A stretch of 49,830 bases of DNA from a virus (taxonomy: Duplodnaviria; Caudoviricetes): the IMG/VR virus record IMGVR_UViG_3300017778_000538, positions 1-49,830 of that record, one strand, 5' to 3'. Under the pieces are notes generated by a model. It ran no database searches. It was not told the DNA's origin and saw nothing but the letters and a program-made list of their open reading frames with translations. Every line of letters starts with the position of its first letter. Position 1 is the stretch's first letter. Positions 1 through 49,830 of the stretch are shown here, in pieces. The translations under genes were made by a program, and so were the position numbers.

Positions 1-64
1 CAAGGTAAGGGAGAGGGTTGGTACATATTGCAGTAACCGATTAGGCGACTTAAAAGATGCTGCA

Positions 65-247
65 ATGGCATTGTTAAAACCCGACACCAAGGGAACCCGC
101 ACTACGCTAGACTTTACTGCATCAATGACTAAGATATTCACTGCCCAAGAAAAGTCGGTGAAAGTAAAACAAGGCAGGGGCGACACCACTGCCAATGGCG
201 ACAATTACAAAAAGGCAGTCGCAGCATTTTGGGCGACTTATAAGTAA
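65..247 (+). CDS. Hypothetical phage protein, probably 5'-truncated by the window edge
   Basis: ORF ends at 247 and is followed directly by an intrinsic terminator; the true start is uncertain. Confidence 0.55.
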   Translation: MALLKPDTKGTRTTLDFTASMTKIFTAQEKSVKVKQGRGDTTANGDNYKKAVAAFWATYK

Positions 248-262
248 CCCCTAGACCACACC

Positions 263-293
263 AACCCGCACCTAGCAAGTGCGGGTTTTTTTT
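263..293 (+). terminator. Rho-independent terminator
   Basis: AACCCGCAC-ctagcaa-GTGCGGGTT hairpin running into a T8 tract. Confidence 0.9.
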
Positions 294-363
294 CGCCCTC
301 CAATTTGATACCAGTTATCTAGTGCGCGCGCGCCGCGTGTGCGTGGCTGACAAGGCTCTTAAA

Positions 364-386
364 TAGCGTCCCACGTACACGTGGAA
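364..386 (+). promoter_or_regulatory. 23-nt hairpin motif, copy 1
   Basis: TAGCGTCCCACGTACACGTGGAA; near-identical copies at 1031, 2382, 4551 and 12254. Confidence 0.75.
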
Positions 387-400
387 TTTAGACAAAACCA

Positions 401-925
401 TGTTCTATATGTAAACTAGAACAAGTATAGAATTACTGGACTTATACAACTAGACTAATAGAACAAGGCTATCATCTACCGTTCTCAGAACTCACACATT
501 AAAACTACGAAAGATAGAATCTGATTTTCGCCAATGATAGAAAACAGCGCAAAATCGTTTTTGTTCTAAAAAAAAAAGTAGAACAAGGTAAAGCGAGTAG
601 AACAGAATCCGCCTTATGAATCAACGACTTACAGCGTTTGTTCTAATGTTCTACGATTTATAGGTAAAGTGACCTGACAGCGCAATTTGTGTTTTGAAAA
701 AGTTGGCAACGCAAAAGCTTCGCAGCAAATGCAAAAAAGAACTCAGCCACCCCCCATATACCCAAAATCAGTAGAACATTAGAACAAACCAATACTTATT
801 AACATTATTAAAAATATATTTTATATATATGAGAGGGAGTTTCCGACTTCGCCTATTTTTTAAGCAGCCATTTCTGTTCTATATGTAAAATAGAACAAAG
901 TCAAAAAAGTAGAACAAATAGAACA
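401..925. repeat. TAGAACA heptamer array (iteron-like), candidate origin or packaging site
   Basis: 14 exact copies: + at 417, 459, 579, 598, 772, 780, 891, 910, 919; - at 401, 562, 639, 647, 875; non-coding; includes a perfect 19-bp inverted repeat 636-654/771-789. Confidence 0.85.
619..631 (+). promoter_or_regulatory. IHF consensus site
   Basis: AATCAACGACTTA matches WATCAANNNNTTR exactly and lies in the middle of the repeat array. Confidence 0.6.
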
Positions 926-962
926 AAACCTCCACACCATATAAAATACTCATACAACACCC

Positions 963-991
963 TTGACTCAAAGGTAAAGTTGTGTTATACT
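963..991 (+). promoter_or_regulatory. Sigma70-type early promoter P1
   Basis: TTGACT-17 nt-TATACT with an extended -10 TG. Confidence 0.85.
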
Positions 992-999
992 GGAATCTG

Positions 1000-1053
1000 A
1001 GTAGGGAAATAAGTCAGCAGACTCCTTACTTAGCGTCCCACGCACACGTGGGA
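1000..1053 (+). promoter_or_regulatory. Two-hairpin leader with motif copy 2 (1031-1053)
   Basis: AGTAGGG/CCTTACT plus AGTC/GACT stems, then TCCCACG-caca-CGTGGGA. Confidence 0.6.
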
Positions 1054-1086
1054 TTTACAGTTCAATTCAGTTTTATGGAGTACACA

Positions 1087-1356
1087 ATGAGCAAGCAATT
1101 TCAGCAACCACAGCAGGTCTTTGTGCTTATGCACACAACCAAGCAGGGCAACACAACAACCCACGAACCCGTGGGAGTCTATCTAGACAAAGAGATGGCA
1201 CTGTACGATTCATGGCTCTTGACCGATGAGGACTACCACTCACGCCGAGAAGATGACGTTGATGCCCAGTACCAATACGCACCCGCCGACTACTGGGTCA
1301 AAGACTCATACCAAGTCACCGAGCGATTCAATTCGTTGGTGGCAGAAAATGCTTGA
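1087..1356 (+). CDS. Hypothetical early protein
   Basis: Start moved to ATG 1087 (GGAG at 1077-1080); the longer ORF-track start overlaps the promoter. Confidence 0.75.
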   Translation: MSKQFQQPQQVFVLMHTTKQGNTTTHEPVGVYLDKEMALYDSWLLTDEDYHSRREDDVDAQYQYAPADYWVKDSYQVTERFNSLVAENA

Positions 1357-1395
1357 CAAGCAACAGAAACATTCAGGAATAACACAGGACATAAC

Positions 1396-1632
1396 ATGAG
1401 CAAAGAAACTAATCACACACCCGAATGTATGCACTGCGGTGAGTTGTACCCCACGAAGCGGTGGGCTCTTGGATACAAGATGTGCAAGACCTGCGGTGAG
1501 ACTGCGGCACTAGTGGCTAGGCGCAGTTGGACGGTGGTGCAGGAGTACACGAAGGGGAATTACCAATTCGTAACCAGCACATCAGCAGAGAATACTTTAA
1601 AGCAAACCAACCCTAAGAACATAAGGAACTAA
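1396..1632 (+). CDS. Small zinc-finger protein
   Basis: CMHC...CKTC motif; AGGA RBS. Confidence 0.75.
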   Translation: MSKETNHTPECMHCGELYPTKRWALGYKMCKTCGETAALVARRSWTVVQEYTKGNYQFVTSTSAENTLKQTNPKNIRN

Positions 1633-1634
1633 CC

Positions 1635-1877
1635 ATGACAATATCAAAGACACCATTAAACAAAGAGGAGTTAGCAGAGTGGAACAACACGATGGCGAAA
1701 CTCTTTGACATTATGAGAGACATGGACACAGCAGAGGCTATGAATTTGATGATGCACATGGTCGCGGGCACTGCGGTTGCGAACGGCGTCACTAAAGAGA
1801 ATCTCATGGAAGGGTTGGACGTTACCTACGACACTATGGAACTTAACTGGAATTTACATAATGGGGAGATGCACTGA
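1635..1877 (+). CDS. Hypothetical protein
   Basis: AAGGA RBS; tightly packed with neighbouring genes. Confidence 0.75.
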   Translation: MTISKTPLNKEELAEWNNTMAKLFDIMRDMDTAEAMNLMMHMVAGTAVANGVTKENLMEGLDVTYDTMELNWNLHNGEMH

Positions 1878-2293
1878 TGGGATACCGTTCAGACGTAGCG
1901 TACACGATACGCTTTAGAGGGCAGAAAGAGGACGACTTCTTTCTGTTCTTAGCCGAAGCCAAATCCAAGCCCGAACTGAAGTTGGCACTGGACGAGTGCG
2001 ACATAGACACCGTGCGCAAACGGATTAACTTCAACTGTGAGAGTATTAAATGGTATGAATCAGACCTTGGGGTACAGAGTCACACGGCGCTACTGGACTT
2101 GGCAGAGGAGTGGGCTGACCATCCATCCAATGCTGAAGACCTGATAAAGAACATCGCATCAAGCGGTCGTGCCATCGGGTATGCGTTCATTCGTATGGGT
2201 GAGGAAGATGATGACGTTGAACACAGACAGGGAGGGGAGTACGAACTGGACTGGGTTGGAGTGAGGAGAGAAATCATTACCGATTGGCTGTAG
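1877..2293 (+). CDS. Hypothetical phage early protein (MGYRSDV type)
   Basis: TGATG coupling and GGAG RBS. Confidence 0.8.
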   Translation: MGYRSDVAYTIRFRGQKEDDFFLFLAEAKSKPELKLALDECDIDTVRKRINFNCESIKWYESDLGVQSHTALLDLAEEWADHPSNAEDLIKNIASSGRAIGYAFIRMGEEDDDVEHRQGGEYELDWVGVRREIITDWL

Positions 2294-2313
2294 AAAATAC
2301 CTGAGTAAAAGGC

Positions 2314-2342
2314 TTGACACATATGTCAAGTTCTGTTATACT
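2314..2342 (+). promoter_or_regulatory. Sigma70-type early promoter P2 with an overlapping palindrome
   Basis: TTGACA-17 nt-TATACT with extended TG; CTTGACA-cata-TGTCAAG inverted repeat at 2313-2330 covers the -35 box. Confidence 0.9.
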
Positions 2343-2348
2343 TATGAC

Positions 2349-2404
2349 TGGTGGGAAGAGTTCTTTAACTCGAACACTATTTAGCGTACCACGTACACGT
2401 GGAA
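2349..2404 (+). promoter_or_regulatory. Two-hairpin leader with motif copy 3 (2382-2404)
   Basis: TGGTG/CACTA plus GAGTT/AACTC stems, then CCACG-taca-CGTGG. Confidence 0.6.
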
Positions 2405-2437
2405 TTTATTATTGGTAAGTTTACTGGAGAAAGCATC

Positions 2438-3367
2438 ATGAATATGGAATTACAGCAACCTGAGAATTTAATCTCATTGGCGACATCAGCGGTTCTCGTG
2501 AGCGTGGATGTCAATGTATGGTCGGCGACCAAGCAAGACCGTGGCATCAGCAATGAAGTCACAGCAAGCAAACACGCAGTGCAGAGTGCAGGGCGTTATG
2601 TCAAGAATCTCTTGGCTGACCATCCCAAGCACAAGGCGTTGGTCAACTATCGGCAGACTATCTATAACTGGGTCAAGCGGCGCACCTATCGGTGGAACAA
2701 CAGCCAAGACCTCTTGCCGAGCATTGACGTACCCAAGTTCAAGCAGGAGTATCACGAGCATGAGGCGGCGTTCAGAAGTCTATTGGTTGAATTCCTAGCC
2801 GACTACGACAACATCGTGAGCGACATGGCGTTCAAGCAAGGTGGCATGGGCGATATGTTCAACCGCAACGACTACCCCGACAAGGCAGAACTGGCATCTA
2901 AATTTGGCGTTCGTCTTTATGTAGCAGAAGTGCCAACCAACGATTTCCGTTGCAACATCGCTAAGGACATCGCTGATGATTTGTTTGAGTCATACAAGAG
3001 TCAAGCCGAGGAAATAGTAGCCCACGTGATGGTGGAACAGCAAACAAGGTTCGTGGACGTTATGAAATCCATCAGCCATTGTTGCGGTGTAGAGGAGACA
3101 GGCGTTGACGACAACACAGGAGAAACCAAGACCAAGAAGCGCAAGATATACGACACGACCATACAGAAAGCCAAGGAGATGTGCGAGACATTCAAGGGGT
3201 TCAATCTCAGTGGTAGCGAAGAGCTAGAAGAGGCTCGAGCATCATTGGAGAAAGCCCTAGACGGTGTAGACGCAACAGCGATTCGTGAAAGCGATGCCAT
3301 CCGTTCAGCAGTGAAGGATGATGTGGACAGTATCTTGTCCAAGTTCGGCAGTTTCCAATGCGTCTAA
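2438..3367 (+). CDS. DUF3150-like helical phage protein
   Basis: Start moved to ATG 2438 (GGAG RBS); size, sequence character and position before an AAA/vWA pair fit this family. Confidence 0.6.
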   Translation: MNMELQQPENLISLATSAVLVSVDVNVWSATKQDRGISNEVTASKHAVQSAGRYVKNLLADHPKHKALVNYRQTIYNWVKRRTYRWNNSQDLLPSIDVPKFKQEYHEHEAAFRSLLVEFLADYDNIVSDMAFKQGGMGDMFNRNDYPDKAELASKFGVRLYVAEVPTNDFRCNIAKDIADDLFESYKSQAEEIVAHVMVEQQTRFVDVMKSISHCCGVEETGVDDNTGETKTKKRKIYDTTIQKAKEMCETFKGFNLSGSEELEEARASLEKALDGVDATAIRESDAIRSAVKDDVDSILSKFGSFQCV

Positions 3368-3421
3368 GCACCCGCCAAGACGTACCAATCAGTTCATCAA
3401 TAGTAAAGAAAGTTTAATATC

Positions 3422-4549
3422 ATGTCTAAAGTTCAGTTTGTAAACACAGTGTCCATCAACGAATTGCGTAAAGTGATTCCCCTAATAGGTACAGAACTCA
3501 CGCCTGTCATACAGAGCGAACCCGGTTGTGGCAAGACCTCCCTGCTAACTATGATAGCCGCAGACAACGGCGACAAGTGGCGCAGCCCGAAGGATGGCAC
3601 AGGCATTGACGGTGACAAGTACGACTATGTGTATGTGGATTGTCCAGTGAAGGATATGTCAGACATTGGTATGACTATTCCCAACCATGCGTCCAAGACC
3701 CTTGAGTATTACGTGTCCGAGTTGTTCGCCTTGAACACAGGCAAGCCCAAGGTCATCTTGCTTGACGAGTTCATGAAGTCACCGAAGTTGCTGCAAGTAA
3801 TCTTTACCCGACTCATGCTAGAGCGGATGGTAGGTGATGTGGCACTACCCGAGAAGGATGGCTTGAAGTCCGTGGTGTTTGCGACATCTAACAATGCGAG
3901 CGATGGCGTGGGCGATTCGATGCTTGCCCATGCGGGTAATCGTGTATGCGTGATGCGTATGGCAAAGCCAACGGTGGATGAGTGGTTGCAGTGGGCAGGT
4001 GAGAACGGTATCTCTCGTGTGATTCGTGCGGGTGTATCGATGTTCCCTCGTTGCATGAAGTCATACACGGAAGGCGACCAAGCAGACAACCCATACATCT
4101 TCAAACCATCAATGACGAGTCTCTCATTCGTCAGCCCTCGTTCCTTGGCGAAGTGCGATGTGATTGTCAAGAACCGTGATGAGATTGGTGAGAACGCAAC
4201 ACGAGTTGCACTGGCGGGTACGGTGGGTGCGTCCTTTGCGGGTGACTTGGCTGCATTCCTAACGCTAGAGAAATCATTGGTTGATGTCAAGACTATCTGC
4301 AAGGACCCCGATGGTGTTGAGTTACCCAAAGACATCAGCGCCCAGTTGATGATTATGTTTCTGGCAGTAGATACATTGGCGACACAGGATGAACTGACCA
4401 AGTTCATGACGTTCGTTGAGCGTATCCCATCGTCCGAAGTACAGGGTGTGTTCTTCACCATGATGATGCGTAATGCCAAATCAATTCGCTTGGCGCGTAA
4501 CAACGTGAAGATTGCTGAGTGGGCTAAGAACAACCACGAGTTGTTCTGA
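3422..4549 (+). CDS. MoxR-like AAA+ ATPase
   Basis: Walker A EPGCGKT, Walker B ILLDE, sensor ATSN, GNR arginine finger, SPRS sensor 2. Confidence 0.9.
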   Translation: MSKVQFVNTVSINELRKVIPLIGTELTPVIQSEPGCGKTSLLTMIAADNGDKWRSPKDGTGIDGDKYDYVYVDCPVKDMSDIGMTIPNHASKTLEYYVSELFALNTGKPKVILLDEFMKSPKLLQVIFTRLMLERMVGDVALPEKDGLKSVVFATSNNASDGVGDSMLAHAGNRVCVMRMAKPTVDEWLQWAGENGISRVIRAGVSMFPRCMKSYTEGDQADNPYIFKPSMTSLSFVSPRSLAKCDVIVKNRDEIGENATRVALAGTVGASFAGDLAAFLTLEKSLVDVKTICKDPDGVELPKDISAQLMIMFLAVDTLATQDELTKFMTFVERIPSSEVQGVFFTMMMRNAKSIRLARNNVKIAEWAKNNHELF

Positions 4550-4550
4550 T

Positions 4551-4573
4551 TTAAGTACCACGGTGACGTGGGA
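4551..4573 (+). promoter_or_regulatory. 23-nt hairpin motif, copy 4
   Basis: TTAAGTACCACG-gtga-CGTGGGA in the 49-nt gap between the AAA and vWA genes; GNRA loop. Confidence 0.6.
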
Positions 4574-4598
4574 TTCTATTTAACCAAGGAGAAAGCAA

Positions 4599-5897
4599 AT
4601 GACTAAAGAAAGACAAGAGACACGCGTCAAGCGTGGGCATATCGCATTGATGAAGCACGCCGAGACTGCGCTGTACTCGGGCGTAATGCTCATGGGTACG
4701 ACTGCTGTCGAGGATGGGATTTCTACGGCATACACCGATGGGGTCAACAAGAAGTATGGGCGGCAGTTCCTCGAGGGTATCACTGAAGAACCCAAGGTGC
4801 GTGGGCTCATCCTCCATGAGAATCTCCATGTAGCTTTGAAGCAGGTGATGTATGGCAAGGCGATGTTCAAGGAGAGTCCAAAGATGGCAAACCTAGCTGC
4901 TGACTTTGTTGTCAACGACATCATTGTGAATATCACTGGGACTATCGGCGGCTCGACTGAGCGAGTAGTTCAGTTGCCCGATGGTGGGGTGTATGACGAG
5001 ATGTTTCATAACTGGAGCATGAGGGAAGTGTTTAACTATCTAAAGAAGAACGCCAAGCCCAAGGACAAACCAAAGGGCAAGGGCGGTCAGAAGGGCGGGC
5101 AAAGTAACGAACCACCCGAGGGTGGGAAGCAAGATAGCGATGGTGACGATGGTACTGAGTGGGAATCGGTAGAAGTCAACGGCAAGACCTATGACCTTTC
5201 TAACTCAGACGAACATGACTTTGACCTGAGCGATGTATCGCATGAGCAGTTGAAGGACATGAACGATGCGATTGACAGAGCGTTGCGTGAGGGCGGGATG
5301 TTGGCAGGGCGCATGGGTGCGAAGATGCCACGTGCTATCTCTGACTTGCTCGAACCTAAGATTGATTGGAAGGAAGTACTACGCGAGTTTGTTTCTTCAA
5401 CCATGAGAGGCAAAGATGAGTTCACATGGCGGCGTATGAACAAGCGTCAGATGGCTAATGATATCTACCTGCCAAGCATGGAGAACGAGACTATTGGTGA
5501 AATCATTGTGGCTATCGATACCTCGGGCTCGATTGGCTCTGCTGAGATTACTGAGTTCGCTACGGAACTGGTTTCAATCTGTGACGTTGTGCAACCTGAC
5601 AAGGTGCGGGTTCTTTGGTGGGACACCGAAGTGCATGGTGAGCAAGTCTTTGAGGAGAACTACACCGACATTGCCAAACTACTAAAGCCACTGGGCGGCG
5701 GTGGAACTAACGTGTCATGTGTCAGTGAGTACGTAAATAAGCAAAACCTGCAAGCCGAATGTGTGTTGGTGTTCACCGATGGGTATCTTGAGAGTGACAT
5801 CAAGTGGAATATCAACAGCCCAACGCTATGGATGATTACCCGTAACCGACACTTCGATGCCCCAACAGGTAAGAAAGTTGTGATTGACCGTGACTGA
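4599..5897 (+). CDS. Putative metallopeptidase with C-terminal vWA domain (DUF2201-like)
   Basis: TAYTDG and HENLH (HExxH); MIDAS elements DTSGS, GGGGT and VFTDG. Confidence 0.9.
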   Translation: MTKERQETRVKRGHIALMKHAETALYSGVMLMGTTAVEDGISTAYTDGVNKKYGRQFLEGITEEPKVRGLILHENLHVALKQVMYGKAMFKESPKMANLAADFVVNDIIVNITGTIGGSTERVVQLPDGGVYDEMFHNWSMREVFNYLKKNAKPKDKPKGKGGQKGGQSNEPPEGGKQDSDGDDGTEWESVEVNGKTYDLSNSDEHDFDLSDVSHEQLKDMNDAIDRALREGGMLAGRMGAKMPRAISDLLEPKIDWKEVLREFVSSTMRGKDEFTWRRMNKRQMANDIYLPSMENETIGEIIVAIDTSGSIGSAEITEFATELVSICDVVQPDKVRVLWWDTEVHGEQVFEENYTDIAKLLKPLGGGGTNVSCVSEYVNKQNLQAECVLVFTDGYLESDIKWNINSPTLWMITRNRHFDAPTGKKVVIDRD

Positions 5898-6159
5898 AGC
5901 TGAATACTTCAAGCAGTGCCACTTTGATAACCTAATAGCAAGGAGTGAATTTATGGTTGAACTAGATTTAATCGCAACCAATCGACACCGTATGGCTAGA
6001 GAGATAGCACAGGAGTTGATAGACCAACAGCGAGGATGGACAGGCAACGACCCATATGTTTATGCACTGAGGAAACTAGCAAACAACACACAGCAACCCC
6101 AGTTATGGCGCGATGTGTTGTCATATTTGGATGAACTTGAACTCACTAAAGGAGATTGA
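5884..6159 (+). CDS. Hypothetical protein
   Basis: Fills the gap between genes; start could be TTG 5884 or GTG 5890. Confidence 0.65.
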   Translation: MTVTEAEYFKQCHFDNLIARSEFMVELDLIATNRHRMAREIAQELIDQQRGWTGNDPYVYALRKLANNTQQPQLWRDVLSYLDELELTKGD

Positions 6160-6160
6160 T

Positions 6161-7201
6161 ATGTATGGATTGAAATACGCACGGCTGATGAACATTACAA
6201 AGACCGTAGCACCGTACCGTGGCAACGTAAATAGGTTTCCTATCGGACACCGTAGACACAACACCAAATACTTTCTTGTGCGAGAGGAGAACCACGAGAG
6301 GGTCTTTGACATCGTTATCGGCACAAATTGGTCTAGCAAAGAATTCACCAAGGAAGAGTACGAGGCGTTAGTTGATTCAGAGAAGGAACTCGTTCGGACG
6401 TATCCAGCGTATGACGGAAGCGGGGTAGTGCCTGATAAGTTCACGTACTTTAGGTACTACACGACACCCCACATCATTGGCGTGGTGCGTCCTGACAATA
6501 CCTTTGAGTTCACTACCGACAAGATGCACCAAGGCGTTCGCGTGGTGCTGAGTGGGTACTCACAGGGGTGGTTACATAGCGACTCACGCAGGGGTGGGAT
6601 TGTATATAAAGAGCGGCACGGCTTGTTTCATCCGATATACAAAGGTATGCGTGTGAACTGTGAATCTATGACGCCAACCGTACCGTATGTGGTGCAGAGC
6701 AGATACGTTGACCGCAAAGTAGGCAAGGAACTACTCGCGGGGTATGCGGATATGTTCAAGACGACTGAGGTGATGCTCAAGGCTATGGAGTGGAAGACTT
6801 TTGTAGACACCATGAAGGAAGTCGTAGATGAACACTTTGAAGGACGTAGGTTGACAATGAATTGGAATGATAGTGGTGGACGAATTAAAAACGATGAGTA
6901 CCTAGACCTAGCCAAAGAGTTGACAAACACAGCACCGCTTGATGCGTTCATGATGTTCACTCTAGCGTTTGACGTTGACCGTATGAGTTGGAATATACAG
7001 CAGGATAGCAGCCGTAGTTGGGCTGACACAGAACTACCACAGTTGTTCATGGCAGTCAAGCGTAGGTTCAGTAAGGAGATGTACAAGAAGACTCCTGATG
7101 TGTTCACTGACCATCCGCAGGTGATGGGCAGAAAGTACCCTGCGAACGAGTGGGGAGTAAGAGTTGAAGTGAATGGTAAAGAAGTGGAGCAATACTCATG
7201 A
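6161..7201 (+). CDS. Hypothetical protein
   Basis: Long ORF; start moved to ATG 6161 after AAGGAG. Confidence 0.85.
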   Translation: MYGLKYARLMNITKTVAPYRGNVNRFPIGHRRHNTKYFLVREENHERVFDIVIGTNWSSKEFTKEEYEALVDSEKELVRTYPAYDGSGVVPDKFTYFRYYTTPHIIGVVRPDNTFEFTTDKMHQGVRVVLSGYSQGWLHSDSRRGGIVYKERHGLFHPIYKGMRVNCESMTPTVPYVVQSRYVDRKVGKELLAGYADMFKTTEVMLKAMEWKTFVDTMKEVVDEHFEGRRLTMNWNDSGGRIKNDEYLDLAKELTNTAPLDAFMMFTLAFDVDRMSWNIQQDSSRSWADTELPQLFMAVKRRFSKEMYKKTPDVFTDHPQVMGRKYPANEWGVRVEVNGKEVEQYS

Positions 7202-7398
7202 GCCAAGAAATTACGGTAGAGAAGCGTGATGTATATGGACAAACAAAGTATTACCCCAAGTGTAATAACGCAAAACTGTTCGCAGCAATAGCGGGTACGA
7301 AGACGCTTACTGAGCAAACAATCATAAGCACCGTAGCGTTGGGTTACAAAGTAAACATTGTGTCTAGTGTTGATAAATTTTTAGGAGAAATAGCATGA
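7198..7398 (+). CDS. Small conserved phage protein
   Basis: ATGA overlaps at both ends; VYG..YYP.C..AKLFA.IAGTKTLT pattern. Confidence 0.8.
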   Translation: MSQEITVEKRDVYGQTKYYPKCNNAKLFAAIAGTKTLTEQTIISTVALGYKVNIVSSVDKFLGEIA

Positions 7399-8351
7399 CA
7401 GTAGAAAGATACTTCCTTGATGGGTACAGAGACGAAGCCCTTTACGATGAGTTGAAAGCCTCAGATACGTTCCCACTGGTGCGTGAACTCGAATTTAAGT
7501 ATGGGCTGAAAGTATTCCGCAAGATAACAACACGCACAGTACAGACCTACGACCAAGTACCTGCATGGATGATGTGCCATAAGAATGGTTTGGCTGTTGG
7601 TGTGGCGTACACCCACAACAAAGGAGGCAAGGACGCAGACCAACTAGAGTATTGTTTCCAGACACCATACTTTAGTAAGGAGCGTGGCAAGTCTACTTCT
7701 GATAAGGAGACTATGCGTAGTGCAAAAGTATCAGCACTCATGGCTGCGGTAAAACGCTACCATGTAATCCCTACCGCACAAGGATTAATGGATAGAAAAC
7801 TTGGCAGCTTTAGGTCTGCTAAGACTATCTTAAACCGAGGGCTAGGCGATACTAATAAACGCAATGATTTCACTGCGGAGGAAGTGCAAGTACTTTTAGC
7901 TAACTTACTAGGTAGAAACACTGATGGTAATTTCTTAGGAACACTACAAAATAAATGTATAGAAACGCTTGACAAATACGAAGAAGCCGATAGACTGATG
8001 CAGTTAAAAGTTGATGAAGCTAATCGCTTGTTCACTAACCCATTCTATGTAGTGGGCGTTGATGAGTTTGGTGACTTCATTATTGGTGCGTACAAAGCAA
8101 CAGACAAAACACAAGAGGACTATGAAGCCGTTATACCGCTTATGCGTTACCGCACTTACCAAGAAGTGCCTGACCTTATCCCTATCATGACTATGATAAA
8201 ACTAGCGTATGAAAATGCAGGTGAGTCAATCAAAGGTGGTTGCTTACCGCTTATTGATAAGTACAACGAGTCGCTTGATACGGTGTTCTTTTATGACAGG
8301 GGCGTTGACAGATACAACCAAACTTTTATGGTAACCCCATGCCCCATCTGA
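7395..8351 (+). CDS. Hypothetical protein
   Basis: 318-aa ORF with AGGAG RBS. Confidence 0.85.
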   Translation: MTVERYFLDGYRDEALYDELKASDTFPLVRELEFKYGLKVFRKITTRTVQTYDQVPAWMMCHKNGLAVGVAYTHNKGGKDADQLEYCFQTPYFSKERGKSTSDKETMRSAKVSALMAAVKRYHVIPTAQGLMDRKLGSFRSAKTILNRGLGDTNKRNDFTAEEVQVLLANLLGRNTDGNFLGTLQNKCIETLDKYEEADRLMQLKVDEANRLFTNPFYVVGVDEFGDFIIGAYKATDKTQEDYEAVIPLMRYRTYQEVPDLIPIMTMIKLAYENAGESIKGGCLPLIDKYNESLDTVFFYDRGVDRYNQTFMVTPCPI

Positions 8352-8722
8352 TTGGACATCTAAGCCCAGTCGTTCACCCAAAGAAGTGGGACTTAATACG
8401 TGTGCCTTGTCGCAAGATAACTGGCATCTATATAGTGTACGTGGCTGATGGGTTCCATCGTATGTACACCGAAGAAACTTTGCCTGATGAGTTGAAGGCG
8501 AAGTTCGCAATGATTCTTGCTTGTGGGAATCAGACTATGTTAGTAGAGCCTGAGAGCAGACTACAGAAGATGACGGTTTACGTTAATACACAATCACCCG
8601 AACTTGATGAGATTGGGTGGCGCGTATCGGAAACATATTTCTGCCTAGTCTTGGACAGGCTAACTTTGAGTTCACTGAAGGATGGGACGCTAAATGAAGA
8701 TGAAGCAAGCATTCAGCTTTGA
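8339..8722 (+). CDS. Hypothetical protein
   Basis: Overlapping co-oriented ORF in the operon. Confidence 0.7.
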   Translation: MPHLIGHLSPVVHPKKWDLIRVPCRKITGIYIVYVADGFHRMYTEETLPDELKAKFAMILACGNQTMLVEPESRLQKMTVYVNTQSPELDEIGWRVSETYFCLVLDRLTLSSLKDGTLNEDEASIQL

Positions 8723-8999
8723 GAAAGATTTTGTTGTTAGGGGATGGATAGACGAAGAAGAACTTGAAGGAGGTTCACCCCCTAACCCCGCACACTTTTG
8801 GCGAACAAGAATGATGTGGGTACGCATTGAAGATATGGACTTTGAACACCTTGAGAACACAGTTAATCTCTTCAGTAAAGAAGGTACGAAGATTGACCCC
8901 TCAAGGCAGGATGCGTTCGAGAACGTAATGCTTACCTACCTCAGAAAGAAATTAGCAATGGATGAAATGATTGAAAGGACACAACATGACATACTCTAA
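8694..8999 (+). CDS. Hypothetical protein
   Basis: Co-oriented ORF in the operon. Confidence 0.7.
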   Translation: MKMKQAFSFEKDFVVRGWIDEEELEGGSPPNPAHFWRTRMMWVRIEDMDFEHLENTVNLFSKEGTKIDPSRQDAFENVMLTYLRKKLAMDEMIERTQHDIL

Positions 9000-9201
9000 A
9001 GAACAGCTTGACGACATGGTTGAAGAAGAAACGCCTACCATATTTGAACGGCTGTGGGATGGCTTCCTCGACTTGATGACCTTAGTGGGCATGATAGCAA
9101 CCGTCTGCTTTATTGCAGGGTACGTCATCGTCAACCAACCATCGAGCGTGGTGCAGTGCGAACCAACCAAGACAGTCTTAACAAAGAGCATATTCAAATG
9201 A
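8986..9201 (+). CDS. Small membrane protein
   Basis: One hydrophobic segment (LMTLVGMIATVCFIAGYVIV); AAGGA RBS. Confidence 0.7.
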   Translation: MTYSKEQLDDMVEEETPTIFERLWDGFLDLMTLVGMIATVCFIAGYVIVNQPSSVVQCEPTKTVLTKSIFK

Positions 9202-9437
9202 ACGATATACCAGCATTCCCAAGACCCTCCAGCGGAGTAGACCAATATGCCCAAACAGGCATGACCCTGCGTGATTACTTTGCAGCTAAAGCTATGCAGA
9301 GTTTGACTACGCAGTATCGTGCGATGTTTATGGACAACACGCTTGAGGACTGGGAAGAAGAAGCTGTCCCTGCTCTAGCAGTGGAAGCCTATTTATGGGC
9401 AGACGAAATGATGAAAGCAAGAGGAGAAACAAAATGA
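9198..9437 (+). CDS. Small phage protein of the PAFP...GMTLRDYFAAKAMQ family
   Basis: Motif common in proteobacterial phages; start moved to the ATGA overlap at 9198. Confidence 0.85.
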   Translation: MNDIPAFPRPSSGVDQYAQTGMTLRDYFAAKAMQSLTTQYRAMFMDNTLEDWEEEAVPALAVEAYLWADEMMKARGETK

Positions 9438-9598
9438 CATTCCAAGAACAAATTGAGGCACTGCCCGAAGCGGAGCGGACTAAATTCTTTAGAGGACTTA
9501 TGGCGGTAGCCGAAGCAGGACGACAGGTAGGTGTACCGCCCGAAGAGTTAGCCAAGATGTACGCCAACACATACAACGAAGTGGAGAAGAACGCATGA
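9434..9598 (+). CDS. Hypothetical protein
   Basis: GAGGAG RBS, ATGA overlap; ends EKNA. Confidence 0.75.
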   Translation: MTFQEQIEALPEAERTKFFRGLMAVAEAGRQVGVPPEELAKMYANTYNEVEKNA

Positions 9599-9762
9599 AA
9601 GACGAAGACGATGACATCCAAGTTTACCAACGCCCTTGGGTGGGGCTGACGTTTGCAGAAATATGCGATGCCGAAGTGGTTGCAACGGATGAATTTAATA
9701 ATTTCTCAGAACTGAAATTCGCCCGCGCCATAGAAGCCAAACTCAAGGAGAAGAACACATGA
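9595..9762 (+). CDS. 55-aa WVGLT...FARAIEAKLKEKNT protein (not in the ORF track)
   Basis: Translated by hand: MKDEDDDIQVYQRPWVGLT...KLKEKNT; ATGA overlaps at both ends. Confidence 0.8.
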   Translation: MKDEDDDIQVYQRPWVGLTFAEICDAEVVATDEFNNFSELKFARAIEAKLKEKNT

Positions 9763-9983
9763 TACCGATAGCATGGTACGACCCAACTAACGGCGCGGTC
9801 AGTATAGACAAAGACAGCCCTTTGTTTACACCGCTTGGTCAGGTTTTGCCTTTGTATCCAGAGCGTGAGTGGGTAGGGCTGACTCAGGCGCAATTCTTGG
9901 AAGCCACACGGCTTGCTGAGAATGGTAATTATTTAGTTGCATTTGTTCGCATCCAAGATTGGCTAAAGGAACAGAACACATGA
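9759..9983 (+). CDS. WVGLT...LKEQNT protein
   Basis: Shares WVGLT and the C-terminal motif with the upstream gene. Confidence 0.8.
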   Translation: MIPIAWYDPTNGAVSIDKDSPLFTPLGQVLPLYPEREWVGLTQAQFLEATRLAENGNYLVAFVRIQDWLKEQNT

Positions 9984-10582
9984 AAGGTAACGGCTACGAA
10001 AATCACTATCGTTCCATAGCTCCCCCAAAGGAAGGTCTGCGGGTTCAAGGGTCAAACTTAACCAAGCTTGCAAGAAACAAATCAAAGTTATCGTTTAACT
10101 GCGACCACTGCGGTTTGGCATACGAGACGTATGCTTGTTGGGCAAAGCGTTACTCAAATCACTACTGTTCGAGGGCTTGCGCTAGCGCGGCAAAGGTCAT
10201 TAGATTCCCAAAAGATTGCGTGATATGCGGAACTGAGATGCTGATAACGCCATCAAATTACCCAAAGGTGTTTACTTGCTCAACGCCTTGTATGCGCAGG
10301 AAGCGGGTAACAAACAACGTCGGCATACGTACTTCTCCTGATTACATGGCTATCGCTAAACGTCTAAAAAAAGACGCATTATGCAAGTCATGCGGAACAA
10401 CCAACGGCCCGTGGGCAGTACGAGGGGTCAGATTGTGGGTTGAAGATGGTCTTGCTTGCGCGGATGGTAGCGAAGCTTATTTGGTGTGTAGGCACTGCCA
10501 CCTAAAGTCAGTGGCTCCCCTATCAACTGCTTCAGCTTACATGTCAGATCGGTTTAAATACTACAAGGAGAAGAACGCATGA
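9980..10582 (+). CDS. Cys-rich zinc-finger protein, probable degenerate HNH endonuclease
   Basis: CDHC, CSRAC, CVIC, CSTPC, CKSC and CRHCH motifs; the expected catalytic His and Asn are not visible. Confidence 0.7.
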   Translation: MKGNGYENHYRSIAPPKEGLRVQGSNLTKLARNKSKLSFNCDHCGLAYETYACWAKRYSNHYCSRACASAAKVIRFPKDCVICGTEMLITPSNYPKVFTCSTPCMRRKRVTNNVGIRTSPDYMAIAKRLKKDALCKSCGTTNGPWAVRGVRLWVEDGLACADGSEAYLVCRHCHLKSVAPLSTASAYMSDRFKYYKEKNA

Positions 10583-10752
10583 AACTAGCAGCAGGTAACC
10601 CGAACCTAATGAAGAAGATAGAACCCCTAGCGCAGCCGCGCACTTTCAATCACATGAAAGATGGGCAAATATATACACCGCCGAAGCCCGAGCCTATTCG
10701 TGCCGGTGCGATGGACGCGTTCAAACTTCCGAGCCGTGGGTATAAAACCTAA
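10579..10752 (+). CDS. 57-aa hypothetical protein (not in the ORF track)
   Basis: Translated by hand: MKLAAGNPNL...RAGAMDAFKLPSRGYKT; AAGGAG RBS. Confidence 0.75.
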   Translation: MKLAAGNPNLMKKIEPLAQPRTFNHMKDGQIYTPPKPEPIRAGAMDAFKLPSRGYKT

Positions 10753-10761
10753 AGGAACATC

Positions 10762-11025
10762 ATGCTTACACAATACCAACAAACAAGGTTGAAAGACCTA
10801 GTGCGCCCGAAGATGGGCGGGGCTTATCAGGGGACGGTAAACATCAGACTTAACGAGTTTATAGATAACTTACGCACACAGTACCCTGAACATTTCCACG
10901 AGAGTACTGACTCATTACGCAAGCGGGTATTTTTTGACGAGCCAGTGCGATTAGCTGGACATTCAGGATTACCTATGGCGGGTTTTATCCGACCGATTAA
11001 GGGGTGGCGCAATGAGTGTATCTAA
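10762..11025 (+). CDS. Hypothetical protein
   Basis: AAGGA RBS. Confidence 0.75.
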   Translation: MLTQYQQTRLKDLVRPKMGGAYQGTVNIRLNEFIDNLRTQYPEHFHESTDSLRKRVFFDEPVRLAGHSGLPMAGFIRPIKGWRNECI

Positions 11026-11266
11026 GCATCCACTGATACGTAGATTGCTACATCAGTACCACGATGGACTTACCTCTATTGAGATATCTGAGCGACTCGA
11101 ACTGAAACCTGACTCCGTCAGGAACGCTTTGGGGGAGATGCCTGATACATACATTGATAGGTGGACTCCAGTATCCAATGAGCCGCCCCATGCAGTGTGG
11201 TGCGCTGTTGTACCGCCCGAAGATTGCCCTAGACCAAAAAAGAAAGTAAAGAAAGTAAAGCCATGA
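11012..11266 (+). CDS. Winged-HTH DNA-binding protein
   Basis: GLTSIEISERLELKPDSVRNAL helix-turn-helix pattern. Confidence 0.7.
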   Translation: MSVSKHPLIRRLLHQYHDGLTSIEISERLELKPDSVRNALGEMPDTYIDRWTPVSNEPPHAVWCAVVPPEDCPRPKKKVKKVKP

Positions 11267-11550
11267 CGCCCGAAGGAAAAGTTAAAGAGGCTATTAAGAA
11301 GATTCTTAAAGCACACGATGCCTACTTCACCATGCCCATTGGCACGGGTTTTGGGAGCGCAGGTGTACCTGACTTTGTTATCTGCCATAAGGGAGTATTC
11401 ATTGGTGTGGAGGCTAAGTCAGGCACAAACAAGCCTACCGCGCTACAACTCGAACACATAGACAGGATTCGTAAGCGAGGGGGTCACGCATTCGTGGTTA
11501 ATGAAGATAACTACGGTGAACTAAATGAATTGTTAAGGGGGCTTGAATGA
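11263..11550 (+). CDS. VRR-NUC nuclease (putative Holliday junction resolvase)
   Basis: TPEGKVK, GVPD, EAK, PTALQ and GG.AFVV motifs. Confidence 0.9.
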   Translation: MTPEGKVKEAIKKILKAHDAYFTMPIGTGFGSAGVPDFVICHKGVFIGVEAKSGTNKPTALQLEHIDRIRKRGGHAFVVNEDNYGELNELLRGLE

Positions 11551-11753
11551 CCGATGAAGAAGACCAAAGTAATAGGCGTGATTTACACGCAGGATTTGCC
11601 ATGATTGGATTGATTATGAGGGGACAAGACCCTTTTAAGATTCCAGCTATGGCTTATGAACTTGCAGACTTAATGCAAGACGCGCGGGAGCAGCATAGGG
11701 CTGAATCCGCAACAGTGAAACGCCAAACCAAAAAGGAGAAGGCAAATGAGTAA
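11547..11753 (+). CDS. Small phage protein (RDL.AGFAM.G type)
   Basis: ATGA overlap; distantly resembles the protein at 9198-9437. Confidence 0.75.
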   Translation: MTDEEDQSNRRDLHAGFAMIGLIMRGQDPFKIPAMAYELADLMQDAREQHRAESATVKRQTKKEKANE

Positions 11754-12243
11754 AGAGAGTAACTTAACACGTGTGAAAAAGGCTTTGATTAAATCGCCAA
11801 ACATCACAGCGGACGTAATCGCCAGTCAAGTTGGTGTGTCTAAGGTGTACGCATATAACCTATTGTCAAACGCACGTAAAAAGTTGGGTATGAATAAGCA
11901 ACGTGATGGGACATGGAAGTTCAAAATACGTTTGCAGGGTAGCCGCCCCGAAAGTTTTGAGACCGTATCTGTAACTACTAGCGGACAATCAATCTTAGCT
12001 GGCGGCCCGACAGAGGCAGAACTAAACGCTACCGACAACATCAACCCTGCCCACTATAAGGTAGGCGGTATCGAGACTATTGACTTCATTGAAGCCAAGC
12101 TGACAGCAGAAGAGTACCGTGGCTACCTACGTGGGAATGTACTTAAATATACGTCACGTGCCGACCACAAAGGCGACCGCTTGGAGAACCTCAAGAAAGC
12201 ACAGTGGTATCTCAACCGCGAGATTGAAAAGTCAGGTAAGTAA
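11746..12243 (+). CDS. DUF3310 (T7 gp1.7-like) protein with an N-terminal HTH-like region
   Basis: DNINPAHY..GGIETIDFI...GNVLKY..R..HKG...NLKKAQWYL. Confidence 0.85.
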   Translation: MSKESNLTRVKKALIKSPNITADVIASQVGVSKVYAYNLLSNARKKLGMNKQRDGTWKFKIRLQGSRPESFETVSVTTSGQSILAGGPTEAELNATDNINPAHYKVGGIETIDFIEAKLTAEEYRGYLRGNVLKYTSRADHKGDRLENLKKAQWYLNREIEKSGK

Positions 12244-12247
12244 AACT

Positions 12248-12287
12248 TCAAGATAGCGTTCCATTACCACGTGGGACGCTATCTTGA
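12248..12287. promoter_or_regulatory. 16-bp hairpin containing motif copy 5 (12254-12276)
   Basis: TCAAGATAGCGTTCCA/TGGGACGCTATCTTGA with one G-U pair. Confidence 0.7.
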
Positions 12288-12318
12288 TACCAGTTCTTTA
12301 ATTTTTGGAGATTAGGCA

Positions 12319-12741
12319 ATGCAAATAGGAACAGAAATTTTGATTGAGCGCATGAACACTCACCCCGAAGAGTTTGAGAATGGTGTGCTTTCCAAATGGG
12401 CAAGAATAATGGAATTGACCGAGTGTTTACCCAACGAAGACAAGGCAGCTATTAAAGATGCTTACAACAAAGCAAAGATGGATTTCTTCAATGGAGAAGT
12501 TCTTGCAACATTAGCGGGCGAACGCGAACTGTTAAAGGTAACAGAGGGTACTAATACTGGTAGGCTTACAGGCAATACTCTTAACACAGGATGGTTAGAC
12601 GAACATCCGCAGAACAAAGCGGAGTATGCCGCGCAACAACAAATGGCGATGAGTGACAGGGCGAGGAACGCCATGCAAAACCCCTATCCAAGCGGCGGCT
12701 TAGTAGGCAAAGGCAACGGCATTTGGAGTGCATTGTTTTGA
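12319..12741 (+). CDS. Hypothetical protein
   Basis: GGAG RBS; precedes the polymerase. Confidence 0.8.
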   Translation: MQIGTEILIERMNTHPEEFENGVLSKWARIMELTECLPNEDKAAIKDAYNKAKMDFFNGEVLATLAGERELLKVTEGTNTGRLTGNTLNTGWLDEHPQNKAEYAAQQQMAMSDRARNAMQNPYPSGGLVGKGNGIWSALF

Positions 12742-14609
12742 ATCTAATCACACTCGATTTTGAGTCGTACTACGATGGTAAGAAACGACTCGGCTTTAAG
12801 ACGCAGACAACGGAAGAGTACGTTCGGGACTCGCGTTTTGAAGTCATAGGCGTTGGAGTAAAGGTCAATGACGGCGCGGAGACGTGGTTCTCGGGTTCCG
12901 CTAAGGAAATCTCTGACCACCTTAACTCCTATGACTGGGCGGGATCGGCGCTTCTCTGTCATAACACGCTGTTCGATGGATGTATTCTTAGCTGGCGGTT
13001 CGGTATCAAACCCGCGTACCTGCTTGACACCTTGAGCATGGCTAGGGCAATACACGGCGTCGAGGCTGGCGGTTCGCTTGCCAAGTTAGCCGAGCGTTAC
13101 AACCTTGGTAAGAAGGGCGATGAAGTAGTTGCCGCTGAAGGCAAACGCCTCAAAGATTTCGCCCCTGATGAGTTAGCGAAGTACGGCGAGTATTGCAAGA
13201 ATGACGTAGACCTTACCTTTAAGTTGTTCCAAGAATTGTCGAGCGAGTTCCCGCAAGCCGAACTTGACCTGATTGACATGACCCTGCGTATGTTCACCGA
13301 GCCTGTCTTTGAGGTTGACGATGCGCTGTTGATCGAACGACTAGAGGAAGTGCAGCAAGAGAAGCAAGGCGTACTGCGCGGCTTGATGGGGCGGATGGAG
13401 TGCGACACCGAGGAAGCAGTGCGTAAGAAACTCGCTAGTAACAAGCAGTTCGCTGCGGTGCTGGAGGAGAACGGCGTCAAATGCCCAATGAAACCAAGCA
13501 AAACTACAGGGAAGCAAACCTATGCACTGGCTAAGAACGATGAGGGCTTTTTGGCGCTTACTGAGCATGAAGACCCGTACATACAGCAGCTATGCTCTGT
13601 TCGACTGGGTACCAAATCCACTATCGAAGAGTCACGAGTCCAAAGATTCATTGACATCGGAAAGCGCAACAAGGGGCGGCTACCGATACCTCTCAAATAC
13701 TACGGTGCGCACACAGGGCGTTGGGCAGGGATGGATAAAGTCAACTTCCAAAACCTCCCTAGCCGAGATAAAAAGAAAAAGGCTCTCAAGAACTCGGTGG
13801 TTGCGCCCGATGGTTACGTTGTCATCAACTGCGACTCGTCTCAGATTGAAGCGCGTATCCTCGTTTGGCTGGCAGGACAGAATGATGTTATCGAGCAGTT
13901 TCGCAAGGGCGAGGATGTCTACTCAGTATTTGCAACCAAAATATATGATCGCCCCATCAGTAAAGCAAACCCAGTCGAACGATTCGTAGGCAAGACCTGC
14001 ATCTTGGGGCTAGGCTACGGTACTGGCGCAATAAAACTTCAGCACACGCTCAAGACAAGCCCGCCGGGAGCTATCGTTACTGAGGACGAAGCTAAAGAGT
14101 TTGTTAATACATACCGTGACAGCAACGATAAGGTGATTGACCTTTGGAAAGATGGTGACAAAGCAATCAAAGACCTAGCAAACTGGGGCAAGACCAAGCC
14201 ATTTTGGTATGGGAAGAACAAGTGCCTGATGGTAACGAAGGAAGGCATACGGTTGCCCAACGGTTTGTATATACGATACCCCGACCTCAAACTAGACACT
14301 GAAGAATCTAAAAGCCAATACATATACGCTTCTCGTAAGGGCCCTGTAAGTCTGTGGGGCGGTGCGCTGGTAGAGAACGTGGTGCAAGCCTTGGCGCGAA
14401 TTGTTGTTGGGCAGCAGATGATCGAGATACATAAACGCTACCCTGTTAAGCTGACCGCCCATGATGCGGCGGTTGTCGTAGTCAGGGAAGAGGAGCAAAC
14501 TGAGGCTCTTGCATATATCGTCGAGCGCATGTCTACGCCACCTGACTGGGCTAAGGGTTTACCCGTAGCCTGTGAAGCCAATGTCGGAAAAAGCTATGGT
14601 GATTGCTAA
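12738..14609 (+). CDS. polA: Family A DNA polymerase with 3'-5' exonuclease
   Basis: Exo motifs LDFES, HNTLFD, YCKND; TGRW; motif A DSSQIEAR; motif B KTCILGLGYG; motif C TAHDA; probable TTG start at 12738. Confidence 0.95.
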   Translation: MNLITLDFESYYDGKKRLGFKTQTTEEYVRDSRFEVIGVGVKVNDGAETWFSGSAKEISDHLNSYDWAGSALLCHNTLFDGCILSWRFGIKPAYLLDTLSMARAIHGVEAGGSLAKLAERYNLGKKGDEVVAAEGKRLKDFAPDELAKYGEYCKNDVDLTFKLFQELSSEFPQAELDLIDMTLRMFTEPVFEVDDALLIERLEEVQQEKQGVLRGLMGRMECDTEEAVRKKLASNKQFAAVLEENGVKCPMKPSKTTGKQTYALAKNDEGFLALTEHEDPYIQQLCSVRLGTKSTIEESRVQRFIDIGKRNKGRLPIPLKYYGAHTGRWAGMDKVNFQNLPSRDKKKKALKNSVVAPDGYVVINCDSSQIEARILVWLAGQNDVIEQFRKGEDVYSVFATKIYDRPISKANPVERFVGKTCILGLGYGTGAIKLQHTLKTSPPGAIVTEDEAKEFVNTYRDSNDKVIDLWKDGDKAIKDLANWGKTKPFWYGKNKCLMVTKEGIRLPNGLYIRYPDLKLDTEESKSQYIYASRKGPVSLWGGALVENVVQALARIVVGQQMIEIHKRYPVKLTAHDAAVVVVREEEQTEALAYIVERMSTPPDWAKGLPVACEANVGKSYGDC

Positions 14610-14758
14610 TGCGAGTCCTGTGGAAGTACATCAACACACAGACACGCGATGTTCACTTCTCGTGGGAACGCTGGAGTCATAGAGATGGTTTTTGGGAATT
14701 TAGATTGCCGCCCGAAGAAAAAAAAGTTGCACAAACGCCAAAACAAGCTGTAGAATAA
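14609..14758 (+). CDS. 49-aa Trp-rich hypothetical protein (not in the ORF track)
   Basis: TAATG coupling to the polymerase; MRVLWKYINTQTRDVHFSWERW... Confidence 0.5.
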   Translation: MRVLWKYINTQTRDVHFSWERWSHRDGFWEFRLPPEEKKVAQTPKQAVE

Positions 14759-14780
14759 GTAAAATTAAACTGGACACACA

Positions 14781-15440
14781 ATGAGTTTCACTTGGTCATA
14801 TTCGGCTCTAAAAGATTACGTGAACTGCCCTCGGCAGTACAACGAAGTCAAGATTCTGAAGAACTACGTTAAGAAGACCACGCATCAGATGACCTTTGGC
14901 ACTGAGGTGCATAAGGCTTGTGAGGACTACGTTGGTGAGGGCAAGCCGCTGGTTAAGAACTATGCCCACTTCAAGCCAACACTAGACTCCCTGATGGAGA
15001 TAAGCGGTACGCGATACCCCGAGTACGAGATGGCGTTGATGCCCGACTGCACACCCTGCGGTTTTTCTGAGCCAGCGCGTTGGGTGCGGGGGATAGTTGA
15101 CTTGCTTATCGTGGATGGTGAAGACGCATACATTATTGACTACAAGACGGGCAGCAACAAATACCCTGACCCAAAACAGTTAAAGCTGATGGCGCTGATG
15201 ACCTTTGCTCACTTCCCCGAGGTGCAGAATATCAAGGCGGGGCTGTTGTTTATAGTGCAAAATAGCTTTGTTGACGAGTCATACAAGCGAAGTCAAGTTG
15301 AGGAACTTTGGGGCCACTTCAGACCCGACCTTCAACGTATGCAGTCTTCATACGACACAGGCATATGGAACCCAAATCGAACTCCGCTTTGCGGCTGGTG
15401 TCCCGTAAAAACCTGCGAGAACTACAAGGAAAGACGATGA
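14781..15440 (+). CDS. PD-(D/E)XK exonuclease, RecB/Cas4-like
   Basis: SYS...CP, GTEVH, RGIVDL, IIDYKTG, QL and C-terminal CGWCP..TC. Confidence 0.9.
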   Translation: MSFTWSYSALKDYVNCPRQYNEVKILKNYVKKTTHQMTFGTEVHKACEDYVGEGKPLVKNYAHFKPTLDSLMEISGTRYPEYEMALMPDCTPCGFSEPARWVRGIVDLLIVDGEDAYIIDYKTGSNKYPDPKQLKLMALMTFAHFPEVQNIKAGLLFIVQNSFVDESYKRSQVEELWGHFRPDLQRMQSSYDTGIWNPNRTPLCGWCPVKTCENYKERR

Positions 15441-15748
15441 CCTACGTAACTAAACCCCGACCATACAAAAAAGAATATGAACAGCAAAAAGCTAGAGGCG
15501 AACTCGCCAATCGAATGGAGCGCCAACGCGCTAGACGCGCTATTGACAAAACTGGAGCCGACAAAAACGGAAACGGCACGGCTGACAAACGCGAAGGAAA
15601 AGATGTTGCACACGTCAAGGCTTTATCTACAGGTGGCAAAAACGCAAACGGAGTGCGCGTAGAGAGCGCAGCTAAGAATCGTTCGTTTAAGCGAAGCGCA
15701 TCAGGCGCGTTGGTATCCGAGACAAGCAAGCGCGAACGCAAAAAGTAA
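15437..15748 (+). CDS. Small basic HNH-like protein
   Basis: KDVAH...GGKN...NRS pattern; start moved to the ATGA overlap. Confidence 0.65.
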   Translation: MTYVTKPRPYKKEYEQQKARGELANRMERQRARRAIDKTGADKNGNGTADKREGKDVAHVKALSTGGKNANGVRVESAAKNRSFKRSASGALVSETSKRERKK

Positions 15749-15751
15749 TAA

Positions 15752-15870
15752 CTGCCGTAAGGCATGAGTGGGCAGCGGGAGGTTTGCACTCCCTTAACCG
15801 TGTCAGTCAAACGGTGCAGGTGCTTTCTCCTTGGCACGTCGGTTTGACCGATTGACCCCCGTAAGGGGTC
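15752..15870 (+). ncRNA. Candidate structured cis-regulatory RNA upstream of the helicase
   Basis: Several stems: TGCC-gtaa-GGCA, GGGAG/CTCCC, GTCAAAC/GTTTGAC, GACCCC/GGGGTC. Confidence 0.45.
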
Positions 15871-15896
15871 TTGTTAAATACAGTAAAGGATAGTTA

Positions 15897-17453
15897 ATGA
15901 ATGTAGTAGATGACACAGTAGTAAGAATGACGGTCCCATCAGCAGACCTACAATTCTTGATCGGGCACATAGACCGATGCGAAGTCCTAAAGGATGACGG
16001 AGTAAACGCAGATGTAGTCGTCTACTGGGGCGTTGAGGAAATGCAGCGTCTTGTGCGTCTCTATGGAGATGCTCCTAACCCAATGGACAAGCAGTACAGT
16101 TGGCCCGGACTCTACACCCCCTTCGCTCATCAAGTAGTTACAGCATCGTACTTAGCGCTGCGCGACAGGGCCTTCTGTTTCAACGAAGCAGGGACAGGGA
16201 AAACATCATCAGTGATATGGGCGGCAGACTACCTCATGTCGCAGAAGCTGGTCAAAAGGGTGCTGGTCATTTGCCCACTGTCCATCATGTACTCAGCATG
16301 GCAAGCCGACATTTTCAAAACAGCCATGCACAGAACCGTAGCAGTGGCCCACGGGGATGCCAACAGGCGCAAAAAGATTCTTGAGGGAGAGTACGAGTTT
16401 GTCGTAATCAACTTCGACGGTGTAGGTACAGTCCAAGAAGAAATAGGTAAATTAGGGTTTGACCTTATTGTAATTGACGAAGCTAACGCATATAAAACAG
16501 TATCGACAAAACGCTGGAAGACCTTGGCTAAGATCATCACCCCTACGACTCGCTTATGGATGCTCACAGGCACACCTGCGTCGCAGTCACCATTGGATGC
16601 GTTCGGCTTGGCGAATCTGATAAACCCCGGAGGTGTACCCAAGTTCTTCGGGGCATGGCGCGATAAAGTAATGCTGCCGATCTCACGTTTCAAGTGGGTT
16701 CCAAAGAGCGATGCCAAGCAGCAAGTGTTTGACGCCCTGCAACCTGCCATTCGATTTGCCAAAGCCGACTGCCTAGACTTACCCGAACTGATGTACCAGA
16801 CCCGCGAAGTTCCGTTGACCCCACAGGTAAAGCATTACTACAAGGAACTGAAGAACCAACTGTTTATCAAGGCGGCAGGGGAAGAGATCAGCGCAGTCAA
16901 TGCGGCGGCAATGCTGTCCAAGTTGTTGCAGATATCCGGTGGCGCTATGTACACCGACACAAAAGAGGTGGTGGAGTTTGACGTATCCCCCCGCCTTAAC
17001 GCGCTGATGGAAGTACTGGAGGAGACAGAACACAAGGTCATCGTGTTCGTGCCCTTCACGCATACCATCGAATTAGTATCCCGATTCTTAAACCAGCAAG
17101 GAGTAGCCAATGAAATAATTAACGGTGCCGTTTCCGCAACGGGGCGTTCAGAGATCATTAACCGATTTCAAACGCAAGAAAATCCACGAGTCTTAGTTAT
17201 CCAGCCACAAGCAGCATCGCATGGGGTGACATTGACAGCCGCTAACACAGTCGTGTTTTGGTCGCCTGTTATGTCCGTGGAAACCTACTTGCAGTGCATA
17301 GCGCGTATTGATCGCGTGGGGCAGAAGAACAGCATGACAGTCGTCCACCTGCAAGGGTCGGAGGCCGAACGCAAAATCTACGCGATGCTTCAGAACAAGG
17401 TCAATTTGCACGAGGGGCTGGTCGAGTTATACAAACAGGAGATAGGAATATGA
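15897..17453 (+). CDS. SNF2-family helicase
   Basis: EAGTGKT, VICP, DEAN, LTGTP, HGVTLT and QCIARIDRVGQ motifs. Confidence 0.92.
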   Translation: MNVVDDTVVRMTVPSADLQFLIGHIDRCEVLKDDGVNADVVVYWGVEEMQRLVRLYGDAPNPMDKQYSWPGLYTPFAHQVVTASYLALRDRAFCFNEAGTGKTSSVIWAADYLMSQKLVKRVLVICPLSIMYSAWQADIFKTAMHRTVAVAHGDANRRKKILEGEYEFVVINFDGVGTVQEEIGKLGFDLIVIDEANAYKTVSTKRWKTLAKIITPTTRLWMLTGTPASQSPLDAFGLANLINPGGVPKFFGAWRDKVMLPISRFKWVPKSDAKQQVFDALQPAIRFAKADCLDLPELMYQTREVPLTPQVKHYYKELKNQLFIKAAGEEISAVNAAAMLSKLLQISGGAMYTDTKEVVEFDVSPRLNALMEVLEETEHKVIVFVPFTHTIELVSRFLNQQGVANEIINGAVSATGRSEIINRFQTQENPRVLVIQPQAASHGVTLTAANTVVFWSPVMSVETYLQCIARIDRVGQKNSMTVVHLQGSEAERKIYAMLQNKVNLHEGLVELYKQEIGI

Positions 17454-17869
17454 TGGAAGTCGAAGAAATTGAAGACGTAAGTCTTGGTGAATTAGTCAAG
17501 ATTTACTTGACAATAAGAACCGAACGTGAAAGAATTGAATCTGAGTGGAAGGCAAGGAACGGAGAGTTGCTCAATGATATGAAGGCACTCGAAGCGCAAA
17601 TGCTTGACACCTGCAATACGAATAACGCTAAGAGCATCAGTACACCTTTTGGAACAGTCATGCGTAGGCTGACCGAACGCTACACCATAGCTGACGGGGA
17701 CTCGTTCCGTAAATATGTAATGTTGCACGAAGCACCGGAGTTGTTTGAAGGACGTATCCATCAAGGCAACTTCAAGGAATTCATCGCTGATAGGAAAGAC
17801 GAGGGTCTGCCTCCCGGTGTGAATGTAATGAGGGAATTCACGGTAGTCGTGCGTAAACCCTCCAATTAG
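17450..17869 (+). CDS. Conserved phage replication-module protein
   Basis: Coiled-coil N-terminus and LPPGV motif; lies between the helicase and SSB-like gene. Confidence 0.75.
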   Translation: MMEVEEIEDVSLGELVKIYLTIRTERERIESEWKARNGELLNDMKALEAQMLDTCNTNNAKSISTPFGTVMRRLTERYTIADGDSFRKYVMLHEAPELFEGRIHQGNFKEFIADRKDEGLPPGVNVMREFTVVVRKPSN

Positions 17870-17895
17870 TAAGTTTAGTAACAAAGGAAACTCAA

Positions 17896-18753
17896 ATGAG
17901 TAATGATCTCGCAACCATGTTTAGTGGCTCAGTAATGGCTCCCATCGAGGGCTTGGATGAAGATACCCTTGCCGTAGCTGGCGGGGCGCGTCAGAACAAA
18001 CGCATCTCTATTAAGGGCGGCGTGTTCCGTAAGTATGCTGGCGGTAAAGAAATCGGCAAGATTGAAGACCGCTACATGAACGTCATCTTTGTCAAGATGG
18101 CACACAAAGCATCCCGCATGTTCTACGATGCCACCTACCAAGAAGGTCAAAAAGTCAGCCCAGTTTGCTGGTCTACTGACTCCGAGAAGCCTGACGCAGA
18201 TGTGAAGACACCTTGCGCTACCGCTTGCATCGACTGCTCCAAGTCCGTTAAAGGCTCAGGTCAGGGTGGTACTGGCGCAGCTTGCCGCTTGTCTTGGCGC
18301 ACTGCGGTGGTTCTGCCTAATGACCCCGCTGGCGATGTGATGCAGTTGGTTCTTCCAGCTACATCGGCTTTCGGTAAAGAAGATAACGGTCGATTCCCCT
18401 TCCGTCCATACATCCAGCACTTGGCGTCGCACAACGTCAGCGCAGGGCGTGTTGTTACGAAGATGGCGTTTGACACTAACTCTCCTACACCGAAGGTTGT
18501 GTTCAGCCCTGCCGATAAGGTTTCTGATGGTGACCTGCAAATCATTGCACAGCAAGCGAAGAGCCCCGCTGCCGAAGCCGCTGTCAAGATGAACGTGTAT
18601 CAGGTTGACTCCGAAGCCGCAGCCCCCGCCAATGCGCGCGAGGAAGTTGCAGAAGCAGATATGCCTACGCCCACAAAGCGTGAGTCTACTAAAACTGTAG
18701 CGTCTGAAGAGAAGGATATCTCTGACGTCGTTAAAAAATGGTCTAAAAAATAA
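17896..18753 (+). CDS. Putative single-stranded DNA-binding protein
   Basis: RISIKGGVF, Cys cluster, flexible C-terminal tail ending in Trp; function inferred from gene context. Confidence 0.6.
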   Translation: MSNDLATMFSGSVMAPIEGLDEDTLAVAGGARQNKRISIKGGVFRKYAGGKEIGKIEDRYMNVIFVKMAHKASRMFYDATYQEGQKVSPVCWSTDSEKPDADVKTPCATACIDCSKSVKGSGQGGTGAACRLSWRTAVVLPNDPAGDVMQLVLPATSAFGKEDNGRFPFRPYIQHLASHNVSAGRVVTKMAFDTNSPTPKVVFSPADKVSDGDLQIIAQQAKSPAAEAAVKMNVYQVDSEAAAPANAREEVAEADMPTPTKRESTKTVASEEKDISDVVKKWSKK

Positions 18754-18762
18754 GGATAGAAA

Positions 18763-19074
18763 ATGCCACGGACATATAGTGAAGCTTTTTTGATTGAGTT
18801 GCACAAAGCCAAACCCACAAGGTCTGGCACTGCGTTGGCGCTCGTTTGTGTGGAGGCAAATCTCCCCGCAAAGTACGTTGCTGAAGCGTTGGATGTAACT
18901 CGCATGACGGTTTTCAGTTGGTTCCGTGGCAAATCTATTCGCCATAAAAACCTTCTTAAAGTCGAAGAATTTATGGATACCGTTGCGACAGATACCGCAG
19001 CGGGGTTACTGCCAGCACGTAGCACGGCAGCGGCTAAAAAATACATACAGGAGATGATGAGCAAGGAAATCTAA
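18763..19074 (+). CDS. HTH transcriptional regulator (Cro-like)
   Basis: VAEALDVTRMTVFSWFRG. Confidence 0.8.
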   Translation: MPRTYSEAFLIELHKAKPTRSGTALALVCVEANLPAKYVAEALDVTRMTVFSWFRGKSIRHKNLLKVEEFMDTVATDTAAGLLPARSTAAAKKYIQEMMSKEI

Positions 19075-19076
19075 CC

Positions 19077-19130
19077 AGTAGGGGTTCGCCCCTGCTTCCA
19101 TTTACTGAGCGAGCATAGTCTCGCTCTTTT
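19077..19130 (+). terminator. Tandem hairpins, possible terminator or attenuator before the primase
   Basis: AGTAGGGG-ttcg-CCCCTGCT, then GAGCGAG-catagt-CTCGCTC-TTTT. Confidence 0.55.
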
Positions 19131-19145
19131 CAACTCTGGCTACAT

Positions 19146-21977
19146 ATGCTAAAACAATTTTACGAGAAAGCATTGCCTACACAGGGTGTCTATTGCATAA
19201 CAAGCATTGGGACTGATAAGAAAGTCACCAACAAGTTTGCAGAGACCTTTGACGGCGTATTTGAACAAATTGAGAAGTTCAAGGCAAAGGAATTAAACAC
19301 TTTCGTAGCACTTGGAACATTTGACGGGTTTAGTAGGAAAGCAGCAGATTGCTTATTTATACGGTCATTTTTTATTGACCTCGATGTAGGGGCAGAAAAA
19401 GACTACACATCCAAGGATGATGCCCATGCAGGGGTGATAAGTCTTCTTGTACAGACAGGACTGCCACAGCCAGTGTTAGTCGATTCAGGCGGCGGGATAC
19501 ATGCCTACTGGATTATGGATGAGGACATCCCTCGGGATGAGTGGAAGGTTTACGCAGAGAAGTTCAAGGCGCTGTGCTTAGAATATATCTCTATTGACCC
19601 TGTAGTTACTGCAGATGCCGCACGCATCATGCGAGCCCCTGAGACGCTTAACTATAAGACAAACCCGCCGTTACCTACATCGGTTATCAGCGAAGAGATT
19701 TCTGTGTACGAGTGGGCTGAGTTTAAGGAGTTCCTTGACGGGGGCAACGCGCCAGCACCAGTAGTGCAAGAGTCACAGAGCATTCTCGAGTCAGTATCCA
19801 AAGGGCTGGACGATGACACACGGGCGATGCTCAAGCTGGACAACTTCCCAAAGACCTTTGAGATTCTTGCAGACAAAAGCCTTAACGGTACTGGGTGCGC
19901 TCAGATCGCACACATCCTTACCGATGCACAAACTTTAGAAGAACCCCTGTGGTGGGCAGGTTTATCAATTGCAAAATTCTGTGACGATGGAGCCACCGCT
20001 ATCCACAAAATGTCAGAAGACTATACGGGATACAACTATGAAAACACTGAAGAAAAAGCAAGTCGCTTTCCTGCTCCACGCACCTGTGAATGGTTCCTTG
20101 ACAACTACCCTAAACGATGCGAAGGATGTCAACACAAAGGAAAGATTACTAGCCCCATCACCCTCGGAAAAGAATTTAGACCCGCTGCAACGACAGATAA
20201 AGCGGACCCAGTTCGGCAGAACGAGGATACCAAAACAGTTCCTGATTTCCCCGAGTTCCTGTATCCCTTCATGAGGGGTATCAACGGTGGTATCTACTAC
20301 CAGCCACCAGCGAAGTACAACAAGCAGGGTGAAAAGTTAGACCAAGACCCAATTCTTATCCTGCCACACGAGTTCTTCCCTATACGCAGAATGTTTAGTA
20401 AGCATGATGGAGAGTGTCTGCTCATGCGCTTGGAGTTGCCGCTCGACCCAGTGCGTGAGATATTAGTCCCGATGAAGCATGTGTACGCCCTAGAAACTTT
20501 TAAGGCACTCATGTCCTCCAACGGTGTGTTTTCCGCTTCTGAGAAATTACCGCACCTTATGAACTATGTAATCAAGTGGGGTCAGTACATGCAGATGACT
20601 GACAAGGCTGAAATAATGCGTATGCAGATGGGCTGGACTGAAGACATGTCCGACCCTGACTGGGCTACCCGCAGCTTTGTGATCGGCAAACGAGAGGTCA
20701 CCCACAAAGGCGACATCATTGACGCACCTTCTTCGCCGTTTGTAAGAGGGTTATCCAAATACTTATTACCCCACGGTACTTACGATCGTTGGCGTGAATC
20801 AACAGATTATCTAAACACGCCCGGCTTTGAGATGCATGCCTTCACCATGCTGTGCGGGTTAGGGTCTCCTTTCATGTCCTATACGTCAACTGCTGGCGTG
20901 ACTGTGTGCCTTTTAGGACAGTCTGGTAGTGCCAAGACAGGCGCTATGTACGCAGGTTTGAGCGCGTGGGGTAACCCCAAGGAACTCAGCGTGTTTGAAG
21001 CTACCGACAACGGCATGACAGGGCGATACCTCGGGCTACACAACATCCCGCTAGGGATAGATGAGATTTCAAACAAGGACGCCAAGATACTTTCGCAGCT
21101 AGTACATAAGATATCCCACGGCAAGGCGAAGATTCGTATGCAGGGGTCAGTCAACGCAGAGCGCGAACACGAGATGTCTGCCTCGCTTATTGCCATCATG
21201 ACTACCAACCAGTCTGCCTACAGTAAGTTTGAAGGTATCAAGGCAAACCCCGATGGTGAAGCTGCTCGTTTGATTGAGTTCTTAATCCACAAGCCCGAAC
21301 TTCTACAGAATAACGGTGCACTAGGAAAACATATCTTCAACGCCTATAACTTTAACTACGGACACGCAGGGCCAATGGTGATTCAAGAAGCGTTTAGGCT
21401 TGGCGACAACTACATCCATGACAACATCTCCATGTGGGAAGAGAAGTTCATAAAAGACTTTGGGGATGATACGACCTACCGCTTCTACCAAAACCTAGTG
21501 GCAGCAACCTGCATGTCCGGCGCTATGGCACACAATGCCAACATCATCAATCTTGACATTAGTCGGGTCTATCACGAGACAGTCCGCGAGATGATTACGA
21601 TTCGTGACAAGGTGGTCAAGATCAACCGCACCGACTACGCATCCGTCCTTGCTGACTTTGTGAATAAGAACATGGGCAATATGCTGGTGCTGAAGGATGG
21701 CAGGGTAGCGATGGAGCCGCGCGGTCAGATCGTTGGGCGTATTGTCAGTGATGAGAACCTCCTGCAAGTATCTAAGACCGACTTTAAGAAGTACTTGGCG
21801 GAACGTCAAATCAGTACCCGCGAGTTTGAGTTTGAGATGCGAGAGAACAAGCAGTTGATTGACGACAAGAAAGGGCGACTCACTACAGGATGGAAGTCTG
21901 CCGTACAAGTAGACCCCGCTTACTTGTACTGGTTCAAGACCGAGTTACCCGAAGATTTCTTTGATGACCCCCAATGA
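19146..21977 (+). CDS. Primase-helicase fusion (AEP/RepB-type primase, Cys-rich domain, DUF927-type P-loop)
   Basis: FFIDLD, SGGGIHAYW, DAARIMRAP; C..TC..C.GC cluster; GQSGSAKT and GIDE. Confidence 0.88.
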   Translation: MLKQFYEKALPTQGVYCITSIGTDKKVTNKFAETFDGVFEQIEKFKAKELNTFVALGTFDGFSRKAADCLFIRSFFIDLDVGAEKDYTSKDDAHAGVISLLVQTGLPQPVLVDSGGGIHAYWIMDEDIPRDEWKVYAEKFKALCLEYISIDPVVTADAARIMRAPETLNYKTNPPLPTSVISEEISVYEWAEFKEFLDGGNAPAPVVQESQSILESVSKGLDDDTRAMLKLDNFPKTFEILADKSLNGTGCAQIAHILTDAQTLEEPLWWAGLSIAKFCDDGATAIHKMSEDYTGYNYENTEEKASRFPAPRTCEWFLDNYPKRCEGCQHKGKITSPITLGKEFRPAATTDKADPVRQNEDTKTVPDFPEFLYPFMRGINGGIYYQPPAKYNKQGEKLDQDPILILPHEFFPIRRMFSKHDGECLLMRLELPLDPVREILVPMKHVYALETFKALMSSNGVFSASEKLPHLMNYVIKWGQYMQMTDKAEIMRMQMGWTEDMSDPDWATRSFVIGKREVTHKGDIIDAPSSPFVRGLSKYLLPHGTYDRWRESTDYLNTPGFEMHAFTMLCGLGSPFMSYTSTAGVTVCLLGQSGSAKTGAMYAGLSAWGNPKELSVFEATDNGMTGRYLGLHNIPLGIDEISNKDAKILSQLVHKISHGKAKIRMQGSVNAEREHEMSASLIAIMTTNQSAYSKFEGIKANPDGEAARLIEFLIHKPELLQNNGALGKHIFNAYNFNYGHAGPMVIQEAFRLGDNYIHDNISMWEEKFIKDFGDDTTYRFYQNLVAATCMSGAMAHNANIINLDISRVYHETVREMITIRDKVVKINRTDYASVLADFVNKNMGNMLVLKDGRVAMEPRGQIVGRIVSDENLLQVSKTDFKKYLAERQISTREFEFEMRENKQLIDDKKGRLTTGWKSAVQVDPAYLYWFKTELPEDFFDDPQ

Positions 21978-22170
21978 AATAACTGAACCAGAGTGGGTGT
22001 TTCCGTTTCAGGGCATGGTGGTGGGTGATAGCTTCTTCATCCCTACCTTGCGCCTTGCGGAGATGATGTATGCCATAGACAGTGGAGCCAAGCGCGCTGG
22101 AGTCTTCGTAAAGTGCTATGTCACCGTAAAGGATAAGCACATCGGAGTACGCGCTTGGCGTGTTCGTTAA
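21961..22170 (+). CDS. Small conserved phage protein
   Basis: FPF..M.VGDSFF.P...GVRAWR pattern; last gene of the + arm. Confidence 0.8.
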   Translation: MMTPNEITEPEWVFPFQGMVVGDSFFIPTLRLAEMMYAIDSGAKRAGVFVKCYVTVKDKHIGVRAWRVR

Positions 22171-25100
22171 GGTTCTACGTCGTAGTCCTTGAAGGTATCT
22201 ATCATTCGGCTTTTTGCTAGGTTCTCGCGGAAAGCGTTTTCCCTAAGCATGGCCTCTCTGTCTGACCTAGTAAGGTCTTTATCCCTACGTATTTCGTTGT
22301 TTCTAGCGCGTAACGGATTTAGCTGCTGGTTAAGTTGTGTGTTGTACATCTTGACCACAGTAGCATACGTGGGGTGTTTATCTTTGTACTCAGCCAACTT
22401 GTCTGGATCATCTTTATAGGTATTAAGCACCTTTTCGATGTTCTTAATCTTAGTCTCAACTGAGCTAAATTGCCGAGCGTCGTAGTTTGACCGTGTTCCA
22501 AAGAACGAACCAAATAAAGGAATGTCAGTCTTAGGATCAAAATCCTTCTGCCCTTTGGTTAAGTCGTGCAGTCCATACGCAGTCTCACCAATACGAGCCA
22601 CACCGTCGATATAGCTGTTGGTAAAGAAGTGCAGGGTGCTTGGGCTGATATCAATCCCACCGTCCGTAGCGTCGTGCATAAACGCTGCCGCATCTTTCCA
22701 AGCCTCTGGAGTGCTGTCTTTGCCTGTGTATGCATCACCCAAACGGCGCTGGAATGTGCTGTTAATGTCTCTACCTAAGCCGTCTGTATTCATAGAGAAC
22801 TCTACGATCGGGCGCAAGAAGCTAGGCATGATTGAGTCAACAAAGAACTCCAACGGTTTTTCGCGTAGGGATATACGAGATACAGGGATTGGCATGAACG
22901 AATCCATAGCAATGGTTGTACCTATATTTATCAAGGCTGGTCCTAGAGGCTGCGAGCCCGCTACTACAGAAGCCATCTGAGACCCTGCTGCGGCAAACGC
23001 GCCACCACCAAATCCCCAAGGCAGTTGGAACACCAAAGGCTTTTTGAGCCCCATACCTTCCCAAATTGCGCGAGGTACATGGAAACGCGCATAGCGAGTC
23101 CACTGGTCCATATTGTCTGTAGCTACAGCGTTGCGTCCTAGGTCGTCATCATCCGAGAACATCTGAGCCATAGCGTATGCCATGATGCCCATCCCAGTTA
23201 GCGCCGCTGTTGTAATGCGGGCATTTTTCTGTAGCTGTTTAAAGTTCTTAATGTACTCAGCCTTTGCTGTTTCGTTAGCGGCAATATCAGGTGACAGGCG
23301 ATTGACCGCATCGCTAAGTTTCATGAACGCAGGGGCAAATGACTCTACCGCGCGCACCGCACCTGTGGCAGACGGACGGAAGAACATGAACATAGCGCCC
23401 ATGCCTTTGCCCCACTCGCCTACCTGCTCAAAGTTAGCAAGGTTCTTAGTAAAGACAGCGGCTTTTGTTTTGGCATCTTGCTCGCTCATGGTCTTGCTAA
23501 AGTTATTCTTAGCTATGCTATACGCAGAACCACGGCTAGCCAACTCAAACATGTCAGACCATGTGTCAAGTAACTTTTCTACGTCTTCTTTTTTTGTAAC
23601 AATGCCTGAAGCGCCAATGCTCTTGTTTAGCTGGTCAAAATTAGACTTCAGGGATATACCCTGCATGTACGAAACCATGCCGCCCTGACGAATAAACTCA
23701 ACCATATCCCGAATGTAGGGGTCTTTATCGGATAAGTTTTGTAAAGCCAAAAGCGACTTTTCATCGCCTTTCTTATAAAGCATGGCAACTTGCATTGCCT
23801 TGTAAAGCCCGGCTTTACCAACCACTTGCGCGGTTACATCCTTCAAGTAACGAGCAGCTTCTACTGGGCCCATTTCGCTTGCGCTAATGTTCCATGCGTT
23901 AGCCAGCGTATCCCGAACAAAGTTCATTGGAGCAAACTGATAGTTGTAGCGGGTGTGCATCTGCCCAAGACCACTTGTAATCTTGTTGGCGTAATCAACA
24001 AATACGTTCGTATCTTTGTAGGAGCGACGAATTGAATTCCGAAGCTTTTCATCCTGCACAACCAGAATATCAATGCTGCCGTCTTCGTTGTAATGAAAAA
24101 TAGTAGTTTCGCCTTTTAGATCAGCAAGGTCTACCGTATTACGCTCTTCAAACTTAATAGTCTGTTTAACGTATCCTTTTAAAGCATTTTGACCATATGG
24201 GTTCTTCTCTTTGTCATAGTCAAGAGAATTCTTAATAGCTTGGGTCAAGTTACGACGCCCAGCACGCATTGCAGCACGGGTAGCGTCTGTCATAGTTTGA
24301 AGAATAGGGTTGTTAGATACGCTGAACCGCCCATCCATTGTGCCGGGGCTCTCCTGTAGCTCTTTGCCATTGCCACCCATAGTATCAAAGTCAAGGTCTT
24401 CGTCTACTCGTTGAGGATTGGGTTTGCCTTTTAGTGGCACATAGTTTTCAAAACCATAAAACGCTACACGATTACTAACGGGCTGGGACCAGTAGTTAGC
24501 AAGTTTATTAAGCGACGTAGTTTCCTGATGGAGTTTTTGCAAAGCTTCCATAACCATCTTGATTTCAGTGGCCTGCGGATGAGTTTCCAACTGCTTACGA
24601 ATGTCCCTTGCGGCATTTAATTCAATGCCTGTCGCGTTGTATGACTCTGCATCAAAGTTAATATTAAACGGAACAGCCTCTCCGCCCATTGTTTTAGAAC
24701 GCGAGCTAGAGCCTAAAGGGTCTACGTACTTCATGTTTGGCTTTGGATATCCATCATTACCCAACACAATTTCACCCTTGGCATCTTTTTCAAGAACGAT
24801 GTCTTCTAATGCAATCCGCAACTGCTTAGCTTGAGCTACAGACATTTTGTTATTGTCAAGCAGCTTTATGATCTGCTCACGGCGCGCTGCAGCAATAGGC
24901 TTGAGTGGTACAGACAATAGGTACTTGACCATACGGCGCTCTGGCTCATGGACTGCTTCAAGTATCTTATGTAGTTCTTCTACAGCACGCTTGGCGGTGT
25001 AGCCTGCGCCTTTTGCAAATTCACCTACAGCTTGGTCAAGCATGGTAGCAGCGGGTTCAATGTACACATGATAGAAGTTACGCGCATCGCCAGTAGCCAG

Positions 25101-28100
25101 AATAATCTGCTCGTAGATGTTGTTCATGTAGTTTTTGCCAGCGCTTAGCCCTTTTATCAGCCCAGACATAGCTCGCTCTCGTTCCCAGTTTTTAATTGGG
25201 TAGCGGTCATCTGCAAAAAGACGCGCTATTTTTTGCCATCCATTGATTGTCCGTACTTCTTTTACTTTATTAGTAAAAGGCTCAGGAACTTCAGTCTCTT
25301 TAAGCGCATAGGCAGGATCGACTTCGCCAAGTTTAGGCACATGCAATTCAGCCTTGGCCTTCTTTTCAGCTTGATCTGCTTGCTTTTTCTCCTTACCTGA
25401 AAGCATTGGTAGGAAGATAGGCTCGGTAGGCTTAGCGAGAATATCGTCAAACGCCGCGAAGGTCTCCATCAAAAACTCAGGGGTGTACGAAACCTTTTTG
25501 TTTTTCGTAAACGCACGCCGACCAAAATTAATAATACTGGCAACTGCTATTTTAAAACCTGACCAAGCAGAACCATCTCTTGGCAGGATAGACTCTTCTA
25601 TACCTATAGGCTTACCAAGAAAGTTTAGTGCCTCAATAAATTTTTCGTTTTTGTTTAGCTCTGTAGATATCTCTGCAGTAACTGTGGCATCGCGCAGATC
25701 GTCCTGTAAAACTTTATCAGATAGGGAGTACCCAACAAATTCAAATAAGTTTTTGTACGCCTCTGGGTGGTCAGTTTCAAGCATCGGACGTGTAATGTCC
25801 ATGATTTTCTGCAAGTGCTCCACCCCTTTAAGCTGTTGAGGCGTTAAAGATTTGCGGTTGCCATATAAGTATTCGTTTATTACCTTAACCGTTCCTGCGT
25901 GTACAAATTCATGCAGTAAAGTATGATTAGATAGTCCTTCCTGTGTAATAAGAATGGTATCTGTCTTAGGGTCGTACTGCGCCAAGTCATCGTTAATCTT
26001 AGACGAGTCAACCAATTTAATTTTTGTGTTTAACTTTAACCCATTCAAAGCTATAGCTACAGAGCCCTGAAGTTTTTTATACGCATTTGTGCCTTGGGTT
26101 CCGCCAAGGGTAGTAAGGTACTGAAGAACCCCGGGGGCGTCCCCATTCATAATCATTTCAATTACGGCAGGGGGGAGTAGCTTATCTCCAGTCAGCGGGG
26201 ACACAACACGAGCATGCTCTTCACGGGCTTTTTTATCTTTGGCTTGTTGCGCTAAAGACTCAATACGTACTTTTTCTTTTCGGTCAAGGGTATTTTGTAG
26301 TTCGCGTTTCTGCCCTTCCGTGAACTCGCTACTATCTTCAATCAGTTTTACACCTAGCTTAGCAAAGCCTACATCCTGCTGTATACCAGCATTGTTTGTA
26401 ACTTCACGGTCATAAGTTTTTTTCTGGCCTTCAGTTAAGTCTTGCCAGCGTGGGAACCGCACCCCGAACAACCTGCTGTATTCAGCGCGGTTTTCTTCAT
26501 AATGGTTTACCTTAACACGATCTTGGTCAGATATGTTTTCTTTCTCCCTACCACCAATTTTTTGCAAGTATTCCTGCAGCGCCTTAGCCGCTTTCCGATG
26601 CTCATTGCGCCCGCTGCCGCCTTGTGTGATGTTTCCAAAGTAAACATCCTTCATATGAGGGGGAAAATTCTTTGTGTACTCTGGCAAGAAACGTAGTTCG
26701 GGGCCATGCTTATCTAACGCAGCCTCAGCAGTGAGTAACTTACCCAATGCTTTTTTGTGTTCTTCTTGTAGCTTGATTTCTTCGGGACTTGCTACCATAG
26801 CGTCGCCGCCATCATCAGGTAACTCGTCAATTTGATTCTCAATGGCCTTTAGCCCCGCAGCAGCATCATCATGCTGTTTAATAAGTTCTAGGCGTCTGGC
26901 GTTGGATTCTTCTGCGCTTTTGTTTACTTCATCACGTGTATCGTTATAAAGTTTTGTGTCGGCTTCAGAGATGTCGTACTTTCTTGGTGTACGCCCTAAT
27001 GACTCGTCGTAGGCTTTTTGGCGTTCTTCCTCTTCCCGCTTCTCAACTTTACCGGCCTGCTCCATAGCTCCCGCTACGTCCGTGCCTTTGTATGCAGGGG
27101 TTGTATCTTGAGTTTCAGCGGTAGCCTGTGAACCTTCTTTAATAAGTTTCTCAACTGGAAGGTAGCCTTCTTTAGTACGCTTAGCGCTAAGTTTTCCGCT
27201 TTCAGTCACACCTAACCCACTTAGCATGTCGGCTAAGTATTTAGATTTTTTTATGTAAGCCTTGCTATCAGCGCCGTTATCCATCGCTATTTCTACAAGC
27301 TCATTCCTGCGGCGATTGATTTCGGCCTGTTGAACTTCGGAGAGATCGGCAATAGTCTTAGGCTTGAGCGCTTCGTCTTTTTGCTGGGTTTGAGAAGTTG
27401 GAGGTTTTATTTGTTCATTTTTAGATACTACCCCCAACTTTTTACCCGCATCAAGAATTTTTATTTTTTCTTCATCCGTTAAATTAACATCGTTCTTTAT
27501 TAGTTCCAAGAAATCAGCATTAGCTAAATCAATAGGAGCAAAAGGCCATGCCTCATTCCAACCGGCATTTTTTTGTTCTTCTCTAGCAAGTTGATTTACT
27601 GTGGCTGCGGACGTTTGTTGTCCTTTCGTTTCTGTTTTGACGGTTTCAGTGGTTTCATTGCCATCGGTTGTGGTTCCTTGTAGTGTTTCGGTAACGGGTA
27701 GTCCCGCTGTTTGTGTTTCATCAGTAGTAACTGGTATCTCAGAGGCAGGTGGCGCTTCTTCGCCAAGCTGTTGGGTTGCAGCTTTAAACGCGGCAGTAAA
27801 CTCAGGAGTGTCTGGGAGCGTCTGGTCTTCAGGCATACCCGCAACACTTGTCGAAGCGCGCTTGAGTTGCTCCTCGGTCTGATTTAGTTCTGTTTCACGT
27901 TGCTCTTTAATTGAGTTAATAATCTTGTTAGAGAGGTTAGTACGAACCCCACCCACCGCGCCGGGCGCAACTGCCATAGCAATAGATGCCGCAGCAGTGT
28001 CCACATATTCTTTGACTGCCGCAGCATCGGTTAGGGATAGGCTCGCGCCATAGCGTTCAGCAATAGTTTGAATCTCTTCAGCGGGAATCTGCTTAGTACC

Positions 28101-29027
28101 TGTAACGGCTATGCGTTTGCCAATGTCCAGCGCCAAGCTATTGAGGGTCTTTTCCCCAATTTTCAAAGAGTCAAGACCAATTTTATTGACAAAGTAATCC
28201 GCAACGCCGTGCACAATAGCAGCAGGGACTATTCGGGCTAACTCAACTTCATCAACGCTCTTACCTTGTTTTTCGGCTTCTTCAATAGCCCGTCCAGTGA
28301 CTTCGCCAGTGCCGTACATACCAGCTTGGGCCACCATACCTGTTGTAGCGCCTATTGATTTACCCTTAGACTTGACGTATTGTTTGCCAGCAGCCTTACT
28401 TGCATCTGCAAATACTCGTTTAGCCTCAGCCTCTACAAATTTAGCGCCAGCTTCCTCTGCAATTTGTTTTGCAGCGGCTTTGGTAGCGCCTGCGGCAATG
28501 GCTTTCTTAGCCTCAGCCTCAATAACATTTTCAGCGGCTTCTTTGATGCCCTGTTTAATTAAAGTTTTACCTACAACGCCAGCCGCCGCGCCGGGAATAG
28601 AAGCAACACCGCCACCAGCAACCGCGCCAATACCCATGAAAGCAAGTGTTTCGGCAATGTTTCCTACACCAGCGCCAATTTGGTACGGTAGCCAGTCAGT
28701 CAAAACTGTACCAATACCTTTGTCAAAGGCGTTGCTAAAGGAGTCAGATTCTTTACCGATTTGACGGGCTTTGCCAGCTACAGCGGTGTCCATACCGCCT
28801 TTAACTAAGTCTTTATCACCAGACAGTAGCCCAGCAAATGCCTTGGCATTACCAAAACTTTCTTGAATTTGTCCGGGTATGTTGCCTATGCCACGGAAAA
28901 AATCACTGCCCCCTGCCTCGGCTTGGGGCGCTACAGCCACTTCCTTTGGTGCTTCCGCAGCATCAAACTGATCGAAGAAATTCCCCTTTGCTGGGGTTTC
29001 GTCGAACTTATCAAAGAAATTAGCCAT
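22167..29027 (-). CDS. Giant internal virion/ejection protein, polyvalent-type, with a zincin motif and an LPD38-like C-terminus
   Basis: 2286 aa, last gene of the late operon; LLHEFVH followed by a downstream E; hydrophobic C-terminal region; N-terminal NFFDxFD repeats. Confidence 0.75.
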   Translation of the reverse strand: MANFFDKFDETPAKGNFFDQFDAAEAPKEVAVAPQAEAGGSDFFRGIGNIPGQIQESFGNAKAFAGLLSGDKDLVKGGMDTAVAGKARQIGKESDSFSNAFDKGIGTVLTDWLPYQIGAGVGNIAETLAFMGIGAVAGGGVASIPGAAAGVVGKTLIKQGIKEAAENVIEAEAKKAIAAGATKAAAKQIAEEAGAKFVEAEAKRVFADASKAAGKQYVKSKGKSIGATTGMVAQAGMYGTGEVTGRAIEEAEKQGKSVDEVELARIVPAAIVHGVADYFVNKIGLDSLKIGEKTLNSLALDIGKRIAVTGTKQIPAEEIQTIAERYGASLSLTDAAAVKEYVDTAAASIAMAVAPGAVGGVRTNLSNKIINSIKEQRETELNQTEEQLKRASTSVAGMPEDQTLPDTPEFTAAFKAATQQLGEEAPPASEIPVTTDETQTAGLPVTETLQGTTTDGNETTETVKTETKGQQTSAATVNQLAREEQKNAGWNEAWPFAPIDLANADFLELIKNDVNLTDEEKIKILDAGKKLGVVSKNEQIKPPTSQTQQKDEALKPKTIADLSEVQQAEINRRRNELVEIAMDNGADSKAYIKKSKYLADMLSGLGVTESGKLSAKRTKEGYLPVEKLIKEGSQATAETQDTTPAYKGTDVAGAMEQAGKVEKREEEERQKAYDESLGRTPRKYDISEADTKLYNDTRDEVNKSAEESNARRLELIKQHDDAAAGLKAIENQIDELPDDGGDAMVASPEEIKLQEEHKKALGKLLTAEAALDKHGPELRFLPEYTKNFPPHMKDVYFGNITQGGSGRNEHRKAAKALQEYLQKIGGREKENISDQDRVKVNHYEENRAEYSRLFGVRFPRWQDLTEGQKKTYDREVTNNAGIQQDVGFAKLGVKLIEDSSEFTEGQKRELQNTLDRKEKVRIESLAQQAKDKKAREEHARVVSPLTGDKLLPPAVIEMIMNGDAPGVLQYLTTLGGTQGTNAYKKLQGSVAIALNGLKLNTKIKLVDSSKINDDLAQYDPKTDTILITQEGLSNHTLLHEFVHAGTVKVINEYLYGNRKSLTPQQLKGVEHLQKIMDITRPMLETDHPEAYKNLFEFVGYSLSDKVLQDDLRDATVTAEISTELNKNEKFIEALNFLGKPIGIEESILPRDGSAWSGFKIAVASIINFGRRAFTKNKKVSYTPEFLMETFAAFDDILAKPTEPIFLPMLSGKEKKQADQAEKKAKAELHVPKLGEVDPAYALKETEVPEPFTNKVKEVRTINGWQKIARLFADDRYPIKNWERERAMSGLIKGLSAGKNYMNNIYEQIILATGDARNFYHVYIEPAATMLDQAVGEFAKGAGYTAKRAVEELHKILEAVHEPERRMVKYLLSVPLKPIAAARREQIIKLLDNNKMSVAQAKQLRIALEDIVLEKDAKGEIVLGNDGYPKPNMKYVDPLGSSSRSKTMGGEAVPFNINFDAESYNATGIELNAARDIRKQLETHPQATEIKMVMEALQKLHQETTSLNKLANYWSQPVSNRVAFYGFENYVPLKGKPNPQRVDEDLDFDTMGGNGKELQESPGTMDGRFSVSNNPILQTMTDATRAAMRAGRRNLTQAIKNSLDYDKEKNPYGQNALKGYVKQTIKFEERNTVDLADLKGETTIFHYNEDGSIDILVVQDEKLRNSIRRSYKDTNVFVDYANKITSGLGQMHTRYNYQFAPMNFVRDTLANAWNISASEMGPVEAARYLKDVTAQVVGKAGLYKAMQVAMLYKKGDEKSLLALQNLSDKDPYIRDMVEFIRQGGMVSYMQGISLKSNFDQLNKSIGASGIVTKKEDVEKLLDTWSDMFELASRGSAYSIAKNNFSKTMSEQDAKTKAAVFTKNLANFEQVGEWGKGMGAMFMFFRPSATGAVRAVESFAPAFMKLSDAVNRLSPDIAANETAKAEYIKNFKQLQKNARITTAALTGMGIMAYAMAQMFSDDDDLGRNAVATDNMDQWTRYARFHVPRAIWEGMGLKKPLVFQLPWGFGGGAFAAAGSQMASVVAGSQPLGPALINIGTTIAMDSFMPIPVSRISLREKPLEFFVDSIMPSFLRPIVEFSMNTDGLGRDINSTFQRRLGDAYTGKDSTPEAWKDAAAFMHDATDGGIDISPSTLHFFTNSYIDGVARIGETAYGLHDLTKGQKDFDPKTDIPLFGSFFGTRSNYDARQFSSVETKIKNIEKVLNTYKDDPDKLAEYKDKHPTYATVVKMYNTQLNQQLNPLRARNNEIRRDKDLTRSDREAMLRENAFRENLAKSRMIDTFKDYDVEP

Positions 29028-29028
29028 G

Positions 29029-31326
29029 TTATTGTCCTAGTACTTTAGCTGCCGCGCCTTTTCCAAATTTTAAATCATATTGACTGGCTAAGCTAGGATT
29101 GGCTTTTAGCGCAGCAACTGCAGCGGCGGGTGCTGCTACAGCAGGGTTGGCAGTTGTTTTAGGCGTTGCCTTACCACCGGGTTGGTATTGGTCTACAAGA
29201 TCATCGGCTCTTTGTTTTCTAGTATTTAAACGGGTGTCTGTATCAGTTATGTATTTCTGTGCTTTTTCAACGCGGGCTTTCTTTGCTGGAGTATCGGGAA
29301 CTAATTTAGCATCCTCTAGCGCTGTCAAATATGCTGGGTCTTTTCTTGCTCTATCTATAGATGCGTCTACTTTTTCAGCTAAATTCATAGCTGAAAATAA
29401 ATTTCTATTTACAGAGTTGTCATTTCGGCCCGCGCCGCCAGCGCCTTTACGAGGTTGAGCAATACTGGCAATCCCTCTAAGCATACTAGCGCTAGCCTTG
29501 TCTCTGTTGCTACCAGCGTTAAACACATCAAGTTTAGCTTTTTGAGCCAGTGCCGCATCTTTTCTAGCCTCGCTAGTTAAGCCCATTTGCTCTTTACGTT
29601 TTGCTTCACCCATGTGGAACCGCATTTTTGCAATAGCTTGTTCTTGGTCTTCTTCAGCTTTTAACGCTGCGCCGTAAGATTCACCAGCATCTGCAACGCC
29701 CGCACCAAAGCCACGCGCAAGGTTATTGCCTTTAAGGATAGTTTTGGCAAACTGAAACGCCGCTAGCCCTTTAGCTTGCTCTAATCTTTTGTCCCGACCA
29801 GCTTCCTTCTTCTTTATGCTTTCTTCATAGCCTTTATAAGGGTCCTCAGTTACGCCTTCCATCTGAATTTCACGAGAAGCCTTTCTAGCCGCTTTTGCGT
29901 CTTCCGGCGTAAACTCTTTGAACTCTCGCTTAGCGTTGTTCTTATACAGGTCCATCATAGTTTGGACAGCTTCATTGTAGATTTTGGGATTGCCCTGTGT
30001 TGAAGTGCCTAGTTGAGCTAGTTGCATGGGGTTAGTAAGGTCAGGGTCTACATAACTTCCATCTTCCTCTTCATTCCCATTAAAAGCAACAATGCCGCCA
30101 CGGGCCGCACTCAATGTAGTCGGCATCATTTTGTTCATATTTACAGGTAGAGACGCAAGGCCACCACGTTGTATAGAAGCACGGAGCCCTTCTTCCTTAA
30201 CAATTACCTCGAGTTTTACTTTATCCCCACTAGCTTCCGCCGCTTGCTTAGCTTGAGCTAGTTCTTGGTCATCTAAACCACGCACAAATTCTGCAATGTT
30301 GTCTTCATCGGTTACGCTTTTTTCTTTATCTATGTAACCACCCTTGGCAAAGAACTTACTTAGTCCATACGCAGTAGACGCAAGAGAACCCAATGACTGC
30401 AGCCCAGACGGAGACCCTTCGTTGTAAGTAGTTGTACCTGTGCTTGTAGTTCCAAGTGGTAGGCCGTTAATCATGTTTGCCATGTAACCCAACTGCTGTT
30501 GTGGGTAATTCTTCTGGTTCATGAAGTCTTGATAGGCTTGAGTAAGGCCCTGTTGATTCATAGACTGCTCTTGAGCGCCGTAAGCTGACTGAAGCTTATT
30601 GATGTCTACACCTTGCTGGAACTGTTGACCGCCAAGAGTACCAAGAGTATTTGCTGCATTAGAAGCAAGTTGTAGTCCTTGAAGGCCACGGTTTTGATCG
30701 GCGTTAAATTGGTTCTGGGCGTTTGTGTACGCAAGTTGGCTACCTTGCGCCTGAATGTCGCCCATCTGAGAACCAAGATTGCGTTCGCGTTCAGCACGCA
30801 TAATTGCGTCACGACTACCACCAAAGGCTCCGGCTTGGGCGGCTTGTGCTTGTTGTTGAGTTCCTTGGATACCGGACTGGCGCTGAGCTTCGCGTTTTTG
30901 GATATCAACTACATTCTGAATGTAGGGGCTCATATACTGGTCAGCTTGAGCATTACCAAATGTTTGGTTGTTTAGGCCACCCATACCTGCCGCACCTGCT
31001 AAACCAATACCAGCGCCGGTAGCTCCGCTTGTTTGCATGCCTGCGGCGGTATTCTTAGCCTGCTCTTGCAATGGACTAAATCCAGCAATGCGTGGGCCGC
31101 CGTATGCTTCGTATGGACGATTTGATAACGCTTGCTGTTTGGCTAAGGTGTCTTGCGCATAGGGAAGCGCCCAAGCAGGTAAACCTGTAGTTTTTTCGGC
31201 AGTGGTAGTGGGGGCTGAACCGCCGCCGCCTTGAGGAATAATTCCACCGCCAGCTTTGCGGATAAAGGCGCGGGGGGGCAAGTCTGGAATGCCCAGCAAA
31301 GCCATTGAACGGTCATTAAATTTCAT
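29029..31326 (-). CDS. Internal virion/DNA ejection protein
   Basis: Gln/Ala/Gly-rich helical protein with YMSPY and GAFGGSR motifs; typical position before the giant gene. Confidence 0.7.
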   Translation of the reverse strand: MKFNDRSMALLGIPDLPPRAFIRKAGGGIIPQGGGGSAPTTTAEKTTGLPAWALPYAQDTLAKQQALSNRPYEAYGGPRIAGFSPLQEQAKNTAAGMQTSGATGAGIGLAGAAGMGGLNNQTFGNAQADQYMSPYIQNVVDIQKREAQRQSGIQGTQQQAQAAQAGAFGGSRDAIMRAERERNLGSQMGDIQAQGSQLAYTNAQNQFNADQNRGLQGLQLASNAANTLGTLGGQQFQQGVDINKLQSAYGAQEQSMNQQGLTQAYQDFMNQKNYPQQQLGYMANMINGLPLGTTSTGTTTYNEGSPSGLQSLGSLASTAYGLSKFFAKGGYIDKEKSVTDEDNIAEFVRGLDDQELAQAKQAAEASGDKVKLEVIVKEEGLRASIQRGGLASLPVNMNKMMPTTLSAARGGIVAFNGNEEEDGSYVDPDLTNPMQLAQLGTSTQGNPKIYNEAVQTMMDLYKNNAKREFKEFTPEDAKAARKASREIQMEGVTEDPYKGYEESIKKKEAGRDKRLEQAKGLAAFQFAKTILKGNNLARGFGAGVADAGESYGAALKAEEDQEQAIAKMRFHMGEAKRKEQMGLTSEARKDAALAQKAKLDVFNAGSNRDKASASMLRGIASIAQPRKGAGGAGRNDNSVNRNLFSAMNLAEKVDASIDRARKDPAYLTALEDAKLVPDTPAKKARVEKAQKYITDTDTRLNTRKQRADDLVDQYQPGGKATPKTTANPAVAAPAAAVAALKANPSLASQYDLKFGKGAAAKVLGQ

Positions 31327-31730
31327 AGTTTTACCCCAACAATACGGTATTTTTCTTCAAAGCCATAACGCTTCCAAAGCCTAGCAATTGACTCTCTAGC
31401 AGCACCTTCGATAGCTGTAGCACCCATAGACCTTGCGTAGGTTTTTAGTTGCTCGAACGTATCGACATTACTGACTAGCTTGCCGCCAATAGCGGTAATA
31501 AATGCAACCCGATCATCAGGGCGATTAAAAAACTCAACTGTTGCTGCGCCGTGTAACTCACCATCGTCGCCTACACCGACTAGCAGTATCCATTTTCCTT
31601 GGGTAACAAATACCTTAGCCTGCTCTACTGTGTAGTCTCCGCTAGAGTGCGCAAGTGCGTCGGCAATGTACCCTTCAACCTTACTCCAAGTATAGTTCAC
31701 CCATTCAGGGGAGACATACTGAATTTTCAT
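31323..31730 (-). CDS. Acetyltransferase-like (GNAT-fold) virion-module protein
   Basis: AFITAIGG...IEG.AR...RLWKRYGF; lies next to the ejection genes. Confidence 0.6.
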   Translation of the reverse strand: MKIQYVSPEWVNYTWSKVEGYIADALAHSSGDYTVEQAKVFVTQGKWILLVGVGDDGELHGAATVEFFNRPDDRVAFITAIGGKLVSNVDTFEQLKTYARSMGATAIEGAARESIARLWKRYGFEEKYRIVGVKL

Positions 31731-33361
31731 GCTGGCAGGTTCTTGTCCGAACGGCTATTCGTTGCAACTTTGCCTTTACCAACTGTCTTTTTACGCCCAG
31801 CTTGGATACGGTCTAGCATTGCATATAGCTTACGAGCACCAGCATCAGTCGAGCCATTGCCGAGTTCTGAGACGATACGAGCAGGTACTACGAATTCACC
31901 GTCGGCTAACCGAGCAGGGCGCTTGCCGCCAATGCTGGCAGGGATGGAATCAGATACGCCGTCGCCGGGGCCACGTAGTAAACGACCGCCGTCAGAGTAA
32001 CCGCCAAGATCACCCAACCCACCACCCGCAAAATTTGAAATACCGCCAGAGGCCATACCACGAGGTCCATAACGAGGCGTGAGGTCCTCCTTGTCGATAC
32101 CTGAATGTTTTTTGGCAAAATCAATTCCATCTTTGTAGATTTCGTAGGCATGTGCATCGTCCCCTTCTTGGATGGCTTTGTAGGCAGGCTTAATAAAGTC
32201 GCTGTACATTTTTTTGTACACTTTATCCGCATCGGGCCTTTTGTCGAGTGCAGCCACAATGCGCGGGGCATTTTTGTAGTACCACGCAACGTCTTTGGAT
32301 TTTTCCTTGTTTTTGCGCATGTACGTATCGCGGAAATCACGGAGGGTATTAAGCACTTCCCCGTTGTCTTTTTGTTTCATGTGCGACACAGCCGCAGTAG
32401 TCAAGAAACATCCGCCGGGCCCACCACCGACACCATCAGCGCCGGTATCTTTACCAGTTTCACTATCGGAAGGAGGAGCAGCATCAACAGCGGAATCAAC
32501 ATCAGTCGTAGTAGTATCAGCAGTAGTAACGCCACTTGTAATACCTCTACTAGTAAGGCCCTCATTAGTAGCAGTAGGAGCTACTGCCCCTCCTACAGCG
32601 GTTTCACCGGGCTTACCAACACCGCCTGTACCAGCAGTGGGGGCATTAACTCCTCCGTATGAGGTGCTTGCGTTATATCCGCTAGGTAGACCTTTCATGC
32701 CTACAGTAGACGTATTTGCATTTGATATTGCATTAGCCTCCGCATCGTCAGCGGCTTGTTGTGCGGCTGTAGCAGTAATAGAATTATTAACATTAACAGG
32801 CGTTCTATCTTCTACAGTCACCAAATTAGGGTTTTGTGTTCCAAAAAGAGCTTGTAACCCCCTCATTATGGGGTTGTTCATGGGGTTAAGAAAAGATAAA
32901 TCTTTTTGTATGCGTGCACCCTGTGTAAAGTTATTAGGCACGGGAGCATATCTATCGCCAATTTCAGCATTTTCTTGAGTTTGTAAAGCTTTATCTGTTG
33001 CAGTTTCTTTATCCATGAACGCATTGATGCGGCCTTGTTCTGCTGGATTGATATCCCCACGCCCACCACGATCTTGATTTACATAGGCAGGGCTTGCTGC
33101 TATGCCAACAGGGGCTGCAGTCCCCGCTGGAACCCAAATATATTGTCCTGTTGCAGAATCGTATACGTATTTTCCGCTGGCTGGAGTTCTATCGGTACTA
33201 GTAGAAGTATTGTTTGCAATAGCCTTAGCTTCTAGGTCAGACACTGTTGATTTAGGTCCTCGCAAGGCGTAATTTGATTCGCTCCCAAAGTTTTGGTTAA
33301 ATGCGCCGTAGTCTGGTACATCAGGTAGTGGGAACCCATTAGCGTCATAGCGTTGTATCAT
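31727..33361 (-). CDS. Virion-module protein with an internal CFI-box-CTERM-like domain
   Basis: GGCFLTTA...LRDFRD...YY..AP; C-terminal GPGDGVSDSIPA...LADGEFVVPA domain. Confidence 0.7.
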   Translation of the reverse strand: MIQRYDANGFPLPDVPDYGAFNQNFGSESNYALRGPKSTVSDLEAKAIANNTSTSTDRTPASGKYVYDSATGQYIWVPAGTAAPVGIAASPAYVNQDRGGRGDINPAEQGRINAFMDKETATDKALQTQENAEIGDRYAPVPNNFTQGARIQKDLSFLNPMNNPIMRGLQALFGTQNPNLVTVEDRTPVNVNNSITATAAQQAADDAEANAISNANTSTVGMKGLPSGYNASTSYGGVNAPTAGTGGVGKPGETAVGGAVAPTATNEGLTSRGITSGVTTADTTTTDVDSAVDAAPPSDSETGKDTGADGVGGGPGGCFLTTAAVSHMKQKDNGEVLNTLRDFRDTYMRKNKEKSKDVAWYYKNAPRIVAALDKRPDADKVYKKMYSDFIKPAYKAIQEGDDAHAYEIYKDGIDFAKKHSGIDKEDLTPRYGPRGMASGGISNFAGGGLGDLGGYSDGGRLLRGPGDGVSDSIPASIGGKRPARLADGEFVVPARIVSELGNGSTDAGARKLYAMLDRIQAGRKKTVGKGKVATNSRSDKNLPA

Positions 33362-33657
33362 GTTTTTACTTTCAGTACATTACTGGCGGTTGTATCGTAG
33401 TAGACATCGCCTACTCGAAGGTTAGCTAAATCTGCCTGAGTTGGCAAGCTCGGAGTGGCTGTTCCGGGTACAGGAGGAGCGCTCAATGCCGCAATTATAT
33501 TGGCTCCAGCACGTTGTGTAGAGATGTTAACTGGGCCACTATTATCTAATTGGTTGAAATACAACCGCAGTAGGCTAGTTAACTGATCTTGGTATGCACG
33601 GTTGTACTCTTCCGGTGCTACAGGAAGGCGGGGGGCAATTACGTTCTTTTGGGCCAT
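33358..33657 (-). CDS. Small tail-associated protein
   Basis: Start moved to MAQKN; PRLP.AP.EY...LRLYFNQLD; follows the tail tube gene. Confidence 0.7.
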   Translation of the reverse strand: MAQKNVIAPRLPVAPEEYNRAYQDQLTSLLRLYFNQLDNSGPVNISTQRAGANIIAALSAPPVPGTATPSLPTQADLANLRVGDVYYDTTASNVLKVKT

Positions 33658-33658
33658 A

Positions 33659-35755
33659 TTAACGTCTGCCGTCAGGCCGCACATCAACCCGTGGACTACC
33701 TAGCTGCCACTGAGTACCGAGTGTATTTGAGGTAATCCGCATAGACATCTGACGACCGCGTACACGGATATTAATTTGCCCTGTAAAGGTGTCTAAGTCA
33801 ATTGGGTATGTCTGCGTAGCTGTTACGGGCAACGATGCTGTGGCGCTTGTACCGCCTACTGACAGGGGGTTGTTGTACCCCGAACCAGAGTTCTGCAGAG
33901 GCAAAAGCTGCATAGTCAAGCTAGGCGTAGTCCCGTCTGTAGAGCCACGGAAGGTCAAGTCAGGCAGCATACGCCACGCAAACGCCATGTTGTGCCCATC
34001 ACCAATGTCAAACTGCGAGCTTGTAATGCTAGCTTCAATGGCTGCAGGGTTAGCTCCAATGTTGTCGTCTACACCAGACTCGTGGTCAACGAGGTTGTAT
34101 GCGTAAGTAGCTGCTATAGGGTAATCCCTTAGTCCGGAGTCTAGCCATGCAGTGCGAGCCAAATTACCGTACATCCAGATGTCTTCGGAGTAATTGTAGA
34201 TTACGTAGCGATCCACAGTAAAGCTGTTTGCCGAACAATAGAACCACCAGACCTCGTTAAAACCTTCACTTGTGCTGGCAAAAATCTGGTCGGCTTGCTG
34301 CAAGTTAATGTCGTTAAAGATGTATTGACGCACGTCGCAACGCAGGGTCTGAACCCGTCCGTCGTACTTGTAAAACTTATCTATGCCCATCCAGTAGGTA
34401 ATACCGGAGCCAATAGCAGCGGCGGTAGACGATATGATTGATATGTTGTCGGCAATAAGTTGTGTTCCCCAGACATAAGGCGGGCCAAGGTACTGCAGTG
34501 AATAAATGGTTGAGTCCGTCCAAACCACAATCTCTTGGCGGCTTTGCAGTGCCGTGACAATTCTGGAGCCGTGGGACAAGCGAACACTACCTGCTTGATT
34601 TGTAATTGCAGGTGCCCACTCTAAGTACGACTCTTGGTCTGACCAGCGAATAAGCATGGGGTCAGACTCTGTACTACCAAAATCATTGGTTCCAAAACAA
34701 ATAACAAACCGACTTGCGTCAGAAATAATAAAGTAATTTTGTGTTAGGGGGACGCTTGAAGCTCCGTTTAGCTCTGTAAGCGCAATCATCCGTGGGGAAA
34801 TAGTGTGATCCCCAGATTGTGACCCTGACGTATTGATAAGCGCCCCAGTAGGAGTAGCCGACAAATTAAACGTAGTACTCGATAAGTACCGTGTGTAGTA
34901 TATTGTTCCAACAACAAGCCCTGTGGGAAGCGCCCCAGTAGTTTGTAGCGTAATGGCAGTCTTGTCAGGTAGGTTGACAACGCTAGTGCCTACGCAAGGT
35001 GTTGCAATGGTAAGAGTTATGCCGGTGCCTACGTAACCTATATTTGCGCTCCATAAGTACAAGGGGTCAGTGCTAGGCCCGCACAGCAAATCTTGCCCAA
35101 AGTTATTTTGATTCCAAAGGCGCATAGGCTGAGTAGAGTTGGCGCTAGTGCCCCATACACCGGAACTCCAAGTACCTGAACCCCAGCCTGTCAACGGAAC
35201 TTCATAGGGCGGGCCAATGTTAATTTGGTATACGGCATAGACCGTACCGCCGCCAGTAGTTGAGGAAGTCGCTGCAGAAGCGGCTGTAATCGTATAGTTG
35301 TTAGTGCCAGTGGAAGTTATCTCGTACTCGCCAAGGATTGTTAAGCCGCCCACTGCTGTACCGCCGTAGAACGTAACGTAATCACCAAGGTTGTACCCAC
35401 TAGCAGCGTCAGCAACTGTAACGGTAGTAGACAGATTTACGGTAGTAAACGGATTGGTTAGCGTAGATGTTGCGCGGATAGGGGTAACGTCGTAGTAAGC
35501 TCCGCCGTTCTGGATATAGAACTTTACGTTTGTGCCTACCCCAATCAAATTCTGAGCACCTAACGTAACCCAATTCCAAAGTGACCGACATACGCCTATG
35601 AAAGTATTGGCAGAGATGCGTGTCCACCCACCGATCTTTTCTGGTGTGCCCTGACGGAACCTAACTTTGTCCGACTCGTAATAGCCGCCCTCGGTGGTGT
35701 ACCGAGTGTTCTCGCGGTTAATACCGGGTCTTAGGGTAATCTTTTGTAAGGGCAT
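33659..35755 (-). CDS. Tail tube/nozzle protein (P22 gp10 / T7 gp12-like)
   Basis: 698-aa beta-rich protein; VRF..G.PEKIGGW, IRWSDQE, EVWWFY and terminal DGRR. Confidence 0.7.
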   Translation of the reverse strand: MPLQKITLRPGINRENTRYTTEGGYYESDKVRFRQGTPEKIGGWTRISANTFIGVCRSLWNWVTLGAQNLIGVGTNVKFYIQNGGAYYDVTPIRATSTLTNPFTTVNLSTTVTVADAASGYNLGDYVTFYGGTAVGGLTILGEYEITSTGTNNYTITAASAATSSTTGGGTVYAVYQINIGPPYEVPLTGWGSGTWSSGVWGTSANSTQPMRLWNQNNFGQDLLCGPSTDPLYLWSANIGYVGTGITLTIATPCVGTSVVNLPDKTAITLQTTGALPTGLVVGTIYYTRYLSSTTFNLSATPTGALINTSGSQSGDHTISPRMIALTELNGASSVPLTQNYFIISDASRFVICFGTNDFGSTESDPMLIRWSDQESYLEWAPAITNQAGSVRLSHGSRIVTALQSRQEIVVWTDSTIYSLQYLGPPYVWGTQLIADNISIISSTAAAIGSGITYWMGIDKFYKYDGRVQTLRCDVRQYIFNDINLQQADQIFASTSEGFNEVWWFYCSANSFTVDRYVIYNYSEDIWMYGNLARTAWLDSGLRDYPIAATYAYNLVDHESGVDDNIGANPAAIEASITSSQFDIGDGHNMAFAWRMLPDLTFRGSTDGTTPSLTMQLLPLQNSGSGYNNPLSVGGTSATASLPVTATQTYPIDLDTFTGQINIRVRGRQMSMRITSNTLGTQWQLGSPRVDVRPDGRR

Positions 35756-35773
35756 GGCTCATTTTCCCATGAA

Positions 35774-36205
35774 TTAGGCAAAAGGTCGAGTACCTGCTTT
35801 GTCGATGATAAGCGCATTGCCTCTGGGTTCTGCATCTTCTGTGTTGGGTATGCTGATGTGAGTCCAACGGTCAAACTCACGAATAATTTGGTCAAAGGGT
35901 AAACCCGCAGCAATCACGGCACGGACTACCTCGTCTGGAGTTACACCGGGCACTCGGAGGTCAGCCGCGCACCCCTTACGATGCTGAGACTTGTCAGAAC
36001 TTCCAACTGCGTCATTGACCTGCTTACTGCGGAAGGCAGAGTTAATCATGATAGGCTTGCCGCCAAGGGTTTCCTTGACCTGCTCCAGCAGTTGCGCCAA
36101 GCGTTGCAGGTTGCTTATTTCTTCCTGTGTCGGGCTGTTGTCAAACTCGCGGTGGTCGGTGACTGTAAGTTCCGCAAGGGTGAAATGCTTACTTAGGCTT
36201 GTCAT
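35774..36205 (-). CDS. Peptidase M15A endolysin
   Basis: LSKHFTL.E, INSAFR, SQH..GCAAD and WTHIS zinc-peptidase motifs. Confidence 0.9.
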   Translation of the reverse strand: MTSLSKHFTLAELTVTDHREFDNSPTQEEISNLQRLAQLLEQVKETLGGKPIMINSAFRSKQVNDAVGSSDKSQHRKGCAADLRVPGVTPDEVVRAVIAAGLPFDQIIREFDRWTHISIPNTEDAEPRGNALIIDKAGTRPFA

Positions 36206-36419
36206 TTCCGTTTTCTCCTATTTTGATACCAGTAATAAGGCCGAGAAACCCGCCAACAATGGTTTGAAACGCAGGGCCAACAATTCCAAACAGTTTGTCG
36301 TTATCGACTAGCACGTCAAAGAACCCAAACATAAACACGAATACCATTGACAGCACAGTAAGCGACAGAGTGACGGACGCAATCAAAGTAACCCATTGGG
36401 ATAGTTGTTCTCTGCTCAT
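36189..36419 (-). CDS. Two-TM membrane protein, holin/antiholin candidate
   Basis: Two hydrophobic segments; adjacent to the endolysin. Confidence 0.65.
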   Translation of the reverse strand: MSREQLSQWVTLIASVTLSLTVLSMVFVFMFGFFDVLVDNDKLFGIVGPAFQTIVGGFLGLITGIKIGENGNDKPK

Positions 36420-37006
36420 CTTATGTACAGCCTTTGGTTTATAGAAGCCCTGACGTAACCTTCATCGTTAGAAGTCACCGCCGAAAGAGCATGTAACTCA
36501 AAACTTGGAAAAATTAAACAGGAATTATCCTCCAAGTGCGGTGTGTAGTCATGTTTTGGAAATGTTAACTTGCCGCCTTCAAAGTCTTTGCCTAGAAAAA
36601 TGGGGTATAGCATGGTCACCACTGCAGCATCTTGATGGGCAAAGTAGCTACTCCCGTTTTTATAAAGCTGCAAAAACGTGTTGTCGTGATTGCTTGTTGG
36701 TATATAGCCTATAAAAGGGTTGTCTTTACTATGCAGCACTCCTTGATTGCATAGGTTAAAAATTTCTCTAGTAAAGGAAATTATCTTGCTTTTATTCCGG
36801 TCTTCTACAAAAAAGTCATCTAGGCCAAGAGATAAAGTGTGAGACGTATTACGCAGTTGCGCGTGGTGTACGTCTTTTGGCTCTGTAGCTTCAATCGTAG
36901 GAACTAACGAAAGCGCTTCTTGTTTTATTTCATTCAACGCCTTGGCGTCAAAAAAATTGTAAATGATGGTGTGATGAAACGGGTGTTTCAAGTGCTGAAT
37001 TATCAC
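36416..37006 (-). CDS. 2OG-Fe(II) oxygenase (prolyl-hydroxylase-like)
   Basis: HQD...FEGGKLTF...IFPS..LH....V...R.S. Confidence 0.88.
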   Translation of the reverse strand: MIIQHLKHPFHHTIIYNFFDAKALNEIKQEALSLVPTIEATEPKDVHHAQLRNTSHTLSLGLDDFFVEDRNKSKIISFTREIFNLCNQGVLHSKDNPFIGYIPTSNHDNTFLQLYKNGSSYFAHQDAAVVTMLYPIFLGKDFEGGKLTFPKHDYTPHLEDNSCLIFPSFELHALSAVTSNDEGYVRASINQRLYIR

Positions 37007-37413
37007 TTCTTGCTCCGCATTTCCATGATTTTCTCAAGCGTGCGACCCCCAAAATACGCCGACATGACTAGCATGCCCCACTGCCCTAGCAGTTCAACGT
37101 AAGACGCTTGCGCGTTGTACCCAAAGGCGCTCATCAGTGCAAACAAAAAGTAAGCAATAAAAATGGCAACTAAGGCCATAGGGCGAATGTTCTTTGACAA
37201 CCAAGAATCGGATGACATATCCGCATCCCAGCGTTCAGACACGCCAGCTTGCTCAGTCTTGTAAAGGTCAGTCTCATTAGCCATCTTTGCCAGTTCACCG
37301 CTTTGGGCAAGTGTGGCAAGTTCGAGTTGGGCTTTGGCCTTGGCCTCTGGGTCGGGGATGAGCTTGTCTATGAGCTTACCGCCGACTGCTAGTAGTCCTG
37401 TGATGTCAAACAT
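37003..37413 (-). CDS. Holin-like protein (GTA 3TM holin type)
   Basis: KLIDKLIPDP, RW.ADM.SDSWL.KNIRP and YFGGRT.EK with TM segments. Confidence 0.8.
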   Translation of the reverse strand: MFDITGLLAVGGKLIDKLIPDPEAKAKAQLELATLAQSGELAKMANETDLYKTEQAGVSERWDADMSSDSWLSKNIRPMALVAIFIAYFLFALMSAFGYNAQASYVELLGQWGMLVMSAYFGGRTLEKIMEMRSKK

Positions 37414-37425
37414 ATTTTTTCCTTT

Positions 37426-37974
37426 CTATGCTTCTACTTTTGGGGGTATAGGGTTAAAACTAATAGTAACTGTAAATCTATTCTGTGGGCCAATACTCGA
37501 CTGGGGGTTAATGGCGTGGGGAATAGTTGCATCAAAAACAACAATTCGTCCGGGTGTGTACCTAGAGGCATAAATTATTTCAGAACAATCGTCGTTGTAA
37601 AACATTGTTTCTCCCCGCCATTCAGGAAGCCAATCTAAGTTTGCGTAGTACAAAACAACTGTTTCCCCTGTAGGGTGGGTGTGGGCAAAGTTTATATCCC
37701 CTGTATGGGTTAAATTTATAACGCACCTAGTTAACTCTTTGCCCTCTACAAGTGGAGCAATTTCTGGTGATGAGAGAATTACATTTCCTAGCCCACATGC
37801 TATAAGTTCTTCTTTGGTGTACCGCGAGTGCAGGTACTTGTAGGCAGATTTTGGGCCAATACTAGAATCAGGCCATCCAATACGGAAAGCGCTACCCATA
37901 ATGTACGTAATAATTTGATTGCGCAACGTAGCGTTTACAAGCCCATCAAAAATATCAACGCATGCAACTTTCAT
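37426..37974 (-). CDS. 2OG-Fe(II) oxygenase, HxH variant
   Basis: HTH...LYYAN.DW..EW.GET.FY...PGR.VVFD..IPH...RFT; start moved to 37974. Confidence 0.82.
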   Translation of the reverse strand: MKVACVDIFDGLVNATLRNQIITYIMGSAFRIGWPDSSIGPKSAYKYLHSRYTKEELIACGLGNVILSSPEIAPLVEGKELTRCVINLTHTGDINFAHTHPTGETVVLYYANLDWLPEWRGETMFYNDDCSEIIYASRYTPGRIVVFDATIPHAINPQSSIGPQNRFTVTISFNPIPPKVEA

Positions 37975-38444
37975 AGTTTTCCTTTCATTGCAATAATCCC
38001 CCAAGCAACCAAAGTAAAAATGGCTGCGGCTACTAGTACGCAAAGACCCATTGTGATGGCTTCGTCAATCTCTGCCTTGCGGTTCTTAGCCGCTTTAGCA
38101 TCCAGTATCTCCTGCACTTTCCTGCGCTGCACAATCGAGTTGCGCTCTAAAACAATCTGTGTCCACAAGGCGCTATGGCCTTGGTTGATAAAGTGCCACT
38201 TCAACTCTTCCTCGGCTTTATTCAGTTCATGCAGTTGCATGACCGTAGACATTGCTTGGCTGGTGTCTGAACTGTACTTCTTTTTTGGGTCTTTTATTGC
38301 TTCCTTGGCTACTTTATCTTTTGCGTCAAAAAACTTCATCACGTCATTCGTGATGCCTTGGACATCCTTGCCCATTTTTATAGCAGCTTGGATTCCTTTT
38401 ATAGCACCCTGTGCTACAGCAAAAGCGGTTAGGGGGTCAATCAT
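37971..38444 (-). CDS. Coiled-coil protein with a C-terminal TM segment
   Basis: MIDPLTA N-terminus and hydrophobic C-terminus. Confidence 0.8.
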   Translation of the reverse strand: MIDPLTAFAVAQGAIKGIQAAIKMGKDVQGITNDVMKFFDAKDKVAKEAIKDPKKKYSSDTSQAMSTVMQLHELNKAEEELKWHFINQGHSALWTQIVLERNSIVQRRKVQEILDAKAAKNRKAEIDEAITMGLCVLVAAAIFTLVAWGIIAMKGKL

Positions 38445-38613
38445 GGCGCTCTTTCTTAATCACCTCCACAACCCAACGGCACACCCTCCCGTCTTTGTCT
38501 AAAAACTCGTTTGCCCCGTACTTCTCGCTCGGCAGTACGACGCGGCACACCAACACGATTTTTGTCTCGGTATTGGGCCACGGTATCTGAGCAGAAGCAA
38601 GTGCATCAAGCAT
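38437..38613 (-). CDS. 58-aa hypothetical protein (not in the ORF track)
   Basis: Translated by hand: MLDALASAQIPWPNTETKIVLVCRVV...GRVCRWVVEVIKKERHD; TAATG coupling. Confidence 0.65.
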   Translation of the reverse strand: MLDALASAQIPWPNTETKIVLVCRVVLPSEKYGANEFLDKDGRVCRWVVEVIKKERHD

Positions 38614-39728
38614 TACAACCTATATTCTTTTGAGTGCATATGTATGTATGACCCTGCTCTTGGCCTTTCTGCTCGGATATTGGGGTCTGGCAGGGTAAGT
38701 TTATCACTTACTGTTGCCCTTGCGTGAGATAGCATGTCTACAAAAACGCCTTTTGCATAGGTTATTTCTGGGGAGTGAATCCACTGGTGATTAATGCTAT
38801 TAGTCCCCCACATAGCTTTTCCTGCATGAAACAAATTGCGGACACTTAAAACATGCGAGGGAAACAATTGTTCTATAGCTATATCTTGCCCACGGGGTTT
38901 TTCTGGGTTTGCCATCCAAGCCTGTTTTGTTAGCTGCGCTTGTTTAATTGCCAGCTTAGGCATATCAGGAGTCCAGTAAAACCACTCGTGATGCTGATGC
39001 GCCTTTAGTTTTTCAGACGTCTCGTTTGCTTCTGCTGGTTCAAATGAAAAAGAAGATACAGAATCATTAAAGGCAAACGTATAACCTGCGCCCTGCTTGC
39101 TAAGCACTGGTCTATCTGCCCCTTGTATGTGGGCTACATTCTTCCCCGCATCGTACAAACTTCTCCAATCTGCGTCAGTGACTGCTATAGCTACCCGCGC
39201 CAAATTAGAGGCTGAAAGGGCGCTAATTTTATAAAACTGCGATACGTAGGTGTTATTTCTTAGCAGTGTGTCAAAGACATCCTCAAAAAAAATTGTACGA
39301 ACCTTTATACCTTTACCCTCTACGTACTTTTGTAGGTGTGGCAGTGCTGCAAACTCCAACTCTGAGAACAAGTTTTTCCCAAGAACGGGGCTATTGGGGT
39401 CATGCACATAACAGCGGGGCTTGTACATGACTATTTCGTCTAAACGAATGTCGTTGTCTATAAACGCATGAAGGACATTGGTACTGTCTAAGCCCCCGCT
39501 AAAAAATAACGAAACGTAGTCGTACTTATCTCGAAGCTGTTGCGCTCGCCGCTTGTAAAGCTCGTCTATGTTTTCGGGGACAGGCACTGTCCAATCAAAA
39601 CAAGAAAATACTGCGTCATTAAAATCCCACATTACCGTTTGGTTAGTCTGCGTGGCAAAAACTAGAGCGTCATACTTGTTTAGGAAACGTAGCCCACCAA
39701 CACAGTATTCACCGTGTCTTGTAGGCAT
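38613..39728 (-). CDS. PP-loop (adenine nucleotide alpha-hydrolase) ATP pyrophosphatase
   Basis: LFFSGGLDS motif; start moved to MPTRH. Confidence 0.8.
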   Translation of the reverse strand: MPTRHGEYCVGGLRFLNKYDALVFATQTNQTVMWDFNDAVFSCFDWTVPVPENIDELYKRRAQQLRDKYDYVSLFFSGGLDSTNVLHAFIDNDIRLDEIVMYKPRCYVHDPNSPVLGKNLFSELEFAALPHLQKYVEGKGIKVRTIFFEDVFDTLLRNNTYVSQFYKISALSASNLARVAIAVTDADWRSLYDAGKNVAHIQGADRPVLSKQGAGYTFAFNDSVSSFSFEPAEANETSEKLKAHQHHEWFYWTPDMPKLAIKQAQLTKQAWMANPEKPRGQDIAIEQLFPSHVLSVRNLFHAGKAMWGTNSINHQWIHSPEITYAKGVFVDMLSHARATVSDKLTLPDPNIRAERPRAGSYIHMHSKEYRL

Positions 39729-39729
39729 A

Positions 39730-40614
39730 TTATTGCGCCGCGTATTTTGATTTAAAAGTCTGTATGACCACTTCCGCTTCTTTAGAAGACATGTACTGCG
39801 GTTTATAGCCAGCCGCACGAATTGCTTCTTGTACGCCAGCCGAAGACTGCACATTCTTGATACGTGCCTCAAATTCTTTTAAGTCAGCAGCAGAGTTTTT
39901 TGAAGATACCGAAATACCCATAATAAGCTTAGTCTTTGCGGCTGACGGGTACACCGCGCTTAGGTCAATGCCGGGCACAGTATCAGGGGCGTTAATACGC
40001 CCAAGACTTTTTAATTTACCCGCAGACACTAAAGATAAAAGCCCCGCGCCATCTGGATACAAGTCCAAAGACCCATCGTTCAATGCAGCCATTGCTTCTA
40101 GGGATGACTTATGCGCAACCCAAATTACCTTACTGTCCTTTAAGACCTCAGCGGCGGCGGTCTTTAAACCTTGCGAATGGTAACCGACGGTTATCTCTTT
40201 ACCTTGCCGAAGCATCTCAGGCAGCGTTGCAAACTTATTGCCGTTACCCGTGACAAACATAGGCCCAAGGGTAGCTAAAACCGAAACTATTTTTAAATCG
40301 TCAAACGCCGCATCGTTACCGGGATACGTTATTTTGTTGACAACGTGATCTGAAACCCCAGTAGGGCATAAGACCGAAAACTCTGGTTCCGCTTGCATGG
40401 CTTTCATAGCCATCATTCCAGTAGTCCCCGGTTTAATGCTGATCTGCGATTCTGTTCCGTAAACCCTATCGTATTCGTCAAATATGGCTTTGCAAAACGG
40501 GAGATTTACAACGTATGCACTGTAAACCTTTAGCGTCTTGGGAAGTTCAGCGTGGCTGGTTAAAGCTAGTGTGGTTAAGACCCCTGCAAGTAACTGCTTT
40601 ACTTTAAATTGCAT
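39730..40614 (-). CDS. Divergent TctC/Bug-family periplasmic substrate-binding protein
   Basis: Signal peptide ending SHA-E; KPG..G..A; HKSS.EA..AL..G.LD; LV.AGKLK.LG; C-terminal helix typical of Bug proteins. Confidence 0.75.
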   Translation of the reverse strand: MQFKVKQLLAGVLTTLALTSHAELPKTLKVYSAYVVNLPFCKAIFDEYDRVYGTESQISIKPGTTGMMAMKAMQAEPEFSVLCPTGVSDHVVNKITYPGNDAAFDDLKIVSVLATLGPMFVTGNGNKFATLPEMLRQGKEITVGYHSQGLKTAAAEVLKDSKVIWVAHKSSLEAMAALNDGSLDLYPDGAGLLSLVSAGKLKSLGRINAPDTVPGIDLSAVYPSAAKTKLIMGISVSSKNSAADLKEFEARIKNVQSSAGVQEAIRAAGYKPQYMSSKEAEVVIQTFKSKYAAQ

Positions 40615-40924
40615 TTGTCACCACGTTTACTTCAACACCCACCAACGGAATAATTGCAGCAAGTGATGTGTCTACGTTGGGATTGAGAACGTCTTCTTGT
40701 GTCTGCAACCACGCTGTAGGTGCGCGGGTCACAATAAAATCATGTAGCGCTGTCCCTGTTGGGGCTGGTACAGGTAGGTCAAAAGAGTAGTCTGTACGGC
40801 AGCGGCGAATTATGCCGTCAAGAGTGTCCGTTGATAGCATTGCTTCTGTAATGATATCAGTGTAGTACCGCACAACAATAGAATGCCCTGCGATGTTAGT
40901 TTCAATAATTTTGTATTTAATCAT
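40604..40924 (-). CDS. Adhesin-associated small protein
   Basis: ATGA coupling to the glycine-rich gene. Confidence 0.75.
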   Translation of the reverse strand: MIKYKIIETNIAGHSIVVRYYTDIITEAMLSTDTLDGIIRRCRTDYSFDLPVPAPTGTALHDFIVTRAPTAWLQTQEDVLNPNVDTSLAAIIPLVGVEVNVVTNAI

Positions 40925-41928
40925 GATGCTGTTCCATTTCTTGTTCCAAAGTTAATCCACGTAACATTAGAGTTACCCTGTACATAAGCTCCTGTTGCCC
41001 CTGCTGAACCTGTACCACCTGTACCGCCTGTAGCACCCGCAGAGCCTGTAGCACCCGCAGAGCCTGCTGCTCCCCCTGCTCCACCTGCACCGCCACCGCC
41101 AAGGTTTCCACCACCACCTGTTGAACCTGCGCCACCTGAGCCGCCGCCTGTGCCGCCTGTACCCGCATTGACTCCACCACCAGCGCCTCCAAATGGACCG
41201 CCACCAGCAACGCTGTATCCGTTACCACCAGTACCACCAGCAGTATAAATATACGAAGGGGATTTGGGGGTTCCAACATCATAATACCCACCACCGCCGC
41301 CACCGCCGCCACCACCGGACCGAACTCCAGCAGCGCCGCCCGCGCCTCCGGGACCACCTGTACCACCCGTACCGCCCGCACCGCCGGAACCTCCCGTACC
41401 GCCAGAAATGGTAGTTAGGTTGTTAATAGAGACAGGGACAGAAACGAGAATAGCTAAACCACCTGTATTACCCGTACCGCCCGTACCGCCCGTACCACCA
41501 GCAGTTCCGTTACCGCCTGTGCTACCGTTACCAGCAGCACCGCCCGCACCACCTGCATTGCCCGGTGCGGCGTATCCACCGCCGCCACCGCCGCCCGCCG
41601 CACCATTTGTCCCCGCTGCTCCTGCTCCACCGGGATTACCAGTAGCGCCAGTAGCGCCAGTAGTGCCAGTAGCGCCAGTAAAACCTTGGATTAAACCATT
41701 GTTTATCAGCGTTACTTTGTTAGGAAACGAGCCGTTAATGGTTAATGCAGTATTTCCAGCTGTGCCGCTGATTGTGTTACTAACGGGTATCGTTGCAACT
41801 AGCGGAAAAACACCATTCCACCCAGCCGCCAACGCTTGCGTTCGCAGATTTAAATCCGACCCAGTAGTTAGGTTGAAATTAAATACGGGCAGTGCCCCAG
41901 TAAGAAAAGCATTAAGTGCTGCGAACAT
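40921..41928 (-). CDS. Gp38-like polyglycine receptor-binding adhesin
   Basis: VTLINNG.IQG, GG.AI...INN...ISGG and long Gly runs, as in T-even gp38; lies directly after the fibre gene. Confidence 0.7.
   Translation of the reverse strand: MFAALNAFLTGALPVFNFNLTTGSDLNLRTQALAAGWNGVFPLVATIPVSNTISGTAGNTALTINGSFPNKVTLINNGLIQGFTGATGTTGATGATGNPGGAGAAGTNGAAGGGGGGGYAAPGNAGGAGGAAGNGSTGGNGTAGGTGGTGGTGNTGGLAILVSVPVSINNLTTISGGTGGSGGAGGTGGTGGPGGAGGAAGVRSGGGGGGGGGGYYDVGTPKSPSYIYTAGGTGGNGYSVAGGGPFGGAGGGVNAGTGGTGGGSGGAGSTGGGGNLGGGGAGGAGGAAGSAGATGSAGATGGTGGTGSAGATGAYVQGNSNVTWINFGTRNGTAS
41639..41680. repeat. 9-bp tandem repeat encoding (TGA)n
   Basis: CCAGTAGCG x4.7 with one substitution; an 18-bp duplication also occurs at 41026-41066. 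Confidence 0.8.
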
Positions 41929-42665
41929 TATGCAAACGCCTGTGCGTAAGTGCCGTACCAAGTAGAACCGATAGCAACAAATGAGAGTATGTCTACGGCT
42001 GACGCGGTTGCCGTAATGACTGGTGCTGTACCTGCATTAAACTTTACTCCTGTAAAAGTAGCAGTAGTCATGCCTGTAGCCGCTTGAGTTATCTGCAGAA
42101 TAAAACTTTTACCATTCGTTGCGGTTGGCATTGTAAATGTGCAAGGGGTTGAGGCTGTCAAGGTTGCAGTCTGCACCGTACCGTTGGTCAACGACAGTGT
42201 GCTCGAAGCCCCAACAGTGCCAATCGCAACCACAGACTCGGTGTAGTTTGTAATTGTCGGATTGTTCAAAAGCGAAACAAAATCTGATCCGTTCCAAGCT
42301 ACAAAAGCTATAGACCCTGCAGCAACTGTTACACCGGTAGTAGGCCCAGCGCCTCTTATAACTACAGGGAATCCGCCAGTTGTGATGTTTACGACTACAT
42401 ACGTTTTAGACTGCGCCGGGGCTGTGATATTTCGCAGAACTGTGCGAGCGCCTGTACACAAAAGAACTGCCTGACGTGATTGGTTAGCCGCTAAGGTTGT
42501 GGTTGTCAGGGTTACGTCTGCGTCTGTGCTAAGTGTGGTAGTGCCTGCTACAGCGGTGTCTAGCAATGCTGTCAAAGAGTTGTTGACCGTATCGCCCCAT
42601 GTACCGGACAATTCGCCCGTTACGGGGAGGGCTAGGCCCAAAAGTGCCGTTGCTGATGTTGCCAT
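41928..42665 (-). CDS. Tail fibre-like protein
   Basis: GELSGTWGDTVN N-terminal attachment motif; Thr-rich beta repeats. Confidence 0.7.
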   Translation of the reverse strand: MATSATALLGLALPVTGELSGTWGDTVNNSLTALLDTAVAGTTTLSTDADVTLTTTTLAANQSRQAVLLCTGARTVLRNITAPAQSKTYVVVNITTGGFPVVIRGAGPTTGVTVAAGSIAFVAWNGSDFVSLLNNPTITNYTESVVAIGTVGASSTLSLTNGTVQTATLTASTPCTFTMPTATNGKSFILQITQAATGMTTATFTGVKFNAGTAPVITATASAVDILSFVAIGSTWYGTYAQAFA

Positions 42666-42702
42666 AATTTACCTCAAGTTACTATTTCAACCCAATTTTG
42701 GA

Positions 42703-43515
42703 TTACACGTTATCTATATTTTGCCAGTTTGCGACCTGCATGTCATCAATTAGCTTCCAATATACCGCAATTACAACCCCTATGTCACCTGCTGCGTAGT
42801 CTCCAGTCAGCGCAAAAGACCTATTAGCCAGAGCTACTAAACCTGCGGAACCACCTGCGCTAGCGCTTGTAAGGGCCATTACCCTATCTGTAGTAACAGT
42901 TCCAACCGCGCCATTAGCTTGGTTCGACGGTAACGGAACAATAATTTGATTTACTGCCCCTAAAGCGCTAACGCCTGAAATACTTGTTACAGCCGACCCA
43001 ACTACTGTATCAACTGCTCCTGTTGCAGCTACGCCTGAAAGCGCTACAGTTCTATTTGCCTCAACAGTACCTACAAACCCAGAAGCTAAGTCTCCAAGTT
43101 TGTTGGGGTTGTTAATCTCAAGAAGCTCCCCCACTTCGCCAGTAGCCGAAACACCTGTAATAGCTACTTCATAGACAAATACTGGGATAAGACTTACGCC
43201 GCCCCAACTATTAGAACCCCAAGTATCACCACCCCAACCAATTCCAACTGCCCCTGTCGCCGCAACCCCAGTTAACGCTATGGTGTGGTCATAAGTAACT
43301 GAACCTACAAACCCAGAAGCTAAGTCTCCAAGTTTGTTGAGGTTGGTAGCCTTAACAACATCCCCTACCCCGCCTGTACCGCCTACTCCGCTTAGGGCTA
43401 CAGTTTTACTGTGCTCTACCGTGCCAACAGCGCCCGCAGCGACGACACCTGTGGTTGGAATCGCTCCGCCCCAGCCGTAATCACCCCAAGTGTCATCACC
43501 CCAGCCGAGAGCCAC
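42703..43515 (-). CDS. Repeat-rich virion structural protein
   Basis: GWG.DTWG twice and (L/I)(S/T)GV.ATG.VG repeats; GTG start. Confidence 0.75.
   Translation of the reverse strand: MALGWGDDTWGDYGWGGAIPTTGVVAAGAVGTVEHSKTVALSGVGGTGGVGDVVKATNLNKLGDLASGFVGSVTYDHTIALTGVAATGAVGIGWGGDTWGSNSWGGVSLIPVFVYEVAITGVSATGEVGELLEINNPNKLGDLASGFVGTVEANRTVALSGVAATGAVDTVVGSAVTSISGVSALGAVNQIIVPLPSNQANGAVGTVTTDRVMALTSASAGGSAGLVALANRSFALTGDYAAGDIGVVIAVYWKLIDDMQVANWQNIDNV
43069..43339. repeat. Perfect 37-bp intragenic direct repeat
   Basis: 43069-43105 equals 43303-43339 (NKLGDLASGFVG); 234-nt in-frame offset. Confidence 0.9.
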
Positions 43516-43524
43516 AAACTACTC

Positions 43525-44001
43525 TTAGGTTGTAGCCAAACGCAACAACGCAGTTGACGTGTTGTTTGTAGGCATAGTCAACGTAAATGTACCCGCAGTG
43601 ATCGTCTGTGAACCAAATGTGTGTACAGAAACCGCTTTATTACTCTGAGTAGAGTTGTAGATCAATACGGTATCAAACGCAGTGCTCAAGGTTACGGTTG
43701 TGTACGTAAGCGAAGCTGACGGTGTAAAAAACGCTACGCCTGCCGTTGCTGAACTGTTGGTTGCTGTTGGCGGCGTTGCTGCTGTTACCGTCACACCGCC
43801 TGCGGTGTAATTGGTCCCAGATACTTCTCCTGTTGCAGAGTACGCAGTGGTTGCCGCGTTATAAGTAGCTGAGGTCAGATACAGAGCCGCTTTAAATGTG
43901 TCGGTTGCGCCCGTTCCACGGGTCGGTGCAGTACCGAAATTATGGGTTGCGGTCATTAACTCGCCCATAAACGAGGTGCACATTGATTGGGTATTTGCCA
44001 T
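43525..44001 (-). CDS. Virion structural protein, paralog A
   Basis: TSF..EL...HNF, FKAALY, YTAGG and LIYN motifs shared with 44199-44612. Confidence 0.8.
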   Translation of the reverse strand: MANTQSMCTSFMGELMTATHNFGTAPTRGTGATDTFKAALYLTSATYNAATTAYSATGEVSGTNYTAGGVTVTAATPPTATNSSATAGVAFFTPSASLTYTTVTLSTAFDTVLIYNSTQSNKAVSVHTFGSQTITAGTFTLTMPTNNTSTALLRLATT

Positions 44002-44010
44002 GATATTTCC

Positions 44011-44202
44011 TTAAAAAGAAGCGGTTTCAGCGCCTGCAAAAGTGGGTATTTTCTTCAGCGTAACGTGAGCAGATCGGTGAACTAATTCACCATCCAACCA
44101 GTACTCGGTCCAAGTAGTTAACTCGTTTTCATTGTCTACAGTGCCAGAACGATGCTCCAACAAGGAATCGTCCATTTCACCTTTGGTAGTCGTAACAATC
44201 AA
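44011..44202 (-). CDS. Small conserved phage protein
   Basis: TTKG.MD...EYWLDGELVHRS.HV. Confidence 0.75.
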   Translation of the reverse strand: MIVTTTKGEMDDSLLEHRSGTVDNENELTTWTEYWLDGELVHRSAHVTLKKIPTFAGAETASF

Positions 44203-44612
44203 TTTGAACTCCTAATTAACGCTGAAGTAGCTGTATTGGCGGGCATTGTGATGGTGAACGTAGTGGTAGATGTTTTATCTGACCCAAAATCCAACACTGC
44301 AATGGACTTATTGCTTTGACTGGCATTGTAAATCAAGGCGCACCGTGCTGTCACTGCTGTTGACCAAGACGTATTAGCCCAGTTAACGTAGACCGTGTAC
44401 CCAGAAGTATTAAGCGCAACGCCTGTCATGGTGTTTCCGCCCGCTGTATAGCCTGACGCTACAACCTCATTGAGGGTGCTATATACCGTGGTATCGGCAT
44501 CAAGGTTAGCGTTTGCCGTGTAAAGGGCAATCTTGATTGTGTCCGTTAACAGATTGTGTACCGCTTGGTACACCTCTGCTTTAAACGAAGTGGTCTGGGT
44601 TTGGACGATCAT
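44199..44612 (-). CDS. Virion structural protein, paralog B
   Basis: TSFKAE, IKIALY, YTAGG and LIYN motifs. Confidence 0.8.
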   Translation of the reverse strand: MIVQTQTTSFKAEVYQAVHNLLTDTIKIALYTANANLDADTTVYSTLNEVVASGYTAGGNTMTGVALNTSGYTVYVNWANTSWSTAVTARCALIYNASQSNKSIAVLDFGSDKTSTTTFTITMPANTATSALIRSSN

Positions 44613-45268
44613 GTGACTGCCTGACGGTATTGACCGCTACGGTACGCATCCTGACGCTCAAGGCCATCGCCAAGTCGTTTAGCCAGCATTAACGCTTCTT
44701 TGTACTTGCCATCGTAAAGAGCAACCATGTCGGCTTCGCCCTTCATGTAGGTAATTGCTTCTACCAACGACCCGTAGAGCAATACGGAGTCAAAGTTGTC
44801 ACCTAGCCATGTAGTACTAGCAGTGACAATAGACTCTGGATAGTAGTAATAGTGAAGCTCTACAACGTATGTAGCATTTGGCGTTGGGCCAAGAATGAAC
44901 GAAAGCTCAGTGCTAATAACAGACCCCGAAACTGTCGGACCAAACAAAGCGTAGTACTTAGGGATAGCTGTGTCGGTTGGGGTGGGGTATGCTTCACGGA
45001 TGAAGTTAACATCTTTATTAAGTAAAAAAGAATACGCTCCAGTAGTATCGACCACAGCTAACGAGTAAGACGAAAGAAAATCTTCAGGGCAAGACAAGTA
45101 CTTGTTATTGGCTGTAATAGTCCCTGTCATGTTTTTACGCAGCGGGGGGAACTGAACGGTGTTGTAAATGCGCTGCTCTGCCTGCTTTATGAACATATTC
45201 ATATCCGCAGTTAGGAATGTGTTCTCCGTGTAATCGGAGATTGCAGTAACTAGAGCAGCGTAGTTCAT
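44609..45268 (-). CDS. Head-tail adaptor-like protein
   Basis: MNY..L..AI..Y.E, AEQRI, GPTP and LLYGSLVEA pattern. Confidence 0.65.
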   Translation of the reverse strand: MNYAALVTAISDYTENTFLTADMNMFIKQAEQRIYNTVQFPPLRKNMTGTITANNKYLSCPEDFLSSYSLAVVDTTGAYSFLLNKDVNFIREAYPTPTDTAIPKYYALFGPTVSGSVISTELSFILGPTPNATYVVELHYYYYPESIVTASTTWLGDNFDSVLLYGSLVEAITYMKGEADMVALYDGKYKEALMLAKRLGDGLERQDAYRSGQYRQAVT

Positions 45269-45271
45269 ACT

Positions 45272-45538
45272 TTATGCCATTGGGCCCCGGGCCATCACAC
45301 CTTTGATAGCCGCGCCAGTACCACGGATTTTGATACCAGTTGTTTTAGTTGGCTCGTTACCAGCAGATTTGCTGATATTGCCCACGCTTACGTCAAACGA
45401 GTCTAACTTGCTACGGTTAGGTTCTTTGCCGGGATTTTCAGCAACGGTTACGCTACCGCCTGACATAGTGTGAGGTTTAGCGTAGAGGCTGGCAGGGCCA
45501 ACTTCTTTGCCCATGCGTTTCATGCTTTGTGTTGCCAT
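45272..45538 (-). CDS. Small basic late protein
   Basis: Ends RGTGAAIKGVMARGPMA. Confidence 0.75.
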   Translation of the reverse strand: MATQSMKRMGKEVGPASLYAKPHTMSGGSVTVAENPGKEPNRSKLDSFDVSVGNISKSAGNEPTKTTGIKIRGTGAAIKGVMARGPMA

Positions 45539-45541
45539 GAT

Positions 45542-45712
45542 TCACCCCGTTTTCTGATTAGCTGCGCGGGACAGGTTGCGACCAACTCGCATCCGGTCTT
45601 CAGATGTGGGGCCACCGGCCTTCATCTTTTTTACGTGCATACGTGACTCGTGACCCTTAACCATCTTCTTGGCCTCGGTATCTGCAATACGTTTGACAGT
45701 TTTTTTATCCAT
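45542..45712 (-). CDS. 56-aa basic late protein (not in the ORF track)
   Basis: Translated by hand: MDKKTVKRIA...HESRMH.KKMKAGG...GRNLSRAANQKTG; AGGAG RBS. Confidence 0.75.
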   Translation of the reverse strand: MDKKTVKRIADTEAKKMVKGHESRMHVKKMKAGGPTSEDRMRVGRNLSRAANQKTG

Positions 45713-45721
45713 GATTAACTC

Positions 45722-46111
45722 CTATGAAACCGTAATACTAACTATACCAACATTCGTCGTTGCAACCAAGTAGTTCTGCGTCAACGCAACGTCAAAAAAT
45801 GATGCCCCACCTACCGGGTACCAACCCCACTGAATATCTCTAGAGCCCCCCGAAGGGTACCCACTTGTGTTTGTGCCCGATGTAACATAAGTCGTGTCAT
45901 TACGCGGATTACGCACGGCCTGTGGATCATCTACTGGAAACATACCCAACTGCAACTGCGGTTGATCCGGGTCCCAGCACTCAGGACACACCAAAAGGTT
46001 GTATTCCTTAAGCTTGATAATCTCTTTCTTTAGCTGTTTCAGTTTATACCGTTGCCCACAGCGATCGCACTCTGCAATCGCCCTTTTTCCTGACGCAAAT
46101 CTATTGCCCAT
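45722..46111 (-). CDS. Zinc-ribbon late protein
   Basis: CDRCG...VCPECW.PD.PQL. Confidence 0.8.
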   Translation of the reverse strand: MGNRFASGKRAIAECDRCGQRYKLKQLKKEIIKLKEYNLLVCPECWDPDQPQLQLGMFPVDDPQAVRNPRNDTTYVTSGTNTSGYPSGGSRDIQWGWYPVGGASFFDVALTQNYLVATTNVGIVSITVS

Positions 46112-46114
46112 AAC

Positions 46115-47035
46115 TTAATTTATAAACATCTGACGTGGGACGAACCGCGACGCCGCTGATTCCCTGTCCTCCGTTGCAGCAAACTGCCATGCTTCGTCGT
46201 ACTGTGCTTTGAGGATGTCCAGCCGCATAGCCCCGTTAGGGACCTTCAGCGCCAAGTAGTAGGCCAAACCTGCAACCATGCAGGGTAAGAACCGGAAAGG
46301 TACATCCATTGTGTTTACACCGTTACCTGCATCGTCAATACGGCGCATGCGGTAATAAACTAATTGGTAAGTAGTAGTGTTGTCTGGGGTAGGCCATACC
46401 GTTACGCAGGGTAAGTTCTGCGCGTATACGGGAGTTCCGTTGATGTGCGACGCCGCAGTGGTGTAAGCCTGTCCACGGTAGCAATATAGAAGTTGAGTGC
46501 CAGAAACAGCGCCGTAGAAGATAATCTCTGACTCAATCATTACAAAGCCAGATGTAGCCAAACCTACTGTAGTAGCTACACTAATCGTAGTGTCTGTAGC
46601 TGTGATTGCGCTTGTCAAAACTGTACCAATAGCTGACCGCTCACCGTCAAGCCGCTGTATCCAAATCTGAATGGGGCGAGCTTGCTGAAGTTTGTTAGGG
46701 ATCGTAGCGTAGGTAGACACACTAATACGTGTGATTGTTAGGTCCGCTTGTGTCGAGGCAGTGCCTGCGCCAGTACGTATAACGTGCTCTAAAAGGTCTA
46801 CGGTGTCCACGGGTAGAGCATAAGTAGATAAGCCCGGAGTCAAGGTAATCGTCCCCTGCTCAAACGTCCACATGTTTACACCACGATTGGCCCAGTCTGC
46901 AAATAAAAGATTAAGGGAACGGCGAGCTGTCTTCAGGTCATAGCCCGTGCGCAGTTCAGAACCAGCACGTTCAAACGCCTCCTCTACCAATTCGGTAAGG
47001 TCTAGATTAAACGCTGAGGTTCCTGAGCTTGCCAT
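46115..47035 (-). CDS. Head-tail connector / tail tubular A-like protein
   Basis: EEAFERAG, ARRSLNLL..W.NRG.N.W, WPTPD and FLPCM.AGLAYY. Confidence 0.65.
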   Translation of the reverse strand: MASSGTSAFNLDLTELVEEAFERAGSELRTGYDLKTARRSLNLLFADWANRGVNMWTFEQGTITLTPGLSTYALPVDTVDLLEHVIRTGAGTASTQADLTITRISVSTYATIPNKLQQARPIQIWIQRLDGERSAIGTVLTSAITATDTTISVATTVGLATSGFVMIESEIIFYGAVSGTQLLYCYRGQAYTTAASHINGTPVYAQNLPCVTVWPTPDNTTTYQLVYYRMRRIDDAGNGVNTMDVPFRFLPCMVAGLAYYLALKVPNGAMRLDILKAQYDEAWQFAATEDRESAASRFVPRQMFIN

Positions 47036-47036
47036 A

Positions 47037-47402
47037 TTAGATCATTTTCCCACGGGTTTTGCCGCGTTGTGCGAGGCCATCGGCACGGCTGGAAGCTGTA
47101 ACTTTACCGCCTTTTGCCTTTTTTTCAATCATACCTTTAGGAAGCGGAGCCTCGTCTTGGACGATGTAGTCTCTTTCGCCCCTTTTAATAGCTTCGCGTT
47201 CCGATGCAATAGAGCGGCTGAGCCCCTTTCCCTTAGCTTCGTATTCTTTGGGTCCGGGGTATGAAATACCCGACTGATTTAAAAACGGCACTAAATTCAA
47301 CGCACCCGTTGCATACGACTTCAGTTTTGTTGAAGTTTTGCCGTGTTCTTTTTCATCGTCTTCCAGCTTGCGCAAATCACTTATATCAGTTGCTTTAGCC
47401 AT
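47037..47402 (-). CDS. Small basic late protein
   Basis: C-terminal AKGG...SSRADG.A.RGKTRGKMI. Confidence 0.8.
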   Translation of the reverse strand: MAKATDISDLRKLEDDEKEHGKTSTKLKSYATGALNLVPFLNQSGISYPGPKEYEAKGKGLSRSIASEREAIKRGERDYIVQDEAPLPKGMIEKKAKGGKVTASSRADGLAQRGKTRGKMI

Positions 47403-47743
47403 TATCTAAATCCCGCTGTTTTCTTTGCAATTGTTTTAGGCTGTGCTACGAATTGTTTTCCGGCGGCTTTCCCGGCTCGCTTGGCTTTGGTCGTTGCAGC
47501 ATACTCACTAGCGCTAAGACTTTTGATTGCAGCTTTTGGAAGGTAGCGCTCACCTGTGTCAGAAGATTTTTTACCACTTTTAGTTGTCCAATCTTGTTTG
47601 CCCCAGTCCTTGAGAGACTGTTGCGGTTTAGCCAAACCACCACCGGCCATTTTTTTCTTACCGGCACAGTGGGCCTTCTCTGAAAAACCTTTTGGGTTAT
47701 CGCAGTCTATAGACTTCTTGCGTTTATCAGACCACTTAGTCAC
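47402..47743 (-). CDS. Small basic late protein, possibly two modules
   Basis: GTG start at 47743 (alternative TTG 47635); KKSIDC.NPKGFS.KAHC joined to W.KQDW.TKSGK...ERYLP. Confidence 0.7.
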   Translation of the reverse strand: MTKWSDKRKKSIDCDNPKGFSEKAHCAGKKKMAGGGLAKPQQSLKDWGKQDWTTKSGKKSSDTGERYLPKAAIKSLSASEYAATTKAKRAGKAAGKQFVAQPKTIAKKTAGFR

Positions 47744-48026
47744 GGTACCCGCCACCTGCGGCTTTATACCGTTTAGCCATAACTTGAGCTTTACGTGCGG
47801 ACCACTGCCCTGCACCCGTACCTACGATCGCCGCAGCTTTGACGCTGTTAAAAATCCGTTTGCGTAAATCAGGCTTCGTGTAGTTACCCGCCGCATTTAC
47901 TTTGGATTTTACTTTGCCGCCTTCTGCATACATTTCGACCTTGTTCGGATCATCCTTACGAGTGATCGTCTTGCCTTTAGGCATCTTGGAGGGGTTGATG
48001 TTACCCATACCGCGACTGGCTAACAT
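47736..48026 (-). CDS. DUF5872-like basic protein
   Basis: YTKP.LR.RI...GQWSARKAQ..AK.YK..GGGY. Confidence 0.7.
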   Translation of the reverse strand: MLASRGMGNINPSKMPKGKTITRKDDPNKVEMYAEGGKVKSKVNAAGNYTKPDLRKRIFNSVKAAAIVGTGAGQWSARKAQVMAKRYKAAGGGYRD

Positions 48027-48027
48027 A

Positions 48028-48252
48028 TCAGCACATCCCGCCGTTTTTCATGGTAATCATCTTACCCTTGGTCTTGCCACGGGACTCGATACCGCCGCCA
48101 CGGATGGACCCACCCTTGGCCTTTTTTACGACTGGTTCATCCACTGGGACTGAATCAGGGTACGTCTTGGCTTTTGCCTGCTTAGGTGCGCTAGCCGCCT
48201 GTTTTGGCTTAGCTACAGGCTCGTCCACCGGAGTAGCGTCGGGGTATTTCAT
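48028..48252 (-). CDS. Small basic late protein
   Basis: YPD..PVDEPV twice; RGGG...RGKTKGKMI. Confidence 0.75.
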   Translation of the reverse strand: MKYPDATPVDEPVAKPKQAASAPKQAKAKTYPDSVPVDEPVVKKAKGGSIRGGGIESRGKTKGKMITMKNGGMC

Positions 48253-48780
48253 TTAGCAAATCTTTCCACGAGTTTTGCCTTTGGTAGCAATACCGTCGGC
48301 ACGGGACGAAGCAGATACTGAACCACCCGAAGCGTAGCTTGAGCTAGCTTTAAACTTAGGCTTCATAGCATCGCGGGCAGCAGCCATCGGTGACCTTCTT
48401 GTAAAAAGCTCTTTAAACTCTGTGGCTCTGCGGTTCCTACGTTCGTCTAGGGTCTCGGGTTTTTTAGGAGCCATCGCATTGTCCATTGCTCTTAATTTTG
48501 AACCTGTATCCGAAACACCAGACGGCTTAGGTTTACGCATTGCAGGCGCAGATTTAACTGGGGCTTCCGCCTCAACTTTGAGGCTGCGCATTGCTGGTGT
48601 AGCCATTGCTTTCTCATCACGATCGCCTTCAGTCATTGCACGTTGGCGCATCGTCATTGCAGCTTCATTTGCCGCTTCTTCTTCAGTTTGATCTACGATA
48701 CCGCGATTAGGATTACTAGCTAAGTCTTCTTCAGACATACCACCACGATCAAATCGTTTTGCACGTTTTTTAGTAGCCAT
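48253..48780 (-). CDS. Basic late protein
   Basis: C-terminal YASGG...SSRADGIATKGKTRGKIC; TAATG coupling. Confidence 0.8.
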   Translation of the reverse strand: MATKKRAKRFDRGGMSEEDLASNPNRGIVDQTEEEAANEAAMTMRQRAMTEGDRDEKAMATPAMRSLKVEAEAPVKSAPAMRKPKPSGVSDTGSKLRAMDNAMAPKKPETLDERRNRRATEFKELFTRRSPMAAARDAMKPKFKASSSYASGGSVSASSRADGIATKGKTRGKIC

Positions 48781-49193
48781 TAGCACTTCCCACCTTTCTT
48801 CATAGTGACTTGAGTGCCTTTGGTCATGCCGCGCTTGGCGATACCGTCAGGCTTAGGGCTGGTTTTGACAGCGCCCATCTTGGTCATACCACCGGCTTTG
48901 AGGCCAGCGTGAGCTTTGGATGCAGGTTTAGCTGCGTGTTTCGCTAGAGCCGCTGGCATAGCACTCTTAGCGCCGTCTTTTTTCTTAGCAATCATTGCCA
49001 TGAAGCCGGGGTTCATCTTAGTAGCCATAGTATCGCCGCCTTTCTTAAAAAGCTCTGTAGAGCCTTGGTTGGTTTTTGGATTGTTTACCTTCTGGAGATC
49101 AGCACGGTTGTGCCCACGAGTTGGAATTTTGATAGCCTTTGCAACGCTAGGTTTAGCTGGATTCTTAGGGTTCATTGGGTTAGCTTTCATCAC
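48780..49193 (-). CDS. Lys-rich late protein; possible internal start at 49028
   Basis: DGIAKRGMTKG...MKKGGKC; AAAGGCGG precedes the ATG at 49028. Confidence 0.7.
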   Translation of the reverse strand: MMKANPMNPKNPAKPSVAKAIKIPTRGHNRADLQKVNNPKTNQGSTELFKKGGDTMATKMNPGFMAMIAKKKDGAKSAMPAALAKHAAKPASKAHAGLKAGGMTKMGAVKTSPKPDGIAKRGMTKGTQVTMKKGGKC

Positions 49194-49435
49194 TTACCTC
49201 CGGGGATTGCGTGAATAATCTGGGCTACCATTGCGCCTACTAGACCACCTGCACCACCAAACATCATGAGCACTTTCCAGCCGCCTTTGGCTTCCGCAAG
49301 TGTTGTATTGATGTTGGCAATCATGGTTTTAATCTCTGCCATATCAGCAGACATTTTGTCCATATCACTTTGAAGGTGCGCAATATCCGCTGCGTGTGTA
49401 GCGAGTTCTCTTGCAGTTGAAACAGTTTCGTTCAT
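49190..49435 (-). CDS. Coiled-coil protein with a C-terminal TM segment
   Basis: Heptad repeats, then AKGGWKVL and a hydrophobic tail. Confidence 0.8.
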   Translation of the reverse strand: MNETVSTARELATHAADIAHLQSDMDKMSADMAEIKTMIANINTTLAEAKGGWKVLMMFGGAGGLVGAMVAQIIHAIPGGK

Positions 49436-49436
49436 A

Positions 49437-49694
49437 TCAGCATTTCCATCTAGCTAGTGAAGCAGCCTTACGAGTAGGTTTGCCTTTTTCGTCCTTCATT
49501 GGACCGGGCATACCAGACATACGGGCACAGAATGACTTCTTGCGAGCACCGCCTTGCGGCTGTGGCGCTTTAAGGTTTGATCCTGTGGCTGCGTTGTACT
49601 TAGCGCGGCCTTTAGCAGTCAGCCCAGCCCCTTTAGAGACCGGCAGCTTCTCGCCGCGACCTACCGAGAGAACCGGGCCTTTCTTTTTAGCCAT
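49437..49694 (-). CDS. DUF6321-like small basic protein
   Basis: GLTAKGR..YN...GSNLK.P...RKKSFCARM...SL.RWKC. Confidence 0.75.
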   Translation of the reverse strand: MAKKKGPVLSVGRGEKLPVSKGAGLTAKGRAKYNAATGSNLKAPQPQGGARKKSFCARMSGMPGPMKDEKGKPTRKAASLARWKC

Positions 49695-49830
49695 AATAAA
49701 TCTGCGTTGAGTCGATGTTGGTCATCAACGCATAAATGCCGTTAGCTGCAAGCACGCCCTCGCCCGGAATAACCGGCGCATTACTAAAAGTATCTGTTGA
49801 GTCTATTTCATAAGTCATCAACCAGCGCCC
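49687..49830 (-). CDS. 3' end of a virion protein, truncated by the window edge
   Basis: Open frame ...IPGEGVLAANGIYALMTNIDSTQIYYG-stop. Confidence 0.7.
   Translation of the reverse strand, partial: GRWLMTYEIDSTDTFSNAPVIPGEGVLAANGIYALMTNIDSTQIYYG

What the first reader, a model, noticed from the sequence alone, without database searches (positions are those of the whole stretch)
963..2404. Two early promoters share an identical layout: -10 box, interrupted hairpin, then the motif exactly 40 nt downstream
Seen: the P1 -10 ends at 991 and the motif starts at 1031; the P2 -10 ends at 2342 and the motif starts at 2382. The 39 intervening bases differ in sequence, yet both fold into a lower stem, a purine-rich bulge or internal loop, an upper stem and a 4-nt loop (1000-1030; 2349-2379). 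Established: HK022 put RNA is a two-stem structure just downstream of both early promoters. Inference: conserved structure and spacing without sequence identity suggests a functional two-hairpin nascent RNA.
Basis: partly seen in the sequence, partly recalled or inferred. Interest (0 to 1): 0.8.

Follow-up and report, generated by a model that had tools for sequence, protein, structure and literature searches.

The report
Phage leader hairpin plus DNA palindrome
Both predicted early promoters of an uncultured phage are followed by a conserved hairpin that likely shields the start of the message from decay, and then by a mirror-symmetric DNA word, repeated through the early genes in both orientations, that is likely a docking site for a still unidentified phage protein rather than half of an anti-termination RNA.

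Summary
The layout is real, but it is two elements, not one put-like RNA. Hairpin 1 is conserved (mean z -2.1 in 69 related leaders, +0.2 in 77 controls) and begins at the predicted +1 in 66 of 69, as 5'-terminal stabilising stem-loops do; its loops and length vary. The 'motif' is one of 8 CCAC-N6-GTGG copies, all in bases 371-5125, 4 inside genes. Across 42 related loci the spacer is 6 nt in 219 sites against 0-6 for spacers 1-5, 7 and 8. Its outer TAG occurs mirrored (CTA) in 30 of 178 non-leader sites, so the word reads both ways, and related phages swap the palindrome at the same places, even inside a gene. That points to a protein-bound DNA site. Spacing is 38-41 nt in 68 of 81 leaders, not exactly 40, and longer in other lineages. 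put's defining features (adjacent long stems) are not met. The reader protein was not found; nothing is shown experimentally. The scan reported this arrangement before on other genomes (e1-9743487, e1-9720051).

The parts
963..991 (+). P1, predicted sigma70 promoter (TTGACT, 17 nt, extended -10 TG-N-TATACT); 963-978 is a TTGAC-N6-GTAAA dyad
   Evidence: conserved in relatives
999..1031 (+). Hairpin 1 of P1; first pair is the predicted +1 (G999)
   Evidence: start site inferred, not mapped
1031..1057 (+). Dyad site at P1: outer TAG 1031-1033, core CCAC-N6-GTGG 1038-1051 (predicted +40 to +53)
1077..1089 (+). GGAG ribosome site and ATG (1087) of the first gene after P1
   Evidence: sequence
2314..2342 (+). 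P2, predicted sigma70 promoter (TTGACA, 17 nt, TG-N-TATACT); 2314-2329 is a TTGAC-N6-GTCAA dyad
2350..2378 (+). Hairpin 1 of P2; first pair is the predicted +1 (G2350)
2382..2408 (+). Dyad site at P2: outer TAG 2382-2384, core 2389-2402
2426..2440 (+). GGAG ribosome site and ATG (2438) of the 309-aa gene distantly related to a DUF3150-labelled phage protein
364..390 (+). Dyad site (core 371-384) without hairpin 1, downstream of a terminator (263-296) and 4 nt upstream of a weak -35-like hexamer (389)
1161..1181 (-). Dyad site inside the first gene, outer element mirrored (CTA at 1179-1181)
1451..1464 (.). Dyad core inside the 78-aa Cys-rich gene
3015..3035 (+). Dyad site (TAG 3015, core 3022-3035) inside the 309-aa gene
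4558..4578 (-). Dyad site between the ATPase and the metallopeptidase/vWA gene, outer element mirrored (CTA at 4576-4578)
5112..5125 (.). Dyad core inside the acidic linker of the vWA gene; relatives carry their own palindrome type here
12248..12287 (.). Fully symmetric version (TAG on the left, CTA on the right, one core mismatch; 17-bp arms, 6-nt centre) before the replication genes

Best explanation
Each predicted early promoter is followed by two separate elements: a conserved RNA hairpin that starts at the predicted first transcribed base and likely protects the message from 5'-end-dependent decay, and a fixed-spacer palindrome that is likely a DNA site for a dimeric phage protein, which would turn early transcription down. 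Shown here: the hairpin's conservation and position, and the palindrome's fixed spacer, two orientations, in-gene copies, restriction to the early arm and lineage-specific letters. Inferred: start sites at 999 and 2350; shielding from RppH and RNase E; a phage-encoded reader whose specificity changes between lineages; and that a protein bound at about +33 to +60 stalls polymerase at about +20 to +30, close enough to hinder the next initiation, which would explain why the distance stays short and fairly constant. Own odds: two separate elements 0.8; stabiliser role of hairpin 1 0.6; protein-bound DNA site 0.75; repression as that protein's job 0.45.
For: Hairpin 1: mean z -2.14 in 69 leaders against +0.17 in 77 control promoter leaders; 82% of cells paired, 4 of 7 pairs with changes on both sides and frequent G-U in 25 P2 orthologues; the 8th base after -10 is a purine in 66 of 69 and paired in 66 of 69, against 21% after shuffling, and mean pairing probability rises from 0.27-0.53 at bases 6-7 to 0.97 at base 8; the stem base is kept while the spacing runs 45, 70 and 73 nt in three close relatives. 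RppH and RNase E need single-stranded 5' ends (PMC3997798, passages). Palindrome: 8 copies in 371-5125 (0.16 expected), none with spacers 1-5, 7, 8, none after 5125; 219 N6 sites in 42 loci, 115 in ORFs, A-C type flank mismatches 43 against 7 G-U; mirrored flank in 30 of 178 non-leader sites, background about 1.4%, in 18 of 42 loci; arrays in 53 of 55 and 35 of 44 related loci with lineage-specific letters; the in-gene vWA site switches with genome type and changes the encoded residues; copies sit 4-5 nt upstream of -35 hexamers.
Against: No start site, half-life or binding was measured. No reader protein was identified. All 34 flank-bearing leader sites have one orientation (34 left, 0 right of 40). 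At leader copies the third flanking pair is G-U in 43 and A-U in 15 of 69 with no A-C, and 41 of 69 have 5 or more T in the next 8 bases, as an RNA hairpin or attenuator would. One-mismatch cores are about twice as often U-G (43, 47) as C-A (23, 18). Most DNA-binding proteins, phage repressors included, are poor roadblocks (PMC10310618, passages). RppH loss affects only about 10% of E. coli mRNAs. Spacing of 38-41 nt despite saturated sequence is tighter than a plain stabiliser needs. The 69 leaders fall into only 26 clusters at 75% identity, so counts are not independent.
Confidence: 0.6

Rival explanations
1. The two hairpins form one nascent RNA that binds RNA polymerase and suppresses pausing or termination, like HK022 put.
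For: Same layout after both promoters in relatives, spacing 38-41 nt in 68 of 81 leaders; purine-rich 5' strand conserved; a 21-kb rightward gene block with no phage RNA polymerase among the proteins scanned.
Against: Stem 2 is a short palindrome that occurs inverted, in genes and alone; 7-10 unpaired nt between stems in 51 of 65, 1 nt in 3 of 65, against adjacent stems in put; apical loops 3-16 nt and no fixed register; no strong intrinsic terminator on the + strand in 999-22000, only weak candidates; three relatives keep the site after a promoter with a short ORF instead of hairpin 1 (L063, L065, L085).
Confidence: 0.08
2. The palindrome works as RNA: a weak hairpin plus U-tract that pauses or attenuates transcription after about 65 nt, or a hairpin read by an RNA-binding protein beside the ribosome site.
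For: Hairpin 2 averages -9.5 kcal/mol, G-U compatible flank, T-rich tail in 41 of 69; the terminator scan flags 2389, 4558 and 6583; the 12248-12287 copy has two U-G pairs and folds at -27 kcal/mol.
Against: Spacer never varies (219 N6 against 0 N7 or N8); mirrored copies and C-A tolerant flanks; some in-gene copies fold no better than shuffles (1451, 3022); the pair between the flank and the G-U pair is broken in 35 of 69.
Confidence: 0.15
3. The palindromes are protein-bound DNA sites with a job other than transcription control (marking the first-entering arm for entry, protection, replication or exclusion of kin), and the fixed position behind the promoters reflects a duplicated promoter cassette.
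For: Most sites are far from promoters, about half inside ORFs, in both orientations; no tyrosine integrase in 5 of 5 complete relatives, so classical lysogenic immunity is doubtful; the Cluster O authors drew the same conclusion for their dyad repeats (PMC4351075).
Against: A site follows both strong promoters at a centre distance of 48.5-62.5 bp from -10 in 18 of 20 divergent leaders and sits 4-5 nt upstream of -35 hexamers elsewhere; intergenic sites lie before ribosome sites.
Confidence: 0.17

Closest known systems
5'-terminal stabilising stem-loops of bacterial mRNA (ompA, papA type; reviewed in PMC3997798, passages read)
   Same: Stem begins at the predicted +1, structure kept while sequence, loops and length vary.
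   Different: Start site and half-life effect are not measured; here the hairpin is tied to a DNA dyad at a near-fixed distance.
17-bp dyad repeats of Cluster O mycobacteriophages (PMC4351075, section 8 and passages read)
   Same: Fixed-spacer inverted repeat, many copies, intergenic and in genes, no orientation, non-integrating phage, predicted dimeric reader, function unknown.
   Different: Here fewer copies (8-16), concentrated on the early arm, one behind each strong promoter, a conserved outer TAG/CTA element, and letters that change between lineages.
Stoperators of Cluster A mycobacteriophages (as described in PMC4351075)
   Same: Many repressor-type sites through transcribed regions, proposed to stop elongation.
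   Different: Stoperators are asymmetric and oriented with transcription in temperate phages; these are dyads in both orientations and no integrase was found.
PeSL cassettes of T4-type phages RB49/phi1 (PMC2839356, parts 1-3 of 6 read)
   Same: Repeated module of strong sigma70 promoter, stem-loop and ribosome site in front of variable small genes.
   Different: PeSL stem-loops mostly overlap or precede the promoter and terminate upstream transcription, about 50 per genome; here two cassettes with the hairpin in the transcript and a separate dyad array.
HK022 put RNA (PMC9378689, parts 1-2 of 9 and passages read)
   Same: Two predicted stems within about 70 nt, putL directly after its promoter.
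   Different: put has two long stems meeting at G35, a triplex and essential conserved bases; putR is about 270 nt from its start; here stem 2 is a short dyad that also occurs inverted and alone.
Rfam freshwater-2 (RF02980)
   Same: Hairpins followed by a U-rich stretch and ribosome site; weak hit at 4529-4601.
   Different: 27.3 bits against a gathering score of 49.9, E 0.43, carried largely by the ribosome-site part; no hit at P1 or P2.

Membership tests
HK022 put RNA | Two long stems joined directly at one bridging base, about 70 nt in all | tested here: not met
   7-10 unpaired nt between stems in 51 of 65 leaders; stem 2 is 5-8 bp against put
HK022 put RNA | Sequence or structure similarity to putL/putR | tested here: inconclusive
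   Model R1 gave no match at E<=1 in HK022 28000-38000; no put model was available to search the other way
HK022 put RNA | Both stems always together, in the sense direction | tested here: not met
   The motif occurs without hairpin 1 and mirrored
HK022 put RNA | Suppresses pausing/termination through the beta' zinc-binding domain | not testable with these tools
   Needs transcription assays
5'-terminal stabilising stem-loop | Stem starts at or within 1-2 nt of the 5' end | tested here: inconclusive
   Met for the predicted +1 in 66 of 69, but start sites are not mapped; only contigs were available
5'-terminal stabilising stem-loop | Structure conserved, sequence and length free | tested here: met
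5'-terminal stabilising stem-loop | Lengthens mRNA half-life | not testable with these tools
   Needs half-life measurement
Dyad operator array (Cluster O type) | Fixed-spacer inverted repeat, many copies, in and between genes, no fixed orientation | tested here: met
Dyad operator array (Cluster O type) | Bound by a dimeric DNA-binding protein | tested here: inconclusive
   No reader identified among three candidates examined; binding itself not testable
Cluster A stoperators | Asymmetric site oriented with transcription | tested here: not met
   Dyad core; flank left in 52 and mirrored in 30 of 178 non-leader sites
Cluster A stoperators | Temperate phage with immunity repressor | tested here: inconclusive
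   No PF00589 integrase in 5 of 5 complete relatives; serine integrases and plasmid-type lysogeny not tested
PeSL cassette | Strong sigma70 promoter + stem-loop + ribosome site repeated before variable genes | tested here: met
   Two copies per genome in 28 loci
PeSL cassette | Stem-loop placed to terminate upstream transcription; tens of copies; recombination between copies | tested here: not met
   Hairpin lies inside the new transcript; two copies; recombination not tested
Rfam freshwater-2 | Score at or above the gathering threshold | tested here: not met
   27.3 of 49.9 bits at 4529-4601; none in the window or 13 loci

The most novel reading that the evidence does not exclude
A large group of non-integrating aquatic phages uses a private, fast-switching protein-DNA code on its early arm: a two-part dyad whose outer TAG/CTA is shared and whose inner letters are lineage-specific. 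One site is fixed about 46 bp into each early transcript so that the bound protein jams the promoter from downstream, shutting off own early genes or those of same-type superinfecting phages, while the 5' hairpin keeps already made message alive.
Probability: 0.25. Interest if true: 0.65.

Novelty: new variant of a known kind. Interest (0 to 1): 0.38.

Why it matters
It removes a tempting put-like antiterminator candidate and shows how a DNA dyad can pose as a covarying RNA hairpin; spacer invariance and mirrored flanks tell them apart. What remains is a promoter-hairpin-dyad cassette shared by dozens of uncultured phages. If the reader protein is found, the lineage-specific sites give a natural set of orthogonal protein-DNA pairs and a test for the open question of what dyad arrays in non-integrating phages (as in Cluster O) do.

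Tried and rejected
Rfam: nothing at gathering score in the window or 13 loci except one tRNA; no CRISPR-repeat family among 3 weak hits in 1-6000, so a solitary-repeat reading was dropped. A boxA/boxB (nut-like) reading, recalled from memory, was dropped because the loop varies and the site occurs inverted. Reader candidates: the HTH_3 protein 18763-19074 keeps nearly the same recognition helix across CCAC, CCGT, CTGT and TCAC genomes (23 relatives), so it is unlikely to carry the changing specificity; the 201-aa 'gene A' upstream of the window (model pLDDT 89) had no Foldseek match at E<=0.001 and best VIA Z 6.5; the fast-evolving 6113-7201 protein (pLDDT 92) had no PDB match at E<=0.001, best VIA Z 4.9, and only uncharacterised or unnamed viral look-alikes; Atlas features pointed to DUF932 (a lead only). 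A per-family identity test gave gene A +10.5 and the 8339-8722 family +9.5 points for same-type pairs, but other families swung to -9, so it is inconclusive. Helical phasing of the spacing was not seen (36, 38-41, 45-47, 55, 67-75, 92). Two sequencing runs held only small shares as contigs and could not show start sites. The one hit in bacterial genomes is a 7.6-kb contig in a MAG and gives no host. No cultured phage matches the P1 cassette. Literature: no paper for 'freshwater-2'+'RNA motif' or for the four-term freshwater palindrome query; 6 supplementary files of PMC10690425 had no match, 3 were not searched; the supplement of PMC5737381 could not be read, so a listing of this leader there is not excluded.

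Full report
Setting. The window is a 49.8-kb piece of a tailed phage: a rightward block from 1087 to 21977 (small ORFs, ATPase, metallopeptidase/vWA, DNA polymerase, exonuclease, helicase, primase) faces a leftward block. Complete relatives are 60-65 kb. No phage RNA polymerase turned up among the 23 and 32 proteins scanned, and P1 and P2 are the best sigma70 matches in bases 1-6000. The host is unknown. The label 'freshwater' comes from earlier scan notes on look-alike genomes, not from a test of mine.

Observation. The 39 bases between are 13 of 39 identical while promoter and motif are 24 of 29 and 24 of 27 identical. Both fold as interrupted hairpins (z -2.86 and -2.49). A protein-based scan gave 57 related loci and a promoter-pattern scan 135. 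Of 158 distinct promoter leaders in them, 81 have a palindrome within 130 nt (the palindrome list was chosen after seeing the data). In a more distant set (44 of the 80 loci, the rest being contigs already held) the site centre lies 48.5-62.5 bp from -10 in 18 of 20 leaders and 75 and 81 in two; the window has 53. So the spacing is constrained but not exact.

Hairpin 1 is RNA and starts at the predicted +1. In the 69 leaders spaced 36-41 the region folds with mean z -2.14, against +0.17 for 77 promoter leaders without the palindrome. In 25 P2 orthologues 82% of stem cells pair, 4 of 7 pairs change on both sides, and G-U is common; a joint P1+P2 alignment pairs less well (71.5%) because registers differ, and RNAalifold did not recover this stem there. 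The 8th base after -10 is a purine in 66 of 69, mostly after a pyrimidine, which fits a start site (my knowledge of sigma70 starts). It is paired in 66 of 69 against 21% after shuffling, and pairing probability jumps to 0.97 there. The sense strand folds better than the antisense in 50 of 69. Apical loops run from 3 to 16 nt, and three close relatives keep the stem base at spacings 45, 70 and 73. These are the marks of a 5'-terminal stem-loop; RppH and RNase E need single-stranded 5' ends (PMC3997798, passages). The 69 leaders form 26 clusters at 75% identity, so they are not 69 independent cases. In some distant P2 leaders the hairpin is weak or absent.

The 'motif' is a DNA dyad. My first regex showed eight CCAC..GTGG hits, all with six bases between; earlier scan notes made me test this properly. 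In the window CCAC-N6-GTGG occurs 8 times, all in 371-5125 (0.16 expected), 4 inside genes, never with spacers 1-5, 7 or 8. In 42 loci there are 219 distinct N6 sites against 3, 2, 3, 6, 1, 0, 0 for those spacers (N9 16, N14 11), 115 inside ORFs by a crude caller; flank mismatches are A-C type 43 times and G-U 7 times, and both C-to-T on the left and G-to-A on the right are tolerated above background. In the window 1161 and 4558 are such inverted copies, which the covariance model also scores best on the minus strand, and 12248-12287 has both flanks. Arrays are the top spaced palindrome in 53 of 55 loci (L041 and L055 were misses) and pass p<1e-7 in 35 of 44 distant loci, with lineage-specific letters (CCAC-N6, CCGT-N6, CTGT-N6, TCAC-N6, CTGA-N7, GGGA-N2 and others). 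In five longer records they cluster on the early arm, with a few outliers. At the same place inside the vWA gene five genomes each carry their own type, changing the residues. The copy at 371 follows a terminator and lies 4 nt before a -35-like hexamer, a geometry seen again in three relatives. Covariation of stem 2 is therefore explained by whole-site switching between lineages.

Results against this reading. All 34 flank-bearing leader sites face one way. At leader copies the outer pair is G-U or A-U in 58 of 69 with no A-C, and 41 of 69 have a T-rich tail; one-mismatch cores favour U-G about twofold. The leader copies may thus also fold as RNA. No reader protein was found: the HTH protein's recognition helix does not follow palindrome type, two fast-evolving early proteins gave confident models without a known match, and a family-wise identity test was inconclusive. 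Most DNA-binding proteins are poor roadblocks (PMC10310618, passages).

Comparison with put. put RNAs are about 70 nt with two long stems meeting at G35; putR lies about 270 nt from its start site (PMC9378689). Here 7-10 unpaired nt separate the stems in 51 of 65 leaders, stem 2 occurs alone and inverted, the model finds nothing in the HK022 early region, and the + strand from 999 to 22000 has only weak terminator candidates; Rho-dependent stops cannot be excluded. Closer analogues are 5'-terminal stabilisers, the unexplained dyad repeats of Cluster O mycobacteriophages (PMC4351075) and PeSL promoter cassettes (PMC2839356). No Rfam family fits.

Mechanism. Most likely host sigma70 polymerase starts at 999 and 2350, the first 30 nt fold at once and shield the 5' end, and a dimeric phage protein later binds the dyads. 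At the promoter-proximal sites (+33 to +60) it would stall polymerase at about +20 to +30 (LacI stalled it 7 nt before lacO in the put study) and hinder re-initiation, which would explain the short, fairly constant distance. Every functional step is inferred. No tyrosine integrase was found in 5 of 5 complete relatives, so early shut-off or exclusion of kin is likelier than lysogenic immunity, and a non-transcriptional role remains open.

Verdict. Observation confirmed; interpretation partly supported. New variant of known kinds, not found in the searches listed under Tried and rejected, though unread supplements (PMC5737381, three files of PMC10690425) may list the leader. The scan has reported the same arrangement on other genomes. 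Interest 0.38.

Noticed in passing
window 963-978 and 2314-2329: The -35 region of both promoters is itself a dyad (TTKAC-N6-GTMAA), conserved in relatives; a pattern holding it matches about 420 stretches of the viral collection, many in unrelated phages. Possible second operator or a general trait of strong phage promoters.
   Followed up: partly
window 12248-12287: 17-bp-arm inverted repeat, the fully symmetric form of the site, between the HTH-DUF3310 gene and the replication genes; folds at -27 kcal/mol. Conservation in relatives not checked.
   Followed up: partly
window 400-940: AT-rich non-coding stretch with repeated TAGAACA words, a 24-nt direct repeat (401, 875) and a 31-nt inverted repeat (636-666, 759-789); candidate origin.
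   Followed up: no
window 65-247; L006 2340-2987 and 3206-3811: Tandem paralogues of a 200-230 aa protein with no Pfam family open the early arm; 612 homologues; confident model without known fold match.
   Followed up: partly
window 6113-7201: 362-aa protein that diverges to 25-40% identity where neighbours keep 70-85%; confident model, no solved relative; Atlas features suggest DUF932.
   Followed up: partly
window 325-384: GC-rich CGCGCG run and a one-mismatch core (333-346) that can pair with the 371 site; a similar GC run precedes the matching site in relatives.
   Followed up: no
L063, L065, L085 (about 75-92 nt after -10): A promoter is followed by a short hydrophobic-looking ORF, and the dyad persists inside it without hairpin 1.
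   Followed up: partly
window 22167-29027 (-): 2286-aa protein with an LPD38 (large polyvalent protein) domain.
   Followed up: no
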